Program-made: the position numbers and the translations under genes
Part shown: piece after piece, positions 1 to 64,000 of the stretch
How the letters are laid out: each line of letters starts with the position of its first letter
How positions within the stretch are numbered: the first letter of the stretch is position 1
The notes under the pieces: generated by a model
What the model saw: the letters and a program-made list of their open reading frames with translations, nothing else
Told to the model about the DNA's origin: nothing
Database searches by the model: none
From: a virus
Length of the DNA: 64,000 nt
Virus record (IMG/VR): IMGVR_UViG_3300030000_000007
Location: 5,432-69,431 of that record
Direction: 5' to 3' (one strand)

Positions 1-33
1 CGAGGGTTCCAAAGTTTCACAACTTCGAGGTAA

Positions 34-204
34 TAAAAAAGGGAACCTTTTGAGTTCCCTTAGTATTTTCAGAATCACATTAAGTTATTCTGTACTAAGG
101 GCCTTTTTAGGTTTAAAATTAGGTTCATCACGTTCAATACGTGTGACTATATCATGGCATTGTTGCCATAAATTAGTCATTGTATTAATCGTTACTGTCT
201 TCAT
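34..204 (-). promoter_or_regulatory. Putative leader-peptide transcription attenuator (39-aa leader ORF 85..204, antiterminator, terminator)
   Basis: SD GAGG then MKTVTINTMTNLWQQCHDIVTRIERDEPNFKPKKALSTE*. The CCCUUAGUA..UACUAAGGG stem overlaps the GGGAAC/GUUCCC-U7 terminator. Confidence 0.6.
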
Positions 205-315
205 TTCAATTTTCCTCTATTTAATTCGTTGATATAATTATATATAGAATTTCTCAAAAAAGTAATCTTTTTGATAACCTGTTTAAAAATCTTTCTAAGT
301 AATTATTTGATAGAG

Positions 316-350
316 TAATTATAACATCAACTCTATCAAAAGTAAACAGT
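316..350 (-). promoter_or_regulatory. T4-like early promoter
   Basis: Minus strand reads GTTTACT-N16-TATAAT with extended -10 TGnTATAAT. Similar motifs near 14950, 15262, 18503, 32575, 40911, 46356. Confidence 0.6.
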
Positions 351-395
351 TTTAAAATTTAATTTTCTCTACCATTTAATTATTCGATAGAGTAA

Positions 396-881
396 TTATA
401 CATCACTCTTGTCAAGGTGTAAACACTTTTTGCAAATTACATTTCTTTTAGAACATTGTAGTATGCTGTGGTAACACCAGTGTGAATAGCTGACCTTAGA
501 TTCCATTTTGTACTCGTCAACTACATCATCAAGTAAATCTGTGTCACTAGATGTACCAATGAACTTATCATCAACGTAAATGTTGTTGCTTACGTGATCA
601 TAGTAAGAGACTTTATTCGTCTTCTTGTTAAAAAGAACATATGCTTCAACATCAGAATATTCTGTATTTGGGTTGTAGATCGTTATATAAAACAAGCGAT
701 AATCACCTTCATCTATAAGCAAATCATCTTGAACTTCTTGCTTACCTTCATAATGGCGCCCTTCTGTTCTAACTTTTCCATCTAACACGGCAAGAATAGT
801 GTCAAAGTCATCTAGTTTCTTCTTCTTCTCGTACTCCTCAAGATCTTCTTTAATTTGAGCAGCTCGTAAAAGTTCTTGCAT
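396..881 (-). CDS. hypothetical phage protein
   Basis: 161-aa ORF, GGAG upstream. Confidence 0.65.
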   Translation of the reverse strand: MQELLRAAQIKEDLEEYEKKKKLDDFDTILAVLDGKVRTEGRHYEGKQEVQDDLLIDEGDYRLFYITIYNPNTEYSDVEAYVLFNKKTNKVSYYDHVSNNIYVDDKFIGTSSDTDLLDDVVDEYKMESKVSYSHWCYHSILQCSKRNVICKKCLHLDKSDV

Positions 882-913
882 TAATGTCTATGTTTCTCCA
901 AAAAAGATTTGAT

Positions 914-2653
914 TTATTTATAGTATCTAGAAGCAGTCTTAGAATTTATCTTTGTTTCCATTCGTAGATGTTTTCGAAGTCCATCTAGATTGATACCATT
1001 GCTAAATTCTACTTGCTTAGGGAATCCTTCTCTGCTCACTCTAAAACTCCACACATTACCATTCACAGAATAAATGTAAAGTGCAACAAAATCGACAAGG
1101 TCAACAACCTTTGAGTAATTAATAATACCTTCAACAGTGGGTGATTTTCTATACCCGAAATATTCAGCAAGTTCTTCAATTGAAGCATTCTCACTTGGTT
1201 CCGTTTTAACTGGCGCTGGTGCTTCTTTAACCTTTTCTACAATCACTTCCTTGAATACGACTCTAGGTTTAGAAACTAAATTCTTTAAAGAAGATATAAG
1301 TGAAAAACCACTGGTGTCTTCAGGTATCTTTGCTACATCATTCCTAGGAATAAACATGACATCTTCTGGTTTGATAGGTTCTCTGTCTTGTTCTGGTACA
1401 GAATAATCAATCAAATCGTTGACATGATATTGACTCATTGAAGTATTAGTTTCAACATCATTCATTGATGTCCAACCAGGTGTCAACCCGAAAACATATG
1501 ATGGCCCTTGTCTACCACATATCAGAGAATACATCTCAACCCACAGTGCATTCACCATGTAAAGAGGTTTTCTGAAATAGTTGTATGGGTAAACGAAGAT
1601 GTCGTCGAAGTCTATTAAGATTGATTCATCATGATTCAAAGACTTAATAAGTTCAACCATTTCAAAACTAAACACATTTATCAATCTAGTTTCAACGGGT
1701 GTAGAAGTTACATTTATCACTTGGTGTCTATCTAATGATGACACATTTTCTAAAATCACAGATGGAAACTTATCTGAAAATTCACTCAACACTTCACCAT
1801 ACGTACGAGGTTCTTTGACATTAAAGATTAACTGTTGAAGCTCTAATGAATGTTGGTTGATGTCGTATATGATTACCTTTTTAGGCTTGAAGTGTTGTAC
1901 TAAGGAATACGCTCTTAGTCCAGTAGATGGGACAACTAATATGTCAATTGTGAAATCTAATTCAGATTCTATAACACCAGCATTCGTGAATACTTTATTG
2001 AATGTATTCTTTAGTAGACACTGTTCAAAGAATGTATCAGTGTAAATTTCTGAATATGGCGTAGCATCATCTAAATAAAATGCTTCATCATGTGAAGGAA
2101 AAATGGACAATGAAGTAGCAACATTAAATTTTTCTAATTGCTTAACCATAAAGCCGGCCCCATGTGTTGCAGCAGTATGTTCAATGAATGTTCTTTTTGG
2201 AAGAGATGTTATAGAGGAAGGTTTTCTATTGTCGCCTTCATACGTGAAAGTGTTTCCTTCTCTTATATCACCGACGTAAAGTGGCTTCCCCATTTCATTC
2301 CAAAGAAGCATGTTTACAACTAAACATTTAGGATTGAGAACTGCATAGTCATCTGACAGCTCAATGTACCCAAGAACTAAATCAGATTGATTGCTTAATG
2401 TTGCCTCAATTTTTGTTAGGAATGACAGATCATAGATTATATGCCCACTTGATTGGATGATCAAGTAGTCTGTTTTACATTCTAACAGTGCGTCATCGAT
2501 AGAAGATGGAAAAATTATCTTATCAATAAAGTCTTCATTTATCTTACTTGAGAAATATTCACAAAATCTCACCGTCAGATCTGAACGCCACGAGACCTCG
2601 TCAACCACTACAGCGAAGGTTAAGTTATTTTCTAATAAAGACATTATGACCAA
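914..2653 (-). CDS. hypothetical protein (579 aa)
   Basis: Long ORF coupled to upstream gene. Confidence 0.8.
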   Translation of the reverse strand: MVIMSLLENNLTFAVVVDEVSWRSDLTVRFCEYFSSKINEDFIDKIIFPSSIDDALLECKTDYLIIQSSGHIIYDLSFLTKIEATLSNQSDLVLGYIELSDDYAVLNPKCLVVNMLLWNEMGKPLYVGDIREGNTFTYEGDNRKPSSITSLPKRTFIEHTAATHGAGFMVKQLEKFNVATSLSIFPSHDEAFYLDDATPYSEIYTDTFFEQCLLKNTFNKVFTNAGVIESELDFTIDILVVPSTGLRAYSLVQHFKPKKVIIYDINQHSLELQQLIFNVKEPRTYGEVLSEFSDKFPSVILENVSSLDRHQVINVTSTPVETRLINVFSFEMVELIKSLNHDESILIDFDDIFVYPYNYFRKPLYMVNALWVEMYSLICGRQGPSYVFGLTPGWTSMNDVETNTSMSQYHVNDLIDYSVPEQDREPIKPEDVMFIPRNDVAKIPEDTSGFSLISSLKNLVSKPRVVFKEVIVEKVKEAPAPVKTEPSENASIEELAEYFGYRKSPTVEGIINYSKVVDLVDFVALYIYSVNGNVWSFRVSREGFPKQVEFSNGINLDGLRKHLRMETKINSKTASRYYK

Positions 2654-3714
2654 TCAGTTGTTTGATTGAGCCGTGCGATTACAGCTTGTGCTAAAGATGA
2701 CTTAAATGAATTGTCGATATCTGTAAGCACTCTAAGTACTTCATCTTTCTTGAACTTAGGTTTAAGGTTGCTTGTGAGTTGAGACATGATAATGTCTGCT
2801 CGTTTGACCCCATCTGTTTCTTTAGCCGAATCAGCGAAGATAATTTTGACAGCTTGATCTACACTACTAGCAGCTTGAGTTGCTGCGGCACTACCACCTT
2901 TAAGGACTTTATCAACCTCATCACGTTCTTGTTTACGATCTGCTGTTCTTTTATCTTTTTCTAATTCTCTATCTGCTTGACCTTCTGTATCATGCGCATC
3001 TGCCCACTCCTCTTTAGCACCATCCCACTCAATTTTGTTTGGGAAATTCCTAATAAAGAAAGGGCTGAAAGCTGATAGACGTTTATCTAAGTCATCGACA
3101 TCCATTGTTCTTCGGATTTTTAAAGCTTCTTGTAGCTTAAGAGACATCACATAGAATTTAAAACTCATCATCTTGATAAGTGTTTCACGTGCAGCTTTTG
3201 CATCGGATGCAGCAATTGCTTTTTCTAATGTATCACTTAAGTCTCTAGGGATATTTAGGATGATGGCTGTATCAGCTCCACCAGTAGGGGATACGGTTGG
3301 TACAACTAAACTTGAGAACTTAAATGTACTACCTATTTTAGATAGAACAAATTTCTCTGTTGCTTCACCCTTAGCAACCTTTAATAATTCATTGTCATCT
3401 GTTATGTGGTCGATGACACCTTTACCACCACCAGCTTTAAGATAGTTAGTTGTTAAGAAACCAACTCTGGTGAAAATTACATATCGAATATCTGTTGTCT
3501 CGACTAACTGAGTAATCATACTCTCAAGATGAGACATTGATTGGTTTGCTGTTGTTATAGTCTCAGGTTCAGCTGCAGCTTGAGCAGGTTCAGGACTGTT
3601 TGTTTTACCAATTAAATGTTTGAATGTTTGTTTAAGTCCGTCAAATGGACCTTCATAAATCGGATTGTTTTCAACGGAACGTAATAGATTCAATTTGGTT
3701 GTCATGTAAGTCAC
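2644..3714 (-). CDS. hypothetical late (probably virion) protein
   Basis: 356-aa ORF preceded by TATAAATA at about 3730-3737. Confidence 0.75.
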   Translation of the reverse strand: MTYMTTKLNLLRSVENNPIYEGPFDGLKQTFKHLIGKTNSPEPAQAAAEPETITTANQSMSHLESMITQLVETTDIRYVIFTRVGFLTTNYLKAGGGKGVIDHITDDNELLKVAKGEATEKFVLSKIGSTFKFSSLVVPTVSPTGGADTAIILNIPRDLSDTLEKAIAASDAKAARETLIKMMSFKFYVMSLKLQEALKIRRTMDVDDLDKRLSAFSPFFIRNFPNKIEWDGAKEEWADAHDTEGQADRELEKDKRTADRKQERDEVDKVLKGGSAAATQAASSVDQAVKIIFADSAKETDGVKRADIIMSQLTSNLKPKFKKDEVLRVLTDIDNSFKSSLAQAVIARLNQTTDWS

Positions 3715-3751
3715 CCCACTATAAAAATGTATTTATAGTGGGGCAATCAAA

Positions 3752-3973
3752 TTACATGGTTAACGTATGTGCTTCAAACCTGTCATGCACTGCGCTAACG
3801 ATATCCTGCATCATTTCTTTAGATGGAGGTCCACCATCAACAATGAATGCTGTCTGACGGATGTATTCGATCCGATCTTCTGTTTCTGCACTCAGAATAT
3901 CAGCTCGTTCCTTAGCTGTCATCCGACCGATAAGTTGTTCAAAGTTGATAGGTTGTACTGTTTCAAGTTTCAT
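3752..3973 (-). CDS. hypothetical protein
   Basis: 73-aa ORF with GGAG SD. Confidence 0.6.
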   Translation of the reverse strand: MKLETVQPINFEQLIGRMTAKERADILSAETEDRIEYIRQTAFIVDGGPPSKEMMQDIVSAVHDRFEAHTLTM

Positions 3974-3991
3974 ATTTTCTCCAGTTAAAAA

Positions 3992-4342
3992 TTAATATTC
4001 AGCGGGGCTATGTTGTTTAACATCATGCTCTACAACATATCTAAAGTCTGCTTCTTTTCTCCATTCTTTTGAAATATTTCTAGGAACAAATAGAGTGTGT
4101 ATTTCAAATACAAATCGAAAAAATAAACATATAATGTTTAAAAATACACAAATTATTGCTCCAAAAAAATCAAATATTGGAATTGTATCATCTTTTGAGA
4201 CACTTTTAAGTTGCCACACTAAATCATATGACCAAAAATGTTCTAACAAAACATATTGATACCGCAAATATAATGGTGTCCAAGCTCCAGTATAAGCATT
4301 CCAGAATGTAAATTTTGGTTTAAAAATATCACCTTCTTTCAT
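3992..4342 (-). CDS. hypothetical membrane protein
   Basis: 116-aa ORF with hydrophobic segment, overlaps ligase stop (ATGA). Confidence 0.6.
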   Translation of the reverse strand: MKEGDIFKPKFTFWNAYTGAWTPLYLRYQYVLLEHFWSYDLVWQLKSVSKDDTIPIFDFFGAIICVFLNIICLFFRFVFEIHTLFVPRNISKEWRKEADFRYVVEHDVKQHSPAEY

Positions 4343-5373
4343 ACATCACCTTTAATTATTTCATTTGGAATAAAAGCTCGACCTTGTCTCCAATGCCGGG
4401 TTGTTTGCACGTGGCCAGCCCGAACATACTTTGCGATTGAATTTCTGAATTGGCCATAAGTAAAACTTTCAGCAAGTCTCACAACATAGCCTTCATCTTT
4501 CTCAAAATCCAAAGTCTTTTCGATTTCTCTAATCTTCTTTTCATCCCAGATACCATCATAAAGAACTGGTACTGAAACAATATTGAATAGTTCGAACCAC
4601 TCAATAGTAGAATCCCAATCCAAACATTCATTCATGTCATTCCAAATACTGAACCCGTAGAAATATGATTTCAGGTTATTGTAATGGATTGAGTGTTCAG
4701 CCCAGAGGTTTTCTCCACAGATCCGCCACCAATCTGGAATCTCATACGAAATGGTGGACCAGAACTGTTTAACCCATGCACGATCTTCTCCTCCTCTGCT
4801 GTCAATACTTCTGGCATGGGAATGATCGGTATAGAGAGAAGTGTTTTCTCCATCCATCTTTTTAGTAACAATAACTCTTTTTCCTTCGAACTGAGCAAGG
4901 CTTCCCATGACTCGATCATCGTCATTAACTCCGGGAGACCAAGGGAGGTGGTTGGTGCGGGGGTACTTGACGTAAGGTGTGAATAGGTCAAGGACTCCTC
5001 CGGCTCTGAGGATTTTTTGAACAGACTCATCATTAAAGAGTTCACCTCTTCCTCGTTTATTTCCTTCGAGTACAGGATTTCCCCACTTGTCATAGATGTG
5101 GTCATCATAGAAGTGTGGGGGTACAATTTTCCTTGTGATACCTGCAGCGCTTCTAACATCTTCAACTGAGATGACAGTTTGTTCACATTCAAGGTGATGT
5201 TCTTCACAGACAGATGCTCCATTTTCTAAATAATATCCACCATCCGGCCATAGTCGCCGCTCTAAGATGTGGTGTGCATCTTTAGCTGGTCTTGGGCAAA
5301 AGACACAGGTACAGTTGTCTCGTTTGAAGACACCTTCCCTGAACTGATCACGAGATAATAGTTTGAATTGCAT
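4339..5373 (-). CDS. HNH-domain / ATP-dependent RNA ligase fusion
   Basis: N-terminal CxxC..DAHH..NGASVCEEHH (HNH); C-terminal KYPRT, KMDGEN (motif I), GENL, EGYV, AKYV ligase motifs. Confidence 0.85.
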   Translation of the reverse strand: MQFKLLSRDQFREGVFKRDNCTCVFCPRPAKDAHHILERRLWPDGGYYLENGASVCEEHHLECEQTVISVEDVRSAAGITRKIVPPHFYDDHIYDKWGNPVLEGNKRGRGELFNDESVQKILRAGGVLDLFTPYVKYPRTNHLPWSPGVNDDDRVMGSLAQFEGKRVIVTKKMDGENTSLYTDHSHARSIDSRGGEDRAWVKQFWSTISYEIPDWWRICGENLWAEHSIHYNNLKSYFYGFSIWNDMNECLDWDSTIEWFELFNIVSVPVLYDGIWDEKKIREIEKTLDFEKDEGYVVRLAESFTYGQFRNSIAKYVRAGHVQTTRHWRQGRAFIPNEIIKGDV

Positions 5374-5704
5374 TTTCGAATTCTTCTTTAGTGATGTGAA
5401 TCACAATATCATTCAATCCCATTAGACCATCATACTGGTGGGATTGATCAACATATTCAACAACCATTTCATCTTTAAGAGAGACTTCAATTAGGTCACC
5501 TCTAAATCCCCTAAACACTCTAAAGTCTAGAGTACCAACAGAAAATGTTTTTTCTAGATTTCGTTCTGTTGTGAAGTTGGAGTAATTTTTAGTTGTTGCT
5601 GTTGACCAATTATCAGCTATCAATCGTTGGACATGAGCAATGATTCGTTGATTGTTATTCTGTGTTTTTATCCTAGCAAAATATGTTTGAATGAAATTTT
5701 TCAT
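5348..5704 (-). CDS. hypothetical protein
   Basis: 118-aa ORF downstream of a TGATATAAT promoter. Confidence 0.6.
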   Translation of the reverse strand: MKNFIQTYFARIKTQNNNQRIIAHVQRLIADNWSTATTKNYSNFTTERNLEKTFSVGTLDFRVFRGFRGDLIEVSLKDEMVVEYVDQSHQYDGLMGLNDIVIHITKEEFENAIQTIIS

Positions 5705-5740
5705 AATGTATTATATCACAGATTGATGTCAGATAAAAAT

Positions 5741-5764
5741 AAAGGGCTCTTAAAGAGCCCTTTA
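5741..5764 (-). terminator. intrinsic terminator
   Basis: AAAGGGCTCT-TAA-AGAGCCCTTT hairpin with T runs. Confidence 0.7.
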
Positions 5765-5780
5765 TACACATTCTTTTAAT

Positions 5781-6599
5781 TTAAAAGATTGATAGACTTG
5801 TACCACACTCACTACAGAATTTTGCAGTTGCCTTGTTAAGTTTACCACAGGTAACACATTCTGCTCTTTTTGTTACACTAATTGGTTGTGTAACAGGTTG
5901 TTCATTGACTTGTCCTAGTAACTTGATGACCAAGACATGTTCTTCTTTTTCCAAATCGAAATTATCAACATGAACAAATTTTTGGTTTGATTCTGATCCA
6001 GGAACGGTAATACCAACATCATTGATTGGCATACTATCAGAAAACGATGAAGCTGAAGCTGAAGCAAATGAACTGTTTGACTCCCCCTTTGATAAGGACC
6101 TACTTCTTAGTGCAGTACTACATTGAATACCTCGACCGTATTCAAAATCCCCAAGACCCTTAGTAATGAAGGCATTAGAATCACCATCGAAACCGAATGA
6201 TGGACCCCATTGATTTTGTCTGACATAATTATTAATGTACTGTTTAATTGGAACATCTTGCTCATACCTAAATGAGATTCGAATTAGACCATCATCAATT
6301 TTTACTCCACGATGATTTTCAATTTTTGAAGTACGTTCGATAAATTTGAACTTGTTTCCTTTTGATAAGTCTTTGACAAAGCGTTCAAGTTCGATTTCTT
6401 GTTGTCCACCAATCACTAAACCACCCCCAGTTACATCTACTCCATCAATAGAGATGTCAACAACTGCACGTTTTGTATTTAGATTTTTCAGAAGAATGCT
6501 GTATTCCTGTCCAAATGGAACATATACGGTATCTTTGAATTCGCGAAGAACTTTACCACTTGCTTTTAGGCAGCAAACCATAAGATGGTTGTACATCAT
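5781..6599 (-). CDS. hypothetical protein with C-terminal double zinc ribbon
   Basis: CVTCG..FCSECG at C-terminus; GGAG SD. Confidence 0.75.
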   Translation of the reverse strand: MMYNHLMVCCLKASGKVLREFKDTVYVPFGQEYSILLKNLNTKRAVVDISIDGVDVTGGGLVIGGQQEIELERFVKDLSKGNKFKFIERTSKIENHRGVKIDDGLIRISFRYEQDVPIKQYINNYVRQNQWGPSFGFDGDSNAFITKGLGDFEYGRGIQCSTALRSRSLSKGESNSSFASASASSFSDSMPINDVGITVPGSESNQKFVHVDNFDLEKEEHVLVIKLLGQVNEQPVTQPISVTKRAECVTCGKLNKATAKFCSECGTSLSIF

Positions 6600-6688
6600 T
6601 TCTTTCTCCTATTAATAACGGCCTACAGAGTAGAGACCCACAATTAAACTCTGTTTAGTTTCGTATCATTGCGATACAATTTTATTTA

Positions 6689-7384
6689 TTAACCTTTGAT
6701 AAGGTCATTGAACCTGTTTAGAAACTGTTCATAACTTTCACGTGGTGAAAGTGGTTTTGGAAAACGCTGTAACAGTAAAAGTGATGGTTGAGGTAAATTC
6801 CAATTCCTTCCTCTTGATGGCATGAATTGATAGCCCTCAATTGCCTGTGAGAGTTTATCAATCAACTTGATAATATCCTTTTCTTCATTTGATAGTTCTG
6901 GGATTTTATATTTGATCCTGATTGCATTATCAAGTTTCATTTCCATCATCTTGAATATTGGATTCAATTCTGGAATACGTTTAATTGGAGATGGGATATC
7001 CCCAATATAAGCTTCATGTGCATCATGCAGTAAAGCTTTCAAAAGGAATTCTTTTGGGTGTGCACTTAAGATTTCTGGTAAATCTGCAAACACTTTATAG
7101 TAAAAATCGTAATCAATATTACCAATTTCTGATAAATCAATTCGTCCCTCACTATCACCTTTCAATACCTCTTCTAGTAAATCTGCAACATAAACGGAAT
7201 GCTGCGCAACATTGAATGGTATTGCTGTTATAGTGTGTCCAGCAAAACGTGGAGTTCTACTTAGCGCCCATGCAATATCTTTAATATCAATACTTTCAAT
7301 ATTAGGATCAGTGGGGTTAACTAAATTTCCAGAAACTGTTTCCAATGATAGATAAATATCATTTTCTGTTATAGATGATTTCAT
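6689..7384 (-). CDS. HD-domain phosphohydrolase (YfbR/YfdR-like nucleotidase)
   Basis: DIAWALSRTPRFAGHT, VAQHS, LLHDAHEAYIGDIPSP motifs. Confidence 0.85.
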   Translation of the reverse strand: MKSSITENDIYLSLETVSGNLVNPTDPNIESIDIKDIAWALSRTPRFAGHTITAIPFNVAQHSVYVADLLEEVLKGDSEGRIDLSEIGNIDYDFYYKVFADLPEILSAHPKEFLLKALLHDAHEAYIGDIPSPIKRIPELNPIFKMMEMKLDNAIRIKYKIPELSNEEKDIIKLIDKLSQAIEGYQFMPSRGRNWNLPQPSLLLLQRFPKPLSPRESYEQFLNRFNDLIKG

Positions 7385-7424
7385 ATTCTTTATGGGTTGA
7401 TAAGGATTAAATCCTTAAAAGACT

Positions 7425-7709
7425 TCACACATCCTGTGATTGAAGTCTCAAAATAAATGATGGCACGATAGATTTATTCCCTGTACCTTCTGGGCTATGC
7501 TCATTCCAAATGTTAATTGCGGATTCTGGGTTCTTTTTCCAGACCTGATATACAAGATTCTCAATCAGTTCTAATTCCCTCATACCCCAAGTGATGTGTG
7601 AAATATTTTCAGAAAATTCATACTTCCAATCGAACCCTTTAAGGCGTTCAATTACTTGTTGTTCAGTAATATTAGGTACATCAGTTCGCAATAGTTCAAA
7701 AACTTTCAT
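7425..7709 (-). CDS. hypothetical protein
   Basis: 94-aa ORF with GGAG SD. Confidence 0.6.
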   Translation of the reverse strand: MKVFELLRTDVPNITEQQVIERLKGFDWKYEFSENISHITWGMRELELIENLVYQVWKKNPESAINIWNEHSPEGTGNKSIVPSFILRLQSQDV

Positions 7710-7966
7710 CTTATTCTCCAGATATCTTATTAAATATTTATCATGTCACACACTTTTAATGTATCTGAGAGTATATTTTATTCCTTTAACCGTTCATTTA
7801 AATCTTTTTTGTAGTCACCCCTAGACATGACTTTAGAGGAATTGTGTTTCAAATTCCTCTTTGCCCTTAAAATGTCATTCAGCCATTTTGCTCTAGGTTT
7901 AAGATTTGGTACAATAATTTTCATTAATGTATTTTATCATTATTAACCTAGTATTAAAACTGGTAG

Positions 7967-9880
7967 TTACCCTATAGTAAGTGTCATATCATCAATGTAA
8001 CCATTGTGATATGTTGTTGGGGCCGTAGATCTAAAAGCACCAGCCCCAATCATCAATTGGGGCATAACAAAAGATGTTGAATCAGCTATTGACCCTGCTG
8101 ATGCTCCATCTACTGTCAATGTTAAAGTTCCACTAACCCTTGATATAACTATATGGTGCCAAGCACCAGCAGATATTGCAGTTGATTGTATTCTTACTCC
8201 AGTATTAAAATACACAACTATTTTTCCAGTATCTTGGTAACAAATCAAAGCATTTGCTGTATCTACATTATCACTTCTAGTATCAAAGATACTAGAAGTA
8301 CCAGAAACAGAATTAAAATAACAATATAGATCAATATTAAAATTAGCAGTACCTATAATTAAAGACTGAGAAGGAATACCTCTTATATAACCAGTCGTAC
8401 CATTAAAAGAAACCGATGTTCCTCCAGAATATGATTGGTTAGAACTTACTGCTGCTGAACCTGATGTTTCAAAATTGATGTGTCCCATTTCATCATAAAT
8501 ACCAGCCTGAGTTAAAATCAACAACCAAGTATTTGCTATATTGATAGGAGGAGCTATTGGCGGAGTAAATGCAGTTGGGTAGATAATGGATTTTGTCAAT
8601 CTTATACCGGACATATAACCATTTAAATAAAACGACCCGCCTAAACCATTTCCCAGTGTGACTGTAGATGAGTTGTTTGCATACACTGCTGTTACCGCTG
8701 AAGCAACGAGAATACCATTTACATAAATTTTAGTATTCGTACCATCATACTGGAATGCGACATGATGCCATTGGTTAGCTGTTATAACTCCATTTGCACT
8801 TTTAATTTCATTCACCCCATTTATACCTAAAGCTATAGCACCAGGTGATGCACTACCAGTTCCATAAATATAGAAATTGGTATATCCAGTTCCACCATTA
8901 CTGAAAAATGTTTGATTTACCCCCGCAAGTGAATTTAAATAAACATAAAATTCTAAAGTGTAAACCCCATAGGTACTCCAATTTATTGACATATTAGTGC
9001 TACAATAATCTCCATTCCCATCAAAGTATAAACTTGTACTATGCGTAGCTAATGCATATGGTGTTGATGGGAATGGTGACACATTTTGAATCGATACTGC
9101 ACCATTCACTGTTATTGCATATGCATTTGTACTGACGTCTTTAAATCTATTGCTTTGAAGTGTCAACACTGATGTTCCAGCAATAGCAACTAACGGATAT
9201 GTTTGTGGAGCAAACGCACCAGTGTAAACTCCCGTACCTTTTACTATTCTGAAGTTTGAAAGATACCCATTAAATGGAAGAGCAGATCCACCACCATCAG
9301 TACCAATTCGTATAATACCAGCCGCCCATGAATAGCTATTTGAAGCTACTGCGCCAGCAGTACCATTTATATAAATTGTTATGGTTGAACCAATCTTAAC
9401 GAATGCTACATGGTTCCATTTATTAAATGCTACTGAAGTTGATGTAGTTGAATCAGTACCTATTAATGATCTGCCAAATGTTATCGTTCCATTGGTATTA
9501 ATTGATGATGAAAAACCACCCGATGTATCATTAGCAAAAATAACCTGATAAGCTGCAGTAAATGGGGTAGGATTGATCCAAAATTCTAAAGTAAAATCAG
9601 CAGTGCCAGAAATACTAGCTGCCGCAGGTACTTGAAGAGAAGATGTTATAGGAAAATAACCAGCCCATCCATTTGGGCTAAATGGACTATTACTTCCTAT
9701 ACAGACATTACCATTTCTCGTTATGTCAAAATTGTTTGAACTTGAGTCTATAAAAAAATTATTTGAGGTACCACTAGCTCCAGTACCCAACTTAAAACGG
9801 GTGTTAGCAGCAATCAATGATTGAACAGCTGATGCCACTCCCGTTAAAAGTGTTGATATTAATCCGCCTGGTGAAATCAT
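7967..9880 (-). CDS. LamG/concanavalin-A-like multidomain tail fibre or adhesin
   Basis: Three repeats of FTLEFW..WNHVAF..IYING..GYLSNFRI. Confidence 0.85.
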   Translation of the reverse strand: MISPGGLISTLLTGVASAVQSLIAANTRFKLGTGASGTSNNFFIDSSSNNFDITRNGNVCIGSNSPFSPNGWAGYFPITSSLQVPAAASISGTADFTLEFWINPTPFTAAYQVIFANDTSGGFSSSINTNGTITFGRSLIGTDSTTSTSVAFNKWNHVAFVKIGSTITIYINGTAGAVASNSYSWAAGIIRIGTDGGGSALPFNGYLSNFRIVKGTGVYTGAFAPQTYPLVAIAGTSVLTLQSNRFKDVSTNAYAITVNGAVSIQNVSPFPSTPYALATHSTSLYFDGNGDYCSTNMSINWSTYGVYTLEFYVYLNSLAGVNQTFFSNGGTGYTNFYIYGTGSASPGAIALGINGVNEIKSANGVITANQWHHVAFQYDGTNTKIYVNGILVASAVTAVYANNSSTVTLGNGLGGSFYLNGYMSGIRLTKSIIYPTAFTPPIAPPINIANTWLLILTQAGIYDEMGHINFETSGSAAVSSNQSYSGGTSVSFNGTTGYIRGIPSQSLIIGTANFNIDLYCYFNSVSGTSSIFDTRSDNVDTANALICYQDTGKIVVYFNTGVRIQSTAISAGAWHHIVISRVSGTLTLTVDGASAGSIADSTSFVMPQLMIGAGAFRSTAPTTYHNGYIDDMTLTIG

Positions 9881-9892
9881 ATAACCTCCGGA

Positions 9893-12085
9893 TTAAGAAA
9901 CATTAGAAACAACTGACACAAAAACTCTACTTGACGTTTCAACAAAGTATGAAATATAGTCAACAGAATTTGCAGCAGTAGATAATGCTGGTTTAACACC
10001 ACCAGCAGCAACCCATCCAGTTGCCCATGTAACCACTCTACCGCCAGTTGAATCTTGAGTAATGATTATTAATCCAGATTGACCAGGAGTTGGGTTAGTT
10101 GGGAAAGCTAATGTGAAATTCTGCACTGGAGCTAATTTGAAGTTATTCGACAAAGCAAAATTAGGAGTAACAGATGCACCTGCAGTCAATGTTGCGATTG
10201 CACCAGCTTGTGCAGCAGTCCATACATTTGCAGCAGATAAACTTGCACCACCTGGGCTTGATTGCCACGTAGGAGCAGCATTTCCATTTGAGGTAAGTAC
10301 TTGACCCGTAGTACCATAAGCTGTTCCAGTTGAACCAATCGATATAGCACCAGAAGAAAGAATACGCAAACGTTCTGTGTTGTTTGTCTTCAATATTATT
10401 GTGCCATTGGTTCCACCACCTGTACTAATACCGGTTGATAAAGTTATACTTCCAGCGGTTCCATTACTTGCAGTATTACCACCTGTCAGTACGATGTTAC
10501 CACCTGCACCCCCATTTGTTGCTGTCGCGTGACTGCCCCCTGTTAAATTAATATCACCAGATGGATAACCAGATTTACCACCGCTAGTTAAATTTATCGC
10601 TCCGCTTGATACTATATCTATAGTTGAGCTTGCTGGTAGATTATTGCCACCTGGAATAGTAATATATCCACCAGGTGTAGCCATATATTCACCTAAACCC
10701 CCTCTTAAAGTAACAGCACCACCAATACCTGCATTACCTGTTGACCCACCAATACCACCGGTAAGCAATAATGCACCACCATTATTACCAGCACCACCAG
10801 CCTGGCCGCCGAATATCGTTGTTGCGAATCCAGTATTTGATCCAGATGGAGTTATAGATCCACCCGCGAAACCTGTAGCTAATGTTGACCAGGTAGGAGA
10901 AGCATCACCATTTGAAGTAAGTACTTGACCAGTTGTACCAACAGCTGATCCAGATGAACCAACAGATAAAGCACCAGATGCAAGAAATCTAAATCGTTCA
11001 GTTGAATTAGATTGAAACACTATTGATCCTGCGCCCGAGTAACCATTCTTAGAGTTTAAGATTATTGAACCACCAATTGATCCAACACCTGATCCACCTT
11101 GTCCACCTGAAATTACTACATTACCACCAGACCCAGCACCATAACCAGTATTTGCTCCACCACCAGAAATGTTAACATTAGCTCCACTAGAACCACCACC
11201 AGAATAACCACCGGTAATATTAACCGGACCAGAAATAGCGTTACTAGTATCACCACCAGTTAAATTAAGAGCACCTTCAAAACCAGCTGTTATTGATAGG
11301 GCAACACTTGCTGCACCAACAATACTACCGGCAGTAGTACTAGCTACACCAAGACTCAATGCTTTGATAGTATCATCCCATTTTAAAGAAGATGAACTTG
11401 TTAAAAGATTTGCAGCTGATCCGAATGGAATTTGTGCTGCTGTTACTACTGGAATAGAAGTTGCAGATGTGAACTGAGTAAATGATAAAGCTGTTGTTCC
11501 GAGAGTTATTGAATCATTTGTTACAAGGACCCATCCAGTGTCTGCTTGTAATGTTCCTTCTGAAACAAAACAAAACATACCTGCAATAACTTCACCAACA
11601 GGTGAATTATCAGCATCATCACTTCTTGCCCATGTACCAGAAGCAACAACATAAATACCATTCTGTGATGCAGTGGTTTGATTTTTAACTAAAACTCTAT
11701 TTCCTGCAGTAACTGCTACACCATCGATTGTTTGTGTACCGGACAAACTGATATTTGCCGTAGTAGCAACTCTAACTGATTTCTTTAATGACAGACCAGT
11801 TGCAACTGCATCAACATATTGTTTCGAAGCAGCACCAAGAGGAATTACTGGGTCTGCACTTAAAACTAATGCACCAGTCATAGTATCACCAGCTTTGTTA
11901 ACTGGAGTAAACGTTAGATCTGTACTTATTGGACCCCAAGTAGATCCATTACTGATATAAAGTTTTTCTGTATCTGTTTTATAGAATAATTCGCCTGGAC
12001 TGCCGGTTGGAAAAGATGTTCCACTAGCAACTACAAGATTAATAAAATCTGCACCATCGGATAAGGTAATCGAATCGAATATCAT
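9893..12085 (-). CDS. tail fibre protein
   Basis: AGDTMTG, KQYVD, SVRVATTANISLSGTQTIDGV..RVLVKNQT..NGIYV motifs; Gly-rich repeats; late promoter at about 12117. Confidence 0.85.
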   Translation of the reverse strand: MIFDSITLSDGADFINLVVASGTSFPTGSPGELFYKTDTEKLYISNGSTWGPISTDLTFTPVNKAGDTMTGALVLSADPVIPLGAASKQYVDAVATGLSLKKSVRVATTANISLSGTQTIDGVAVTAGNRVLVKNQTTASQNGIYVVASGTWARSDDADNSPVGEVIAGMFCFVSEGTLQADTGWVLVTNDSITLGTTALSFTQFTSATSIPVVTAAQIPFGSAANLLTSSSSLKWDDTIKALSLGVASTTAGSIVGAASVALSITAGFEGALNLTGGDTSNAISGPVNITGGYSGGGSSGANVNISGGGANTGYGAGSGGNVVISGGQGGSGVGSIGGSIILNSKNGYSGAGSIVFQSNSTERFRFLASGALSVGSSGSAVGTTGQVLTSNGDASPTWSTLATGFAGGSITPSGSNTGFATTIFGGQAGGAGNNGGALLLTGGIGGSTGNAGIGGAVTLRGGLGEYMATPGGYITIPGGNNLPASSTIDIVSSGAINLTSGGKSGYPSGDINLTGGSHATATNGGAGGNIVLTGGNTASNGTAGSITLSTGISTGGGTNGTIILKTNNTERLRILSSGAISIGSTGTAYGTTGQVLTSNGNAAPTWQSSPGGASLSAANVWTAAQAGAIATLTAGASVTPNFALSNNFKLAPVQNFTLAFPTNPTPGQSGLIIITQDSTGGRVVTWATGWVAAGGVKPALSTAANSVDYISYFVETSSRVFVSVVSNVS

Positions 12086-12161
12086 TTAGAGTTCTCCATA
12101 AAAAGTTTCATACTGATATTTATAGACAACTATGATTTACCCTACCAATCCTACCTTTTAA

Positions 12162-12845
12162 TTATCCTTCATATAGAACATTTACTGATCCAGCATCAAA
12201 AATATCAGTGCCGTTTACAGTGGTTAATCTTATTCTGTCTATGACACCTGTTAAAGTAACTGATCCACTACCAATTCTAGATGCAGTATCAGAACTAGCA
12301 CTGAAATTACCATTCATTATCCATGTATTACCAGTCATGTTGTTCAGAAGAATTGAACCTTGTCTAACTGTTGCAGCTGAATCTACATTACCACCAGAAG
12401 TAATAAAACCAGATGTTGATATAGTAGTTGCTACAAAACTAGATACTACCGAGCCTGCTGATAAATATCCAGTAGTTTGGAATGTTGTTGACCCCAATTG
12501 GATTTTTAAGATTGATGCTCCATTTGTTGAAACACCAGCTAACATCAATGTTATCTTTTTAGCCCATACTGGAACGTCTGTAAAATCAATAGAAGTTCCA
12601 GAAGTTGTTGCTTTTGCTGTTCCCAATACCATTCTAGGAATGGTAAAATTATTCTGTAAATTTATGCCATTTGGAAAAGTCACACTACCATCAACATTTA
12701 TTGACATAATATCCTGACTTGTACTACCAAAAACGCCTCTTGCTATTTTTGCAGTTCCATCGATGTTCGTCTGAATGACAAAATTTTGAGTCGGTGTTAC
12801 TGAATCACCCAACTGAATAGTGTTTAATGTTAATTTACCAGCCAT
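12162..12845 (-). CDS. tail fibre-associated protein
   Basis: SGTSIDFTDVPVWAKKIT..DRIRLTTVNGTDIFDAGSVNVLYE fibre C-terminal domain. Confidence 0.75.
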   Translation of the reverse strand: MAGKLTLNTIQLGDSVTPTQNFVIQTNIDGTAKIARGVFGSTSQDIMSINVDGSVTFPNGINLQNNFTIPRMVLGTAKATTSGTSIDFTDVPVWAKKITLMLAGVSTNGASILKIQLGSTTFQTTGYLSAGSVVSSFVATTISTSGFITSGGNVDSAATVRQGSILLNNMTGNTWIMNGNFSASSDTASRIGSGSVTLTGVIDRIRLTTVNGTDIFDAGSVNVLYEG

Positions 12846-12862
12846 AATTTGTCCCTGTTAGT

Positions 12863-13195
12863 TTAAAAAATATTCCAATTTGATCCTGAAGAAATAACAA
12901 CTGACACATTTGCACCAATTGTAATAGGGCCAATGCTTCCCGCATTTCTACCTGCACCAATAACATAATTAGCATTTATGACTTGATCATTTTCAAAAAA
13001 TGCAGAATTGCCCGTACTATTATCATCTAAAGATAACCAAATTTGTCCATTAAATATTTTTAAACCTACATTTGGAGCATCAGTTCTAAAGAACATCTGT
13101 CCTATATCAGGTAGTGATGGGTAAGAAGTACCCCTTTCTACCGTAAGGTTGTCAATTTCTGAACCCTCTGTTAAATCTATACCATCAATCTTCAT
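12863..13195 (-). CDS. tail fibre-associated small protein
   Basis: N-terminus paralogous to the 730-aa fibre; FFENDQVINANYVI..NAGSIGPITI motif. Confidence 0.7.
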   Translation of the reverse strand: MKIDGIDLTEGSEIDNLTVERGTSYPSLPDIGQMFFRTDAPNVGLKIFNGQIWLSLDDNSTGNSAFFENDQVINANYVIGAGRNAGSIGPITIGANVSVVISSGSNWNIF

Positions 13196-13237
13196 GTTAC
13201 TCTTCTGTTAAATAATGTCTTATTTATTATAAAAACT

Positions 13238-13264
13238 AATAAGTCCACATAAAGTGGACTTATT
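13238..13264 (-). terminator. intrinsic terminator
   Basis: AATAAGTCCAC-ATAAA-GTGGACTTATT hairpin. Confidence 0.6.
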
Positions 13265-13287
13265 ATGTTAATAATCACTTAAGTGAT

Positions 13288-13578
13288 TTAAACAACAGGT
13301 GTTAACATCATCTGTCTTCCAGCTTCTATTTTTGCTTCAGCTAATTCTTCTAGCATTTTAGTTGCTGCATATTTCAAATATGTCAATTCACGAAACTCAT
13401 CTTTCACTTTTGTTAAGAGAGTTGGACTGTAAGTAGCAGATAATGAATATGCACGTTGTGCTCCTTTAAGAGCTTTTCTTTGCAATCTGATACTATTCGA
13501 TATTTGAGCATAAGTTGATTTCCATTGTGAACGATAAACCAAATATGTTTCTCTTGAGTTAAATTTTTCCATTTTCAT
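13288..13578 (-). CDS. hypothetical protein
   Basis: 96-aa ORF, coupled. Confidence 0.65.
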   Translation of the reverse strand: MKMEKFNSRETYLVYRSQWKSTYAQISNSIRLQRKALKGAQRAYSLSATYSPTLLTKVKDEFRELTYLKYAATKMLEELAEAKIEAGRQMMLTPVV

Positions 13579-13970
13579 TCTCCTTTAAGTTGTGCAAGTT
13601 CCATTTCCAATTGTGCTACTCTTTTAGCTCTAAGCTGTGCCTGAATAATATCTTCTTTCTGTTTATCAATTGAAGCTAAAGCAGCAAGTCGTTCTCTATA
13701 TTTTTCAGGTTGACCATTTAGAATATCTGAATCAAAGCTGATTGTTTCTAATATTTCGTTGGGGTCACGATTGTTATATTCCCAACATTCGATAAATCCT
13801 ACATCATCTATTTCCACATAGTCAGCCCTAGAAAAATGATATCTATTCGATGACATACCCATTTCTTCTTTATAGATTTTAAGTTGAAGCTTCGCAAGTT
13901 CTTTTAACTTAGTAGTTATGTCGTCGTGGATATTAGTAATTCTTAGATATTGTGTCATTAGTAAGCTCAT
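13575..13970 (-). CDS. hypothetical protein
   Basis: 131-aa ORF, coupled. Confidence 0.65.
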   Translation of the reverse strand: MSLLMTQYLRITNIHDDITTKLKELAKLQLKIYKEEMGMSSNRYHFSRADYVEIDDVGFIECWEYNNRDPNEILETISFDSDILNGQPEKYRERLAALASIDKQKEDIIQAQLRAKRVAQLEMELAQLKGE

Positions 13971-14109
13971 TATTCATCTCCTTTAAAAGTTTCATTTAGT
14001 TCATCTATAAGTTCTTTTGCATCAAACTCGAGATTGTAATCACCTCTATCAATTGCATCTTTTAGAACTTCACGTAGTCTATCTAGTCTGTTAATGTATT
14101 CTTGATAGT

Positions 14110-14439
14110 TCATTTTGGACTCCATAGCGGAAGATGTGAAAGATGCTGACGTTGGTTTTCAGTCAAAAGACAGGCGATAGCTGTTAGGCCCCAATCAAGA
14201 TGAGGTTCATGAAATTCTGTTGTGAGAATTCCGAGCGCATTTAATTCCGAACGAAGTTGTTCGAGATCAGATTTACTCTTAATAGTGAGACAGACTAAAG
14301 TGGGATGATGATCAGAAGGGCGACCATATTGGTATGCGTGCTCTAAAGCAGCATGGGATGCTTGCACAATTCGTTGAGACGTGGGAATGTCCCGATGCGA
14401 AACAGTGTAAAGATAAGTATCAAGGTTCTACGATTTCAT
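14110..14439 (-). CDS. Pth2-like peptidyl-tRNA hydrolase with in-frame TAG at codon 4
   Basis: GGAG-8nt-ATG AAA TCG TAG AAC CTT GAT ACT TAT CTT TAC.. in frame with the 85-aa ORF. YLYTVSHRDIP..IVQASHAA, LVCL and FHEP..LTAIA resemble the PTH2 fold. Confidence 0.75.
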
Positions 14440-14473
14440 TTTTTTAACTCCTTTTAAATTTACTAACACAGAA

Positions 14474-14481
14474 TATTTATA
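14474..14481 (-). promoter_or_regulatory. T4-type late promoter
   Basis: TATAAATA about 35 nt upstream of the Pth2-like ATG. Confidence 0.65.
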
Positions 14482-14602
14482 CAGAACCCTTATTTTGGGA
14501 TCAGATAAATTTTAAAAATCTCCAAGCAATATAACTGGAGAGAGAAAGCATTACCATAAATGGTAGCACGAAAATTTCAAACAATAAAATGTACATATTG
14601 AT

Positions 14603-14677
14603 TGGTGCGCTAGGCGGGAATCGAACCCGCAACCATGAGTTTTAGAGGCTCTTGCTCTACCATTGAGCTACTAGCGC
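14603..14677 (-). tRNA. tRNA with CUA anticodon (amber suppressor)
   Basis: GCGCTAG/CTAGCGC-ACCA acceptor; canonical D and T arms; loop CT-CTA-AA on a weak anticodon stem. Confidence 0.75.
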
Positions 14678-14685
14678 ATTTAAAT

Positions 14686-14946
14686 TTATTTAGACACTTT
14701 CAAATTTTCAGATGGATGTGCAAGAACAAAGTTTCCAACTGCAATAGCAAGTGCTTGGATAGTCTTTGCTTTTGTAACAACATTTCGTGTTTTGGTCACG
14801 TTTTCTGGTTTGACTTGAGGATGCTGTTTGATAAAGGTTTCAATTTTATCGAAGCAGAAAACTTTTGCTTGCATCAAATCTTTTTGTTTCAGGATGACTG
14901 CAGTATCATCCATATTAAAGAAACCAAGAGCAGTAATTTTATTCAT
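14686..14946 (-). CDS. hypothetical protein
   Basis: 86-aa ORF directly after an early promoter. Confidence 0.6.
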   Translation of the reverse strand: MNKITALGFFNMDDTAVILKQKDLMQAKVFCFDKIETFIKQHPQVKPENVTKTRNVVTKAKTIQALAIAVGNFVLAHPSENLKVSK

Positions 14947-14980
14947 AATGTATTATACACTGTTTTCTGTTGAAAGTAAA

Positions 14981-15229
14981 TTAGATTGCCATATATTTAA
15001 CAGTCCAGACACCTGCAATTGCTGCGACCAAAAGTGCAGCATATGTTCCGTAGTTCTGTTTCTTAACATGGAATCGTGGGATAAAACGTTGAACAATTTG
15101 AATCTGAATCAACAGAAACACTGCAAAGAAAACAATCACACCAACAATGATAGGGAAGAACGAACCATCCATTACCATTTCCCAAACACGTGCTTCGAGA
15201 GGGTTACGATAGACAATGATTTCTTGCAT
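14981..15229 (-). CDS. small membrane protein
   Basis: Two hydrophobic segments. Confidence 0.65.
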   Translation of the reverse strand: MQEIIVYRNPLEARVWEMVMDGSFFPIIVGVIVFFAVFLLIQIQIVQRFIPRFHVKKQNYGTYAALLVAAIAGVWTVKYMAI

Positions 15230-15295
15230 TTTAATCTTTCTAAAAAGGTTTTGATAGATAAATTATAACATAAAAATCAGGTTATGTACATAAAA

Positions 15296-15856
15296 TTAAA
15301 CAATACCTGGATCCTTTAGATCAAAAATATCCTTCATATCAGCAAAATTCTTCCATGAGACACCAATCTCGTTATTAGTTCTAACTAACCATCCTTTTTG
15401 AGAATCTAACATATCTGAATCATCATCAAGAATAACATAGTGAGTAATTTCAGGATGTGCGTCAATCCACATTTGAATTTCAAAGCCACGCTGATGACCA
15501 AAATGTTCTGTTGAATTCCCCCAAAAGACTTCAGTCCATCCAACAATTCTTTCAGAATCTAAACCTAGATACTTAAAATATTCCTTCATCTCTGTAAGTT
15601 TATTTGGACCATCTGGGATATGCTTACGGTGCGTAGAAGAAATAACAATCTTGATATCACCAAGCTTGCACACGCGATTAACAAGATCAACAGAAATTGG
15701 ATCAATGGTACACCGAGTATGCTTCATAAAATATGGATCGTCTGGATTATCGATCCCATACTGCTTAATTTTGTAAGCACTTGCAATGACTGACCGTGTT
15801 GAATTCAATACACCATCAACATCTAAAAACAGGACCTTCATTGATTCTCCAATCAT
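15296..15856 (-). CDS. HAD-superfamily phosphatase (Swiss-army-knife RNA-repair HAD type)
   Basis: FLDVDGVLNS, IVISST, RGFEIQMWI, YVILDDDSDM motifs. Confidence 0.85.
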   Translation of the reverse strand: MIGESMKVLFLDVDGVLNSTRSVIASAYKIKQYGIDNPDDPYFMKHTRCTIDPISVDLVNRVCKLGDIKIVISSTHRKHIPDGPNKLTEMKEYFKYLGLDSERIVGWTEVFWGNSTEHFGHQRGFEIQMWIDAHPEITHYVILDDDSDMLDSQKGWLVRTNNEIGVSWKNFADMKDIFDLKDPGIV

Positions 15857-15891
15857 TCAATAAATAAAATTATAACACACTTACTAATTCT

Positions 15892-16362
15892 ATGATACAA
15901 GAAACTTTAAACGTTGATGAATTTGTTCAATTTGATCATTCCATTACAATCCCGGGCACCATTAAATCAATTGACAGTATAGAGATTGTGCCTATAAACA
16001 GATTGATTCCTTCGGGGCTCAACGTTAATGGATCCGGTAATTCAATACGAGTTCACGGAGAACTAGATTATGCATTTATCAGATCCTACATGTATGTTGA
16101 TAGTAGCAACAACCATAAAATAGTCTACAAAATAGAAGAGGTTCCGACTTCATATGATGGTTTATATCGTTACGTTCCACCAAATGTTAATACTATAACT
16201 AGAAATGTAGTAGTAAACTATACTGAACTTGTTCCTAATCCTACTACTTCAATTGTTGAGGAAGTCCACAGTATTCTTCAAATAGATATCGTTGTAAGAA
16301 ACAACTGGGAACTAATGAATGCAAAAGTTAAAGAAGTAATAACTAAAGGGAGTAAATATTAA
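15892..16362 (+). CDS. hypothetical protein (probably baseplate-related)
   Basis: Plus-strand ORF coupled (TAATG) to the PAAR gene. Confidence 0.65.
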   Translation: MIQETLNVDEFVQFDHSITIPGTIKSIDSIEIVPINRLIPSGLNVNGSGNSIRVHGELDYAFIRSYMYVDSSNNHKIVYKIEEVPTSYDGLYRYVPPNVNTITRNVVVNYTELVPNPTTSIVEEVHSILQIDIVVRNNWELMNAKVKEVITKGSKY

Positions 16363-16646
16363 TGCCAGCTATAACACGCTTAGAAGATGAATCAGCAGGT
16401 CATGGATTCAGTGCTAGACCGAATAACCAAGCATCTGGTACCGTGTTTGTAAATGGAAAGGGAGTGCATCGTCAGGGAGATAGTTGGCCATTACACTGTC
16501 TTGGCCCAGTATGTCACACTTCTAAAACAGAAACTGGCTCATCGACCGTTTTTATTAATAACGTTCAATGTGCCAGAATAGGGGATCCTCTAGACTGTGG
16601 TGATATGATTGCTCAGGGATCAGACACAGTATTTGCGGGTGGTTAA
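16362..16646 (+). CDS. PAAR-repeat baseplate spike tip (T4 gp5.4-like)
   Basis: MPAITRLED..GH..VFVNGKGVHRQGD..H..GSSTVFINN..ARIGD..CG. Confidence 0.9.
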   Translation: MPAITRLEDESAGHGFSARPNNQASGTVFVNGKGVHRQGDSWPLHCLGPVCHTSKTETGSSTVFINNVQCARIGDPLDCGDMIAQGSDTVFAGG

Positions 16647-16868
16647 TTATGCTTCAGCAACTTCCTCAGTAACAACACCACGTTTACCAGCCTTTTTAAC
16701 ACCGGAAACAAACTCCTTGTAGGAGCGGAACTTCTGCCACCAAGCATTTTTCTTACCATGCTTTGGGGTCGTTGCAGCTGGTCCATGTCCACCAGCAACA
16801 CGTGTTGCGGAGATTTCGCGAGCAGCCACAAGACGTTTTGCTTGCTTAGATTGACGTGTCATTTTCAT
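16647..16868 (-). CDS. small basic protein
   Basis: 73 aa, K/R-rich, AAGGA SD. Confidence 0.6.
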   Translation of the reverse strand: MKMTRQSKQAKRLVAAREISATRVAGGHGPAATTPKHGKKNAWWQKFRSYKEFVSGVKKAGKRGVVTEEVAEA

Positions 16869-17754
16869 TTTCCTTTATAATGAGTGGTGTAATTTCATTT
16901 ACACCTTGTGAATTAACTAACCAAAATTTTCCTGTTTCAGGTTCTGTAAATGTCAAACCTTCCCAACCACTAGGCTCTTCAGCCTTATTTGTAAATTTGT
17001 TAATATGTGAATAACTGCCATATGCCATTGTATCAAGATTCGTCTGTCCATAAAACTGGACGGGCTGCCTTAAAATAGAATGACCCGAATAAATGTGAGA
17101 CAACTTATCATTGAAAATTTTCTGTTCAGGCAAATGATGTTTTGCCCATGTTTCAATTTTTCTTTTCTCACGTTCATCAATTTGGGTACTGTACATTCTC
17201 CCGAATATCTTTCTACCCCAAAAAATACACTGTCCATCACTGTTACTATTATAGGCGACTTGTGAAAAATGATAAGGATTTAAAAGATCAATATCAGATA
17301 TAGCAGTGTGAGCCCACAATTCTGCATGAATTATATGGAATTTTGTTCCATCTTTTTTCTTAACAGTAATCATTTCTGGTAGATTAGGAACAACATCTTT
17401 GACAAGTTCTCTTATGTGATAACTCTCATCTGATAAACCAGCAAAATGTTCTCTAGCCCAAGCACCACCATTACGAATCCAACTAGGTAACCAAAAACTT
17501 CCAGCTGAAAAACTATCAATCATCATGATTTCATGATTACCTTTAACAGATTTAAACCACGGTTTATAAAGTAGCATCAAACTTTTTTCGTTTTCTGGTC
17601 CTCTATCAACCAAGTCACCAACACCAAACAATCTATCTGTTAAAAAATTGAATCCTACAAATTCTAAAAACTGTTCAATTCTGCTATAAGCACCATGCAC
17701 ATCTCCGCAAACATAATCTCTCCCTTTTAAGTTTGCTTCGAATGTTTCTATCAT
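16846..17754 (-). CDS. calcineurin-like metallophosphoesterase (NinI/PphA-like Ser/Thr phosphatase)
   Basis: GDVHG, GDLVDRG, GNHE, HAE, GHS motifs. Confidence 0.9.
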   Translation of the reverse strand: MIETFEANLKGRDYVCGDVHGAYSRIEQFLEFVGFNFLTDRLFGVGDLVDRGPENEKSLMLLYKPWFKSVKGNHEIMMIDSFSAGSFWLPSWIRNGGAWAREHFAGLSDESYHIRELVKDVVPNLPEMITVKKKDGTKFHIIHAELWAHTAISDIDLLNPYHFSQVAYNSNSDGQCIFWGRKIFGRMYSTQIDEREKRKIETWAKHHLPEQKIFNDKLSHIYSGHSILRQPVQFYGQTNLDTMAYGSYSHINKFTNKAEEPSGWEGLTFTEPETGKFWLVNSQGVNEITPLIIKENENDTSI

Positions 17755-18215
17755 GTTCTGTCCCTAATAGCTCCAGTTTTAATGTACTCGTCAATTTCTT
17801 CTTTTGATGGTTGTCCAAACTTATCTGTCCAAACCTTCATACGAAACATTTCTGGGATAACTTTTTCTTTTTCAACAAATACCCTATCCCAACCTTTTCG
17901 ATATTGATTTGTTGCACCCTTTGTTCGCATCAAATCACCAGTTATATTATTTACTGATATCATTTAGCACCCCATCAATAAACGGTTGGACACCATTTGG
18001 ATACAGAAGAATGTTAACTTCAATCACATTCACTTTGTTTACCATTGGATACCACCTATGATAGCGTTCTCCACCTTGTCGGTTTCGTACAATAGTGTGA
18101 GCTGCACTTCTTGTAGTAATCAACAATGCATCTTCAACAGAAGCAACATAAGAGTATTCCTTGTTCGCCCGCTTTAGATATTTTTTGGTTATTTTATCTT
18201 GAATTATAAATCGTT

Positions 18216-18497
18216 TCATGTAATCTCCACAACATTTTCAATGACAAATGATCTCCATCCTTGTGCTTTAATATCATACACCCGAATAGTTTTGTTATTT
18301 TTATATGACTCTTTTATTTGTTCACCGTGTGGCCATTGGGACGGTGGGATTAGATCACTATTTAATGTGCAATCCATAACACGTATATCACCGTTCACCT
18401 TTTTAAAGGTGACAGTACATACTTTTATTTGTAGTAATAAACGGAATCGCTCTTTGAGCAATTCTTCATTTTGTTCTGTGTCCATTAATGCCTCCAA
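18216..18497 (-). CDS. Sm-like/WYL_2-type small protein
   Basis: VTFKKVNGDIRVMDCTL..VYDIKAQGWRSF motif. Confidence 0.7.
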   Translation of the reverse strand: MEALMDTEQNEELLKERFRLLLQIKVCTVTFKKVNGDIRVMDCTLNSDLIPPSQWPHGEQIKESYKNNKTIRVYDIKAQGWRSFVIENVVEIT

Positions 18498-18535
18498 TAA
18501 ATTATTATATCAAGAGGAAGCACTAATGTAAACTT

Positions 18536-18907
18536 TTAGAATGGATTTGTGGTTAGAACGATTTTATCATCAGGGTTCTTATCCAACATCTCTTTTCCAG
18601 CTTGACGTGCTTCGTCTTTTGTTAACCAATATTTTAGATCACCATTTGGTTCATCTAAAATTTCACCATTCAATCGAATATACCACCATGGTTTAACATG
18701 ACTAAATTGATTGTCTAAAGGTGTACTATCTTGTTTAGGAGTATCTAGATGGTGATGCTCGTCATCTTCTCTATCATGTGCTCCCCAATTCTTTGATCCA
18801 CTGTAATCACCGAGATAATCATTTGAATGTGGATCCCAAGCTGCTCGACCACCAGATAATGGTACGTTTACGTCATGTGGTTCTTCAAACAGTTCATTAA
18901 GCTTCAT
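18536..18907 (-). CDS. hypothetical (possible head-internal) protein
   Basis: MKLNELFE N-terminus; GGAG SD. Confidence 0.6.
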   Translation of the reverse strand: MKLNELFEEPHDVNVPLSGGRAAWDPHSNDYLGDYSGSKNWGAHDREDDEHHHLDTPKQDSTPLDNQFSHVKPWWYIRLNGEILDEPNGDLKYWLTKDEARQAGKEMLDKNPDDKIVLTTNPF

Positions 18908-19190
18908 AATTTACTCCATATAAATGATTTAATTATTTATATGATATGCAGCCACAGCCTCGAGTTGATAACGATGTTTATGAAAAGAAATAACATCTTC
19001 TGCTTCTTCAAATGTCTTACATACTTCTGTCCAATAACCTGGCATTTCTTCAATTTCAGGTTCATAGAAATATTTAATATCAACCCATAACGGTGACCAC
19101 CATGGGCGATATTGACACACTATATATTCAACAGTCTTTACCGTGTCGTGACGTAAAAAACTACGCTGAACAATTCTGTATTTTGACATA

Positions 19191-19472
19191 TTATCCCAAA
19201 TGTTTAAAATTGATAAGAGGTGTTGATTGAAGATAAATACGTGCCAATGGAAGCGTAGACTTTGATCTACTAGGTTTCCATTCACCTGAACCTGTGTCAC
19301 GATTATAATGAAAGTGTTCATTATCCCATTCACAGACTGGATATTTACCATTCACACCCAGATAGACTGCTGGACGAATACTTACACCTTGACGACGAGA
19401 TGCTATCATAACAACCTCGTCACCAGGTTCAAATCGCTGCCCTATATCATTTACAAAATGTTTAATTTCCAT
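19191..19472 (-). CDS. hypothetical protein
   Basis: 93-aa ORF. Confidence 0.6.
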   Translation of the reverse strand: MEIKHFVNDIGQRFEPGDEVVMIASRRQGVSIRPAVYLGVNGKYPVCEWDNEHFHYNRDTGSGEWKPSRSKSTLPLARIYLQSTPLINFKHLG

Positions 19473-19476
19473 TTTC

Positions 19477-20544
19477 TTATCTCGCTGATGGGCCTTCAGT
19501 AAACTTCTGACCGACTTTACTCCAATAAAGGACTTGAGACCCCTTTGTTAATTTTCTATTAACAGAAGTAGATTGGATAAAGACATCAAAGTTGCCAAGG
19601 TTCTTTGGAGCCAAACGAATATCTCCATAAGAAGGAAGACCAAGCATTTGACGTGTAGCATCACCACCATAAATCATGTTGGTGGTCTTATCACGAAGGA
19701 TAATCTTCTTGTAATCCTGAACCTTTGGTTCAGTTTTTGTAAGCATGTAGAAAGCACTGCCCTTCAACATAGGAGCTCCATTCAAACGCGCTTCGATGAA
19801 TGGTCGAATTTCAGCACCGTCATCTCCTGCACCAACTGGCCAAAGCATAACTTCAGATGAAATGTCTTCTGCTGCTTTCACAACATCAGCACTTGAAACA
19901 TTTGAAAGATCAGCATAGAACTTCTGTGTAGATGTTACACCGGAAGAACGAGCAGTAAAATACTGTGTGAACGCTTCTGCATCTCGTTGTGCTGCTACTT
20001 CAACACCTTTATCTGTTTGATCCCATTCTTGGATATTACCTTGAGAGATACCCAAATCATTTGCGATCTTTCTACCATTACCGCGTGGTACACGGAACAC
20101 AAAAGTCCAACGATCTGTGTAGGTAAGTTCTCTAATTTTATTAGCAAGTGATCGTGCTGTGTATTTACGTGAAGAGTTTTCAACACCATCAGTAATGATG
20201 AATACTAAAAATGAAACATCTTTATTAGATGCATCTGGAGTTGCTTCAAAAATTTCAATCAATTCACCAACGGAATCCCATAGTGGAGTACCACGCCCAT
20301 CTGCAACATATGACATTTCTGGAATAGGTTGAAGAACGTTTGAGTTAGCATTGATAACAACTCGACGTACACGATCAGTTTCACCATAGCCACATTCGAC
20401 TACGGAAACGAGGGTGTCAAGATTGTTTTGTTGGGATGAAAGACGTACAGATTCGATTTTTGAATTGTAGTCTCGAGCTGCAGCATGTGCAATAGTACGC
20501 ATAGAACCAGAATGGTCGCGAGAAAAACCTACATATGATCTCAT
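19477..20544 (-). CDS. von Willebrand factor A domain protein
   Basis: MIDAS motif DHSGSM, GTPLWD, IITDGVENSS. Confidence 0.85.
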   Translation of the reverse strand: MRSYVGFSRDHSGSMRTIAHAAARDYNSKIESVRLSSQQNNLDTLVSVVECGYGETDRVRRVVINANSNVLQPIPEMSYVADGRGTPLWDSVGELIEIFEATPDASNKDVSFLVFIITDGVENSSRKYTARSLANKIRELTYTDRWTFVFRVPRGNGRKIANDLGISQGNIQEWDQTDKGVEVAAQRDAEAFTQYFTARSSGVTSTQKFYADLSNVSSADVVKAAEDISSEVMLWPVGAGDDGAEIRPFIEARLNGAPMLKGSAFYMLTKTEPKVQDYKKIILRDKTTNMIYGGDATRQMLGLPSYGDIRLAPKNLGNFDVFIQSTSVNRKLTKGSQVLYWSKVGQKFTEGPSAR

Positions 20545-20731
20545 AATATAAACTCCTAAAAAATAAAATTAAAAAACAAAAGTTAGCAAAATCTAACAAA
20601 CATATTTATCAAGGTTTTAAACCTGATTTATTTATCCATTTAAGAAAACGTGATTTTTGAAAATAAAACCTCCCTTTCCACTGTCTCCACAGTAAATATT
20701 CCCACGAATAATATTTTGATCCAGCCATAAT

Positions 20732-21121
20732 TTACCAATCAATATCAATCACATACTCACCAGCTTCTAATAACCCCCTAGCATGCAAATCATTTGCAAT
20801 TTCCTGCACGTCTGGATAGAAATTTCGGTGCCACCATAAATCAATGTCCCAAGATGAACAATCTGGTTCACCACTGAGCAACTGTTTAGGATCACGGGCT
20901 AACCAAGCAGAAAAACTTACACCCATTTCTGGATCATTAACTATTTCTGGAACGGTGTCATTCACAAAACCAACACAATTGTCTGGAACTGTTAGTGGCA
21001 CCCGCTGTCGTTCTTGACAGTCGTCTTGTTGTTGAAAATTGTATGGTTTTTTATATGTTTTGATAACAAGTTTATCCCAGTCATCAACATCAATTACTTT
21101 CTCTGTTCGAACTTTAACCAT
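20732..21121 (-). CDS. hypothetical phage protein
   Basis: 129-aa ORF, coupled. Confidence 0.7.
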   Translation of the reverse strand: MVKVRTEKVIDVDDWDKLVIKTYKKPYNFQQQDDCQERQRVPLTVPDNCVGFVNDTVPEIVNDPEMGVSFSAWLARDPKQLLSGEPDCSSWDIDLWWHRNFYPDVQEIANDLHARGLLEAGEYVIDIDW

Positions 21122-21321
21122 TATTCAACTCCAAAATGTTCTTTAATTGCCAACAAAACATCGACACCTCTGTTAGGATATGCTGCATTAAATCCAACAC
21201 TCATGCATTCTCGCACGATCAATTCTGCGAACTTTTCTCTGTTAAAATATGGTGCCGAATAGCCGTTCGACCGGTCTTCATAACACTCCATTTCAAGTTG
21301 TTTAATTCTGTTGTTCATCAT
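21121..21321 (-). CDS. small paralog-family protein (EKFAELIV.EC..IKEHFGVE)
   Basis: Probable start MMNNRIK; motif shared with at least 7 other ORFs. Confidence 0.65.
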   Translation of the reverse strand: MMNNRIKQLEMECYEDRSNGYSAPYFNREKFAELIVRECMSVGFNAAYPNRGVDVLLAIKEHFGVE

Positions 21322-21571
21322 TATCACTAAAGTGGTCAGTAATCCGGTGGCAAGCATCAGCAAGATTAACAGCGTTAACCCCATCATATTTGAAATGCTG
21401 TGGATACACCTGTTTAATACACTCAAGCACAATCAATTTTGCGAGCTTTTCCATTTGTTCTTGAGAATAATAAAATACTGGTTTTCCATTTCCATTACGC
21501 CCTTCATCACCTTCCCACCCTTGCATTGCTGCTTTTTCAGGAAAAAGTTCTTTTAGGTTTTTATTCATCAT
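21302..21571 (-). CDS. small paralog-family protein
   Basis: EKLAKLIVLECI..ITDHF. Confidence 0.65.
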   Translation of the reverse strand: MMNKNLKELFPEKAAMQGWEGDEGRNGNGKPVFYYSQEQMEKLAKLIVLECIKQVYPQHFKYDGVNAVNLADACHRITDHFSDNDEQQN

Positions 21572-21777
21572 GGTTTAACGATTCGCATTTGCTTTGTTTC
21601 TGTATCATATTCAAGATTTATGTATTCTCCATACCTAAACCATTCGCGTAGTTCACCATAAATCTCATCATACTCATCTAATTCTCTAGTTAAACCAGCA
21701 TCATGGAGTGCATCACTTACTGCGTCTGGACTTTTAAATGTTAATGAAAGTTTCATTTTTCGACTCCTAAATATCTG

Positions 21778-22239
21778 TTACAATACTGCTTTCTTGACAA
21801 TGTTAGAAGCCATCTTACCATCGTACTGACCATCAAAACCGAGTTTCAATGCACTCATTACCATGCCCATATTAATAGGAGATGAAGTTCTGGATTTCAT
21901 ATCATTCAAGATTTCATCAACAACTTGAACCAATTCAGATTCAGTTAGCTGCTTTGGCAGTAAGTTTTCAAGTATTTTCTTTTCTGCTAAAGGTTGGTCG
22001 ATTGCAACACTGTTCGCGGTAGCACGGAACTTATCAAGATTTTCAAGAGTGATGTTGATATTCTTCAAAAATTTCTTAATAGTTTCAACTACTTCAGCAT
22101 CAGTTACATCGCGATTAGCATTCTTGCCAATCATCTCAATATCACCAATCAATGTAGTCAATAGTGAACTTTCAACTTGAAGACGTTGCTTACGTGCTTG
22201 GAGTTGATCCGCTTTAATTTTTTCAATAAGTGTTGTCAT
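21778..22239 (-). CDS. GatB/YqeY domain protein
   Basis: LIEKIKADQLQARK..EKKILENLLPKQL..MGMVMSALK..DGKMASNIVK. Confidence 0.9.
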   Translation of the reverse strand: MTTLIEKIKADQLQARKQRLQVESSLLTTLIGDIEMIGKNANRDVTDAEVVETIKKFLKNINITLENLDKFRATANSVAIDQPLAEKKILENLLPKQLTESELVQVVDEILNDMKSRTSSPINMGMVMSALKLGFDGQYDGKMASNIVKKAVL

Positions 22240-22459
22240 TTTATTTTTCCTCTTTATTTAGCCATACGGGTTCTGGATTTGGACCAGTTGTCACATCAGC
22301 AAAAAAATTACTTTTTCCAGTCTCAGTTATGATTCTTGCTTGATGAATAATTTCCATCAATTGAAGAGCTGTCATCTGTTTTAAATTGTCTTCATCAACA
22401 GTAATCAGTACTTCTTTATCATATACTACAATTGCTCTACCCATGATATTTCCTTTATT

Positions 22460-22813
22460 TTATGGACGTAAGTCTGGGCGATTATCGTAGATGCCCAATT
22501 TATCTTCTGCTTCTGGACCTTCTTCATATACGTCATTTGCAGCTTGCATCAGCAAAATCATTCGTTGACGCATGGTGTGTAATGTTTCTTCTTTTGAATG
22601 ACTACCTAGAAATTGTAACCAAGATTGAATAGAGTTTCCTTCATTCGCAGGTGCAGGAACTCCAGAATCAGCCCACAATTTCAAATGCGCACGGACTAAA
22701 TCATCATACTCTGCAGTACCATCATTCACCCCATCTGTGAGTGCTTTAACAACTGCATCATTGATTGCATTTGTAAATTCTTGTTCTGTAATTCCAGGAT
22801 ACCATTCTTGCAT
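22460..22813 (-). CDS. hypothetical protein
   Basis: 117-aa ORF with GGAG SD. Confidence 0.6.
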   Translation of the reverse strand: MQEWYPGITEQEFTNAINDAVVKALTDGVNDGTAEYDDLVRAHLKLWADSGVPAPANEGNSIQSWLQFLGSHSKEETLHTMRQRMILLMQAANDVYEEGPEAEDKLGIYDNRPDLRP

Positions 22814-22832
22814 TCTTTTTCTCCAAGTTTTA

Positions 22833-23117
22833 TCAATTCTTTTTAAAATACTTATTCAATAATTCTCTACAATCCAAAGAAGCATCCACCTTTCCAAGTT
22901 GAAATGCAACATTAACGGGATCATAATTTGCTGCATTTGGTTGTGGAATTCCAGATGAAATCCTTGCAGCTTCATTAACTATGACATCAATACATGCATT
23001 GATAATTGCCCATGCAAATTTTTCTTCTTTAGGAAGTAAATCTGTTCTATCAAATCCATTACATTCACCAGAAATTAATCTCGTTTGAATGGCAAGTTCA
23101 CTAAATTTTTCATTCAT
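22833..23117 (-). CDS. small paralog-family protein
   Basis: EKFAWAIINACI..LNKYF. Confidence 0.65.
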   Translation of the reverse strand: MNEKFSELAIQTRLISGECNGFDRTDLLPKEEKFAWAIINACIDVIVNEAARISSGIPQPNAANYDPVNVAFQLGKVDASLDCRELLNKYFKKN

Positions 23118-23422
23118 AGTGTGTCTATCCTTTTTATCGATTTAATGTCCTTAATCCTACGCAGATGACCCCGGCCCATTGCTCTATCTCTCCATCTCCA
23201 CCCAAATTCTAAATCTGGAGTCCATCCTTCTGTTTTCCAATGAGGAGCCTCATCATGTTCATTTAAGGATTGCAGAAGATAAATGCATGGATTATTAAGA
23301 CATTCTTTAATAATCAGTTCAGCAAACTTTTCAGGGTCAAGTTCTAAATGGGGACCAGCAATACCTTCTCTTCCATCTGAAACCATTGCTAATTCCATCA
23401 ACTGTTTAATTTTAGAATTCAT
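23114..23422 (-). CDS. small paralog-family protein
   Basis: MNSKIKQL..EKFAELIIKECL. Confidence 0.65.
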   Translation of the reverse strand: MNSKIKQLMELAMVSDGREGIAGPHLELDPEKFAELIIKECLNNPCIYLLQSLNEHDEAPHWKTEGWTPDLEFGWRWRDRAMGRGHLRRIKDIKSIKRIDTL

Positions 23423-23613
23423 TTAGTGCACCACATGAGTGATCAGGTAATCCATCTTCAACTCCAAAAGAATCCTGTTATAGCATTCCCGCCACCCACC
23501 AATCCCAATGAATGACCTCGTCTGCGACTCTTCATTTGTACGGTGATTAGCTTCTTCAGCTAATATGTTAGCAACCTTCGTACCAACAATTGCTTCAAAT
23601 AATTCATCTTTCA

Positions 23614-23904
23614 TCATTCAACTTCAAAATGTTTCTTAATAAGTGCAACATATTCTGTGGCGCCCATCACTCTACCAACCTTATATGCCACATCAACATA
23701 GTTATCCCGGTTTGACTTAGGCATACTTTCTGAAATAGCTACACCAGCTTTAAGGATCAAGAGTGAACATTCTGAAACAACCAGTGCAGCAAAATGTTTG
23801 TCCCTTGTTTTGATGTAATCTTCATGACCACAAAATCCACATACAGAAAGTGCGTACCTCTCAGCACTTAACGTAAATTCGAGGTATCTTGCATCAGTAA
23901 TCAT
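23614..23904 (-). CDS. small paralog-family protein
   Basis: HFAALVVSEC..IKKHFEVE. Confidence 0.65.
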   Translation of the reverse strand: MITDARYLEFTLSAERYALSVCGFCGHEDYIKTRDKHFAALVVSECSLLILKAGVAISESMPKSNRDNYVDVAYKVGRVMGATEYVALIKKHFEVE

Positions 23905-24191
23905 AATTCAATTCCAAAGTGTTGCTTGATGTGTTGTACATTTCTACGTGATCCACTAATTACCCCTGCTGAAAAATCCTTAACAGAGTCAACAGCATGT
24001 TCATTTATCTGTTTCGTCAAATGCTCAGAAATAACTTCTTCCCGACGTTGACATATATCAATACATTCCTGAACAATCAATTTAGCAAACTCATCTTTTA
24101 ATTTGTTCAATTGATCCATATTGAGAGCTTGCCATGTTTCTGGTACTGCTACATCAAGTGCTTTTCCAAATAATGCATCAATGTTATTCAT
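23901..24191 (-). CDS. small paralog-family protein
   Basis: EFAKLIVQECI..IKQHFGIE. Confidence 0.65.
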   Translation of the reverse strand: MNNIDALFGKALDVAVPETWQALNMDQLNKLKDEFAKLIVQECIDICQRREEVISEHLTKQINEHAVDSVKDFSAGVISGSRRNVQHIKQHFGIEL

Positions 24192-24452
24192 GATTTCCTC
24201 GGATAACCTTTATACAAGCAACTGTTGATTTTGAAAACAGCTTCAGCAAAATTACTATTTTTTACTGAATCATCTTCATTGAATCCCTTCAACTTCAATT
24301 CATCGCGTAAACGAATTAAATCTTCAATCAGATTTTCGTTGTATTTTGGTTTTTCATCTGCTGACAAAATGGCAGGGAAACGTGCAAGTTGTGCTTTTGC
24401 TGCACGTTTAGCATCTTTAGCTGAATCAAAATCCGCTACTTTAAAAGTCATT

Positions 24453-24650
24453 TTATTTAATCCCGAAGTATTCTTTAATCATTTGCTCTGCAGAAACCCA
24501 TTTAGCAGTTTTAGGATCTGAGCATGCATCAATGCAGGCTTGAATAATAGATTCGGCAAACATTCTTTCATTGCTATCTAAAACGAAATCGTCTACTGAA
24601 AGACCAATGCCATAAGCATTTTTGTAAATTTCTTTTACTAGAGTGTTCAT
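24453..24650 (-). CDS. small paralog-family protein
   Basis: MFAESIIQACI..IKEYFGIK. Confidence 0.6.
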   Translation of the reverse strand: MNTLVKEIYKNAYGIGLSVDDFVLDSNERMFAESIIQACIDACSDPKTAKWVSAEQMIKEYFGIK

Positions 24651-25075
24651 TTTAATATTTCCTGTAAATCTTTCCTAATCTTCATTAGCAATTTTCCTAA
24701 ATGGTTTTCACCAATTCCATTACATACACCCCAAAATTTATCTTTCCACCAATTTGTTTCTTCTAAATATGCATCACCCGTATTAATTAGTTTAGTTCTA
24801 AAAGGTTCTTGTGCAAATTTTTGAATCAATAAATCGTGCATTACCTCAAGTTTAATTATATCCCAATCTGGGATTAAAGTAATCTTGCCACCTGCTCTTT
24901 TTGCTTTTCCTGGTGTATCTTGTTGCTTAATAAATCTACGAAGACTCAAGTCAAAAGTTTTTGCTGCTTGATAGGCGTGCTCAACAGATGGATAAACATC
25001 GCCATCCATCTCAACAGAGGCTGGATAAAAATTAGAAAGGTATTCGTATTCTTTAAAGAAACCCATTATGCTCAT
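24647..25075 (-). CDS. NADAR family protein (YbiA-like)
   Basis: YLSNFY..SVEHAYQAAK..KF..LEETNWWKDKFWG..GENHLGKLLMKIR. Confidence 0.9.
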   Translation of the reverse strand: MSIMGFFKEYEYLSNFYPASVEMDGDVYPSVEHAYQAAKTFDLSLRRFIKQQDTPGKAKRAGGKITLIPDWDIIKLEVMHDLLIQKFAQEPFRTKLINTGDAYLEETNWWKDKFWGVCNGIGENHLGKLLMKIRKDLQEILK

Positions 25076-25691
25076 TTAATTTTCTCTTTTCTTTTTCTTC
25101 AATTTTGATTCGTACAGACTTTAAAAATCCAGGAAATGTATTAAGCACTTCTGGTAAAAGTTTGTGTCTTACCTTATTACGGAGATTGAAATTCACATCA
25201 TTATTAGTTTCATCATGTATGTATTCCAATTTGAAATGTGTAGCATATGTGAGAATTGAATTCTTAGATGCGATAATAAGAGGCCTGATGACATTTTTAT
25301 TCTGATAATCTAGAAGGTAACCATCTTGGCCACCTTGAAGTGATGTCATTAAAAACCATTCAGCAGCATCATTCAGATGATGCCCAGTTGCAATCGGAAT
25401 ACTTTGCTTATTAAACCATTGATTACGACATTCACTCCAATATCTTTCTTTTGAATCGCCTTTAGGAACATCTTGAGGTTGACGTTCTACTACCAATTTC
25501 ACATTATTGATAGATGCAAAATTCTGTGCAAAAGCAAGTTCTTGTTTAGAAGTTTCAGTGAGATGATCATACGTAAAAAGCGTAATGTTTCGCTTTAGAG
25601 ATTTGACAACATGAAACAGAACAACAGAATCTACACCGCCAGAAAAAGCGATACCTACATCTTTTGGGAGAGTTCTAAACGTGTTAATCAT
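25053..25691 (-). CDS. tilS: tRNA(Ile)-lysidine synthetase, compact catalytic domain only
   Basis: PP-loop AFSGGVDS, TGHHLND, IRPL, DETN..RNKVRH; adjacent tRNA(CAU). Confidence 0.9.
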   Translation of the reverse strand: MINTFRTLPKDVGIAFSGGVDSVVLFHVVKSLKRNITLFTYDHLTETSKQELAFAQNFASINNVKLVVERQPQDVPKGDSKERYWSECRNQWFNKQSIPIATGHHLNDAAEWFLMTSLQGGQDGYLLDYQNKNVIRPLIIASKNSILTYATHFKLEYIHDETNNDVNFNLRNKVRHKLLPEVLNTFPGFLKSVRIKIEEKEKRKLNEHNGFL

Positions 25692-25716
25692 CTAATTATT
25701 ATATCATAGAAATAAA

Positions 25717-25752
25717 GCTGCCCCATATATTTTTACAATATATGGGGCAGCT
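25717..25752 (-). terminator. intrinsic terminator
   Basis: AGCTGCCCCATATAT..ATATATGGGGCAGCT hairpin followed by TTATTT. Confidence 0.7.
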
Positions 25753-25754
25753 AG

Positions 25755-25860
25755 CAAGAGACCTGTGCTTATAACCACTTAAGCTTCCGTCCTACTAAAT
25801 ATCCAAATAGATATTTAGTAGGACGTGTGAGATTCGAACCCACTATCTCAGGTTTATTCT
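25755..25860 (-). ncRNA. circularly permuted tRNA(CAU)-like RNA
   Basis: The 3' half (ATAAACCTG..GTGGGTTCGAATCTCAC ACGTCCT) precedes the 5' half (AGGACGG AA GCTT..AAGC A CAGGTCTC), joined by a perfect hairpin. Confidence 0.75.
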
Positions 25861-25937
25861 TGGTAGGTGAGGTGGGACTCGAACCCACTACCTCTGCTTT
25901 ATGAGAACAGTGCCCATACCACTTGTGCTTCTCACCT
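25861..25937 (-). tRNA. tRNA-Ile2/Met (CAT)
   Basis: Cloverleaf, loop CT-CAT-AA, CCA encoded, next to tilS. Confidence 0.85.
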
Positions 25938-26159
25938 ATCTAATTTGTTTCTTCATTAATTTTGAAGATAAATTATTATACCCTGAAAACGATGTAGTTA
26001 AAACTTATTTATCATTTTTTCGTCTATCTCTTTCTGATGTAAATTTTTCTTTATCTTCTTCCCTCATTCGAGGCGTGAATAAGAAGATAAAAAATTTATC
26101 TACATTCCTATTATAGGCATCCATCCACAGCCTTAAAAGCTTCTTCATTTGATTTACCT

Positions 26160-26522
26160 CTACTTAATAATGAGAGTTGAATCTAAACAGCAATTTTTCA
26201 ATTTTTCATATACTTCAGGATAAACATTTATGCACCCTGAACTTATAAAATGATCTTTTATGTTTATACTTTTTAATCTTTGCAATCTATTCTGTTCTGG
26301 CTTTAACAACCAGACACGATGAATAGCATATACCATATCATCCGTTTCTAAAAACTGAATAACATCTCCACCATATCCTGGATCCGAAGTGATTCGTTGT
26401 GTCAATTTATATTCACCTACAGGAGTTGGTATATTTTTACCCAACAACACTGGATAACATTCTTGTGAAATGTTAGAGGTGAAACAAATCGTAGCTAGAG
26501 CTAAAGTAACTATTACACTCAT
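26160..26522 (-). CDS. L,D-transpeptidase-like (YkuD) protein
   Basis: TPVGEY..AIHRVW..SSGCINV catalytic His/Cys pattern. Confidence 0.8.
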   Translation of the reverse strand: MSVIVTLALATICFTSNISQECYPVLLGKNIPTPVGEYKLTQRITSDPGYGGDVIQFLETDDMVYAIHRVWLLKPEQNRLQRLKSINIKDHFISSGCINVYPEVYEKLKNCCLDSTLIIK

Positions 26523-26528
26523 ATTTAT

Positions 26529-26556
26529 AAGGAGGGAAATTTAAATTTCCCTCCTT
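26529..26556 (-). terminator. intrinsic terminator
   Basis: AAGGAGGGAAAT..ATTTCCCTCCTT hairpin. Confidence 0.6.
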
Positions 26557-26559
26557 TCC

Positions 26560-26970
26560 TCATTCACCCTTTTTCTTAGGCTTAACTTCTACAAATACTG
26601 TCTTTTCAATTATTAAAGTTTTTTGTGGAACTATAACTGCTTCTTCAATATGTGGTCTAATAAAAAGATATTCACCTCTTCCTAGTTCTGGATACCAATC
26701 ATACCCATCACATTGGAGTTTACCTTCTATTCTTTTACATTTGACATCTACTACTCGTGGCCACAATGTAGCAGCAGTAGGATATCCCGGTAAGTATTGA
26801 GGCGTATGGTAGATGCTAGCTCCTGCATCCCATGGTTGTGCTACCTCAAAACCTACAGCACCAGAACCTAATTGATGAACTTCAACATTAACAGTTTCGG
26901 CATGTGTGATACCGAAATAAATCAATACTAAGAGTCCTAACATAAATCTCTTCATAATAATTCCCTCCAT
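26560..26970 (-). CDS. secreted protein
   Basis: Signal peptide MKRF..THA; PQYLPGYPTAATLWPRVVDV.C. Confidence 0.75.
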   Translation of the reverse strand: MEGIIMKRFMLGLLVLIYFGITHAETVNVEVHQLGSGAVGFEVAQPWDAGASIYHTPQYLPGYPTAATLWPRVVDVKCKRIEGKLQCDGYDWYPELGRGEYLFIRPHIEEAVIVPQKTLIIEKTVFVEVKPKKKGE

Positions 26971-26981
26971 GATAGTCGGAA

Positions 26982-27557
26982 TTATTTAATGCCAAGTCGT
27001 GCTTTTACAACTGGGTCGTTACCAGAATACTTAGAATAATCTGGGACTATTGATTTCTGTTCAACTTGTGGGCAGATGTATCCAGTTAGTTTGAGTGCTT
27101 CAGCATTCATTGGGTCAGTACACATAAGAGCAAGTGATGCAGCTTTCATGCCCATGTTCCAAAGTTCGCGGCTGTTTTTCAGCATTTTGCAGTTGTCATC
27201 AACCCAAGTTGTACCACCACCGATACCAAGACCAGCAATGTTAACTGATCCAGATGTTGAACCCATACACGTGTCGTTAGACGTCATAAGGTTTGGTCCA
27301 GAAACAGATGGTACGTTCTTTACAGTTTGTGAACCACTGTACTCAACGTGCGAGGTTGAGTCTGCTGGAGATGTGAATGTGATCGCTTGTGAGTTGCCAG
27401 CATTCATTGCAGCAGATCCAGACACAGAAGATGTAGTCGAAGTTGATGTGGCATCTGCTGCAGATGCTGCTACAGAAAAACACAATGCGATAATAGTGAG
27501 AATTTTTTTCATGTTGGTTCCTTTATGAATAGTTTGGGTGGTATTTAAAAATACCAC
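26982..27557 (-). CDS. secreted Cys-containing protein (probable start MKKIL)
   Basis: Signal peptide; DTCMGSTSGSV..GLGIGGGTTWVDDNC..LWNMGMKAASLALMC domain. Confidence 0.75.
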   Translation of the reverse strand: MVFLNTTQTIHKGTNMKKILTIIALCFSVAASAADATSTSTTSSVSGSAAMNAGNSQAITFTSPADSTSHVEYSGSQTVKNVPSVSGPNLMTSNDTCMGSTSGSVNIAGLGIGGGTTWVDDNCKMLKNSRELWNMGMKAASLALMCTDPMNAEALKLTGYICPQVEQKSIVPDYSKYSGNDPVVKARLGIK

Positions 27558-27568
27558 CCAATTTTCTA

Positions 27569-28303
27569 TTAGATAGAAGCGTTAGTAACTTTTACGTTAC
27601 CACTGAACGAACCAGATTGGAACGAACCAACATTCTTCACATCACCAACTGTTAATGTACCACCAGCACCAACGGTTTCATTGCCACCGATTACATTTCC
27701 GTAAGTAGTAGTCTTGTCAACACCAGCTGTAATGCCAGTTGCTGAAGTACATGTTCCACCGCGGCACTGTCCATCCTGTGCAGATACAGTCACAGCAGAT
27801 ACATTTGCAGCAACTGCATTGCTACCACTGAATGCCAAACCGCTGTTAACGTTTTGAGCAAATGACTCTGTACCAACAACTGCATTTGATGTAACAGAAG
27901 AAGTAGTGCCATTAGTCTTGGAAGGTTTAGCAACTGTTGCCGTCACTGTACCATTACCATATTGCGATGCTCCAGCATAGGAACCACCCAATCCAACACC
28001 ACCAGCTGCAGTGAAGGTTGAACCAGTTGAAGTTGCTGTTGTAATACCATTAGCAGTTTTTTGACCCACGTTTGTAGCACCATCAACACAAGTTGTGTTG
28101 GTAGCGTATGCTACTGAACCATGGATAGAGCTTTGATTTACCCCATTTGCTACTGAATAGCTTGAGGTTGCCCCATTGACTTCAGATGATACAGTTGCAA
28201 CAACCGTAGGTGCTGGAGTAGGTGCAGGTGATGGACCATTATGAGCCATTGCTGAACCAAGAACGGCCAAGAGGGCCAAAGAGATAAGAGATTTTTTCAT
28301 CAT
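27569..28303 (-). CDS. secreted Gly/Ser/Thr/Ala-rich beta-repeat protein (fibre or adhesin-like)
   Basis: Signal peptide MMKKSL..AMA; low-complexity beta-type repeats. Confidence 0.75.
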   Translation of the reverse strand: MMKKSLISLALLAVLGSAMAHNGPSPAPTPAPTVVATVSSEVNGATSSYSVANGVNQSSIHGSVAYATNTTCVDGATNVGQKTANGITTATSTGSTFTAAGGVGLGGSYAGASQYGNGTVTATVAKPSKTNGTTSSVTSNAVVGTESFAQNVNSGLAFSGSNAVAANVSAVTVSAQDGQCRGGTCTSATGITAGVDKTTTYGNVIGGNETVGAGGTLTVGDVKNVGSFQSGSFSGNVKVTNASI

Positions 28304-28334
28304 GTGTTTCCTTCAATTTAACTAAAAAAATGAA

Positions 28335-28421
28335 GGTAACGAACCTACGGTGGCGATGTTCAACCGTACTCTTTCGAGGTTAGGTACATCGCTTGTGCAT
28401 CGACATTTCTGACGAATTACC
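28335..28421 (-). promoter_or_regulatory. structured pseudoknotted 5' leader
   Basis: GCGATGT/ACATCGC and TACGGT/ACCGTA are interleaved helices; GAAA-capped hairpin; lies right after a TATAAT. Confidence 0.45.
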
Positions 28422-28569
28422 ATTATACCAGCCTGTTACCAGGTTGACCGTCATAAAATCTTTTTGATATATTTTATGTAACGAATGAGATTAACCTGCG
28501 TTAAGTTAATCTAGTAATGTCATTTGAAAACGACATTAATGGATTATCCTAAATTAATTTAGAAGTTTC

Positions 28570-28688
28570 TTGATGTTATTGGAATCGAACCAATTGACTG
28601 CATGCGGCTTTACGGTTACCATACTTGCATCTGAATCGAACAGAATCCAACCCTATTTACAGTTTCTCTACCCAGGAGAAAACATCAA
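28570..28688 (-). ncRNA. tRNA-like RNA with two T-loops
   Basis: GATGTT/AACATC acceptor, D arm, anticodon arm replaced by an insert carrying a second GTTCGATTC arm. Confidence 0.55.
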
Positions 28689-28993
28689 ATTCTTGCACCC
28701 CGATTATCAGGACGGCTTTGATATTTCAATCTTGTAGTTTACTACCATTTGCATTGCAAAAGTTCCGTGTTGTCATTGTGGCCACGGTTGCCTTGACGTC
28801 TATTGCAAATTCTTTCATCTATTTATAGAAAGTCCGATCAACATTTATGCTTCATTTTGTCATACTGCTTAATGTAAAATTCAACATCAGCAACAGAATG
28901 AAGTTCTTGTTGGTTTAGATATTCTTCTAAAGTGATTGTTCTATCTTCTAAAGATAGGGTTTCTAACAGTGAGTTCCATAATCGTACTAGCAT

Positions 28994-29299
28994 TTATTCA
29001 GTTCCTTTAAGAGGTCTATTTTCGATGAACACATAAAGTTCTGCAGCTTTTTCAAGAAGATCAGCAGTTGAATATACTTTTGGTAACATTTCATCTTTGA
29101 TTGCTTTGAGCTGCTTTGCATCATAACCAGATACTTCATTTGAGTGTTGAAGGACTTGTTCTGTTATTCTGCATTCACTTGCATAAATCGAATCTAAATA
29201 GTGCTTAGCTAATTGTAGAACGTCAAATCTCAATTCAAAGGGTGTTTTGTTGGACATAATGTCTCCTGTGTGTTGTGTGTTAAGGTCATCAAGATTCAC
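28994..29299 (-). CDS. hypothetical phage protein (probable start MSNKTPFELR)
   Basis: TPFELRFDVLQLAK..AAELYVFI motif. Confidence 0.7.
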   Translation of the reverse strand: MNLDDLNTQHTGDIMSNKTPFELRFDVLQLAKHYLDSIYASECRITEQVLQHSNEVSGYDAKQLKAIKDEMLPKVYSTADLLEKAAELYVFIENRPLKGTE

Positions 29300-29580
29300 T
29301 TTACATCTAAAGTGGTTTTCACTCTGTTCTTTCCTACATGGTAACCATCACAATGTAGACATTTCCAATTCCCAAATTTTTTACCTATTTTCTTTTCCAT
29401 ACTTTCTGCAGCTCTTATAACTGATGCTTTCGTTGGATAACTTATTTTAGGTAAACTATCATTTCTAAGATGGGATCGTATATGGAATAAACCTTTTAAA
29501 TTACCATTTCGCCAATTTCTCCACAGTCGTTTGAGTGGTAATTGATCTTTTAAACCTAAATAAATATTTCTAATCTTCAC
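29296..29580 (-). CDS. hypothetical protein with CxxCxxxH motif
   Basis: WKCLHCDGYHVG. Confidence 0.6.
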   Translation of the reverse strand: MKIRNIYLGLKDQLPLKRLWRNWRNGNLKGLFHIRSHLRNDSLPKISYPTKASVIRAAESMEKKIGKKFGNWKCLHCDGYHVGKNRVKTTLDVK

Positions 29581-29601
29581 TTTTCTTGTTCAAATACTTT
29601 T

Positions 29602-30015
29602 TCAATTTTTTGGTACAACATTTATATATGCTATAGAAAAATTTGTTATTGTTTTAATTCCATTTTCGTCTGGCTGTGATACATCACCAGCACCGCACAC
29701 ACCATAAGAAACTTCAGCTTTTGTATTTATTAATTCTTGAAGTAACATACCTTTAGGTGTATCTAAAACTATAACATCTCCCATAAGTTTTCCATCCACC
29801 AATCTTAAATTAGATACTCTATGGGAAACATCTTGTATTGACATACTGAAAAAATCTCTCGTCTCTTCTGAATCCATGGATTCATTAGCAAATCCACCAA
29901 GAAGTTCTCTATCATTGACCTTTTCAATGGCTCTTTCAATTACCCCATGTGGGTAAATATTACCATTTACTGTCGGTTGATCCACATCTAAAATTTTAGC
30001 TACTAGTGAATACAT
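29602..30015 (-). CDS. prohead-protease-like protein (T4 gp21 fold), apparently degenerate
   Basis: DQPTVNGNIYP..VSHRV..VLDTPKG present; GELxHP and GVSSRG motifs not conserved. Confidence 0.65.
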   Translation of the reverse strand: MYSLVAKILDVDQPTVNGNIYPHGVIERAIEKVNDRELLGGFANESMDSEETRDFFSMSIQDVSHRVSNLRLVDGKLMGDVIVLDTPKGMLLQELINTKAEVSYGVCGAGDVSQPDENGIKTITNFSIAYINVVPKN

Positions 30016-30022
30016 TATTCAT

Positions 30023-30334
30023 TTACCTATGGAATTGTGATATTGCATCTTTAAAATAGATTGATTTTCTATCCTCTAAAACCCAACAACGTTTTACTAG
30101 CCATTTATCACTAAAAAGATTAAATGATAACCCACCTTCAATAAGTGCTGTTAAATCACTAGTTGATTCTAACAAATTCCATTTATGATTGCAAGATATG
30201 TATGCTTCACTACCGTCTTTGGTTGCTATTTTCAGTTTTTCAAAATTGACAATTGGTTCATTTGATATTTCTATCTCTATTTCTGATTTATTAAAATCAT
30301 TTTTGATAAAATCACTCACTACTAAAAATTTCAT
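30023..30334 (-). CDS. hypothetical protein (start MKFL)
   Basis: AAGGA SD; the longer ORF call runs through a tRNA. Confidence 0.55.
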   Translation of the reverse strand: MKFLVVSDFIKNDFNKSEIEIEISNEPIVNFEKLKIATKDGSEAYISCNHKWNLLESTSDLTALIEGGLSFNLFSDKWLVKRCWVLEDRKSIYFKDAISQFHR

Positions 30335-30349
30335 TATGTTCCTTAAAAT

Positions 30350-30426
30350 TGGTGCCCAAGGTGGGACTCGAACCCACAGAACCCAGCTTCTTAGACTGGT
30401 ACCTATACCAATTCGGTTACTTGGGC
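30350..30426 (-). tRNA. tRNA-Leu (AAG), short variable arm
   Basis: CCAGT-CTAAGAA-GCTGG; CCA. Confidence 0.75.
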
Positions 30427-30436
30427 AAAAACTAAA

Positions 30437-30567
30437 ATGTTGCGAATCTAAGTACAAGGATCGAACTTGCTTCTTCTGGATTACCAGTGCATTTCCTTCA
30501 ATGCTAACTTCATTACTTGCTAGGATACTTCCAACCACTTTCCTAGACCCTTTGGGTAGGGCAACAT
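30437..30567 (-). ncRNA. tRNA-like RNA without CCA embedded in a longer stem
   Basis: D arm, 4-bp/4-nt anticodon arm, GCAAGTTCGATCCTTGT T arm, closed by ATGTTGC/GCAACAT. Confidence 0.5.
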
Positions 30568-30575
30568 AATTCTAT

Positions 30576-30833
30576 TCAAAAAATATTATCTAACCACCAA
30601 CGTGGAAGATTTTCATCTTCATACAATTCACTTAAGACTAAATGACCTTTACTCTGATCTTCTTTCCACATTGCAACGGTTACATTTAACCATTGTTTAC
30701 CAACATAGAATCCATTTTTGTTTTTATCAACATGAGTTCCAAATGATTCACTATTGAACATGTCAATCAATGACTCATCACTAAAATCTAAACCCGTCCA
30801 ACCACTGGCAAAATATCTATAAAGATCCGCCAT
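30576..30833 (-). CDS. hypothetical protein
   Basis: 85-aa ORF. Confidence 0.6.
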   Translation of the reverse strand: MADLYRYFASGWTGLDFSDESLIDMFNSESFGTHVDKNKNGFYVGKQWLNVTVAMWKEDQSKGHLVLSELYEDENLPRWWLDNIF

Positions 30834-30925
30834 TCGTTTAAATTTAGAAGTTAAACCTCCTACTGTTTGTTTTAACTGACCTTTATTGCGTTTAGCTGGG
30901 ACATGCGAACCTCCTCATAAAAAAC

Positions 30926-31012
30926 TGGCGGGTCATGATAGACTCGAACTATCACCTATTGCTAAGTGGGACGGATTTCAAGTCCGTTTGGTACCCCGTA
31001 CCCCCATAACCC
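30926..31012 (-). tRNA. tRNA-Ser (TGA), 8/4-type cloverleaf
   Basis: 8-bp acceptor GGGTTATG/CATGACCC, G73, long variable arm, loop CT-TGA-AA. Confidence 0.8.
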
Positions 31013-31678
31013 TTATATTCTTCCTCTTGAATATCCATTTAAAAGATATTCATCTAAATTTTCTTTTTTGATCTTGATAGGTTTTACACCATTAGTTACC
31101 CAACAAGTTCCAAACTGACTGTTCTTTTCACCATCATGAGGTCTTCTAGAAGATAATGTTTCTTTTCTTTTAATTTTAGATGAATTAGATAAAGCAGCAA
31201 TAGCAGCCTTCCTAGTTCCATTTAACATTTTCTCTCTATGATTAGCCCATAAATCTATATTATTCTTTGTACAACTAATGCTTAGAGCACGTTTTACTTT
31301 AATTTTAGTTTCATTTGACCATAAGTGTCTATTAGAAAACCCACCAATTTTGCCCAAGAAAGAACGCTGCTCTTTAGATAATTCACTCCATCCACCTTCA
31401 CCACCATATTTCAAATTGATGTTAAGTGGGTCTTTCAGTAAATCTTCATTTACTATATCTCTTTCTCTCTGCTTCAGTTCATCTCTTGATAAACATTTAT
31501 CGACAATTTCTCTCACGTGGTTCTCATCGCCATATTTTTTGCGTGAGTAACCCAAAATTTTCCCACTACCAAGATAACCATCTTCCAAGTTATCTGTTGA
31601 ATGCATACCTACATAAAATTTACCCGTAACTTTACAAGTTGTTTTGTAGATGAAATGGTACTTCTTTTGTTTTGACAT
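31013..31678 (-). mobile_element. GIY-YIG (Seg-like) free-standing homing endonuclease
   Basis: FIYKTT..FYVGMHST..YLGSG; late promoter; sits between two tRNA-Ser genes. Confidence 0.85.
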
Positions 31679-31727
31679 ATCGGTTTCCTCCTATTTTATT
31701 TATAGGAATCTGCCAAAATGTCGAATA

Positions 31728-31810
31728 CGGAAGTTGATGGAATCGAACCATCACCGGTTGCCAAGTGGGCAGGCTTTCGAAACCTGTTTACTACCATAGC
31801 CCCAACTTCC
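31728..31810 (-). tRNA. tRNA-Ser (CGA), 8/4-type, CCA not encoded
   Basis: GGAAGTTG/CAACTTCC-G; loop TT-CGA-AA. Confidence 0.75.
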
Positions 31811-31817
31811 AAAAACA

Positions 31818-31951
31818 TTAAATTTAAAACAGCAAAAACGGAATTGGGAATTGCGTCCTGGCCCACCACGCGTAAAGGAATCGAACCTTCTAGGGTTTTT
31901 AAACCAAATAAAAGTAGATAACCAATTTACCAACGGCTGTTTTAAATTTAA
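31818..31951 (-). ncRNA. Y-RNA-like (YrlA-type) RNA
   Basis: 16-bp terminal stem ending CCG/UUG with a bulged C; T arm followed by acceptor- and D-like region. Confidence 0.65.
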
Positions 31952-31966
31952 AGTCTTCAAATCGAC

Positions 31967-32057
31967 TGGCGGAAGCGGTGAGATTCGAACTCACGGAGGG
32001 CTATTAACCCTCTCCGGTTTTCAAGACCGGTCCAATAAACCACTCTAGCACGCTTCC
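31967..32057 (-). tRNA. tRNA-Ser (TGA)
   Basis: Canonical type II cloverleaf, GCCA. Confidence 0.9.
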
Positions 32058-32063
32058 AAATTC

Positions 32064-32153
32064 TGGAGGAAAGATAGGGAATCGAACCCTAACCGGTTTT
32101 CACCAGTTCAACTGTTTTCCAAACAGTGACACTTCCAAAGTGTATAACTTTCC
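32064..32153 (-). tRNA. tRNA-Ser (GGA)
   Basis: ACTGT-TTGGAAA-ACAGT, long variable arm, CCA. Confidence 0.8.
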
Positions 32154-32305
32154 ATATTCTAAATCAAGTGGATGATCTATGTAGGCAAAGAGTCGAACTT
32201 TACTGCCATCTACATAAAGAACGTTGAGTTTCTAGCTACCCATTGTTCCAACCGGCCGGTCTAATCACGTGTGAACGCTAATCCACAACACCACCTGAAA
32301 TTCTT

Positions 32306-32438
32306 AAACTTTAGATAACAAAAATGACATTGAGCATTTGCTCTCCGCAACCAGCTTAGCAGCGTGGGAATCGAACCCACAGAGTGTTTTAATAAGAGTA
32401 AAGTTAGATAATCAATAATCTCCGGTTATCTAAAGTTT
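32306..32438 (-). ncRNA. Y-RNA-like (YrlA-type) RNA
   Basis: AAACTTTAGATAAC-CG..TTTTTG-TTATCTAAAGTTT stem; T arm GTGGGTTCGATTCCCAC before a D-like arm. Confidence 0.65.
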
Positions 32439-32605
32439 AAAAATTCAAAAACAAATAGTTCTTTCAACTGCACATCCTGAGAAGAAATTTATCGACTTTG
32501 CCAGCAGTTTATTGAATTAAAGTAGTTGTCTCGGTTACTTACTACTAAGAACTATTTGTTTATTTATTAAAGTAATTATAATTTGTATGTTAAATAAAGT
32601 AAACT

Positions 32606-33231
32606 TTATTCTATTTGCCAATCATATGAAGCACGAGTAAATCCTAAAGATAAATCTGTTATAAACGAAAAACGATAACCTTTCATTTCTTCAATAACCA
32701 TATCACCATTTGAATTTGATTCAAGAATTAATTTCCATTCACTTGAGTGTCCAGAATAAAAATCATCTATATTATCAGTACTAAATTTTTCTTTCTTTTG
32801 TGTATTTGAGTTAAACCAGACTTTTGAAAACTTAGATAATCCACCCGCTTTTAACAGGTTGTAAGTATCTTTTGAGTGATGATCACCTAAAACTAATTTC
32901 TTTATTCCTTCGTGTGCTCTTAAGAACCACAAAACTTTTGAAAATATTCTTTTACCTTCATATGAAGAATCCAACCAAATTGAATCAACAACTCTAGCAT
33001 CATCTTCATAAGGAAAAAACAAAACTGAACAAATAAAAATCATTCGATCTTCATCGAATAAAAAAATCTTCTCATCGTATTTCATCACTCTAAACATTTC
33101 AATGTCACCAATATGTTTAAACATATCTGGATGTTCATTAAAAATTTGCTATATTCACTAGCATATTTATCAGCTATAGGTCGAAAATTTCCACCTTTAA
33201 TAGCCATTTCACAAATTTCATGTGGCTTCAT
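32606..33231 (-). pseudogene. possibly frameshifted late gene (GNAT-like C-terminal part 32606..33124)
   Basis: Late promoter and ATG at 33231 (MKPHEICEM..) are out of frame with the 172-aa ORF; junction near AAATTTTTAA at about 33140. Confidence 0.4.
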
Positions 33232-33262
33232 TTCAACTGTCCATCAAAATGATTATTTATAG

Positions 33263-33385
33263 TAGGGAAGGAAGGATTCGAACCTTCGACAGGCAGCTTG
33301 GATAATCATTTAAGCACGGTTATTAAAATAACAAAAATCCAAAAACGACGTTGATGCAACCGTTCTACCACTGAACTACTTCCCT
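33263..33385 (-). tRNA. tRNA-like RNA with an about 50-nt anticodon-loop insertion carrying the Y-like motif
   Basis: AGGGAAG/CTTCCCT acceptor; perfect D and T arms; insert TTTTTG-TTATT-TT-AATAA-CCG..GATTATC. Confidence 0.65.
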
Positions 33386-33507
33386 GAAATTCTTGGAACA
33401 TTTAGGGAATTTAATGTTCCGGTGTCTCCTTTACCCGTAAGACTTTCGCCCAACCTATCTTTCGATAAGTCGTTAAACTGAGACTTTGTAAGGTGCGACC
33501 TTACCCT

Positions 33508-33660
33508 TTATGCTGCCATCAAAGCTGCTAGCTTCTTCCGTTGCTTGGAAGCACCGAGAGAATCCTTATCCAACCTTTCGAGCTTTTGTGCTGGGGTCAA
33601 TTTGGCCCAAGCAGCGTTACGAACATTGGCTTCAGCACGTTTTACACTTTTATCTTTCAT
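33508..33660 (-). CDS. small basic protein (50 aa), not in ORF track
   Basis: GGAG SD; MKDKSVKRAEANVRNAAWAKLTPAQKLERLDKDSLGASKQRKKLAALMAA. Confidence 0.65.
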   Translation of the reverse strand: MKDKSVKRAEANVRNAAWAKLTPAQKLERLDKDSLGASKQRKKLAALMAA

Positions 33661-33694
33661 TTGGAAATCTCCATCTAGTTAAAAATCAGTTAAT

Positions 33695-33784
33695 TGGCGG
33701 AGAACGTGGGAATCGAACCCACTGACCGTGTTCCCACGGCCTACGGATTAGCAATCCGCTGCATTACCATCCTGCCCGTTCTCC
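33695..33784 (-). tRNA. tRNA-Ser (GCT), 8/4-type possible
   Basis: GCGGA-TTGCTAA-TCCGT; GCCA. Confidence 0.85.
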
Positions 33785-33792
33785 ATATCTGT

Positions 33793-34350
33793 CTAATGCA
33801 ATCTTGAATGAGCCGGGATCGTCTTGGTTAAAAACTCAAGTTGATCTGCAAGGATATGTCTATTAGACAAAATCAAAGCTTCGCTCCTATTAGGAACATA
33901 CGGTACAAACAATAGCTGCATTCTTGCTTCTTCAAGTGTCATACAATCTTTGTGATTGTTACATTGCTTACAAGCAGAAATACAATTCATCCAGGTGTTT
34001 GCTCCACCCCTAGATTGTGGGATAATGTGATCTCGTGTAGCATCTTCACCTACCAAATGCTTTCCACAATATGCACAAGTGTTACGATCTCGACCGAACA
34101 AATTCTTATTTGTCAAAGGAACACTTCGGGTCTTTGTTCTTCCAAGGTTACGAATAGCAACAATAGAAGGAACTGAAACCGTTGATTCCAAACCTGTTAC
34201 ACGGGATGTTCCACCATGGTAAACGGTTTCGTCACCAAGAGACCATGCAATCAAATCTTTTACCTTGTAGACGACTCCTTCTTCCCATGTTGACCAACGC
34301 TGTGGGTGTCCGGCACTGTCTAACGTTAATACTAATGGGTACCTGTCCAT
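33793..34350 (-). CDS. HNH endonuclease (McrA-like)
   Basis: LFGRDRNTCAYCG..TRDHIIPQSRGG..WMNCISACKQCNNHK. Confidence 0.9.
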   Translation of the reverse strand: MDRYPLVLTLDSAGHPQRWSTWEEGVVYKVKDLIAWSLGDETVYHGGTSRVTGLESTVSVPSIVAIRNLGRTKTRSVPLTNKNLFGRDRNTCAYCGKHLVGEDATRDHIIPQSRGGANTWMNCISACKQCNNHKDCMTLEEARMQLLFVPYVPNRSEALILSNRHILADQLEFLTKTIPAHSRLH

Positions 34351-34364
34351 GATATTCGTCCTTT

Positions 34365-34607
34365 CTAAAAATCTTCAGTTTGTTTAAATTTCTTTTCCTG
34401 CATGGTAAGCTCTTTGAAAAATTTTCTAGGATTACCACACATTACACAATTTGGGTTTCCACAGTTCATTGCGTGTCGTTTGGTAAATTTACCTGGAACA
34501 CTTACATTAGCATTGAACGTTTTACCTATTATAACCTGTTTCTTTGTCTTTGTTTCGTCATTGTGAATTCTTTTTGAATGTTTTATTTTCTGTGATTCAT
34601 TTGACAT
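34365..34607 (-). CDS. hypothetical protein with CGNPNCVMCGNPR motif
   Basis: 80 aa, GGAG SD. Confidence 0.7.
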   Translation of the reverse strand: MSNESQKIKHSKRIHNDETKTKKQVIIGKTFNANVSVPGKFTKRHAMNCGNPNCVMCGNPRKFFKELTMQEKKFKQTEDF

Positions 34608-34697
34608 AAACTTTTCTCCTCGAGTTCCTAAGACATTTAAAAAATGCCTGAATAACCTTCAAGCTATCCAGGCATTTTAAGAAAGATTACTTTTTAA

Positions 34698-35165
34698 TTA
34701 AAAAGAATACTTAATACCTGTACTGACTTGATTTCCATTAAACTGACTTACACGTTCTTGACCGACCTTGTAAGAATAATCCGCTACCCAACTAACAGAT
34801 TTTGTCAATGGGTATGAAACTCCTACACCAACAGCCAATGCGTATCCGTTACTACCAATCGTTGGATCGATGTATGATACTCCGGCTTTACCTAGAACAT
34901 CTAATGCACCAAACTTAACAACTGAATATGAACCAGTAAGTGAATATTCAACAACTGAAGTAGACTTCACCATTGAACGATCATATGCAAGTTCTGCTCC
35001 AAAATCTCCAAACTTAGTACCGAGTGTCACACCCGTTGTAGTGAGTCCAGCTTGATTACTTTCAAGACTGTTTCCACCAGATTGACCCATACGGATACCT
35101 ACTTCTGCTCCCATAGCCATTGTGGAAGCTGCAACCAAAGCTGCGATCATAACTAATTTCTTCAT
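34698..35165 (-). CDS. OmpA/Ail-like 8-stranded outer-membrane beta-barrel
   Basis: Signal peptide MKKLV..AMG, amphipathic strands, C-terminal GIKYSF. Confidence 0.85.
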   Translation of the reverse strand: MKKLVMIAALVAASTMAMGAEVGIRMGQSGGNSLESNQAGLTTTGVTLGTKFGDFGAELAYDRSMVKSTSVVEYSLTGSYSVVKFGALDVLGKAGVSYIDPTIGSNGYALAVGVGVSYPLTKSVSWVADYSYKVGQERVSQFNGNQVSTGIKYSF

Positions 35166-35196
35166 ATTTTCTTTTCCCCTTTTTGTTAATGAAAAA

Positions 35197-35270
35197 TGGA
35201 AGCGGGTGACCGATTCGCACGGCCGATGCATCGAGCTTATGAGACTGATGTGGTGGCTTCCCTACCCGCT
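35197..35270 (-). tRNA. irregular tRNA (CAT)
   Basis: Loop CT-CAT-AA, atypical D arm and T loop, CCA. Confidence 0.55.
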
Positions 35271-35275
35271 ATATT

Positions 35276-35349
35276 TGGTGCCCCATCGTAGAATCGAACT
35301 ACGTTTTGATGCTTACAAGGCAACTGTAATACCAATATACTAAAAGGGC
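35276..35349 (-). tRNA. tRNA-Thr (TGT)
   Basis: Cloverleaf, loop CT-TGT-AA, ACCA. Confidence 0.85.
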
Positions 35350-35378
35350 AAAATCTTATAATCTCTATTTATATTATT

Positions 35379-35493
35379 TGGTGGGGAGGGGTGGGCTCGA
35401 ACCACCGACATATGCATAACTACTGCTGCAACCATAGAGTCGACCTGTTTGTAGTCTCGTTTTCAATGCTCTAACCAACTGAGCTACCTCCCC
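35379..35493 (-). tRNA. tRNA-like RNA with expanded anticodon arm (about 40 nt extra)
   Basis: GGGGAGG/CCTCCCC-ACCA, canonical D and T arms, no definable anticodon. Confidence 0.65.
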
Positions 35494-35569
35494 GTTGCAA
35501 AGGTTGGATTTGAACCAACGATCTCTAGCTTATGAGGCTAGTGAGATGACCAAGCTTCTCTACTCTGCT
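35494..35569 (-). tRNA. tRNA-Met (CAT), initiator-like
   Basis: 1:72 mismatch, CTAGC-CTCATAA-GCTAG. Confidence 0.75.
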
Positions 35570-35691
35570 ATATTCTTTTTCCTGCTTTCTCCCTCACGTT
35601 ATCTAACTCTTGGAGAATCTTGATCATTCTGTCAAATACCGAATAACGATCCGTATTCAACTAGACTGGCCCGCTAAGGCTCAGGAAAATC

Positions 35692-35765
35692 TGGTGCGGG
35701 TGGAGGGAATCGAACCCTCAACTAAACGTTGGCAACGTTTGATTTTACCACTAAACTACACACGC
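35692..35765 (-). tRNA. tRNA-Gly (GCC)
   Basis: Cloverleaf, TT-GCC-AA, CCA. Confidence 0.85.
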
Positions 35766-36083
35766 ATTTAATCTTTTTCACATTCATCATAGACATGGTC
35801 TAAATGATCCATTATGTTCTTCAACTCTCGATGTATTTCTTCAAAAAGTTGAAGTATATCTTGTTTAGATTTAGGATTCACTAAACTGTCCATTTTCATA
35901 TCACTTAGGTTGAACATTTGTTAAGTACCAGTTATATTGATCTCTACAAATATTTTCATACTCTTCATCAACATTTATATCATGGAATTCAGATAAACTT
36001 TTTAACGAATCTTTTAGACTGCTATTAATATATCTTTCAACCCATTCTTCAAATGTTAATATCATATGCTACCTCTTAAAATT

Positions 36084-36159
36084 TGGTGGAGGTGACAGGA
36101 CTCGAACCCGCTACCTACTGCTTGCAAAGCAGCCGCTCTCCCAGCTGAGCTACACCCCC
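36084..36159 (-). tRNA. tRNA-Ala (TGC)
   Basis: Canonical, G3:U70. Confidence 0.95.
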
Positions 36160-36163
36160 ATTA

Positions 36164-36259
36164 TATCGACAGAGAAGGATTTGAACCTTCACATTGCGCC
36201 CATGTTTAGTGGGTGCTAAGTATACCTATTCCTCACGTTACGCAAACATCTATCAATAT
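36164..36259 (-). ncRNA. tRNA-like RNA without CCA
   Basis: ATATTGATAGA/TCTGTCGATAT stem, D-like arm, hairpin, GAAGGTTCAAATCCTTC T arm. Confidence 0.5.
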
Positions 36260-36265
36260 TGTTTG

Positions 36266-36336
36266 AGCGGGTACCCAGATTCGAACTGGGTTCTATAGCT
36301 TGGAAGGCTAGGGCACAACCCATATACCATACCCGC
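36266..36336 (-). tRNA. tRNA-Gly (TCC)
   Basis: GCGGGTA/TACCCGC-T; loop CT-TCC-AA. Confidence 0.85.
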
Positions 36337-36966
36337 TCAAACAACACTAACCTTTCTACCATTTAAATATCCATTCAAGAGATATTCATCTAAATTTTCT
36401 TTTTTGATCTTGATAGGTTTTACACCATCAGTTACCCAACAAGATCCATATTGAGAATTCTTTTCACCACTTCCAGCCAGACTCATCTTTTCTTTAGCTG
36501 CAACAGAATGATTTTTCCCCAACATTCCAAAGGTTGCTAAAGATCCGTTTTTCTGTCTTGTTGCAAAAGACTTTTTCCTAATTTCAGGATTGGCATTTAG
36601 TTTATTCATTGCTACTATTCCACCAACCTTACCGCCAGCCATTGCACATTTTTTCTGATGCTCGATATTGTTGAATCCACCACCTCCACCTGGAGCGATG
36701 TTCATACATTTAGTATCAGCTCTTAAATCTTCAGTGAGAATTTCCTTTTCTCTATCTTTCAGTGACTGTCTAGATGGTAAGAATTCCAGAATTTCTTTCG
36801 TATGAATATCTATTCCGTGTTTCTTAATTGACCTAGTTATTAATTTACCACTACCAAAATATCCATCTTCTAAATTATCTGTTGAATGCATTCCGATATA
36901 AAATCTACCATCATTTCTGGTAATTTTATACAAGTAATGGAATTTTCGTTGATCTGCTCTTTGCAT
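36337..36966 (-). mobile_element. GIY-YIG (Seg-like) homing endonuclease
   Basis: YLYKITR..FYIGMHST..YFGSG; NUMOD3-like GKNHS; abuts tRNA-Gly. Confidence 0.85.
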
Positions 36967-37005
36967 AATAATCTCCTTTGAAATTATTTATACAAAAAGG
37001 TAACC

Positions 37006-37080
37006 TGGTGGACCGCCGGAGACTCGAACTCCGATTTACTACGTGCAAGGCAGTTGTAATTCCCCCTATACTAGCAGCCC
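37006..37080 (-). tRNA. tRNA-Ala (TGC), divergent second copy
   Basis: G3:U70, loop CT-TGC-AC, ACCA. Confidence 0.8.
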
Positions 37081-37086
37081 ATTTAT

Positions 37087-37338
37087 TCAAACTAACCAAA
37101 TATCCTTTACAACTGGAACTAAATTTGGAAACTCTGCATCATGAATATTAACAATTTCCATTAATGCAAGTGAAATTTTCAATTTGAATCCTTGACGTTT
37201 TCCGTCTCTTGAATCATTAATCAATTTGTTCATGTAAGGATAAAATTCTTTTTCACCCCATAGGAAATTAATTGCTTTAGCGATTCTAGGAAAATCATCA
37301 TTCACTATTGACAAATTATCATTTAGTTTTTTCATCAT
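37087..37338 (-). CDS. hypothetical protein (betaproteobacterial-type)
   Basis: FPRIAKAINFLWG..LINDSRDGKRQGF motif. Confidence 0.65.
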   Translation of the reverse strand: MMKKLNDNLSIVNDDFPRIAKAINFLWGEKEFYPYMNKLINDSRDGKRQGFKLKISLALMEIVNIHDAEFPNLVPVVKDIWLV

Positions 37339-37381
37339 ATCATTCCCGTATAAAATTTATTTATATCATCTTCAATCTGGT

Positions 37382-37816
37382 TTACCAATTATCAATATTT
37401 CGTGTTCCAAAATTACGCCAAAAATCGAATGTTAAATTACAAAAATTTTCTTCAAATACACATTTAGAATATCCAAATATTGCATCCCATAAATTCATTA
37501 AATCCAATGTTAAATGCTTTAGTATGTTACCACCATCTACACCCCAGATAAAAAATGCAATCGTAATTAATGTAGACAGATTATAAAATAAACCATCATA
37601 CATTAACTCGTTTGAAGTTTTATTAAACGTTGGTAAAATTACATACAGTGACCACAATAAATAACCAACAAAAATCCAATGTAATAGATGAAGTTGAAAT
37701 GCATAAATTGTCATATACATCAAACAAATTACCAAGGTAATCCAACCTAATGGAAATTGCCAGCTTTTTTCAGTTTTATCAAAATAGAATTTTGATATTA
37801 ATTTTTTCAACATCAT
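37382..37816 (-). CDS. membrane protein
   Basis: Three hydrophobic segments. Confidence 0.6.
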   Translation of the reverse strand: MMLKKLISKFYFDKTEKSWQFPLGWITLVICLMYMTIYAFQLHLLHWIFVGYLLWSLYVILPTFNKTSNELMYDGLFYNLSTLITIAFFIWGVDGGNILKHLTLDLMNLWDAIFGYSKCVFEENFCNLTFDFWRNFGTRNIDNW

Positions 37817-37833
37817 ATGATCCCATTAAAAAT

Positions 37834-37918
37834 TGGTGCGTAAGAAGGGAGTCGAACCCTCAATCCTTTCGGCATTGGCTTCTAAGACCAACGTGTATGC
37901 CAGTTCCACCACTCACGC
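37834..37918 (-). tRNA. tRNA-Leu (TAG)
   Basis: Type II cloverleaf, CT-TAG-AA. Confidence 0.9.
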
Positions 37919-37924
37919 AAATAC

Positions 37925-38008
37925 TGGAAGCAACGGGCGGGAGTCGAACCCGCTATTACAAGCTTATGAGACTTGTGTGGTTTAAAGTATCCGTTCCACT
38001 TCCCTGCT
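37925..38008 (-). tRNA. tRNA (CAT) with enlarged D loop
   Basis: CAAGT-CTCATAA-GCTTG; TCCA. Confidence 0.7.
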
Positions 38009-38016
38009 ATAATCAA

Positions 38017-38071
38017 AAGAACAAAAGTTTCAATGGGATAATAATGAAGATAACCCATCAAGTCGGTTCTT
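38017..38071 (-). ncRNA. minimal Y-like motif RNA
   Basis: AAGAAC-CG..GGGTTATC..CCCAT..TTTTG-TTCTT. Confidence 0.55.
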
Positions 38072-38077
38072 ATATTC

Positions 38078-38152
38078 TGGTCCGCCGTGCAGGAATCGAA
38101 CCCACATTCACTCTTTAGAAGAGAGTTGTCCTATCCGTTGAACGAACAGCGG
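38078..38152 (-). tRNA. tRNA-Arg (TCT)
   Basis: ACTCT-CTTCTAA-AGAGT; ACCA. Confidence 0.85.
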
Positions 38153-38186
38153 TAAATTTGTTATTGTTTTTCTTATTCTAAAATCT

Positions 38187-38270
38187 TGGTGCCTCGGGAG
38201 AGATTCGAACTCTCAACCCTTTCGGGGACGGCTTCTTAGACCGCTGTGTAAACCGTTCCACCACCGAGGC
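38187..38270 (-). tRNA. tRNA-Leu (AAG)
   Basis: Type II cloverleaf, CT-AAG-AA. Confidence 0.85.
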
Positions 38271-38272
38271 AT

Positions 38273-38329
38273 AAAGAACAAAAAGCATATTGGAATAATA
38301 CAGCCGATAACCCAATATAACGGTTCTTT
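38273..38329 (-). ncRNA. minimal Y-like motif RNA
   Basis: AAAGAAC-CG..GGGTTATC..CCAAT..TTTTTG-TTCTTT. Confidence 0.55.
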
Positions 38330-38339
38330 TTAAATTTTG

Positions 38340-38454
38340 TGGTGCTCCGACCCGGACTCGAACCGGGAAGCTTGCGCGGAAGATTTTTTTGAACACCCGC
38401 ATTAGCAGATGTTCCGTAAAAGTCTTCTGGGTTTACCAATTTCCCCACCGGAGC
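38340..38454 (-). tRNA. tRNA-Leu with an about 30-nt hairpin insertion in the anticodon loop
   Basis: GAAGA-CT[..GAACATCTGC-TAAT-GCGGGTGTTC..]AA-TCTTC; Leu-type body; ACCA. Confidence 0.75.
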
Positions 38455-38628
38455 ATTATCTTATATAAATTCACATAATAAACTTATATAAAATTATTTG
38501 TTATATTTATTATAACACATAAAGTTATCATATCAGAATTATTATTAGGCTTCCATCACCTAATGCGTTACTTAAGGTTTTATTTAAACAGGATGTACTT
38601 CACCTTTAAACCTGGAATGGATTATGCC

Positions 38629-38718
38629 TGGCGCAGTGTGGTGGATTCGAACCACCGATAGAGACCAACTTCTTGAAGGTTGGAAGAGCAAAACCTCAGC
38701 ACATTATACTTACACCGC
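38629..38718 (-). tRNA. irregular tRNA-like RNA, anticodon ambiguous (TCA or CAA)
   Basis: GCGGTGT/ACACTGC-GCCA; CCAAC-CTTCAAGAA-GTTGG. Confidence 0.5.
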
Positions 38719-39235
38719 AAAACTTTTATGTAGCAGGCTGCACACATTATCATTAAGATGCGCTTCGATATTTATCAACAGTTAAACTGTCCGCATCGCC
38801 GTTTACCTAGCTAATTGTTCTGTACTATTACGCACTGACTAACCACTGTTTCACTAGACTACAAAATTCATCACTTTGAAAACAGAGCAATACAAGTTAT
38901 CACAAGTAAGATCACCAAAAAGATAAAAATAACTGGGTTACAAGGTTGAGTTTTTTCATCTCGCTTTTTAAGCCAACCAGCATCTTCGAATGACATATCA
39001 AAACTCCTAGTTAAAAAATTCTTGCGCCCAAGTTTTCCACTCCTGGACGACTTTAGTAACCGCGGCTACACTTTTCACCCTCATTGACGTAAAGTAGTAT
39101 CTCGAAATGTTGTTAACCTCAAACATATAAACGGCTTCATGTAGGACAGTCAGCACAACCCACTAATTTTTAAGTGCTTCAGCATTCACTCCACATTCTA
39201 CTGTCGTGGCAGACCTGATTACAGGCTTTGGAAAC

Positions 39236-39414
39236 TGGCACCGTGAGAAGGAATTGAACCTCCATAATCTTCTTTAGATCGAAGTGCTTTTTAATTCAAA
39301 AACAACAAACTTAGTTTGCTGGGGTAGCTAATCCCACCTACTTTAAATCCGTACGATTGAGAATTGACAATCATTATTACGTAATTTGATTATCACCCAT
39401 TAAGCTATCACAGT
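39236..39414 (-). tRNA. tRNA-like RNA with an about 100-nt D-loop insertion
   Basis: ACTGTGA/TCACGGT-GCCA; GCTT..AAGC D stem split by the insert; 8-nt loop GATCTAAA. Confidence 0.6.
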
Positions 39415-39563
39415 ATAATCTTTTCGGAATGTAATTAGAAGTAAGGCTCAACTTTAACCTTCCACAGTGTCACGGTTACTACCCATTGTGACCCAGACTT
39501 AAGCAACAGTAGTTGAGCTTCTGTTACACACTTCTGATAACTGCTTGAATTACATACCAAATT

Positions 39564-39782
39564 TGGTGGGACATCCAGGGTTTGAACCTGTATCTTTTAT
39601 ATGTCTTTCGTACGTTCGGATTCCTGTTTAACCGAGGTGATACTTCTCTCGGATTTCGCTACACACGGTATCAATCGTGATGTGCTACTGCCCTATGCTC
39701 CGTACGGGTGTCATATAAACGGTTTTAGCCATCACAAACGATTCTTTCCTAAAGTTTGCAAATTCGTTTAACCTAAAGCCCC
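39564..39782 (-). ncRNA. about 220-nt RNA with tRNA-like acceptor, T arm and CCA (tmRNA-like ends)
   Basis: 5' GGGGCTT..CAGGTTCAAACCCTGGATGTCCC-ACCA 3'. Confidence 0.5.
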
Positions 39783-39922
39783 AAAAATCTTAGAGAGTAA
39801 GAGTACACGAGCATTACTGCTTTCGCTCTCTCAATACCATTTTATTTTTACCCTTAGTTCATCAATTGGGATTTTAATTGACTACACCTATGCAATTAGC
39901 TTCCGATAAGGTTGACCGTTTT

Positions 39923-39999
39923 TGGTGGGTATAGAGAGACTCGAACTCTCAGGATTTAGATTCTGAATCTAACGCGTCTACCGATTGCGCCATATACCC
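39923..39999 (-). tRNA. tRNA-Leu (CAG), short variable arm
   Basis: TTAGA-TTCAGAA-TCTAA; ACCA. Confidence 0.8.
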
Positions 40000-40107
40000 A
40001 TAACTGAATGGAACATACTTATCCTAAATAGAATTAACCTTTCGGCACAGTCCATCTTCGGCACACATTATATTCCCGAAAGTGTCTCAGTCTGTAATCT
40101 TTCGTTT

Positions 40108-40657
40108 ATCATTTTAAACAAATCTTCGCATTAGGACAAATTATGCTACTCTTACCCAGGGCTAGAATCGAACTAGCATTTAAGATCGGTTTAAAATGAT
40201 TCCCAATATCGTCACTAGGTATTGTCTTGGGTAATCATTTTAAAACATCTTAGGGAGTTGAACCCTCTCACGTATCTATGAATATATGCCACCTTGACAC
40301 CAAGAAGACTCTTGGCTAACCGAATCGAACGGCTTTAACCCTACGTTACGCTGCTACCACAACCCCTAGTCTTAGGGTTAAGATGTTTAAAAATGATTCC
40401 TAATATTGTCACCCGTTATTGTCTGTGCTTAGTTACCATAAAGGTTGATCACATCATATCGTCACGGACTATCTTTTCAGGGTTATCATTTTAAAATTCA
40501 CAAATCCTCTAGGACCAGCGTACCGTCTGTGTTAAACATAATCTAACCAGTATGTGAATTTTAAAATGAATTCTAATGTTATCATTTTAAAACATGCTTA
40601 CAAAGTCTTTCTCTTTGCTGGTCTCGACATCCCTGTGAAGTATGTTTTAAAATGATA
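40108..40657. repeat. array of four ATCATTTTAAA...TTTAAAATGAT stem-bracketed cassettes
   Basis: Units at 40108-40200, 40233-40398, 40485-40569, 40580-40657. Confidence 0.8.
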
Positions 40658-40852
40658 CCTTACACTGTGCCGAACCGGCAACCAGGAATCTCACGATTGA
40701 GGATAAACAATATCATCAATGTAAGGATCTAAACAGTATTAAGTTTTTCACTACTTGATATGGTAAGTGTTGTTTTACATGAACCAGACGAACTGGATAA
40801 CTTTCTTTTCCAAGAATTTCGCGGAATTTACGAAATACCGTTTTAGTTTAAC

Positions 40853-40940
40853 TTCTAAATTTTTAAGGAACTTACCAAATCAACTCGATCGTTAATTTGT
40901 TTGATAAGTAATTATACACTACTTTCTTCACATTGTACAT
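40853..40940 (-). promoter_or_regulatory. promoter plus boxB-like hairpin plus boxA-like leader (copy 2)
   Basis: 46-bp identity 40875-40920 = 46320-46365; followed by GTTCCTTAAAAATTTAG. Confidence 0.65.
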
Positions 40941-40957
40941 AAAATGTGAAAATATAT

Positions 40958-41144
40958 TTGGTACGACAGGATGGATTCGAACCACCGACCTATCAGTTAG
41001 AAACTGATTGCTCTCCCAAATTGATTATCTCTTAGCATTCAATCAGTCGCGTTCTGATCTATTTCTAATTCTTCATCGTTCTAGCCAGCAACTATTGATG
41101 TTGTTCCTACATCTCATGTGTGCTATCCACTGAGCTACTGCCGC
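40958..41144 (-). tRNA. tRNA-Arg (TCT) with an about 110-nt D-loop insertion
   Basis: GCTCAGTGGATAG[insert]AGAGC; ATCAG-TTTCTAA-CTGAT; canonical T arm; ACCA. Confidence 0.7.
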
Positions 41145-41155
41145 AAAAATCTAAC

Positions 41156-41335
41156 TGGCGCAGTGGGCAGGAATCGAACCTTGGCCTAATGTTTTCCATT
41201 GTTTCCTCCATAACCTCTTCCTAGGGCGGCTATCTTGTACGCAACTTCCGACATTATTTCGGACTTAACGCGCATGATCCTTTTGCGTAACCTACGTGAC
41301 CGAGACGAAGCCTCAATCCAGATCAATGACACTGC
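41156..41335 (-). ncRNA. 180-nt RNA with acceptor stem, T arm and GCCA
   Basis: GCAGTG/CACTGC-GCCA; AGGTTCGATTCCT. Confidence 0.5.
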
Positions 41336-41535
41336 ATAAACTAAAATCTTTGGTGCTGGTACAAATATCCAGCTTTCTCTCACTTTTTCTCTATTAAGTC
41401 GTTCGCTCCAGACCCAGGATTACCAACCTTTTGTGCGGAGAAGGTTTCTTGCTTACGTTGGCACTTATCGCTCAGAGAGATACAACCGGGGACGAACCCT
41501 AGTTAGTATGTTGGTGCATACATTTACCAAATAAC

Positions 41536-41661
41536 TGGTGTGTGAGGTAGGTCTCGAAGCCTACAATAGTACCATACTCTCAGTCGCTAAACTGATACTA
41601 GGATTTGAACCTAGATAACCTGGGTCCTGCCCAGGAGCGTCTACCGTTTCGCCACTCACAC
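41536..41661 (-). tRNA. Leu-type tRNA-like RNA with an extra T arm in the variable region
   Basis: GTGTGAG/CTCACAC-ACCA; CTAGGTTCAAATCCTAG plus GTAGGCTTCGAGACCTAC. Confidence 0.6.
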
Positions 41662-41749
41662 ATATAAAATAACACATTATTAAAAGCGTTCCAGCTTTAT
41701 CTGTCCGTCTAGCACTTGCACGAGCAGCGGTGCTTGCCATTCTGATGTG

Positions 41750-41965
41750 TCAAAATTGTTTAACTATAAAACTATCAGGAACTGTCAATAAATCATCTTC
41801 ACTTTCGAGATAATTTGCTTGAAAATGATTTCCACATTTTGTACATTTTTGTGCAAGAATACCAGGTAGACCTGTTGTGATTCGTTCAGTTTTGGTTACT
41901 TCACCACATACTGGACACCAATCATTTTCAAACATTCCAAAAGTCATTTTCCTAGTTATTTGCAT
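41750..41965 (-). CDS. small zinc-ribbon protein
   Basis: CPVC..CTKC; GGAGG SD. Confidence 0.7.
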   Translation of the reverse strand: MQITRKMTFGMFENDWCPVCGEVTKTERITTGLPGILAQKCTKCGNHFQANYLESEDDLLTVPDSFIVKQF

Positions 41966-42107
41966 TTAAACCTCCAAAATAAAATTTACATGGGCAAGAT
42001 TACGAGGAGTGGACCCTGCCCTTATAGTCGTCGTTCAAGCATTTTATCTCCACAACAACGCAAGACCCTTAGGCAACTATCGAGGCTCCCATGTAAAATT
42101 AACTTCT

Positions 42108-42601
42108 AATCATTTCAAAATGTGCGGCTCGATAGACACCGTTGTCCGTGTCTTAATCTTCCCATTGAGTGTTCACGCCCGATTTGAGCAGCCCAGAGTG
42201 ATCAACCTCTGTATAAACCTTCCAGTAACCGAGGGCATACGGCCAATACAACTAAAGCAGCACATTTTGAAATGATTGGTCAACCCTCCGTGTCTTTCGT
42301 TGCAACATACTTGACACAGCCTTTGAGAAACGTATTGAATAGTCATCAATGTATATCTCATCTTACCGTTGGTTATCTTAGTCTACTTTAAATCCTTATC
42401 GAAGGGATTATTTTTCAACTGCGACCATCATTTAAATCTCACTGGCTATCTTCGGGTCCTTGTACTTCGGCGTCCTTGCAAATAGCGGCTTACCCGTCAG
42501 TGAAATCATTTTAAAGTCGTTTAACATTCTCTCTTTGGCAAACATCGGTCAAGATATTCTAAGAATGGCTCTTTGCTCACATAAACAACTTTAAAATGAT
42601 T
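42108..42601. repeat. two further stem-bracketed cassettes
   Basis: 42108-42277 (AATCATTTCAAAATGTGC/GCACATTTTGAAATGATT) and 42504-42601. Confidence 0.75.
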
Positions 42602-42753
42602 GCGGCATATCGGTCGTTCCGCTGAGTATTAAAGATTGACTTTCATCAACCAGTTGTCCCCTGCCTTATGTTATTTCCCCGCTAAAGGAGTAACAGTCCG
42701 GATGACAACTCTCATGTACCAGGCTCGGTGTCCCAATACATTATAACCATTTT

Positions 42754-42979
42754 ATGGTTGGCTTGCTATTACGCTAAAAGGAATCTCGGCCTTACCAGTT
42801 ACGGGGTACCTTGATACTTTACCAAGTGGCTCACACGAGATTCACATACTAACCTGCCCACATGGCTGGGGTTCTGCTTTCAGTAACCTATAGATGCCCT
42901 TCAGATTACTTACAAACTCAATGTGCTATTGTCCTACTTATTAAGAGAATGGCTGCTTTTAAGCCTACTCACCTACCAT
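42754..42979 (-). ncRNA. RNA resembling the 23S rRNA GTPase-associated centre (H43/H44)
   Basis: GTAGGCTTAAAAGCAGCCAT (42949-42968) and GCGTAATAGC (42765-42774), closed by ATGGTAGG/CCAACCAT. Confidence 0.65.
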
Positions 42980-43067
42980 TGTTAAGTCGTTTAGTCGGGC
43001 TCTTCAATCTCGACGATACGGATATTTGCCATTCGGGGCTCACGTATACTAAACAACTTAAAAATGC

Positions 43068-43147
43068 GACCTCCGTGTAGGATGGACTCGAACCATCATC
43101 ACCACCCGACAAGGGTGGTGTCTTACCATTAGACCACTACTGAGGTC
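43068..43147 (-). ncRNA. tRNA-like RNA with extended acceptor stem, no CCA
   Basis: GACCTC/GAGGTC; D arm GTCT..AGAC; CCACC-CTTGTCG-GGTGG; T arm. Confidence 0.55.
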
Positions 43148-43183
43148 AACGGGTCATGACTCCCGTTCAATTCTGAAAGTTAA

Positions 43184-43714
43184 TTACTCTTTCAATATTG
43201 TACAATTTAGATGGTATCTAGTAAAGTTACCCTTACCTCTACCTTCTTTACCACAATTGGTACATTTCCAATACATTTTTGATGGAGCGTCATCTCCTTG
43301 AAAATTATGTGTACCATTAGTTATTCTATTATGTGTTAGGTTTGACTCACCAATAAAGTGATGAGTTCCTTTAGCTACACGAATGTTATTGTATGCTGTT
43401 TGCAATTCACTGCTTTGAAAATTGTGGGTTCCCATTGCTATTCGATGTGCATTAATTATTTTCCCATTTTTACTTGCAATTTTTCTTTTTTCTTCTGGTG
43501 AAATTTGCATTCTTTCAGACATTATTAAACATGCAGCCCAATCACATTGATTTAAATGGATCATAAAATGATCTTCAATGGGTATACATTGTAAATTTGA
43601 AATATCATTATTGTTGTGGTTTCCATCTTTATGATGTATCTCATATGATCTGCCACTTTTATCTTTTGGTATTGGACCGTATGCATCTGTATAAATTTTT
43701 CTATAACTAGCCAT
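43184..43714 (-). mobile_element. HNH homing endonuclease
   Basis: YEIHHKDGNHNNNDISNL..H..H; GTHNF repeats; late promoter. Confidence 0.8.
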
Positions 43715-43991
43715 GCTTGCATTCCTATAAACATTAAAATAGTCGATCGACTATATCTGTATTTATAGTGTTTAATGGTTAATTACTCCAACCGATTCCA
43801 TTTTAAAGCACACTACATTGCGTCTCTTCCCAGGGCTAACTGCCCGATGGGTTCGGAACCTAACCGAATATTGTGCTTTGAAATAGACACAGTGTAGGCT
43901 TCATCTACTCTAGCCGCTGTCAGTCATCGGCATCCCAGTTTCCGCTGGTTCGTTTATGCAGGGTCCAGGTTGCTTAGGACTTAGTTTACTC

Positions 43992-44091
43992 TGGTGTAGA
44001 AATTGGGATTCGAACCCAACTAATCCGGCATTTTTACAATGGGTGATATCACTTCCCACCGCTGTATGCCCATCGGATAATTACTTCCTAC
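43992..44091 (-). ncRNA. tRNA-like RNA lacking a D arm, CCA-ended
   Basis: GTAGGAA/TTTCTAC-ACCA; TTGGGTTCGAATCCCAA. Confidence 0.5.
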
Positions 44092-44134
44092 TCACATACA
44101 GGCTCGAACTTGTCCCTAGACTAACCACTTATTC

Positions 44135-44209
44135 TGGTGCGGGTGGCGGGAATCAAACCCGCTCGTACTGGGTGGAAGCCAGTCATGCGATCATTAACAT
44201 CTCACACGC
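44135..44209 (-). tRNA. tRNA-Gly (TCC), divergent
   Basis: ACTGG-CTTCCAC-CCAGT; ACCA. Confidence 0.7.
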
Positions 44210-44566
44210 TTAAATTCTTCCATGATTTTCTCAAGCACCCGGATTATATTCAATTAATTCTATCCAACATGGAGTGTGCTATACATATTAATTTATACCC
44301 CTTAAACTTTTTCCGAATTTAAGAGGATTTTAAGAAATAAATTTCTCTTCTGTTTCCTTTTGGTGGATTCCAGCCCTTAAGTTTTTAATAATCACTAAAC
44401 TTAGTTAAACGAGAGCCTTGAAATAAATCTTATTACGACGTCTTTATAGATGACTGTTACCTAGGCTATAGTCGGGTATTAGGTGTGTTCTCACCGTTAC
44501 TGTTTCATTTGTAACTTCGTCATGATTCACATGATTTGTTGGAATTCACCAACATTGGAAAAAAAC

Positions 44567-44652
44567 TGGTGGATGCGGTTGGAGTCGAACCAACAATGCC
44601 GTGAGGCGGAGGATTTACAATCCTCTGGGGTTACCAATTTTCCTACACATCC
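44567..44652 (-). tRNA. tRNA-Tyr (GTA)
   Basis: GAGGA-TTGTAAA-TCCTC, long variable arm, ACCA. Confidence 0.9.
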
Positions 44653-44734
44653 AAAATTTAACGAAGCGGATTCTCACCTACTACGATCTGTACATTTAAG
44701 TACCTTCATGTTTCACCCAACATGTAAGACTGAC

Positions 44735-45400
44735 TCATCTTTTTATCCCTCTAACCCAATCATCATTCAGATAGTGATTTAATTTTTCTAGAGGAATTCT
44801 TTTAACTTCTCCAAGCTTGGATATCCAAGCAAGTTTTTTACCAAACATAGGATTTTTATCCCCATTTCTATCAACAGCATTCTGACTAATTTTCATCTGT
44901 ATCAATGTGCTGTCTGAGTGTTTGTGATCTTTTCTCCATGGATTAATAGCATTTTTAAATACATACATTTTGCCTTCAAGATGCATCTGTTGTGCTCGTT
45001 CACTTAAAAGCTTAGTGTGTTTAGCCTTATATTCAGGATTTTTTCGTTTCTGTTTCAATGATTGAATTGCTGCTTCAGCACATTTCTTTTGATGCTCTTC
45101 ATTTTTGAAGCCACCACCTCCACCTGGAGCAATGTTCATACATTTAGTATCTGCTCTCATTTCGTCAGTGATAAGTAATTTTTCTTTATCCTTTGATGCT
45201 TGACGTGTGTCAAAGAACTCTAAAATCTCTTTAGAGTGTTTTTCTTTACCATGTCTATTCAAAGACTTCCAAAGATAAGTACCACTCCCAAAATATCCAT
45301 CCTCTAAATTATCAGTAGAATGAATACCAAAATAATACTTCCCATCAAATCTTGTAATTTTATACAAGTAATGGAATTTTCGTTGATCTGCTCTTTGCAT
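44735..45400 (-). mobile_element. GIY-YIG (Seg-like) homing endonuclease
   Basis: YLYKITR..YYFGIHST..YFGSG; NPMFGKK; late promoter. Confidence 0.85.
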
Positions 45401-45439
45401 AATAATCTCCTTTGAGATTATTTATAGCAAATCTAATCC

Positions 45440-45524
45440 TGGTGAGGGCAGATGGTAACGATCCATCAGAGCTTAAAGCGCCGGGGTTACAGTCCGGACC
45501 GTCTCCTTAACGGTATATACCCCC
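45440..45524 (-). tRNA. tRNA-Tyr (GTA), irregular T loop
   Basis: CCGGA-CTGTAAC-CCCGG; ACCA. Confidence 0.7.
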
Positions 45525-45593
45525 TAAATTCGATTAACATAAAAACCTAAACGGTAACTTAGTTAAAGTTTACAAAAGCTGTAAAGTTATTAC

Positions 45594-45677
45594 TGGTGGA
45601 AACGGTTGGATTCGAACCAACGTGCGATTAAGAACGGTTTTACAGACCGTCGGTTTCAGCCACTCACCCACATTTCC
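45594..45677 (-). tRNA. tRNA-Tyr (GTA)
   Basis: ACGGT-CTGTAAA-ACCGT; ACCA. Confidence 0.9.
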
Positions 45678-45771
45678 ATATTTAATCTTCCTACCCAAAC
45701 AGAATTAGTCGCTGAGGGAAGCAACGCATTCGAACTGCTCTGTTTTGTGCCTCAAGTAAGGAGATTGAATA

Positions 45772-45846
45772 TGGTGCCTAGTCACGGTTTCGAACCGCGG
45801 ACCCATTCCTTGTAAGGGAATTGCTCTACCCCTGAGCTAACCAGGC
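45772..45846 (-). tRNA. tRNA-Val (TAC)
   Basis: ATTCC-CTTACAA-GGAAT; ACCA. Confidence 0.9.
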
Positions 45847-46300
45847 AAAAGTCGTGCAATTTATTTCAAATATCTGGAATACTGAAGTGGTTTTTGACTC
45901 CACTTGGTTCTAACAAATATCCAATTAGCTGCACGGCTAATTGAAACTTCTAAATTTTTAAAGAACTAATTTGTTTGACTCTATCGGCCCTCTTTGCTCC
46001 GGTTTCCCAGCTACATCTTCCCTACTTTCGTAGTTACTCCGATTATGTTCCCAATCCCTAACTTCCGCTTTGAGCTCTAAGGGAACATTTTGTCAAACAA
46101 TTTTGATTGTGTCTTGAACTTTGCTGATTTCATGCCCATATTTCACTTTCGCTCCATGGAACCCAGAGATTCCACTTCAACGCTCTGGACTATCCTACGA
46201 ATCCACCAACTTTTCTAATACTTCATGACCCATATAGTAACATGTCTTTTGTCCCGAGGACTAAGGCACAAACGTAATCATTTTTCTCAGTAAGATCATT

Positions 46301-46385
46301 AACAATTTTAAAGAACCTTCCAAATCAACTCGATCGTTAATTTGTTTGATAAGTAATTATACACTGCTTTTTGTGCTTTGTACAT
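46301..46385 (-). promoter_or_regulatory. promoter plus boxB-like hairpin plus boxA-like leader (copy 1)
   Basis: TGTACA..TGTATAAT; CAAATTAAC-GATCGA-GTTGATTTG; GTTCTTTAAAATT. Confidence 0.65.
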
Positions 46386-46426
46386 CATTTTTGAAAATAA
46401 ACTAAAACTAATTTGCTTTCAAAAAC

Positions 46427-46600
46427 AAAAAAGGGAACCTTAAGGTTCCCTGAGATTTAAAGTGTAGAAACTTTTAACTCAGGGTCATAAAGCCAAGCCC
46501 CGCTACTAATCCTCTTGAATAGAGACTTAGAGATGAATAATATGAGTATGAGTTCATTTTCTTTTAGAAAAGGTTAAATTAATAAGATGTTTTATTTATA
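46427..46600 (-). promoter_or_regulatory. late promoter, Ser/Tyr-rich leader peptide (46474..46557) and attenuator
   Basis: TATAAATA; MNSYSYYSSLSLYSRGLVAGLGFMTLS*; CCCUGAG..CUCAGGG stem overlaps the GGGAACC-UUAA-GGUUCCC-U6 terminator. Confidence 0.7.
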
Positions 46601-46627
46601 GGATAACCGGAGAATGTTGGAATCTGA

Positions 46628-46837
46628 TCACTCTTCAACTTTAATTAATTGACTTGGGCTTTGAAGAAATTGCTTAACGAGTCCTGGATGACCATGGTTC
46701 CAGGTGTTGTAATATTCTACACGCACCTGCATAGGGGTGAATGCATAAATTATTGCCTTCACCAAATGTCTATAATTCGGTGCAATTAAAACAACAGTGT
46801 CACCAATGTTGAGTTCTTTACCCAAAAAATCTTTCAT
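46628..46837 (-). CDS. hypothetical phage protein
   Basis: MKDFLGKELNIGDTVV motif. Confidence 0.7.
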   Translation of the reverse strand: MKDFLGKELNIGDTVVLIAPNYRHLVKAIIYAFTPMQVRVEYYNTWNHGHPGLVKQFLQSPSQLIKVEE

Positions 46838-47316
46838 CTTCTTCTACTCCCATCAAATTGAACAAGTGTTACAGTACCCAGGTTTTTCCTAACTTCTACA
46901 GAAAAATCTATAAGCATGGTGTAAATCACTTTCTTATCGCCACCTGCTAGATTACATCCAATTTCAGGGAATCCGAATCTACATCCAGGATATTCTATAG
47001 CGAGAGTCTGTAAAATACGTGAGAATGCAGAGTACTCAAATTTATCAGTTGGTGCATCTCTATAATTATTGTAGTCATACTGTGTATAAGCATTTACAAT
47101 ATTGAAACGCTTCCCTAGCATAAGTGAATATGTCCCCAGCTTTGACCTATCACCTTTTATGGTTTGACAATCTGCTTCATATGCAGCAGGATATCGCTCT
47201 CTAATTTCTTTTGCAATTCCTGAACCCATAGTGTTGAAACAGTTGCACCCTTGTACGATGATGTTGAACTCTCCATCTTCGGCGAGATCAATTAAATTTC
47301 CCTTGATGATTTTCAT
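46834..47316 (-). CDS. macrodomain protein (T4 Tk.4-like ADP-ribose processing)
   Basis: IIKGNL..QGCNCFNTMGSGIA..NAYTQY..FPEIGCNLAGG. Confidence 0.9.
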   Translation of the reverse strand: MKIIKGNLIDLAEDGEFNIIVQGCNCFNTMGSGIAKEIRERYPAAYEADCQTIKGDRSKLGTYSLMLGKRFNIVNAYTQYDYNNYRDAPTDKFEYSAFSRILQTLAIEYPGCRFGFPEIGCNLAGGDKKVIYTMLIDFSVEVRKNLGTVTLVQFDGSRRR

Positions 47317-47782
47317 ATTAGATAATACTCGTGTGACCGCAAATAACACAATGTCGAATGTCATAAGGATGTCCTGCAACATCATAACATACCTCATGTT
47401 TACATTCTTTAAAAATCTTATCCATTTTTAAAGTTGCATGTTTTATGAGTTCTCGTAGATCATTGACAATGACTTGAATTCTAAATGCTTCAAGTATTTC
47501 TGCTTCAGTACAATTACGAAAACTCCCATCATCAAGTTCAATGATGTACCTTATAGCGTTGTTTTGTAAAATGCTATTAATCCTTTTCATATTATTATTC
47601 CTCTTTAAAATCTCCATCTGCATCACAATGGGATGGTGGATATCCATGTTTGCGTATGTTGAAATGTCTCCAAAATCTATTCCACAAAAAACCGATAAAA
47701 TAAAAACAACCGAATACTAATAGTACTATCATGTAAATGTTCTTGCTAATCAATTCATATAGTGTCATAAGGTTTCCCCCTT

Positions 47783-48430
47783 TCAAAAAGCTATGTCATC
47801 GTCAAAGTCATCAATACCACATTGCACACTATTTGATTTAAGAAACGGTTTGATTTCTTCATCAGTGAGAACGCCATTCATCCATAGCAAAATTTTATTA
47901 TAGTCATCATAATAAAAACCAGGTACTTTGTTGAAGAACTTACATGTAACATTATGAGAACAAAAACCAGAAGGGCCATCAAATTCTACTGTTCCATCCA
48001 ATTTATAAAACCCAACCCAGGCACCATTAAGTACGTCAAATTTCATTCCATCTTCTTGGATAGAAATAACTCTACACAATAAATCAACTGATCTATTGAG
48101 CCCCAAACCAAACAGTGCACCTGGTAAATAAGGAACGTCCATGTTATTGGCCCACTGTTCATACCCATTTATTGCAAAATGTCTGTTAATCAATTTGGGA
48201 TATTCAGATGGGCTGAGCCTGTTGTCTGATGCCTCTTTGATAATGTTTAGACATTCATTGATAGAACGTTCTGTTAACTTAACCAAATCTGGCATGACTG
48301 AACTATATTGATCTCCATTCTTCAAAGCATCATATGGGTCAGTAACACAGTCATATGTACCTCTATCGATAATGAAGGATTTAACAGGAGTGTCCCAGAG
48401 ATGATTGCAAGAAGGTATTGTAGTAGCCAT
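47783..48430 (-). CDS. hypothetical protein
   Basis: 215-aa ORF. Confidence 0.65.
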   Translation of the reverse strand: MATTIPSCNHLWDTPVKSFIIDRGTYDCVTDPYDALKNGDQYSSVMPDLVKLTERSINECLNIIKEASDNRLSPSEYPKLINRHFAINGYEQWANNMDVPYLPGALFGLGLNRSVDLLCRVISIQEDGMKFDVLNGAWVGFYKLDGTVEFDGPSGFCSHNVTCKFFNKVPGFYYDDYNKILLWMNGVLTDEEIKPFLKSNSVQCGIDDFDDDIAF

Positions 48431-48479
48431 AATTTAAATGAGTTATAGAGAGGGTAATTTTAATACCCTCTCCATTTTT

Positions 48480-49571
48480 TTACTTAGCTGGGATTACCAA
48501 CTTTTGTCCAACTGAGATAAAGTTGGGGTTAGCAAGATTATTACGTGCTTGAATTTCGGTAAATCGTTTGATGTCACCAAGTTGTGTTTGAGCAATGATA
48601 CTCAAAGTGTCACCCTTTGCAACAATGTATGAAACTTCACCAGAGCTAGCTCGACGGGTTGTAGCAACATTCTTAGACATGAAATAAGACTTCAACAATT
48701 CTGGATACGCATCAGATTCAATGACCTTGCGGATTGCACCATTCAAAGCAGCCAGTAAATCCTTATCATCCTTACGGACACCAATTCGATACTGAATGTC
48801 AGAACCTTTAATCTTCGTCATTGCGAATTGCAAATCGGTACCTTCAACTTCGGTTACAGCAAATGGGTAGTCATACACCACTGCATCAACTTTCTTGGAA
48901 TTGAAGTGACCAACAATCCACTTACCATTTGAATCAGCCTTGTCAGACAATTCAACAATTTTTGCTTTAGGGAATGCACCTTCAACAAAAGAACGAGCAT
49001 CTGGATCACCTTGCAAAATACCAATCTTCATACCATCGGTGTCAACAGCAGAGTTGATTACGGTACCATTAGCAACAATCAAACTGTATCCGAAGTCCTT
49101 CACGTATGGGATCGTGTAAACAACACCCGGCAAATCTTGATCATTAAATGTCAAACCGTCAATTGCAATATCAACCTTTTTATTGCTCAGAAGTTGTTTA
49201 GGTACATCTTCATAAGTAGAAACTTCAGCACCCATAACTTTAATTTCACCATTTCCCTTGAATTCATCTTGTGCAAAAAGCAACTTCATGAAGTCAACAT
49301 TGAAACCTTTAGCTCGTGAACCTTCACCTGAGTAGAAAGGTTTAGATGGATTCTGCACACTCGCAGTTACCACACGTTGTTCCTTGATATCAGAAAGACG
49401 ACTACCTTGAACAACTTTGACAGGTTCAGAAGTTGAAGTAGTTTGAACAGTTTCAACTTGTTGCGTGGTAGGTTTAACCTTATTCACCTGCGCTCGAAAA
49501 TTTGGATCAACAAAATACCCAGCAACTGCCAAAATTACCAAACCAACAATAGCAAACAAAACTTTTTTCAT
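48480..49571 (-). CDS. family-3 periplasmic substrate-binding domain fused to LysM
   Basis: N-terminal anchor; GFNVD..KKVDIAI..VDAVVYD; C-terminal YIVAKGDTLS..NPNFISVGQKLVIP. Confidence 0.85.
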   Translation of the reverse strand: MKKVLFAIVGLVILAVAGYFVDPNFRAQVNKVKPTTQQVETVQTTSTSEPVKVVQGSRLSDIKEQRVVTASVQNPSKPFYSGEGSRAKGFNVDFMKLLFAQDEFKGNGEIKVMGAEVSTYEDVPKQLLSNKKVDIAIDGLTFNDQDLPGVVYTIPYVKDFGYSLIVANGTVINSAVDTDGMKIGILQGDPDARSFVEGAFPKAKIVELSDKADSNGKWIVGHFNSKKVDAVVYDYPFAVTEVEGTDLQFAMTKIKGSDIQYRIGVRKDDKDLLAALNGAIRKVIESDAYPELLKSYFMSKNVATTRRASSGEVSYIVAKGDTLSIIAQTQLGDIKRFTEIQARNNLANPNFISVGQKLVIPAK

Positions 49572-49601
49572 CTATAAACTCCTTAAAATTAAAACTTTAA
49601 A

Positions 49602-50573
49602 TTACCAACTTGAATCACTAGAAGATGAACTTGATGAATCACTAGAAGATGAATCCCAGCTACTTGAGCTTGATGAATCACTGCTCGATGAATCCCAGCT
49701 ACTTGAACTACTTGAGCTACGATCTGTATCATCCCATGAAGACTTGGTTGGAGTTGATGGAGTATCATCCCATGAAGAAGATGTTGTATCCACATGTGAT
49801 TGAACAGGGCGCTCAACAATTACTTCACGTTCGATGATAGTCGTGTTATTGCTTGAACTGCCACCATGACCTGACATCATACTACCCAGAAGAACCCCGG
49901 TTAGCAATCCATTATTACTGTCAACATGTGAACCACCATTTGAAGGGTAATAATGATTTACGACTTGAGGTTGTGCAGTAGCTACAGTAGTCGAAGTTCG
50001 TGGATATGAATGTCGAAGTGGTTTAACATCATGAACGGTGTTAGCATAGGTTGTATCAACATAGTTCTTGGTAACAGCATCACTAGCTGGAGAAGGTGAA
50101 CCGAGAATAGGTTTATTTTCAGATGAAGCATTATCCGGGGTATCTTCATCATCACGTTTGGATAGATAAATGATTCGAGCAAGGATACCTAAACCCAAAG
50201 CAACTACAGCAATGAGAAAGATGGTGAACCAACTCATGGAAGATTCAACCTTTTCAATTTTTGCAACTTGAGGGGTGATTGCAGTTTCCAATGCAGCAAC
50301 ATTGCTTTCACTTGCAAACTTCAAAGAAGGATCCAATCCTTTTGCTTTGTTAAGAGCAAATTGGGCTTTGTCTTGATGACCTAATCCAGCCTGAGCTTGT
50401 GCCATCGAGTAAAAAGCCTTTGCAGAAGTTGGATGATTTTTGATAATCAATTCCAACCCTTGTTCAGCAGCAGCAAATTGTTTTTGATCAATGAGATTTT
50501 GCATTTCATTGAAGCTAGGTTCAGCAAATGCTGCTGAGGCAAATAGAACCAATACAAGGAGAAGTTTCTTCAT
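49602..50573 (-). CDS. TPR-containing membrane protein with Ser-rich SSSWD tail
   Basis: Signal peptide, TPR-like HPTSAKAFY..AQ, TM segment, GLLTGVLLGSMM. Confidence 0.8.
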   Translation of the reverse strand: MKKLLLVLVLFASAAFAEPSFNEMQNLIDQKQFAAAEQGLELIIKNHPTSAKAFYSMAQAQAGLGHQDKAQFALNKAKGLDPSLKFASESNVAALETAITPQVAKIEKVESSMSWFTIFLIAVVALGLGILARIIYLSKRDDEDTPDNASSENKPILGSPSPASDAVTKNYVDTTYANTVHDVKPLRHSYPRTSTTVATAQPQVVNHYYPSNGGSHVDSNNGLLTGVLLGSMMSGHGGSSSNNTTIIEREVIVERPVQSHVDTTSSSWDDTPSTPTKSSWDDTDRSSSSSSSWDSSSSDSSSSSSWDSSSSDSSSSSSSDSSW

Positions 50574-50575
50574 AA

Positions 50576-51349
50576 TTAAACCGTCACTTTCTGAGTTACG
50601 TTATCAATGGTTAGTACTGGAGATGGATCATTTGTCAATTTTTGTGGTTGAACAACCTTACGATTTACCATCGTTGCTGTTTCCATTTGAGCGAATGCCT
50701 TATTCAAATTAGACATCACACTATCAACAGCAGCTTCATTCTTGATTCGGGCAAATTCATCACCAGTATTCATACCAGCCAATTTGTTCATGCGCTGGGT
50801 AGCCAAAGCAAGTTTCCACAGTGCACGCATCTTCTTAATTGAAGCTGCAAGATTTGCCAATTCAAGTTGGACATCAGCATATTTTGCTTCTCGGTCCTTC
50901 AGATTTTCTCGCATGAAAATCAATTGTTCTTTTCCTGCTTGAGCATCATCTGGGTATTCAGCTTCAAACTCTTTTACTGTACCTTCATAGTTTTTAATTT
51001 CAGTTCGAAATTCAGTAATACTATCTGCAAATTTACCAGCATCCTGTACACGTTGGTTGTATGAAAGTTGAACAGTTTCAATTGGATTTTCAGCAGCGGC
51101 TTCTACCACCTTTTCAAGGTGAGAAACTCGTTCAGCATCCATCGCTCGATATTTAAAATTTGCAGCTTTGAGACCAACAACAGGACCCAAGGTGGTACCA
51201 ACAAGGATAAGACCAAAAGCAATCAACATACCGGCAATACCAGTAATCGCCAACCAAGCAACCGGAGCAAGGATAGCAGCGAATACACAAATGACACCAT
51301 ACTTTACCAAGTTGGTATATTTCTTTACCTTCACATCTTCATTCATCAT
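50576..51349 (-). CDS. membrane-anchored coiled-coil protein
   Basis: Two TM segments followed by a long coiled coil. Confidence 0.7.
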   Translation of the reverse strand: MMNEDVKVKKYTNLVKYGVICVFAAILAPVAWLAITGIAGMLIAFGLILVGTTLGPVVGLKAANFKYRAMDAERVSHLEKVVEAAAENPIETVQLSYNQRVQDAGKFADSITEFRTEIKNYEGTVKEFEAEYPDDAQAGKEQLIFMRENLKDREAKYADVQLELANLAASIKKMRALWKLALATQRMNKLAGMNTGDEFARIKNEAAVDSVMSNLNKAFAQMETATMVNRKVVQPQKLTNDPSPVLTIDNVTQKVTV

Positions 51350-51855
51350 TTTTCCTTTTAATAAAATTGAACAAAATTATTTTATCACGTTTCAGGACAT
51401 TCAAAATCTTGATTGTCCAAATCTAACTTAACAGTATTTTCAAAATCCCTTTCTTTAATCTGTTCACAAGCCGCAACATAATCTGCCCATGTAACTTCTT
51501 CAACATGAACATTGATCATTGTATCCGTGAAATCAAATTCGCCGGGAACCATATTTACACCAAGTACTTTCCAATAATTATTCCCAATCCCAAACAGATC
51601 ATGGGTGTTGTCAAATCGATGAAGAACATCACTACTCGAAATGTGGGATGTCTAACAACCCTATCGATAAAATCTTTCATCTTAATCCTTAATCAAAATA
51701 ACATTTTCACCGTTTTCAAGAGCTTTTTGGAGTTGAACTAATCCTGCAACAAAACCGGAATCTCCAGTGTATCCATGATTAGCTTCTTGAGTCCGTGCTT
51801 CTTTGATTGCAATATTAATTGCAATTAGTAAATTTGATCTATAAAATTCCATAAT

Positions 51856-52095
51856 TTATCCATTCAATTCAAATGATACATTCTTGACAACTTTCAATTC
51901 TTCAGCTTTGTAAAGTTTGAAATGTTCATTACGACGATCAAGCACCAAAATTGCATCTTTCAGTTTAGCTTCATCATCATAGGTTTTCACTTCTTGAACT
52001 TCTTCTGAATATGCGGGATAACCATGTCCTGGGAAATCGCGACTCCGTTGATCACCATCATGGTGTATTGATTTAGTTGTAACAATAATCCACAT
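51856..52095 (-). CDS. hypothetical phage protein
   Basis: GDQRSRDFPGHGYP motif; GAGG SD. Confidence 0.7.
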   Translation of the reverse strand: MWIIVTTKSIHHDGDQRSRDFPGHGYPAYSEEVQEVKTYDDEAKLKDAILVLDRRNEHFKLYKAEELKVVKNVSFELNG

Positions 52096-52116
52096 GTTAT
52101 TTTTCCTCTTAAATGA

Positions 52117-52491
52117 TCAAGCGATTACCAAGCAGTATGGAGCTGCTTCGATAATTGCTAACCGTTGTTTTTCCGATTCATGAAATAAAGTCTGTTCTTT
52201 AACGAAGTGTTCAAGTGGACCCCACATTGAAATAGGATTTAATCCAGAAGCTTTACAACCCTTAACCAATTCAGCATATGTTTTTGGTAATTCATCGGCA
52301 TCAAATGATGCAATTGATGCTCGCATATTGGTTATGACTTCATCATCAGCAGTCTCTTTGTTCCCGTTAGTAGTGAAGAATCGTGCGAGTCTTACTTCAT
52401 TCACTGTATCGATACCCCATTCAGAGTCCTCAATAACAACATTCAAATGGGGATTCTGTAATAGCAACTCTGCTAAATCTTTTGCATTCAT
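52117..52491 (-). CDS. hypothetical protein
   Basis: 124-aa ORF. Confidence 0.6.
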   Translation of the reverse strand: MNAKDLAELLLQNPHLNVVIEDSEWGIDTVNEVRLARFFTTNGNKETADDEVITNMRASIASFDADELPKTYAELVKGCKASGLNPISMWGPLEHFVKEQTLFHESEKQRLAIIEAAPYCLVIA

Positions 52492-53114
52492 GTTTTATTT
52501 CCAATCTCTTTTAAATTAATACCAGTACCATTGCAGCTTGCACATTTAGGACTACCGGAAACATCATATCTTCCGGAACCATTACATGCAATACATTTCT
52601 TATTACTGATTGGTTTATTTTTCCATTCAGCAATCGATCTTCGCATTTCTTTATTTGGCTTCATTATAACATGTTATCTGAAGAATGTAATGTTCAAATT
52701 TCTTCATGAATCAAGCCAACTTTTGAAATTACCTTTCTACAAGCAACTTCTACAATCTCAATTTTGTGAATATGATCCTGATGAACGGCAGTAGATTTTT
52801 TCCAATCAATAGCATAACTACTTGCTTCTTCAACTGTGTCAAACAACTTAGCACGTTCTTTATCATCAGTCAAAAGACCATCTTTACGTCGTATCCACAC
52901 TGAGGAATATCTTAATGCAAACATAACAATCTCCTAGTTTGGATACCAATACATAGTTCCACCGTTTTGAGCATATTCCGGTGGAACTTTCCACTCTTGA
53001 CCATCCCATTCACAGTAAATCGCCATCAAAGAACGAATTCGTTGAAATGATACACAGTATGAACCGGGAACATCTGGAGATTTCTCACTAGCATTATACA
53101 TTTTTAAATACCTC

Positions 53115-53654
53115 TTATTCCACCACAATCAAATTTTTGTTTGTTTTCCAAATACATGGGCTTTTGATGATACCTTTTTCAACAACCCCATCTTGAAGAA
53201 TTTCAAACATAGAAGCAACGGTAATCTCAAACACTAGACCACGAGGATCCTTTACTTTGAATAATTTGTTGCCACGATATCGTCTTACTGTATCGATAAT
53301 TTCAAATCCCGTCAGTGGTTCATTTTCCCAAATACGTGGTGCACATTCAACCGGAATTGGACGATCAAATGGGGTATGAATAACCTCACTAAATGTACAA
53401 TTATAATTTCTATCAATACCTTTTTCTCGCCATTCACCAGATTCAGTTTGATAAATATCTTTTCTATCATAAGCCCAATCATGCTGGGTTGATTTGCGAG
53501 CTTCATCAGTTTTTTTAGTGGGTTCATGTGGGTGAAGAAAACCAAAGTTGTATTCAGAGACAACTTTGACTCTATAATCAGGTTTCAACCATTCACAGTC
53601 CTGAACGATTTTTGAAACAACATAAAGTTGTTTTGGGGGTTTAGTGGTACTCAT
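53115..53654 (-). CDS. hypothetical phage protein
   Basis: ENEPLTGF..VKDPRGLVFEIT motif. Confidence 0.7.
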   Translation of the reverse strand: MSTTKPPKQLYVVSKIVQDCEWLKPDYRVKVVSEYNFGFLHPHEPTKKTDEARKSTQHDWAYDRKDIYQTESGEWREKGIDRNYNCTFSEVIHTPFDRPIPVECAPRIWENEPLTGFEIIDTVRRYRGNKLFKVKDPRGLVFEITVASMFEILQDGVVEKGIIKSPCIWKTNKNLIVVE

Positions 53655-53886
53655 GTACTTTCCTATAGATGTAAGTGGCCTCTACCACGAGATTCCATTT
53701 TTGCGTCATGTGGATTGTCTGCGTTCAACTTTACCTTTTCATATGATGGAGCATCACAAGCATATCTGCCATGAGTAGTGAGACACCTACCACAATAAAC
53801 TTGGTCATTAAGTGAGTTATCTTTAATGCGGTTATGGTACCTATTTGCCCAGGGGAACAAATAATCACTACTCATTTCAGTTTCCT

Positions 53887-55320
53887 TTACAGGTTGCTGT
53901 TTGCACGTACTTCGTCAAAGGTTTGAGAGAACTTGATTTCACCATCTTCAAACCAATCAACAAGTGCTTCTTTCCAGTCAAAGCCCTTGTCAACCCAACG
54001 AGTAGGCTTAGTAACAGAAGATTCGTATTCACCACCGCACTGCCAAAGAGTGACTCGACCTTTCATCGAACGCTTACCGGAGTCAGTGACTGGGTCCTTA
54101 AACACATCGCGCCATACCAACTTACCAATAACATCTTCAGCATCACGATATTCACGAATTCCAACAGCAGAACATTTCATGGCCCACTTTTGAGTATCGC
54201 GGTTCAGTTGTTGTAGCAATCCACCACCCATACCGAAAGCAAAGTTATCAGCACTGTAACCGTGAAGATCAACCAACGTGCGGAGAATAGTTTCCAACGA
54301 AAGTGCATTGATACCGTCACCCCAAATAATGCGAACATTGTTGAGAACTTTGTATCCCTTAGCGTTCTTTGGTGCGCCGTAGAAATGTTCCAAAATTGTC
54401 AGCATTTTCGACAAGACTTCAACAGGATCACCAGAGTCAGGTCGGATAACAACTGTTGCACCACTGTCAATCACATCTTGCTTCAGCTCGGTTCCCCAAA
54501 GCTTACAAGCATTGTAGATATCGTAGGAGTCAGACACAACTGCCAGAACCTTACCATTGCCACCGAACTGTTTGATCATGTTGCGATAAGCTTCTACTTC
54601 GTTATCGCGACCCCAACTAGTAACGGTACTGTGCTCTGCTGCTGGAATACTGAATCCAGATACGTCAGCACCGTAGACATCCATAACATGAAGCACACCA
54701 GACATAGTATCTGTACCCATGAAGTTAACCAAATGGGCGGCTCCACCGATAGCTGCACTTTCTTCAGAGCTAACACCACGAGCACCAAAGTCATGAAGCT
54801 TGAAAGCAATAGTAGAAGGGTCACCAGATTTCTCCAAATATTCCAGCAAAAGCTGTTTAATGTTCCACGAAATCGTTCCTACAGTAGTTGGATACCAAAT
54901 TGCCCTGAGAGCGGTTGTTTCGACCCAAGTCGTGAGCCAGAAACATTTCGGGTCAGTGTTCTCGATCGTGCAGAGAACATTTTTCGTAGGGATAATAAGC
55001 CCTTCTTGTGCAGCTTTGATACGAAGCGGGAGTTTCCCTTCGTGATTGTCAAGAATATATTGCCACCCTTCACGATTAAAAGGTTCGCCGTGCATAGCCC
55101 AGATTTTGTCAGCATAGTCGATTTGTTCCTGTGTGATTGGGGTTGCAAGATATTGGGACAATTTTTGCATGCCCAAAAATTCAGTTTCAGCATAGATACC
55201 ACCACGTGCTTCAATATACGAGTAAACGTATTCAGTACAAGCGGGGTATTGTTTCCACATACTGACCTTGTACGAGTCAGTGTCCAACATAATGGATCGT
55301 AGTTTGTTTTGTTTTTGCAT
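53887..55320 (-). CDS. nadV: nicotinamide phosphoribosyltransferase (Nampt)
   Basis: TDSYK, LHDFGARG, IPAAEHS, VSDSYD, IRPDSGDP, WGDG, FGMGGGLLQ. Confidence 0.95.
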   Translation of the reverse strand: MQKQNKLRSIMLDTDSYKVSMWKQYPACTEYVYSYIEARGGIYAETEFLGMQKLSQYLATPITQEQIDYADKIWAMHGEPFNREGWQYILDNHEGKLPLRIKAAQEGLIIPTKNVLCTIENTDPKCFWLTTWVETTALRAIWYPTTVGTISWNIKQLLLEYLEKSGDPSTIAFKLHDFGARGVSSEESAAIGGAAHLVNFMGTDTMSGVLHVMDVYGADVSGFSIPAAEHSTVTSWGRDNEVEAYRNMIKQFGGNGKVLAVVSDSYDIYNACKLWGTELKQDVIDSGATVVIRPDSGDPVEVLSKMLTILEHFYGAPKNAKGYKVLNNVRIIWGDGINALSLETILRTLVDLHGYSADNFAFGMGGGLLQQLNRDTQKWAMKCSAVGIREYRDAEDVIGKLVWRDVFKDPVTDSGKRSMKGRVTLWQCGGEYESSVTKPTRWVDKGFDWKEALVDWFEDGEIKFSQTFDEVRANSNL

Positions 55321-55952
55321 GATTAAAAAGCTCCTTTTTAAGTTAAAAATTTTGGTAAGATAATCTTACCGGCCGTTGTAGGCTTCGACGGATTCGATTT
55401 GATGAGCAAGTGATCCAAATGATCGAGATGTATCTTTAGGAGTAACCTGAACCGTGGCGTGCTGCAGTATCGGAGTGCCTGAGCCACGTTCGAAATAGTC
55501 TTCAGATTTCAATGTACAACTAAAGTATGTGCTTTTAACAGTTAGCCCCTGTGCAGCAAGATAAAAAGCAATAGCTTCTTCAATTTGTGTTGGTGTAAGT
55601 TCTACACTAATTTTGAGTGGCATATAATAAAACTCCTTTATTAATTTGACATATAGAATTATATCACAAATTCTAACCTAAAATCATTTTTAAATATCAT
55701 TCCAAAGAGGAATTGTTTCATTCAGTTTACTTGGCTTAAGTGTTGCCAAATAATCAAGAGTATATTTGTGCCTAATTCCACGGTGACTCACCGAATATCC
55801 CGGAACAATTTTAACTCCATTAAACCAACCGCCATTTGAAAATTTCAAAGGTTTCAATTCACCAGTTACTTTAATTGAATAAAGTTTCTTTTCATTGAAG
55901 TGCCAAAAGTATCCAGGATACCTTGTAGAAATAAATCCTTCTGGTAATGAAA

Positions 55953-56966
55953 TCATTTTGCCCATCCCATGTAGACTGGATTCAAGTGAGCAGGAATTGG
56001 TAGCACTTTACACATTGTTGAAATGATGTGGCTGTGATCATCAAAAAGCTGCATCGTATTCATGATGTCGTAGATGGGAAAGAATTTAGCCTTAAGTGTT
56101 TCAGATTTCGGAGATACACGGGGCAAACTTCCATCTGGTTCAGGTTTGATTTGAATATGAACAGCAAGAGTATTTCGAGGAATTCCCATACCACGATCAG
56201 GTGCATCAAACAATCGAGTTTCAACAATTGATCCTCGAAGAACTTTTTCTGGTACACGAATATTAATTTCTTCCAACAATTCACGGATTGCCGTATCAGT
56301 GTAGGTTTCATCGTTGTTTTTAAACCCACCTGGAAGAGCCCATGATCCTCGACCAGGAGTATTGGCACGCTGAACCAAAAGAATATGTCCAACACATTCA
56401 ACGATTGCATCACCGCAACAAAAATTCAATGTCTCGGGATAAGGATAATTCCCAAAAACTTCCTTTTCTTTTTCGAAGTACTTGAAATCATCAATCACTG
56501 AAGGATCAAACTTACCCGGCATTTGTTCCAACCAGAGTTTACGCATCTCCGTTCCAGAGACATCATACAGTGAATCGAAACACTGACTATCAATTTGCGG
56601 TTTGAACCAATTGAGATAATCATTGCCTGGTTTTTCATGACCGAACATAATGATCTTGCTGTTTGGAATCGAATACATGTCAAGAATCATTGACACATCA
56701 GACATCCATTGCGAATTTGAATACTTGTAGTCATTGATCGGAACCACACGTACGCGAGTCACATCAACAAGTTCTGATTTGAAGTATTCTTCTAAATCAT
56801 GTTTGCGTTCTTCGTATGTAAAGGGATTTTTGATTGTTCGAGCTGAATTAGCTGAACCGACAATAATGATCAGGCGATCACATTGACTGAGGGCTTGACG
56901 AATAAGTTGTCGATGGCCCATGTGAAGAGGTTGAAATCTTCCGATGAGGAAACCAGTTTTATGCAT
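55953..56966 (-). CDS. bifunctional NMN adenylyltransferase / Nudix ADP-ribose pyrophosphatase (NadM-Nudix)
   Basis: GRFQPLHMGH, KNPF, SGTEMR; Nudix box PGGF..AIRELLEE. Confidence 0.92.
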   Translation of the reverse strand: MHKTGFLIGRFQPLHMGHRQLIRQALSQCDRLIIIVGSANSARTIKNPFTYEERKHDLEEYFKSELVDVTRVRVVPINDYKYSNSQWMSDVSMILDMYSIPNSKIIMFGHEKPGNDYLNWFKPQIDSQCFDSLYDVSGTEMRKLWLEQMPGKFDPSVIDDFKYFEKEKEVFGNYPYPETLNFCCGDAIVECVGHILLVQRANTPGRGSWALPGGFKNNDETYTDTAIRELLEEINIRVPEKVLRGSIVETRLFDAPDRGMGIPRNTLAVHIQIKPEPDGSLPRVSPKSETLKAKFFPIYDIMNTMQLFDDHSHIISTMCKVLPIPAHLNPVYMGWAK

Positions 56967-57054
56967 TTATAAACTCCTTATGTTGCATTGATTATTTATA
57001 GATGTCTATGAATCTATTGATTTTATTTATAGATATTATATCACAAAGTGTCAA

Positions 57055-57459
57055 TCAAAATTGTCTTGGTGATTTAAAATCCTTAATAACATCACCCATT
57101 AATTTTGAGCAAATTGTTTCTGAAAGTTTTTCATAGATTTTTTCAAAAACCTCTTGTTCACTTAACATCGTGGTGTCAAGTGAGAATTCTACTTTTATCT
57201 TCTCACCATTTATAGATACCAAAATAGCAAAATTTTTCTTGAATGAATGCACTTCAAGCATTGTCCACAACATAGCAGAAACCAAATTGTTATCAAGCTT
57301 CTGTGCTTTAAGAATTTTGTCATTTGCAGCCTTCTCAAACTCAGCTAGCAACCTGACAGATTCATCAGTTGGTGCACGATGTTCTGTGATGTTGGTGAAA
57401 TTTGTTTGAGGAGGGGTTCTCAACAAATCTGCATATTGTAAAAATGTACGATCATTCAT
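57055..57459 (-). CDS. hypothetical protein
   Basis: TEHRAPTDESVRLL motif. Confidence 0.65.
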   Translation of the reverse strand: MNDRTFLQYADLLRTPPQTNFTNITEHRAPTDESVRLLAEFEKAANDKILKAQKLDNNLVSAMLWTMLEVHSFKKNFAILVSINGEKIKVEFSLDTTMLSEQEVFEKIYEKLSETICSKLMGDVIKDFKSPRQF

Positions 57460-58537
57460 TCGATAAATCCTCTGTAACCTTTGCTATCTTTTCTTCTAAC
57501 GTACCTGTCAATAGAGTATATTTCAAACAGTGTGAGGTAAGGTAATCAACATAAAATTCATGACCTTTATTTCTAAAGGTTTCATCTTGACGCGTACCAT
57601 CTTGAACCATTGGGAAGTCTGGTGCACAAAGATAAATCTTGTCATATCGAGTATCACACTTTGCCACGATACTCTTTAAGTTCGATGAAATTCGCCCAAA
57701 CCATTCCCTACTGTAGAATGATGTTGTGAGTGGTGAAGTATCACAAATTAGAAATTCTCCTGGTGTCAAACATCTCAGTTGAGTTTGTTCAGTTGATAAT
57801 TGAGTTTTTCCAATATGTTCCATATCTTCATAATTCAACTTTCCACCACGTTTATCGTAAAAGTATCTTCCAAATTCCACGACTGGGGGTACACTGAAAA
57901 TGTCAGCAACTGCCTCTGAAATTACTGTTTTTCCAGTAGATTCTCCACCCAAAAACAAAATCTTCTTAATGAATGATTGCTTAACATGTAAAGACAGAAA
58001 ATTGCTATTCATCAGATGTTCTCTATCAGCGAATGCTTTTCGTAACTCTGTTCCTGAAATAGGGTATCGAACACGCTGTTGATCAACCATAACATGATCA
58101 ACAGATACTTTAGTAGAAAGTTCTGTTGAAAAGTAATTAGACAGATATTCAGCGAACCCTGGCCCGTAATCTTCTGAAGTAAATACTGCTTGAACTGTTG
58201 TCTGAACAAAGTTGAGCAAATAGTTTGCACAAAAATGACGATGTGCATCATCTGGTGCATTATCTTTTAATGTGTTTTTAACAACAAAATCTAAAACGTG
58301 AACCTCTGTACGTTTAATTTCAGATTCCCATAGACTGTTTTTGATCCAGTTTTCGCGGGTATCAGCATCACAGCCTTCAAATTCTTCAGATGTGTAACTG
58401 AGAATGATAACCTTCTCACAATGATTCAGTGCAGTACGAATTACTAATTCGTGCCCTATATGAAGAGGACAAAACTTACCCACAACTAAACCTGTTGCGT
58501 ACTTATACATTTTTGAATCTTTCTTTGATGTTTGCAA
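57452..58537 (-). CDS. nadR: NadR-type NMN adenylyltransferase / ribosylnicotinamide kinase (no HTH)
   Basis: GKFCPLHIGH; ISGTELR; P-loop GGESTGKT; EFGR; CDT; QDGTR. Confidence 0.9.
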   Translation of the reverse strand: MQTSKKDSKMYKYATGLVVGKFCPLHIGHELVIRTALNHCEKVIILSYTSEEFEGCDADTRENWIKNSLWESEIKRTEVHVLDFVVKNTLKDNAPDDAHRHFCANYLLNFVQTTVQAVFTSEDYGPGFAEYLSNYFSTELSTKVSVDHVMVDQQRVRYPISGTELRKAFADREHLMNSNFLSLHVKQSFIKKILFLGGESTGKTVISEAVADIFSVPPVVEFGRYFYDKRGGKLNYEDMEHIGKTQLSTEQTQLRCLTPGEFLICDTSPLTTSFYSREWFGRISSNLKSIVAKCDTRYDKIYLCAPDFPMVQDGTRQDETFRNKGHEFYVDYLTSHCLKYTLLTGTLEEKIAKVTEDLSNE

Positions 58538-58748
58538 GCGCAGCTATCTTTGCGGTTTTATACGAACCGGATGCTGAGCAGTTCGTGTCTGGAATAGCAT
58601 CTTCAATAGCTGCAACACATTGGTCAACAACCAAATTAACAAGATTCTCCAAGTCTTCTTTAATGAATGGATTCTGTGGAATCATTACATAGTTCAAACG
58701 TGCTTTTTCTACCATTGATTCAATAAGCTTATTCATCTTTAACTCCAA
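58503..58748 (-). CDS. small paralog-family protein
   Basis: ENLVNLVVDQCV..IKERF. Confidence 0.55.
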   Translation of the reverse strand: MELKMNKLIESMVEKARLNYVMIPQNPFIKEDLENLVNLVVDQCVAAIEDAIPDTNCSASGSYKTAKIAALANIKERFKNV

Positions 58749-59405
58749 GATTGTTTACTTCATCACCTGCGACATTTAGAAGTTGATAACTTGCAATAAT
58801 ATTCTCATCAAGCAGACGTTTACCAAGGCCCAATAGCACGTCTTTATTTTCTTCGGTAGCAGCAATTGCCCTACCTCCATCACCAGCAAGTAATACCTGG
58901 TTACGAGAGTGTGGATATGTAATGATCAAGTAATAAGAAACTTCATTTGCATTCATGTTTAACTCCTAAATGTGAATATGAAATATTATATCACATTACT
59001 CTTCATCTAAGTACTGTTGGTAATGTTGTTTAAGAATAGATTCAACAGCATCTTCATATTTTAGAGGAAAGTATTGTAGGTCTTCAAACTCAACCGATTC
59101 AGTCCATTTGATTTGGTGACCAAATTTTAACCAATCCTCATAAGATAATTTTTCATTCATTTGGACCAATCTCCGTTGCTGAATCAAAGAAGCGTTGTCT
59201 TGAATTTGGAAATTCCTTTTCATAATCTGGATGTGGTTCGCCCAATGCATATTCGCTATTTTGCGTCACCAGATTGTTTCCGCGTTTTCCTCTAATGGCT
59301 GATGTGATAATATCTTCACCACAATAATCACCAATAATACACTGTTTCATATCTTCTGGAGCAATATATGGACCAAGGTCACCTCTATAAATTATTGCCC
59401 AGTTA

Positions 59406-59687
59406 TCAATTTTTCTCATTTACTTTTCTCCATACTTCTTTTAAAATTTCCATTGATCTAGCATCTGGATGTTCAGGAGAACAGTCACAGCCATCATCAC
59501 CAATGATAGGTGTCCATGTTTCTCTCCACATACCAAAATCGTTTCTTATTTGACGACCAACATTGTTGTGATATGCTACCAATTTTTCAATGGTACAATT
59601 TTTAAATATTTGTTGATCTACTTCTGGAGCTTCTTTTAACCACTCCAAAACAATCTCCACCATTTTTTCATCTTTAGTCTTTTTCAT
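59406..59687 (-). CDS. hypothetical protein
   Basis: YHNNVGRQIRNDFGMW..HPDARSMEI motif. Confidence 0.7.
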   Translation of the reverse strand: MKKTKDEKMVEIVLEWLKEAPEVDQQIFKNCTIEKLVAYHNNVGRQIRNDFGMWRETWTPIIGDDGCDCSPEHPDARSMEILKEVWRKVNEKN

Positions 59688-60487
59688 TATTCTCTGCCGT
59701 AAAATTTATTGAAGTGGGCTTCAACAACCTTAGTAATTATATCTTCGATTGAAATTTTCTTCATTTCTTCGTCTACACGTCTTTCAATAATTTCAGACAG
59801 TTTTTGATTGAACAAAGTATCGACATTGACTGGCTCATCTTTCTTCACGTAAAGAGCTACATATTTTTCAATGTTATATCGTGCATTTGCTTCCCATTTA
59901 GTCCTACCATATTCAGTATGGTAGATGTGTTCTCTACATGTCAAAAACTGCTTGAGAAAATCTGCACATTTATACTTGTCAGTTTCAAAATTCCCACCAT
60001 TTTCTAAAATGATTCTATCTTGATTCTGAACAAATACTTCAAATGAAGGTGTACCCAATGAATTCAAATCTGCATCTAACAGATAACCCAATGGGGTTGA
60101 GATATTTTCAGACATGAGATGATCTTTTACTGTCGTCTTTTTGATATAGTAAAAAGCCTTCCTACAAATATCTGTCAAGATAGGGTCAAGAGGATAGATA
60201 TTTATACTACAGATTAATGCCCAAAGTGCAGACGCAGATTTTGCTTCATTATCTGAGTTCCCTGGTACATAAACTGCATCATGCCAATAAGCAGCAATCA
60301 AAAGAGCATAATGTGTTTCATGACCGAAATCGTGCTTAAACATGTCCTTAATGCAATCAGCAACATTAAGCGCATGGTTCCAATTGTGATATGGTGTTTT
60401 GGGTGAATGTTTTTTGTAGAAACATTCAGCAGATAGACCTAGTTTTTCAAAATCAAAAATAGTTTGAGTATTAATGTTGTTCTTCAT
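59687..60487 (-). CDS. HD-domain metal-dependent phosphohydrolase
   Basis: YHNWNHA..AAYWHDAVY..NEAKSA..LLDADL. Confidence 0.85.
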   Translation of the reverse strand: MKNNINTQTIFDFEKLGLSAECFYKKHSPKTPYHNWNHALNVADCIKDMFKHDFGHETHYALLIAAYWHDAVYVPGNSDNEAKSASALWALICSINIYPLDPILTDICRKAFYYIKKTTVKDHLMSENISTPLGYLLDADLNSLGTPSFEVFVQNQDRIILENGGNFETDKYKCADFLKQFLTCREHIYHTEYGRTKWEANARYNIEKYVALYVKKDEPVNVDTLFNQKLSEIIERRVDEEMKKISIEDIITKVVEAHFNKFYGRE

Positions 60488-60776
60488 ATTTATTTCTAAA
60501 AGTATCTTGCCCCATTACTGAAAATTCTTGACCATCCTTAATAATGAAATCCCCCTCAAATGCTAAAAGATTTGCTATAAGATTTGATGTACGTCTTTGC
60601 CACTTTTTTGTTCCAGATATTTCAGCTTCTCCAACAGCTTTAATGTGGCGATCTTTACGAACTTCTACAAAAGCATCACCACAAAAATGTTTGAGAGCTT
60701 CAATTCCTTCTTCAGTATAAACAAACTGAATTGCTTCAATTACATCTGGTTTCTTATTGTAAAATTTTGCTAACAT
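60471..60776 (-). CDS. hypothetical phage protein
   Basis: KKPDVIEAIQF..GDFIIK..F..KY motif. Confidence 0.7.
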   Translation of the reverse strand: MLAKFYNKKPDVIEAIQFVYTEEGIEALKHFCGDAFVEVRKDRHIKAVGEAEISGTKKWQRRTSNLIANLLAFEGDFIIKDGQEFSVMGQDTFRNKYEEQH

Positions 60777-61411
60777 TATTTTCTGTGCCTAAAGGATTGT
60801 TTGAGATCAAATCCATGAGAAGAAATACGTTCCTTATCAGTCATAGAAACAGCAGGCATTTCATCTGGAGATGGTTTAATCGTGTTACATAAGAAATGTG
60901 AAATTTCTTGATATGCTTGTTCAGGAGTCATCAAAGCAGCAAAACCGATATTCCCAAGAACAGGAATCAATTCATCAACACGCACAAAGTTCCATCCATG
61001 ATATGAACTAAAAGTGAATACTGGAGCATTAAGATTTTTTGAAACTCCCAATATTGTTGAATTGGGTTTACCATTTATTTCACTATTTGATCTCAATGAT
61101 CTAAAATACCTAGTCGCCCACTTATATTTACTGTCATCACTTTTACCAAATTGTTTTTCCAATTCTAGTGGAGTCATGATGTGGTAATTAATGGAATCAT
61201 ACGAAATCATCAAGTAAATAATTCCACAAAATGCTAACCATTTAAAATACTTTTTACCTGGATCCGATAATGGACATAAAATTCCATTTGAAACAGATAC
61301 TTCATCAACGCTAAATGAAAATGGTCTGCGCTCATAGGTAATAGATTTATCCACCCCATAAATATGGGAGACATAATCGTAGTAATCTTTAAATGGCGAA
61401 ATTATTTGCAT
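60776..61411 (-). CDS. hypothetical phage protein
   Basis: IISPFKDYYD..SHGFDLKQSFRHRK. Confidence 0.75.
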   Translation of the reverse strand: MQIISPFKDYYDYVSHIYGVDKSITYERRPFSFSVDEVSVSNGILCPLSDPGKKYFKWLAFCGIIYLMISYDSINYHIMTPLELEKQFGKSDDSKYKWATRYFRSLRSNSEINGKPNSTILGVSKNLNAPVFTFSSYHGWNFVRVDELIPVLGNIGFAALMTPEQAYQEISHFLCNTIKPSPDEMPAVSMTDKERISSHGFDLKQSFRHRK

Positions 61412-61440
61412 GATGTTATTATATCATAAAACTTTACTGA

Positions 61441-61821
61441 TTAATCTTCAACAAAAGTAACAACACCTGTTAACGTTTTCATCCCACCTGTTCCATCAAA
61501 GCGGTACCCCCAATAAGAACCTTCATTATCACCCTCTAAGGAACCGAATGTGATATCACCTTTAACTTTTAGTTCTTTGAGCTTATCTGAAATACTGCTA
61601 ACATAATCCATATGCTCCATATGATCTTCACTAAAAATCAAATCATATTTGTTTTTCTTATTGGATTCAAATAGATCATACAATCTGTCTTCATCTGAGT
61701 CATATTCAACATCTGTTTCACCAGCAACTGCAAGAAGAAATTCACGGTCTTTAGAAAGTTCAAGAGCTTGCTTTTTGTTTAAATGTACAGTGTTAGAAAT
61801 ATTTGATATAGACCATCCCAT
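61441..61821 (-). CDS. hypothetical protein
   Basis: 126-aa ORF, GAGG SD. Confidence 0.65.
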   Translation of the reverse strand: MGWSISNISNTVHLNKKQALELSKDREFLLAVAGETDVEYDSDEDRLYDLFESNKKNKYDLIFSEDHMEHMDYVSSISDKLKELKVKGDITFGSLEGDNEGSYWGYRFDGTGGMKTLTGVVTFVED

Positions 61822-62283
61822 GTTGGTACCTCTAAATGTTTGTTTGTAAAATTAAGGGTTAACTCGTTGACACCACAATTCACCTTTAAATACTTCGTTT
61901 GCGATTTCTTCAGTTGGAAAGTATTCTGAATCACGTGAGCCAGGTTCCTGATAACCATCAGGATTGTTGTAGAGTGTACCAATGTACCACCCTGCAGCAG
62001 ACTTAAGAACTTGCAATTTCGTATAACGATCTTTGTCGTCAATATAATCTGCATCAGTAACAAGTGGTGATTTCATTTTTTCTCCCAAGGTTTAGTTTTC
62101 GCTTCTTCTTTCACAATGCCTGTTGCTTCTTCCTTAGATTTCTTTTCAACATGCATCAATTGTTTCAATCTATCTGCTGTCCATTTGATCTCAACCTCAG
62201 ATAGTCCGCTTAAAGCAGCAAGAAATGCAACCCCATTGTAGGTCCCATCTGCATTCTTAAATTCATCTAACATATCAATTTGC

Positions 62284-62682
62284 CTACGTAATTGTTGTTG
62301 AACCCATATCTCGCTGATCTCGCTGATCACATGCGTATGTAGTGACAACGTAACTAAGAGATTCAATGCGGCGACGAACTACAGGGTCAATTGAGCCATT
62401 TATTGTTATGGATGACTTACCAACACCAGCAGCCATTTTAATGAGATTAAAAATCTCTAAAGTTTCTTTTCGCAGATAATCTCCATTCAATGCACGTGCT
62501 TTATCTGACATTTTTCGAGCAGCATCTGCCGACAGATATTCATCAGTTGGTGAACGACCCATTGATGTTCGTCCAACTGAAATTGAGCCATCTTTAATTG
62601 CCAAATCCCATCCATCACCTGGTCTCATTTTCCTTCCCCCTTCATTATCTTGATCTTCTGCCCACGTACGTGAATCACTCAT
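62284..62682 (-). CDS. hypothetical protein
   Basis: 132-aa ORF, coupled. Confidence 0.6.
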   Translation of the reverse strand: MSDSRTWAEDQDNEGGRKMRPGDGWDLAIKDGSISVGRTSMGRSPTDEYLSADAARKMSDKARALNGDYLRKETLEIFNLIKMAAGVGKSSITINGSIDPVVRRRIESLSYVVTTYACDQRDQRDMGSTTIT

Positions 62683-63185
62683 TTTGTTTCTGTTAATTTA
62701 ACAGGTGACACGATGACATCAGTTCCAACAAACACTGGTTCGGCCTTATCACCAGTCAGACACATGACCCAATATGCATTACTGGAATTGGGGGTGAAGA
62801 GTCCATTTGGTTCTGCTTGAGGCATTGTTCCGAAAGCAGTTCCATTATCACGAACTACCTTATCTGGATTCGTAAAACCAGTTGCATCATTGATTGCATA
62901 GCCCATTGAATCACAGAAAAATACTGGCTTACCTGTCATTTTGTTGAAGGTGTATGTGAAAGTGCGCAGGCCATCTTGATCACGTTTTTCATAGATCATT
63001 TTCAACAAACGTTTTTCACGGAAATTATGAATCGCTGGCATACCAACAGCAGAAGTTCCTTCTTTAAGAATAGATTCTTGTTGATCACGTTGAATAGAAT
63101 CACTAGAACGTTTTTGATCGCAGCCCGCCAAAATACCAACAGAAGCAGCAATAGCGAGAATAATAAGAGAATGTTTCATTTTCAA
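62679..63185 (-). CDS. lipoprotein
   Basis: Lipobox LAGC; PQAEPNGLF motif. Confidence 0.8.
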   Translation of the reverse strand: MKMKHSLIILAIAASVGILAGCDQKRSSDSIQRDQQESILKEGTSAVGMPAIHNFREKRLLKMIYEKRDQDGLRTFTYTFNKMTGKPVFFCDSMGYAINDATGFTNPDKVVRDNGTAFGTMPQAEPNGLFTPNSSNAYWVMCLTGDKAEPVFVGTDVIVSPVKLTETK

Positions 63186-63562
63186 AGTCCTTTAATAAAG
63201 TCAGTCAAGTCTTGAGGAAGTGCATCTGCTGGAATCCCAACAGCTTTATGTTTAATCACATCAGCTAATGCAGGCTTAATAGCAGCATCTGCTTTAATGT
63301 ATTCAATTTGGAGAGAATGAAGTTCTTGAACCATACCATCTCGATATGCTTTTGAATTTTCAAATGTCTCACGACGAACTTGTTCAAATTGAGGATTGAA
63401 TACTTTTTGGAAGATCAACGTATTACCTGCGATCACCCAAATTAGTAAAAATCCAACTAGGATAGCAGCTATCCAACCACCAATCAATTTTAAATATGCC
63501 ATTTCAATCCTCCAATTTTTGTACGTGACTACGAGGGATGGTAAAGAACGGAATATCACCAT
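63182..63562 (-). CDS. membrane protein paired with the lipoprotein (probable start MAYL)
   Basis: TM segment; EQVRRETFENSKAY motif. Confidence 0.7.
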   Translation of the reverse strand: MVIFRSLPSLVVTYKNWRIEMAYLKLIGGWIAAILVGFLLIWVIAGNTLIFQKVFNPQFEQVRRETFENSKAYRDGMVQELHSLQIEYIKADAAIKPALADVIKHKAVGIPADALPQDLTDFIKGL

Positions 63563-63700
63563 CTTCTTTAAGAGTTAAAGCGATATGCTCTACACCAGTT
63601 TCCCGCTCATCATCCCCAACTAACCCATAAGTGTGATACTTATATGGATAAGCAATTGTTCCTTCTGGGTGTTCAAACCTTTTGGCTAGCAATTTATATT

Positions 63701-63934
63701 TCATCGTACCTGTCCTCGATATTGAGCAACCATATACCATTCCGGGGTAGAAGTTGCCGTATTGTCTTTGTTGTAATCTTTACAGAATCCCAAAGCCGCC
63801 GGTTCAGAATCAAAATACTTTATTTCATCAAGTTTTTGACCCCAGCCACTTTCACTTTCTATGATGTCAACTCTGAATGCAGGTTGAAGATTAATTTCGG
63901 CCATCTGTGTCTCCTTTTTTACGACGTGAACCAC
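63701..63934 (-). CDS. hypothetical phage protein
   Basis: IESESGWGQKLDE..TPEWY motif. Confidence 0.7.
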   Translation of the reverse strand: MVHVVKKETQMAEINLQPAFRVDIIESESGWGQKLDEIKYFDSEPAALGFCKDYNKDNTATSTPEWYMVAQYRGQVR

Positions 63935-64000
63935 TTATAACAACAATACTTTTCATTTTTTCTATGGAGTTAAATGAAATGTAATAACCAAAATCGAAGA

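What the first reader, a model, noticed from the sequence alone, without database searches (positions are those of the whole stretch)
40108..43885. Array of variable RNA cassettes bracketed by a conserved ATCATTTTAAA/TTTAAAATGAT stem
Seen: at least eight units (40108-40200, 40233-40398, 40485-40569, 40580-40657, 42108-42277, 42504-42601 and, more divergent, 42977-43066 and 43799-43885). Each has the same outer inverted repeat, a unit-specific complementary inner extension of about 6-8 bp and unrelated cargo of roughly 40-135 nt, some with T-loops. Linkers share AATATYGTCAC..TATTGTCT and can pair in the alternative register. It is not a CRISPR array. Inference: a common processing or protein-loading handle (e.g. 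RNase III-like) that releases a library of small RNAs (decoys, antitoxin mimics or guides), or recombination sites for cassette exchange.
Basis: partly seen in the sequence, partly recalled or inferred. Interest (0 to 1): 0.78.

Follow-up and report, generated by a model that had tools for sequence, protein, structure and literature searches.

The report
Constant-stem RNA hairpins in tRNA array
Among the tRNA genes of a large uncultured phage lie eight small RNA hairpins that share one AU-rich closing stem of about 20 base pairs but have unrelated interiors; related phages use variants of the same stem, which most likely marks where the long RNA is cut, while the job of the interiors is unknown.

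Summary
Six units carry the exact or near-exact ATCATTTTAAA/TTTAAAATGAT arms, and two are degenerate. Each helix continues inward with unit-specific pairs, to 17-22 positions by eye, around 38-126 nt of unrelated sequence.

They lie on the minus strand, the strand of all tRNAs. In 44 such helices from eight phage arrays, G-U pairs favour that strand, 19 against 4.

The handle is not private to this phage. 21 of 31 closing stems in seven arrays fit A-Y-C-A-U-W-U-U-W-A-A-R. One relative keeps the U4 stem around an unalignable interior. Similar stems wrap real tRNAs.

Best reading (0.5): a processing and end-protecting stem of the RNase III type in a polycistronic tRNA/small-RNA operon. Cleavage is inferred, not shown.

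Against a "library of functional RNAs": the interiors alone fold no better than shuffles and have no homologues in 319 kb of related phage DNA.

Recombination sites are unlikely: no integrase or Y1 transposase was found.

This scan has noted the same class before on other DNA. I found no description in print.

The parts
40108..40200 (-). U1: closing helix of 19 positions (12 pairs, one mismatch, one G-U, 5 pairs) and a 55-nt interior with a T-arm-like hairpin near its 5' side
40233..40398 (-). U2: 20-position helix (one U-U mismatch) and a 126-nt interior with a tRNA-like skeleton. A 7-bp inner stem is followed by a D-arm-like hairpin, there is an internal T-arm-like hairpin, and a second one lies directly before the 3' arm
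40485..40570 (-). U3: 17 perfect pairs and a 50-nt interior
40580..40657 (-). U4: 20-position helix (one A-C) and a 38-nt interior. The same handle and inner stem occur in G007 (L163:15682-15798) and G010 (L165:13132-13213)
42108..42277 (-). U5: 22-position helix and a 126-nt interior. The handle variant ATCATTTCAAA/TTTGAAATGAT is changed on both arms, so pairing is kept
42504..42601 (-). U6: 20 pairs, one of them G-U on the minus strand, and a 58-nt interior
42977..43066 (-). U7: divergent member with a 19-position helix whose inner stem is like U6. It starts 5 nt after tRNA-Thr (43072-43144)
43799..43885 (-). U9: degenerate member with a 14-17 position helix. Its interior shares the word GCCCUGGG(U)AAGAG with U1
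40201..40232 (-). Linker between U2 and U1. It holds one copy of the repeated linker motif and can pair with the neighbouring arms in the other register
40399..40484 (-). Linker between U3 and U2, with the second copy of the linker motif
40911..40939 (-). Sigma-70-type promoter word TGTACA-N17-TATAAT, just upstream (in the RNA sense) of unit 40753-40885 and U4-U1. A near-twin at 46356-46384 heads the whole array
40753..40885 (-). Further stem-closed unit with another stem (16 positions, about 100-nt interior), first in the predicted U4-U1 transcript
41977..42105 (-). Neighbouring stem-closed RNA ('I9'), 2 nt from U5. Its interior is conserved at 80-92% in six other phage records and its closing stem covaries

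Best explanation
These are RNA hairpin cassettes on the minus strand, the strand of the tRNAs. Each has a closing helix of about 20 bp. The outer 12 bp or so are an AU-rich constant handle, this phage's version of a stem shared with related phages (A-Y-C-A-U-W-U-U-W-A-A-R). The inner 6-9 bp are private to the unit. The helix encloses 38-126 nt.

The cassettes are made as part of a long tRNA/small-RNA transcript. U4-U1 probably come from the promoter at 40939-40911.

The closing helix most likely works as a double-strand-specific processing and end-protection signal of the RNase III type. The host enzyme would cut both strands in the constant part, which has almost no G-C pairs. That separates the neighbours and leaves each interior as a small RNA capped by a terminal duplex of about 11 bp.

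Shown: the pairing, the strand, the narrow helix length, conservation of the handle across phages, and the use of like stems around tRNAs.

Inferred: transcription, cleavage, the enzyme, and release of the interiors. What the interiors do is unknown; two look tRNA-like.
For: (1) Pairing is selected, not just sequence. Each unit continues the handle with its own complementary pairs. U5 changed both arms of the handle together.

(2) Strand. In 44 stem-closed units from eight arrays, the non-Watson-Crick pairs inside helices are 19 G-U on the tRNA-sense strand, 4 A-C (G-U on the other strand) and 16 other, beside 750 Watson-Crick pairs. By my own arithmetic, a two-sided sign test on 19 against 4 gives about 0.003. 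All 23 ARAGORN tRNAs and all 18 TATAAATA words are on the minus strand.

(3) Length. 30 of 44 helices measure 18-22 positions, with a median of 19. The window's eight measure 12-22 by that rule and 17-22 by eye. E. coli RNase III substrates typically have two helical turns and need at least 11 bp between the cut and the end of the helix (PMC1540722, introduction and results).

(4) Composition. Handle positions +3 to +8 after the C of CAU are A or U in 16-21 of 21 aligned arms. G-C pairs in the proximal box block binding or cleavage by RNase III (PMC1540722 abstract and results). A cut 11 bp or more from the interior would fall in this tract.

(5) The same kind of stem extends the acceptor stems of real tRNAs. 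Examples are tRNA-Gly at 36259-36344 in the window, tRNA-Asn in L031, L032, L034 and G007, and tRNA-His in L032.

(6) The stem outlives the interior. U4's handle and inner stem recur in G007 (21 nt, 95%) around an unalignable 77-nt interior, and in G010 around a partly similar 43-nt one.

(7) Promoter word TGTACA-N17-TATAAT: 3 hits, all on the minus strand, against 0.09 expected. One is directly upstream of the U4-U1 block.
Against: No RNA data exist: no listed run is on record as RNA. Transcription, ends and cleavage are therefore unobserved.

A sequence-conserved handle is not required by RNase III, which mostly reads helix shape, so conservation may point to another, sequence-specific partner. 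I could not match the handle to the proximal and distal boxes of T7 R1.1. The figures with those sequences are not held, and the fold of the T7 site shows no obvious likeness.

No RNase III gene was found in five phage records, so a host enzyme of an unknown host must be assumed.

The whole-array minimum-energy fold swaps the arms of U4 and U2.

The generic promoter scan is not above shuffles (28 against 24.5 +/- 5.4).

Units counted include orthologues, so the 19:4 count is not made of independent events.
Confidence: 0.5

Rival explanations
1. Only the stem matters. The hairpins are punctuation or insulators of the operon, and the interiors are unconstrained filler, partly decayed tRNA genes, not a library of working RNAs.
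For: Interiors without their helix fold no better than dinucleotide shuffles: z from -1.31 to +0.72, mean -0.5, on the minus strand. Paralogues do not align. No homologue of any interior was found in 318,938 bases from 21 related loci. Orthologous stems hold different interiors. T-arm-like remnants sit in U1 and U2. Rfam's tRNA model gives no hit in any unit even at E up to 10.
Against: Interiors have 40-53% G+C against 37% for the window, so they are not drifting to the genome's composition. The T-arm hairpins of U1 and U2 are intact. The neighbouring stem-closed RNA at 41977-42105 has an interior conserved at 80-92% in six other records, so at least some interiors of this class are under selection. 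AAGAG occurs in 6 of 8 window interiors; any 5-mer shared that widely arises in 12 of 2000 shuffles. That did not replicate in other phages, where it was 0 of 24.
Confidence: 0.3
2. The constant stem is a loading handle for a sequence-specific RNA-binding protein of the phage or the host. It presents variable interiors (tRNA mimics, decoys) as ribonucleoproteins, as Ro60 does with Y RNAs, with or without cleavage.
For: The handle sequence, not only its shape, is kept across phages whose neighbouring protein is 62-68% identical. U1 has the order stem, T-arm, D-like hairpin, stem, as in YrlA. Two G007 units and U2 place a T-arm directly before the 3' arm.
Against: No TROVE/Ro60 gene in G000, G001 (99% complete) or G002. 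The YrlA motif GNCGAAN0-1G occurs in 0 of 8 units. No Rfam family matches at E up to 10. No candidate partner gene was identified: the ORFs inside the array are homing endonucleases or small proteins without a family.
Confidence: 0.15
3. The inverted repeats act in DNA. They would be hairpin or cruciform recombination sites (like integron attC), or short repeats that mediate cassette shuffling (like PeSLs of T4-type phages).
For: The layout resembles attC: conserved outer inverted cores, unit-specific paired middle, variable centre (my recollection of attC, not tested). Arrays of related phages are heavily rearranged. Interiors differ under the same stem. Homing endonuclease genes lie in the array.
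Against: No tyrosine recombinase and no Y1 transposase in five records, including the 99% complete G001. No ORF of 50 aa or more lies between or within U1-U4, so there are no gene cassettes. G-U pairs favour the transcribed strand, 19 to 4. tRNAs sit inside like stems with the acceptor stem as the inner part. PeSLs are direct repeats made of a small GC-rich stem-loop plus an early promoter, flanking ORFs (PMC4122927, passages). Four DNA runs show no joint at any arm, though all carry essentially the same strain.
Confidence: 0.07
4. Miniature transposable elements with terminal inverted repeats.
For: 11-bp terminal inverted repeats. An unrelated repeat family with the very same 11-mer ends exists in one metagenome sample (12 contigs).
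Against: Copies share no interior. The repeat continues inward with unit-specific pairs. There is no target-site duplication, because in U5 the two arms are complementary but not direct repeats. All copies sit in one RNA operon on one strand.
Confidence: 0.03

Closest known systems
RNase III processing stems: the leader-trailer helices around 16S/23S rRNA and the phage T7 early-transcript sites such as R1.1 (PMC10250234 seen as search listing and abstract only; PMC1540722 read: abstract, introduction, results part 1, legends)
   Same: A helix of about two turns, formed by sequences on both sides of an RNA that is excised from a polycistronic transcript. Poor in G-C pairs where cleavage would occur. 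Flanks tRNAs and other stable RNAs.
   Different: Here one constant sequence is reused around many unrelated small interiors and is kept across phages. Cleavage is not shown. T7 R1.1 has an internal loop and a small capped upper stem, not a large interior.
Phage T4 small stable RNAs, species 1 (rnaC, 139 nt) and species 2 (rnaD, 119 nt), annotated in AF158101 next to the tRNA genes
   Same: Small non-tRNA RNAs of unknown function encoded in the tRNA cluster on the tRNA strand, beside a Seg homing endonuclease gene. rnaC has a 3' T-arm and end-to-end pairing like U2.
   Different: Neither T4 RNA has a 20-bp AU-rich closing stem or a shared handle. No sequence similarity was looked for beyond this.
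Bacterial and phage Y RNAs (YrlA; PMC4201824, abstract and passages)
   Same: The 5' and 3' ends pair into a protein-binding stem. The variable module can be a permuted tRNA-like domain with a T-arm (U1).
   Different: No GNCGAAN0-1G motif, no Ro60/TROVE gene, and most interiors are not tRNA-like.
PeSL promoter/stem-loop cassettes of T4-type phages (PMC4122927 passages; PMC2839356 search listing only)
   Same: A short conserved repeat reused many times in plastic regions of T4-type genomes, with variable content between copies.
   Different: PeSLs are direct repeats made of a small GC-rich hairpin plus an early promoter, and they flank ORFs. Here the repeats are inverted, close on each other and flank no ORF.
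Earlier findings of this scan on other phage DNA: e1-5765919, e1-5367204, e1-5375641, e1-5729624, e1-5986790 (AI notes)
   Same: Small RNAs in phage tRNA arrays closed by one shared 16-22 bp AU-rich stem with unrelated interiors, and the same stem in many uncultured phages.
   Different: The handle sequence here (AUCAUUUUAAA) is another variant. The look-up by sequence found no look-alike outside this genome.

Membership tests
RNase III processing stem | Helix of about two turns, with at least 11 bp between the cut and the helix end | tested here: met
   The window units span 17-22 positions by eye. 30 of 44 units in eight arrays measure 18-22. The rule is taken from PMC1540722.
RNase III processing stem | No inhibitory G-C pairs in the proximal box; canonical distal box | tested here: inconclusive
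   An A/U-only tract of 6-8 bp exists in the handle. The cut site is unknown, so the boxes cannot be placed, and the box sequences in the paper's figures are not held.
RNase III processing stem | Cut on both strands with a 2-nt 3' overhang, dependent on rnc | not testable with these tools
   No RNA run holds this phage.
RNase III processing stem | Brackets stable RNAs within a polycistronic transcript | tested here: met
   Like stems bracket tRNA-Gly (window), tRNA-Asn and tRNA-His (relatives). The polycistronic transcript itself is inferred from the strand and the promoter word.
Y RNA (YrlA) | GNCGAAN0-1G motif near the 5' end | tested here: not met
   0 of 8 units. The motif is taken from PMC4201824.
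Y RNA (YrlA) | Encoded next to a Ro60/TROVE gene | tested here: not met
   PF05731 was found in 0 of 3 records, including the 99% complete G001. The control rang in 2 of 14 genomes. G000 is only 29% complete.
Y RNA (YrlA) | Permuted tRNA-like domain (T-arm, acceptor-like stem-loop, D-arm) | tested here: inconclusive
   U1 has a T-arm followed by a D-like hairpin. 6 of 8 window interiors have no T-arm.
PeSL | Direct repeat made of a small stem-loop plus an early promoter, flanking ORFs | tested here: not met
   The arms are inverted and close on each other. No ORF of 50 aa or more lies in 39772-41185. The definition is from PMC4122927.
Integron attC / ssDNA hairpin recombination site | Partner tyrosine recombinase or Y1 transposase, with gene cassettes between sites | tested here: not met
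   PF00589 in 0 of 5 records and PF01797 in 0 of 5. No ORFs between the units. The attC core-site consensus was not tested.
MITE | Copies share an interior and have a target-site duplication | tested here: not met
   No interior similarity among the units. The U5 arms are complementary, not direct.
Constant-stem cassettes of phage tRNA arrays (class noted by this scan, unpublished as far as I could find) | Several units in a tRNA array share one closing stem of about 16-22 bp, with unrelated interiors, and the stem recurs in other phages | tested here: met
T4 rnaC/rnaD | Small stable non-tRNA RNA in the tRNA cluster, with shared architecture | tested here: inconclusive
   The location is analogous. 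rnaC is tRNA-like, as U2 is. Neither T4 RNA has the long AU-rich closing stem.

The most novel reading that the evidence does not exclude
The constant stem is a phage-wide modular 'wrapper': a fixed double-stranded handle read by a dedicated factor. It lets these phages express, stabilise and quickly exchange a fast-evolving set of small RNAs, among them tRNA mimics, that act as decoys or antidotes against host RNA-targeting defences. The homing endonucleases in the array would move cassettes between co-infecting phages.
Probability: 0.15. Interest if true: 0.85.

Novelty: new variant of a known kind. Interest (0 to 1): 0.6.

Why it matters
Large phages devote kilobases to tRNA arrays, and what lies between the tRNAs is mostly unannotated. 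A reusable closing stem that wraps tRNAs, tRNA look-alikes and unrelated small RNAs would explain how such operons are cut into stable pieces. It would also give a simple rule for finding phage small RNAs in metagenomes, and a natural design for expressing stable small RNAs.

If the interiors prove to be functional and fast-evolving, they become candidates for RNA-level counter-defence. This bears on the fifty-year-old question of what T4's species 1 and 2 RNAs are for.

Tried and rejected
Rfam. Nothing but tRNAs at gathering score. At E up to 10 over 38300-46700, only weak miRNA-type hairpin hits on U3/U4, far below their thresholds.

ARAGORN. No tRNA or tmRNA in any unit, even with introns allowed.

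Public phage records. One 82-nt tRNA-like match only.

E. coli genomes, distant mode. No match.

rRNA mimicry. blastn-short against the E. coli rrnH operon gave no unit hit. The best rRNA hit in the region (42938-42968 against 23S 1059-1089, 28.4 bits) lies inside the range of 20 shuffles (22.1-31.6).

Antisense targets. The longest complement of any interior elsewhere in the window is 13 nt, about chance level.

Motif scans.
- IMG/VR gave 4 loci, with no tRNA, no similarity and an inner extension of 0-1.
- The linker pattern gave 0.
None is similar to the window, and twelve from one sample are an unrelated repeat family.

Relatives by the 363-aa neighbour protein. Seven loci, none with the motif, and only one tRNA within 10 kb. 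The 71-aa ORF has no relatives.

Sequencing runs. No RNA holder is listed. Contigs of four DNA runs (X2, X4, X6, X7) are near-identical to the window and show no joint at any arm. X7 differs at two places in U1's interior. Parts without cover are not interpreted.

AAGAG motif. Enriched in the window's interiors but 0 of 24 in other phages. Not used as evidence.

RtcB is present only in G002. No RNase III gene was found.

Generic promoter and terminator scan. Not above shuffles.

I folded the T7 site and read the paper, but could not make a base-by-base match for this handle.

The lists of candidate structured RNAs of PMC10690425 and of phage YrlA RNAs of PMC4201824 could hold relatives of these hairpins, and I could not see them.

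Full report
Setting. The window is most of a 69,431-base IMG/VR virus record that CheckV rates 29% complete. By my arithmetic the genome is about 240 kb.

It looks like a T4-type large phage, for four reasons:
- The T4 late-promoter word TATAAATA occurs 18 times, always on the minus strand, against 6.2 expected.
- The RNA region is interspersed with HNH and Seg-like GIY-YIG homing endonuclease genes.
- A NAMPT gene and an NMNAT/Nudix gene lie nearby.
- Relatives found through a neighbouring protein are records of 102-353 kb.

From about 25.8 to 46 kb the minus strand carries 23 tRNA genes, or 27 if inserts are allowed. Between them are long stretches without ORFs. The finding lies in the densest such stretch.

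The observation. The 11-mer with up to one mismatch occurs 19 times against 8.06 +/- 3.27 in shuffles. Twelve of these form six inverted-repeat units with arms of 17-22 nt at 89-100% complementarity.

Read from the outside in, each helix goes on past the constant 11-12 bp with its own 6-9 pairs and then stops abruptly. The helices span 19, 20, 17-20, 20, 22 and 20 positions. U5 carries a handle variant changed on both arms, so pairing is kept.

The two divergent units are real members of lower quality. 42977-43066 is a paralogue of U6 by its stem. 43799-43885 shares a word with U1's interior.

The interiors are 38-126 nt and do not align with one another. T-loop hairpins are present in U1 and U2 only.

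Which strand, and RNA or DNA. On the minus strand U1, U6 and U7 have G-U pairs where the plus strand would have A-C. U4 is the reverse.

To get numbers I collected 44 stem-closed units from eight arrays: the window, G001, G007, G008, G010, L031, L032 and L034. Inside their helices there are 750 Watson-Crick pairs, 19 G-U pairs on the tRNA-sense strand, 4 A-C pairs and 16 other mismatches. This, the co-orientation with all tRNAs and the T-loops on the same strand point to RNA of the tRNA strand. The units are not all independent, because some are orthologues.

A promoter word, TGTACA-N17-TATAAT, occurs three times in the window, all on the minus strand (0.09 expected). One copy heads the whole array at 46384-46356. 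A near-twin at 40939-40911 sits directly upstream of another stem-closed unit (40885-40753) and U4-U1. No RNA run holds this phage, so transcription is inferred.

Relatives. The exact motif is not found elsewhere.

Arrays of related phages tell more. G001 (353 kb, 99% complete) shares several small-RNA pieces with the window. A conserved neighbour RNA (41977-42105) led to five more records.

All these arrays are full of the same kind of unit, a perfect or near-perfect stem of 18-24 bp around 23-133 nt. Aligned on the CAU near the outer end, 21 of 31 arms fit (U)A-Y-C-A-U-W-U-U-W-A-A-R followed by unit-specific sequence. The window's AUCAUUUUAAA is one variant of this handle.

In G007 a unit has U4's handle and inner stem (21 nt, 95%) around a 77-nt interior that does not align with U4's 38 nt. 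In G010 a third version holds a 43-nt interior with partial similarity.

Arrays are not collinear between phages, and homing endonuclease genes sit among the RNAs. By analogy with T4 segB (recalled, and cited in PMC4122927's reference list), that could drive mosaicism.

What the stems do. Three facts point to processing.
- Helix length is narrow, at 18-22 positions in 30 of 44 units. [quoted passage not shown]
- The conserved outer part is an A/U-only tract of 6-8 bp between a C-G and an R-Y pair. G-C pairs in the proximal box inhibit binding or catalysis through the purine 2-amino group (same paper). The constant part is therefore where a cut is allowed, and the G-C-containing private part is where it is not. 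A cut 11 bp or more from the interior falls in that tract.
- Like stems extend the acceptor stems of true tRNAs: tRNA-Gly in the window, tRNA-Asn in four relatives and tRNA-His in one. For these RNAs excision from a precursor is the only sensible purpose.

Cleavage would leave each interior with a terminal duplex that shields both ends.

Against this, RNase III does not need a conserved sequence, so handle conservation may mean another reader. I could not align the handle with the boxes of T7 R1.1 (the figures are not held). None of five phage records encodes RNase III. The equilibrium fold of the four-unit block lets U4 and U2 swap arms, so local closure would depend on folding during transcription.

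What the interiors are. This is the weak point of the 'library' idea.
- Without their helix the interiors are not more stable than shuffles (mean z -0.5).
- They hit no Rfam family.
- They have no rRNA-like or antisense match above chance.
- They have no homologue in 319 kb of related phage DNA.

On the other side:
- Their G+C is 40-53% against 37% for the window.
- U1 and U2 keep perfect T-arms. U2 has a full tRNA-like skeleton of 7-bp inner stem, D-like hairpin and terminal T-arm, much like T4 rnaC.
- Two G007 units have the same minihelix layout.
- The neighbouring stem-closed RNA at 41977-42105 is conserved at 80-92% in six records, with a covarying stem.

AAGAG is enriched in the window's interiors but absent from 24 interiors of other phages, so I do not lean on it.

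Rivals.
- A Y-RNA-like ribonucleoprotein handle remains possible in principle. The family test fails, though: no GNCGAAN0-1G motif and no TROVE gene.
- DNA-level recombination sites are unlikely. There is no integrase or Y1 transposase, there are no ORFs between the sites, the G-U bias favours the transcribed strand, and tRNAs sit inside like stems.
- PeSLs differ in every defining feature.
- MITEs are excluded by the unrelated interiors.

Known or new. I found no paper describing constant closing stems around variable small RNAs in phage tRNA arrays.

This scan has met the class several times on other DNA (e1-5765919, e1-5367204, e1-5375641, e1-5729624, e1-5986790). Those are unchecked AI notes. 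My own comparison across eight arrays agrees with them.

I file it as a new variant of a known kind (processing stems of the RNase III type). Function is unproven and the interiors are unexplained.

Noticed in passing
window 41977-42105 (minus strand); L157-L162: A stem-closed RNA of about 129 nt next to U5. Its interior is conserved at 80-92% in six other phage records and its closing stem covaries (for example CAUGGG/CCCAUG against UAUGAG/CUCAUA). No Rfam match.
   Followed up: partly
window 33262-33385, 35379-35493, 38340-38454, 40959-41144: tRNA genes with inserts of 24-109 nt in or near the anticodon arm, too short for group I introns. ARAGORN calls them only with introns allowed, and Rfam aligns 38343-38454 with a 33-nt insert after position 37.
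   Followed up: no
window 40911-40939, 46356-46384, 15262-15290 (minus strand): The promoter word TGTACA-N17-TATAAT occurs three times, all on the minus strand (0.09 expected). The two copies in the RNA region also share the spacer end AAAG-N-AGTG.
   Followed up: partly
window, 18 sites: The T4 late-promoter word TATAAATA occurs 18 times, all on the minus strand (6.2 expected on both strands).
   Followed up: no
window 36259-36344; L031:4962-5057; L032:269-364, 375-473, 4198-4302; L034:8207-8320; L163:13385-13484: True tRNAs (Gly, Asn, His) whose acceptor stem is extended by 8-14 further pairs between leader and trailer, giving 15-21 bp stems. The tRNA-Asn extension (..CUUUGC) is similar in three phages.
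   Followed up: partly
window 31818-31951, 32304-32440, 32449-32561: Three more stem-closed units with other stems (15-16 perfect pairs). Two contain a central T-arm, and ARAGORN calls a doubtful tRNA-Pro inside the first.
   Followed up: no
window 42938-42968: A 31-nt similarity to E. coli 23S rRNA 1059-1089 (77%, 28.4 bits). It lies within the range of 20 shuffles (up to 31.6), so it is not significant by this test.
   Followed up: partly
window 40136 and 40156 (run X7): One low-depth contig of run X7 differs from the window at two places inside U1's interior, and at 40030 outside it. The other three runs are identical there.
   Followed up: no
L048, L050, L059, L067, L068, L071, L076, L081, L086, L092, L098, L113: Twelve contigs of one metagenome sample carry an unrelated palindromic repeat family of about 100 bp that happens to end in the same 11-mer. 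It is probably a miniature mobile element of another organism.
   Followed up: no
window 44735-45400, 31013-31678, 36337-36966, 33793-34350, 43184-43714: Five homing-endonuclease-type genes (PHROG 314 / Seg-like GIY-YIG, HNH) lie inside the RNA array. Relatives of the first also lie inside tRNA arrays of four other phage contigs.
   Followed up: partly
G002:C1:161459-162586 (L030): One related phage record encodes a full-length RtcB RNA ligase (E 3.7e-129). G001 (99% complete) does not.
   Followed up: no
window 41160-41345 (minus strand): By eye, a tRNA-like gene with an encoded CCA end, a good T-arm and an insert of over 100 nt. Neither ARAGORN nor Rfam called it.
   Followed up: no

What the first reader, a model, noticed from the sequence alone, without database searches (positions are those of the whole stretch)
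46427..46600. Ser/Tyr-rich leader-peptide attenuator at the head of the tRNA/ncRNA region
Seen: late promoter, then a 27-codon ORF MNSYSYYSSLSLYSRGLVAGLGFMTLS* whose codons 3-14 are 6 Ser, 4 Tyr and 2 Leu. The last codons form the 5' arm of a stem (CCCUGAG..CUCAGGG, 46448-46484) that shares three Gs with a GGGAACC/GGUUCCC-U6 terminator. Downstream lie 3 tRNA-Tyr, 5 tRNA-Ser and about 5 tRNA-Leu genes. Known: this is the logic of amino-acid attenuators, and some antiphage systems cleave specific tRNAs (e.g. tRNA-Tyr by Retron-Eco7 PtuAB). Inference: ribosome stalling on Tyr/Ser codons frees the antiterminator, so the phage senses tRNA loss and induces replacement tRNAs late in infection. Caveat: the SD is weak and a separate early promoter lies just downstream of the terminator.
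Basis: partly seen in the sequence, partly recalled or inferred. Interest (0 to 1): 0.9.

Follow-up and report, generated by a model that had tools for sequence, protein, structure and literature searches.

The report
Ribosome-gated terminator before phage tRNAs
A tiny Ser/Tyr/Leu-rich reading frame wired to a switchable transcription stop heads one tRNA gene block of an uncultured giant phage, and a sister module heads its other tRNA block, so the phage may make tRNAs mainly when ribosomes run slowly; this rests on sequence analysis only.

Summary
TATAAATA (46600-46593), a 27-codon ORF (46557-46474; codons 3-14 = 6 Ser, 4 Tyr, 2 Leu), a hairpin over its stop codon (46484-46448) and a strong terminator sharing GGG with it are all there.

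New here:
- A sister module lies at window 35-204: a 39-codon ORF with a strong ribosome-binding site, its stop inside a -17.7 kcal/mol hairpin that shares GGG with a GGGAAC/GUUCCC-U6 terminator. It heads a second array of 24 tRNAs just outside the window.
- Each ORF is spelled mostly in amino acids whose tRNAs lie in its own array: 25/27 (rank 1 of 311 small ORFs) and 33/39.
- Modelled terminator folding switches with ribosome position: site A 0.09-0.22 stalled, 0.99 at stop; site B 0.00, 0.82.

Against:
- The site A ribosome-binding site is weak.
- Its hairpin alone does not beat the terminator.
- An early promoter lies just behind the terminator.
- No orthologue could be fetched, and there are no expression data.

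Verdict: probably a leader-peptide-type attenuator (about 0.45). The tRNase-sensing story is unsupported speculation. This scan has noted the same kind of element on other phage DNA. I found no published case.

The parts
46593..46600 (-). T4-type late promoter motif TATAAATA, 35 nt before the leader ATG
   Evidence: 18/18 copies on the minus strand, 6.2 expected on both strands; most other copies sit 4-45 nt before an SD and ATG.
46474..46557 (-). Leader ORF 1: 27 codons plus UAA. The SD is weak.
   Evidence: SD -0.9 kcal/mol against a median of -4.25 for 84 long ORFs. 25/27 codons are amino acids with a tRNA gene in array 1, r = 0.92, rank 1 of 311 small ORFs.
46516..46551 (-). Codons 3-14: uninterrupted run of Ser (6), Tyr (4) and Leu (2); a G-poor stretch
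   Evidence: 1 of 64,860 windows. A modelled ribosome with its A site on codons 2-15 leaves P(terminator) at 0.09-0.22.
46518..46530 (-). Region 1 (CUAAGUCUCUAUU). In free RNA it pairs towards 46500-46488.
   Evidence: MFE structures.
46488..46500 (-). Region 2 (GGGCUUGGCUUUA). It can pair with the terminator's 3' arm and is the effective antiterminator strand at site A.
   Evidence: P(terminator) falls from 0.96-0.98 (inner pairs) to 0.07 once this strand is included. It is not significant on its own.
46448..46484 (-). Hairpin HP1-A. It contains the stop codon and shares GGG 46450-46448 with the terminator.
   Evidence: -13.5 kcal/mol, z -3.9, 0/200; unique in the window. The outer stem is conserved with one compensatory change in HP1-B.
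46421..46451 (-). Intrinsic terminator A: 8-bp stem, UUAA loop, U6-G-U5 tail
   Evidence: (-13.0 kcal/mol, z -3.9).
46356..46384 (-). Sigma-70-type early promoter behind terminator A, part of a block repeated near 40920
   Evidence: 10/12 match. (same block read at both places).
25861..45846 (-). tRNA array 1: 22 ARAGORN tRNAs for Met, Leu, Ser, Pro, Thr, Gly, Ala, Arg, Tyr and Val, plus odd tRNA-like RNAs and homing endonuclease genes
318..423 (-). Two strong sigma-70-type promoters of the same TATAATTACTnTATC family, upstream of ORF 2. A third look-alike lies at about 229-260.
   Evidence: 11/12 and 10/12 matches, L105 5854-5826 and 5777-5749...
85..204 (-). Leader ORF 2 of the sister module: 39 codons plus UAA, with a strong SD
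   Evidence: SD -6.0 kcal/mol. 33/39 codons are array-2 amino acids and all 14 types are present. It is an orphan: 1 hit at 95% identity in 1.84 billion representatives.
57..101 (-). Hairpin HP1-B. It contains the stop codon of ORF 2 and shares GGG with terminator B.
   Evidence: -17.7 kcal/mol, z -6.5, 0/200..
35..61 (-). Intrinsic terminator B (GGGAAC..GUUCCC, U6). tRNA array 2 (24 tRNAs) follows outside the window at G000:C1 4709-129.
   Evidence: P 0.00-0.02 in free RNA; array 2.

Best explanation
The finding is one of two sister 'small ORF, hairpin over the stop codon, overlapping intrinsic terminator' modules. They head the two tRNA arrays of an uncultured T4-like giant phage from peat. 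They most likely act as ribosome-position-dependent (leader-peptide type) attenuators.

Proposed mechanism. If the leading ribosome keeps up and reaches the last codons, it covers the 5' side of the upstream structure. The terminator then folds and RNA polymerase stops. If the ribosome lags or stalls in the ORF (at site A on the Ser/Tyr/Leu run, codons 3-14), the upstream structure holds the terminator's G's and 3' arm, and polymerase runs on into the tRNA genes. Because each ORF is spelled mainly in amino acids served by its own array, this would be negative feedback on tRNA supply.

Shown: the sequence anatomy, the paralogy, the composition match and the equilibrium folding. Inferred: that the ORFs are translated, that termination really changes, and that tRNA shortage is the signal.

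At site A the module can gate only transcripts coming from the late promoter or from the upstream operon, because an early promoter lies behind the terminator.
For: 1. Anatomy confirmed.

2. Recurrence. Of 7 strong minus-strand terminators found in the window, only the two that precede tRNA arrays are contested by an upstream structure. Median P(stem pair) is 0.15-0.53 at site A and 0.01-0.02 at site B, against 0.61-1.00 for the other five. My own exact arithmetic for 2/2 against 0/5 gives p = 1/21.

3. Paralogy with covariation. The outer stems are CCCUGAG/CUCAGGG and CCCUUAG/CUAAGGG, which is a G-C to U-A double change. The inner stems are unrelated in sequence but both pair. Both hairpins share GGG with a GGGAAC/GUUCCC-U6 terminator. 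Both ORFs cross the 5' arm in the same frame, xCC CUx AGU.

4. ORF 2 has a strong SD (-6.0 kcal/mol). It sits between the best promoters of the region and array 2.

5. Composition mirror, ORF 1 against array 1: 25/27 codons, r = 0.92, rank 1 of 311 small ATG ORFs on both measures. Of 20,000 real-protein 27-mers, 26 reach the fraction and 0 reach r.

6. Composition mirror, ORF 2 against array 2: 33/39 codons, and all 14 amino-acid types present (3/389 small ORFs; 428/20,000 segments). Cross-matches are poor (9/27 and 18/39). Counts of array-exclusive residues are 18:2 against 6:21, Fisher p = 4.6e-6.

7. Modelled ribosome positions, site A: P(terminator) is 0.09-0.22 with the A site on codons 2-15, 0.9 at codon 16, and 0.99 from codon 22 to the stop. 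Free RNA gives 0.5.

8. Modelled ribosome positions, site B: 0.00 for codons 2-30 and 0.82 for codons 32 to stop. Free RNA gives 0.002.

9. Geometry. There are 22 nt (A) and 23 nt (B) between the stop codon and the terminator stem. That exceeds the 10-15 nt of free RNA said to be needed for a hairpin to fold behind a ribosome (PMC4824070, section 10 read).

10. ORF 2 has no protein family: 1 hit, at 95% identity, in 1.84 billion representatives, and no PHROG match.
Against: 1. The ORF 1 SD is weak at -0.9 kcal/mol. That is weaker than 71% of 84 long ORFs, and 63.5% of all 1,674 ATGs on that strand are as good or better. Genes behind other late promoters carry GGAG-type SDs.

2. HP1-A alone leaves the terminator's inner pairs 0.96-0.98 formed. 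The extra strand 46500-46488 is needed to block it. With everything upstream of HP1 shuffled, 16 of 100 sequences gave a stalled-state P(terminator) as low as the native one. The 0.99 at the stop appears in the shuffles too. So the site A switch is not statistically special beyond the hairpin and the stop position.

3. The whole 171-nt leader is not unusually structured: z -0.94, and 30/200 shuffles fold as well.

4. An early promoter lies 48 nt behind terminator A. Other TATAAATA sites lie inside array 1, one directly before a tRNA-Thr. Array 1 therefore does not depend on readthrough.

5. The ORF 2 match is modest: fraction 18/389 and 812/20,000, and r = 0.30, which 98/389 reach. ORF 2 looks like an ordinary hydrophilic small protein. 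Array 2 is cut by the contig end.

6. About 9 other low-complexity frames exist in the window.

7. No orthologue was available, so conservation is untested. DNA runs carry identical sequence, so there is no polymorphism to read.

8. All folding figures are equilibrium values at 37 C, not kinetics.
Confidence: 0.45

Rival explanations
1. Ordinary transcription-unit boundary. The terminator simply ends the upstream protein-coding operon (macro-domain gene and 69-aa gene) and insulates the stable-RNA region. HP1 is a 3'-end stabilising or processing hairpin. The 27-codon ORF is a chance frame in a low-complexity, G-poor spacer.
For: The SD is weak. The stable-RNA promoter lies behind the terminator. 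About 9 other low-complexity frames exist. The leader as a whole is not unusually folded. Site B could be read as a normal small gene with its terminator. An earlier scan note on another phage reads long stems between tRNAs as RNase III sites.
Against: It does not explain why only the two array-head terminators are contested. It does not explain why a canonical terminator at site B is almost fully sequestered (P 0.002) unless a ribosome sits on the last codons. It does not explain why the strongest tandem promoters would serve only a 39-codon orphan ORF. It does not explain why ORF 1 ranks 1 of 311 for matching its array. HP1 stems of 14-17 bp are short for RNase III (recalled knowledge).
Confidence: 0.2
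2. A small late RNA. The late promoter and terminator delimit a transcript of about 165 nt. Its unstructured C/U/A-rich 5' part would be a pairing or protein-binding region, followed by hairpins and a U-tailed terminator, as in many bacterial sRNAs. The ORF would be incidental.
For: It has its own promoter motif and a strong terminator with a U tail. There is a G-poor 5' stretch followed by three hairpins. The SD is weak. Attenuator transcripts can double as sRNAs (rnTrpL; abstract of PMC6614838 seen in the listing).
Against: No Rfam match at E <= 1 in 46400-46600. The composition mirror and the same-frame ORF in the sister module are unexplained. The one RNA run laid showed no contig on this stretch, which proves nothing either way.
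Confidence: 0.12
3. A conditional terminator whose input is not the ribosome. A protein, an uncharged or cleaved tRNA, another RNA or temperature would shift the HP1/terminator balance.
For: Mutually exclusive, conserved structures occur at both array heads. The weak SD at site A fits. The balance moves with temperature in the model: for free full-length RNA, 0.5 at 37 C and 0.67 at 15 C.
Against: No ligand-binding motif or Rfam family was found. HP1 inner stems and loops differ completely between the two sites, so a shared ligand site is unlikely. The stop codon lies in the 5' half of both hairpins in the same frame.
Confidence: 0.1
4. A genuine small late protein gene. The 27-residue peptide itself is the product, and the terminator is just its gene end.
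For: A late promoter lies 35 nt upstream and a terminator 22 nt behind the stop, the usual gene layout in this phage. The C-terminal half is hydrophobic.
Against: The SD is weak. Half of the peptide is a Ser/Tyr/Leu low-complexity run. The hydrophobic stretch is too short for a membrane helix (inference). The composition mirror is unexplained. At 27 residues, homologues could not be searched with the tools at hand.
Confidence: 0.08

Closest known systems
Leader-peptide (ribosome-mediated) attenuators of enterobacterial amino-acid operons: trpL, hisL, leuL, pheL, and the multivalent thrL and ilvGMEDA leaders (recalled textbook knowledge; pheL abstract PMC3082878 seen in the listing)
   Same: A short ORF with a run of regulatory codons. 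A stop codon placed so that a finishing ribosome prevents the antiterminator. An intrinsic terminator with a U tract. Several amino acids in one leader, as in thr and ilv.
   Different: The genes behind it are tRNA genes, not biosynthetic enzymes, so the signal would be decoding capacity rather than amino-acid supply. Without translation these modules read through (fully at site B, about half at site A), whereas trp terminates. Site A has a weak SD and a promoter behind the terminator. The setting is a phage with T4-type late promoters.
pheST (pheM leader) attenuator of E. coli phenylalanyl-tRNA synthetase (recalled, not looked up)
   Same: Leader-peptide attenuation applied to a component of the translation apparatus, giving feedback on charged-tRNA supply.
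   Different: It controls a synthetase, uses one amino acid, and is cellular rather than viral.
Silent long tRNA operon of Anabaena, induced under translational stress (PMC8421152, abstract start in the listing; PMC10272220, abstract read)
   Same: An extra tRNA array switched on when translation is impaired.
   Different: Control there is by the RHH repressor TrcR at the promoter, not by a leader ORF and terminator. The array is on a cellular megaplasmid.
[quoted passage not shown]
   Same: Phage tRNA-Tyr genes lie next to a homing endonuclease. Ser, Tyr and Leu, the only residues of the leader run, are the long-variable-arm tRNAs (recalled).
   Different: Those papers, as far as their abstracts go, describe strong promoters and gene amplification, not attenuation. 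No defence gene or tRNase is in evidence here.
Earlier notes of this scan on other phage genomes: 'leader-peptide attenuators gating phage tRNA arrays' (e1-371813, e1-5618024, e1-5381190 and others)
   Same: A small ORF spelled in the amino acids of the downstream tRNAs, followed by a switchable terminator at the head of each tRNA block.
   Different: These are unchecked AI notes on unrelated DNA. One was later priced at 30/100 for the bold reading. New here are a leader made only of Ser/Tyr/Leu, two sister modules with complementary amino-acid sets in one genome, and a bypassing early promoter at site A.

Membership tests
Leader-peptide transcription attenuator | Short ORF in the transcript upstream of the regulated genes, with a working ribosome-binding site | tested here: inconclusive
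   The ORF is present. SD is -0.9 kcal/mol at site A, against a median of -4.25 for 84 long ORFs. SD is -6.0 at sister site B. Translation itself was not testable.
Leader-peptide transcription attenuator | Cluster of regulatory codons for the sensed amino acid(s) | tested here: met
   Twelve consecutive Ser/Tyr/Leu codons, 1 of 64,860 windows and 0 in 20 shuffles.
Leader-peptide transcription attenuator | Intrinsic terminator between the ORF and the regulated genes | tested here: met
   8-bp GC-rich stem and U6 at 46451-46427. It is one of only 7 strong terminators on that strand in 64 kb.
Leader-peptide transcription attenuator | Antiterminator mutually exclusive with the terminator and dependent on ribosome position | tested here: inconclusive
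   At equilibrium, site A gives 0.09-0.22 (stalled) against 0.99 (at stop). However, HP1 alone is insufficient, and 16/100 shuffles of the upstream part do as well. Site B is clear: 0.00 against 0.82. Kinetics were not modelled.
Leader-peptide transcription attenuator | Regulated genes functionally matched to the regulatory codons | tested here: met
   25/27 codons have a tRNA gene for that amino acid in array 1, r = 0.92, rank 1/311. Cross-match to array 2 is poor, and Fisher p = 4.6e-6.
Leader-peptide transcription attenuator | Regulated genes depend on readthrough, with no promoter between terminator and genes | tested here: not met
   At site A a 10/12 sigma-70-type promoter lies at 46384-46356, and late motifs lie inside the array. 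At site B only a 9/12 match overlapping a late motif lies between the terminator and the first tRNA.
Leader-peptide transcription attenuator | ORF and alternative structures conserved in relatives | not testable with these tools
There is only an in-genome paralogue, with one compensatory pair.
Leader-peptide transcription attenuator | Readthrough responds to starvation or tRNA shortage in vivo | not testable with these tools
   The phage is uncultured. The single RNA run laid had no contig on the leader.
Terminator-ended small regulatory RNA | Own promoter, discrete short transcript, U-tailed terminator, membership of a described RNA family | tested here: inconclusive
   The promoter motif and terminator are present. 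No Rfam family at E <= 1 in 46400-46600. There are no transcript data.

The most novel reading that the evidence does not exclude
The phage splits the genetic code between two tRNA arrays. It guards each array with a codon-matched 'test' ORF that measures, through ribosome speed, whether that half of the tRNA pool is intact. Leader 1 is devoted to the three long-variable-arm tRNAs (Ser, Tyr, Leu). It is driven by a late promoter, so that late in infection, when host-type promoters are off, cleavage of these tRNAs by variable-loop tRNases of the Septu/retron PtuAB kind would switch on replacement tRNAs. This would be a viral sensor-and-repair loop for tRNA-targeting immunity.
Probability: 0.12. 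Interest if true: 0.85.

Novelty: new variant of a known kind. Interest (0 to 1): 0.6.

Why it matters
Phage tRNA genes are now known to rescue phages from tRNA-cutting defences (abstracts of PMC11555353 and PMC13096335). How phages regulate these genes is largely unknown.

A leader-peptide attenuator in front of tRNA genes would be a direct feedback from decoding speed to tRNA supply. That control principle has been described for amino-acid operons. In my searches (listings only) it was not described for tRNA genes or for phages.

This genome offers a built-in control. It has two sister modules with complementary amino-acid content in front of two complementary arrays. That makes the idea directly testable with reporters, without needing the phage.

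Tried and rejected
1. Orthologues of the leader.
- blastn against GenBank phages: no match.
- Three exact patterns from the region in IMG/VR: 0 hits each.
- Macro-domain neighbour: 100 relatives found, best 80 kept, identity 64% or less. nhmmer gave 0 hits for the leader among 82 loci, and the best blastn E-value was 0.40. Only 4 of the 82 loci hold any tRNA.
- 69-aa neighbour: 2 IMG/VR loci, 19 metagenome loci at 57% or less over the full length, and 1 bacterial locus. None has a terminator or tRNA array downstream.
- 215-aa neighbour: no relative.
- Close homologues of the 69-aa protein exist (99, 86, 71, 67 and 63% identity), but their DNA could not be fetched.

2. Shared terminator motif in IMG/VR. 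One match has tRNAs downstream, 0 have a 7-nt hairpin partner and 1 has a 6-nt partner.

3. Site B 3'-arm motif in IMG/VR. 9 loci, none with tRNAs downstream. Eight carry a different hairpin without a U tract and one is an ordinary gene end.

4. Polymorphism and expression.
- 21 runs hold part of the stretch.
- The three DNA runs laid (X6-X8) are identical to the window where they cover it, so there is nothing to read.
- The RNA run X21 has no contig on 46340-47000. A part without cover is no evidence either way.

5. A look at the one related locus with a tRNA array (L044) found no such module. That is one locus, so it counts for little.

6. CCCTGAG...CTCAGGG occurs once in the window.

7. Whole-leader folding is not exceptional, z -0.94.

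8. Homologues of ORF 2: 1 near-identical hit only. ORF 1 (27 aa) is below every protein tool's minimum and was not searched.

9. Supplementary files of papers were not opened. They could hold promoter or terminator maps of phage tRNA regions that bear on the 'not in print' statement.
Full report
WHAT THE WINDOW IS. The window is 64 kb of a 69.4-kb IMG/VR virus record, estimated 29% complete. Near-identical sequence occurs in 19 peat metagenome runs. Genes and 23 ARAGORN tRNAs all lie on the minus strand. TATAAATA, the T4-type late promoter motif (recalled), occurs 18 times, always on the coding strand. That compares with 6.2 expected on both strands, and 0 of 100 shuffles reach 18. Most copies sit a few to 45 nt before a GGAG-type ribosome-binding site and an ATG. 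I therefore read the phage as a T4-like giant phage with an unusually rich stable-RNA region.

THE OBSERVATION.
- The late motif is at 46600-46593.
- The ORF is at 46557-46474 (MNSYSYYSSLSLYSRGLVAGLGFMTLS).
- The stem CCCUGAG/CUCAGGG is at 46484-46448, with the UAA stop inside it.
- The terminator is AGGGAACC-UUAA-GGUUCCCU plus U6, at 46451-46427, and shares GGG with the stem.
- The hairpin has an additional inner 5-bp stem and folds at -13.5 kcal/mol (z -3.9, 0/200 shuffles). The terminator folds at -13.0.
- A 12-codon window made only of Ser, Tyr and Leu is unique among 64,860 stop-free windows in six frames, and absent from 20 shuffles. About nine other low-complexity frames do exist.
63.5% of all 1,674 ATGs on the strand score as well or better.
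- ARAGORN finds 2, not 3, tRNA-Tyr, plus 5 tRNA-Ser and 4 tRNA-Leu.

A SISTER MODULE. I asked whether this terminator is unusual. To do so I computed, for all seven strong minus-strand terminators found in the window, how often the stem forms at equilibrium with 60-155 nt of upstream RNA.
- Five are uncontested, with median pair probability 0.61-1.00.
- The finding's terminator is contested (0.15-0.53).
- One at window 59-41 is almost fully sequestered (0.01-0.02).

Reading that place showed the same architecture:
- a 39-codon ORF (window 204-85) with a strong SD (-6.0 kcal/mol);
- its UAA inside a 45-nt hairpin (-17.7 kcal/mol, z -6.5, 0/200);
- a hairpin 3' arm that shares GGG with a GGGAAC/GUUCCC-U6 terminator.

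The outer stems are CCCUGAG/CUCAGGG (site A) and CCCUUAG/CUAAGGG (site B), a G-C to U-A compensatory change. The inner stems are unrelated but both pair. Both ORFs cross the 5' arm in the same frame (xCC CUx AGU).

Upstream of ORF 2 lie the best sigma-70-type promoters of the region (11/12 and 10/12). They belong to the same TATAATTACTnTATC family as the promoter behind terminator A.

I fetched the 5.4 kb of the record that lie beyond the window. This showed that site B heads a second array of 24 tRNAs. So both tRNA arrays of this record begin with the same kind of module. By my own arithmetic, 2 of 2 array-head terminators contested against 0 of 5 others gives an exact p of 1/21.

COMPOSITION MIRROR.
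- Array 1 encodes tRNAs for Met, Leu, Ser, Pro, Thr, Gly, Ala, Arg, Tyr and Val.
- Array 2 encodes tRNAs for Trp, Ile, Asp, Lys, Cys, Leu, Pro, His, Asn, Thr, Glu, Phe, Gln and Arg.

ORF 1 against array 1:
- 25 of its 27 codons use array-1 amino acids. Residue counts correlate with tRNA gene counts at r = 0.92.
- It ranks first of 311 ATG ORFs of 20-40 codons in the window on both measures.
- Of 20,000 random 27-residue pieces of the phage's own proteins, 26 reach the fraction and none reaches r.
That is matched by 3/311 small ORFs and 328/20,000 protein pieces.

ORF 2 against array 2:
- 33 of 39 codons use array-2 amino acids, matched by 18/389 small ORFs and 812/20,000 pieces.
- It contains all 14 amino-acid types, including Trp, Cys, His and Gln (3/389; 428/20,000).
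- Its count correlation is unremarkable at r = 0.30, which 98/389 reach.
- The cross-matches are poor (9/27 and 18/39).
- Counting only residues exclusive to one array gives 18:2 for ORF 1 and 6:21 for ORF 2 (Fisher p = 4.6e-6).

The signal is strong for ORF 1 and modest for ORF 2. The statistics were chosen after seeing the ORFs.

FOLDING WITH A MODELLED RIBOSOME. I masked 30 nt around the A site and computed terminator pair probabilities for RNA ending at the terminator stem.
- Site A: free RNA 0.5; A site on codons 2-15, 0.09-0.22; codon 16, 0.9; codons 17-21, 0.31-0.91; codons 22 to stop, 0.99.
- Site B: free RNA 0.002; codons 2-30, 0.00; codons 32 to stop, 0.82.

At site A the boundary falls just after the Ser/Tyr/Leu run. 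The stop codons lie 22 and 23 nt before the terminator stems. That is enough for a hairpin to fold behind a terminating ribosome according to PMC4824070 (section 10 read: 10-15 nt needed; a terminator 28 bp behind a stop worked at about 90%, one 5 bp behind at under 10%).

CONTROLS THAT CUT AGAINST SITE A.
- With only HP1-A upstream, the terminator's inner pairs stay 0.96-0.98 formed.
- Blocking needs the strand 46500-46488 to pair with the terminator's 3' arm, which drops it to 0.07.
- When everything upstream of HP1-A was shuffled (100 dinucleotide-preserving shuffles), the stalled-state value averaged 0.49 and 16 shuffles were as low as the native sequence.
- The 0.99 at the stop appeared in the shuffles too.
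- The 171-nt leader as a whole is not unusually stable: z -0.94, and 30/200 shuffles fold as well.

So at site A the switch rests on the hairpin, the position of the stop and a pairing that could be chance. Site B is thermodynamically far clearer. All figures are equilibrium values.

CONTEXT THAT LIMITS THE READING.
- Behind terminator A lies a good early promoter (46384-46356), repeated near 40920 with no leader or terminator before it.
- Other late motifs lie inside array 1, one directly before a tRNA-Thr.
- Site A can therefore gate only transcripts from the late promoter or the upstream operon. At most it gates the first stretch of the array: an unknown RNA region, tRNA-Val and tRNA-Tyr.
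- At site B the strong promoters lie upstream of the ORF, so array 2 does depend on passing the module.

RELATIVES AND EXPRESSION.
- No orthologous DNA could be obtained by any route (see Tried and rejected).
- ORF 2 has one near-identical relative with two residue changes, and no family, in 1.84 billion representatives.
- DNA runs laid on the region are identical to the window. The one RNA run gave no contig on the leader.
- Conservation and expression thus remain untested.

MECHANISM AND ODDS. I think the most likely reading (about 0.45) is a leader-peptide-type attenuator, one of two sister modules. A ribosome that finishes the ORF in step with RNA polymerase lets the terminator fold. A ribosome that lags on codons served by the array leaves the competing structure in place, and polymerase enters the tRNA genes. 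Unlike trp, the untranslated state reads through.

The rivals are:
- an ordinary operon-end terminator with a chance ORF (0.2);
- a small late RNA (0.12);
- a conditional terminator with a non-ribosomal input (0.1);
- a true 27-residue protein (0.08).

Ser, Tyr and Leu are the long-variable-arm tRNAs (recalled). [quoted passage not shown] Two tRNA-Tyr genes flank a homing endonuclease here. Nothing in the data tests the link, and I give the full story about 0.12.

COMPARISON AND NOVELTY. The element works like the multivalent leader-peptide attenuators of amino-acid operons. It fails one defining feature at site A (dependence of the genes on readthrough) and leaves translation unproven, so I do not file it as an established member. 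The regulated genes being tRNAs, in a phage, would be a new variant of a known kind.

My three literature searches on this point (listings and a few abstracts only, no supplements) found no such case. The nearest in print is the Anabaena tRNA operon, induced by translational stress through the repressor TrcR (abstract of PMC10272220).

This scan has itself noted the same kind of element on several other phage genomes. Those notes are unchecked leads, and one was later priced at 30/100. They do not count as evidence here.

Noticed in passing
window 45968-46307 (minus strand): In the one RNA library laid, a 152-nt contig (depth 14.2, one mismatch) joins 45968 to 46307 in RNA sense. That is the end of a 340-nt segment joined back to its start. 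Both borders lie next to GTTCTTTAAAA, just downstream of the early promoter. It could be a circular or permuted RNA, or a tandem duplication in a variant.
   Followed up: no
window 14110-14677 (minus strand): A tRNA with anticodon CUA (14677-14603) is followed by a late promoter motif (14481), a strong SD and an ORF from 14439 with an in-frame TAG at codon 4. Read with TAG as a sense codon it gives 109 residues with no Pfam match. This may be a gene that needs the phage's own suppressor tRNA.
   Followed up: partly
window 44567-45677; also 36337-36966, 31013-31678 and L105 3836-4504: Two diverged tRNA-Tyr genes flank a phrog_314 homing endonuclease. Four paralogous endonucleases of this family and two HNH endonucleases are scattered through the two arrays. 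This recalls the SegB/tRNA-Tyr association in the abstract of PMC13096335.
   Followed up: partly
L105 129-4709 (G000:C1, outside the window): Second tRNA array of 24 genes, including four tRNA-Phe, three tRNA-Pro, and two each of Ile, Asn and Thr. Its amino-acid set is nearly complementary to array 1. It is cut by the contig end.
   Followed up: partly
window 309-323, 386-400, about 46347-46361 and about 40902-40916: A promoter family sharing the -10 and start region TATAATTACT(n)TATC heads the stable-RNA regions. There are 5 matches at 2 mismatches or fewer against 1.19 expected.
   Followed up: partly
window 46834-47397 and 46628-46837: Just upstream of the leader lie a macro-domain protein (100 IMG/VR relatives found, identity 64% or less) and a 69-aa PF23835/phrog_2251 protein that is widespread in phages but never in this context.
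   Followed up: yes
L226-L233 (IMG/VR giant-virus and other contigs): A hairpin TACTAAGGGAACC..GGTTCCCTTA followed by a CCCTCC-type box recurs, twice in two of the contigs. It is unrelated to the phage module and has no U tract.
   Followed up: no
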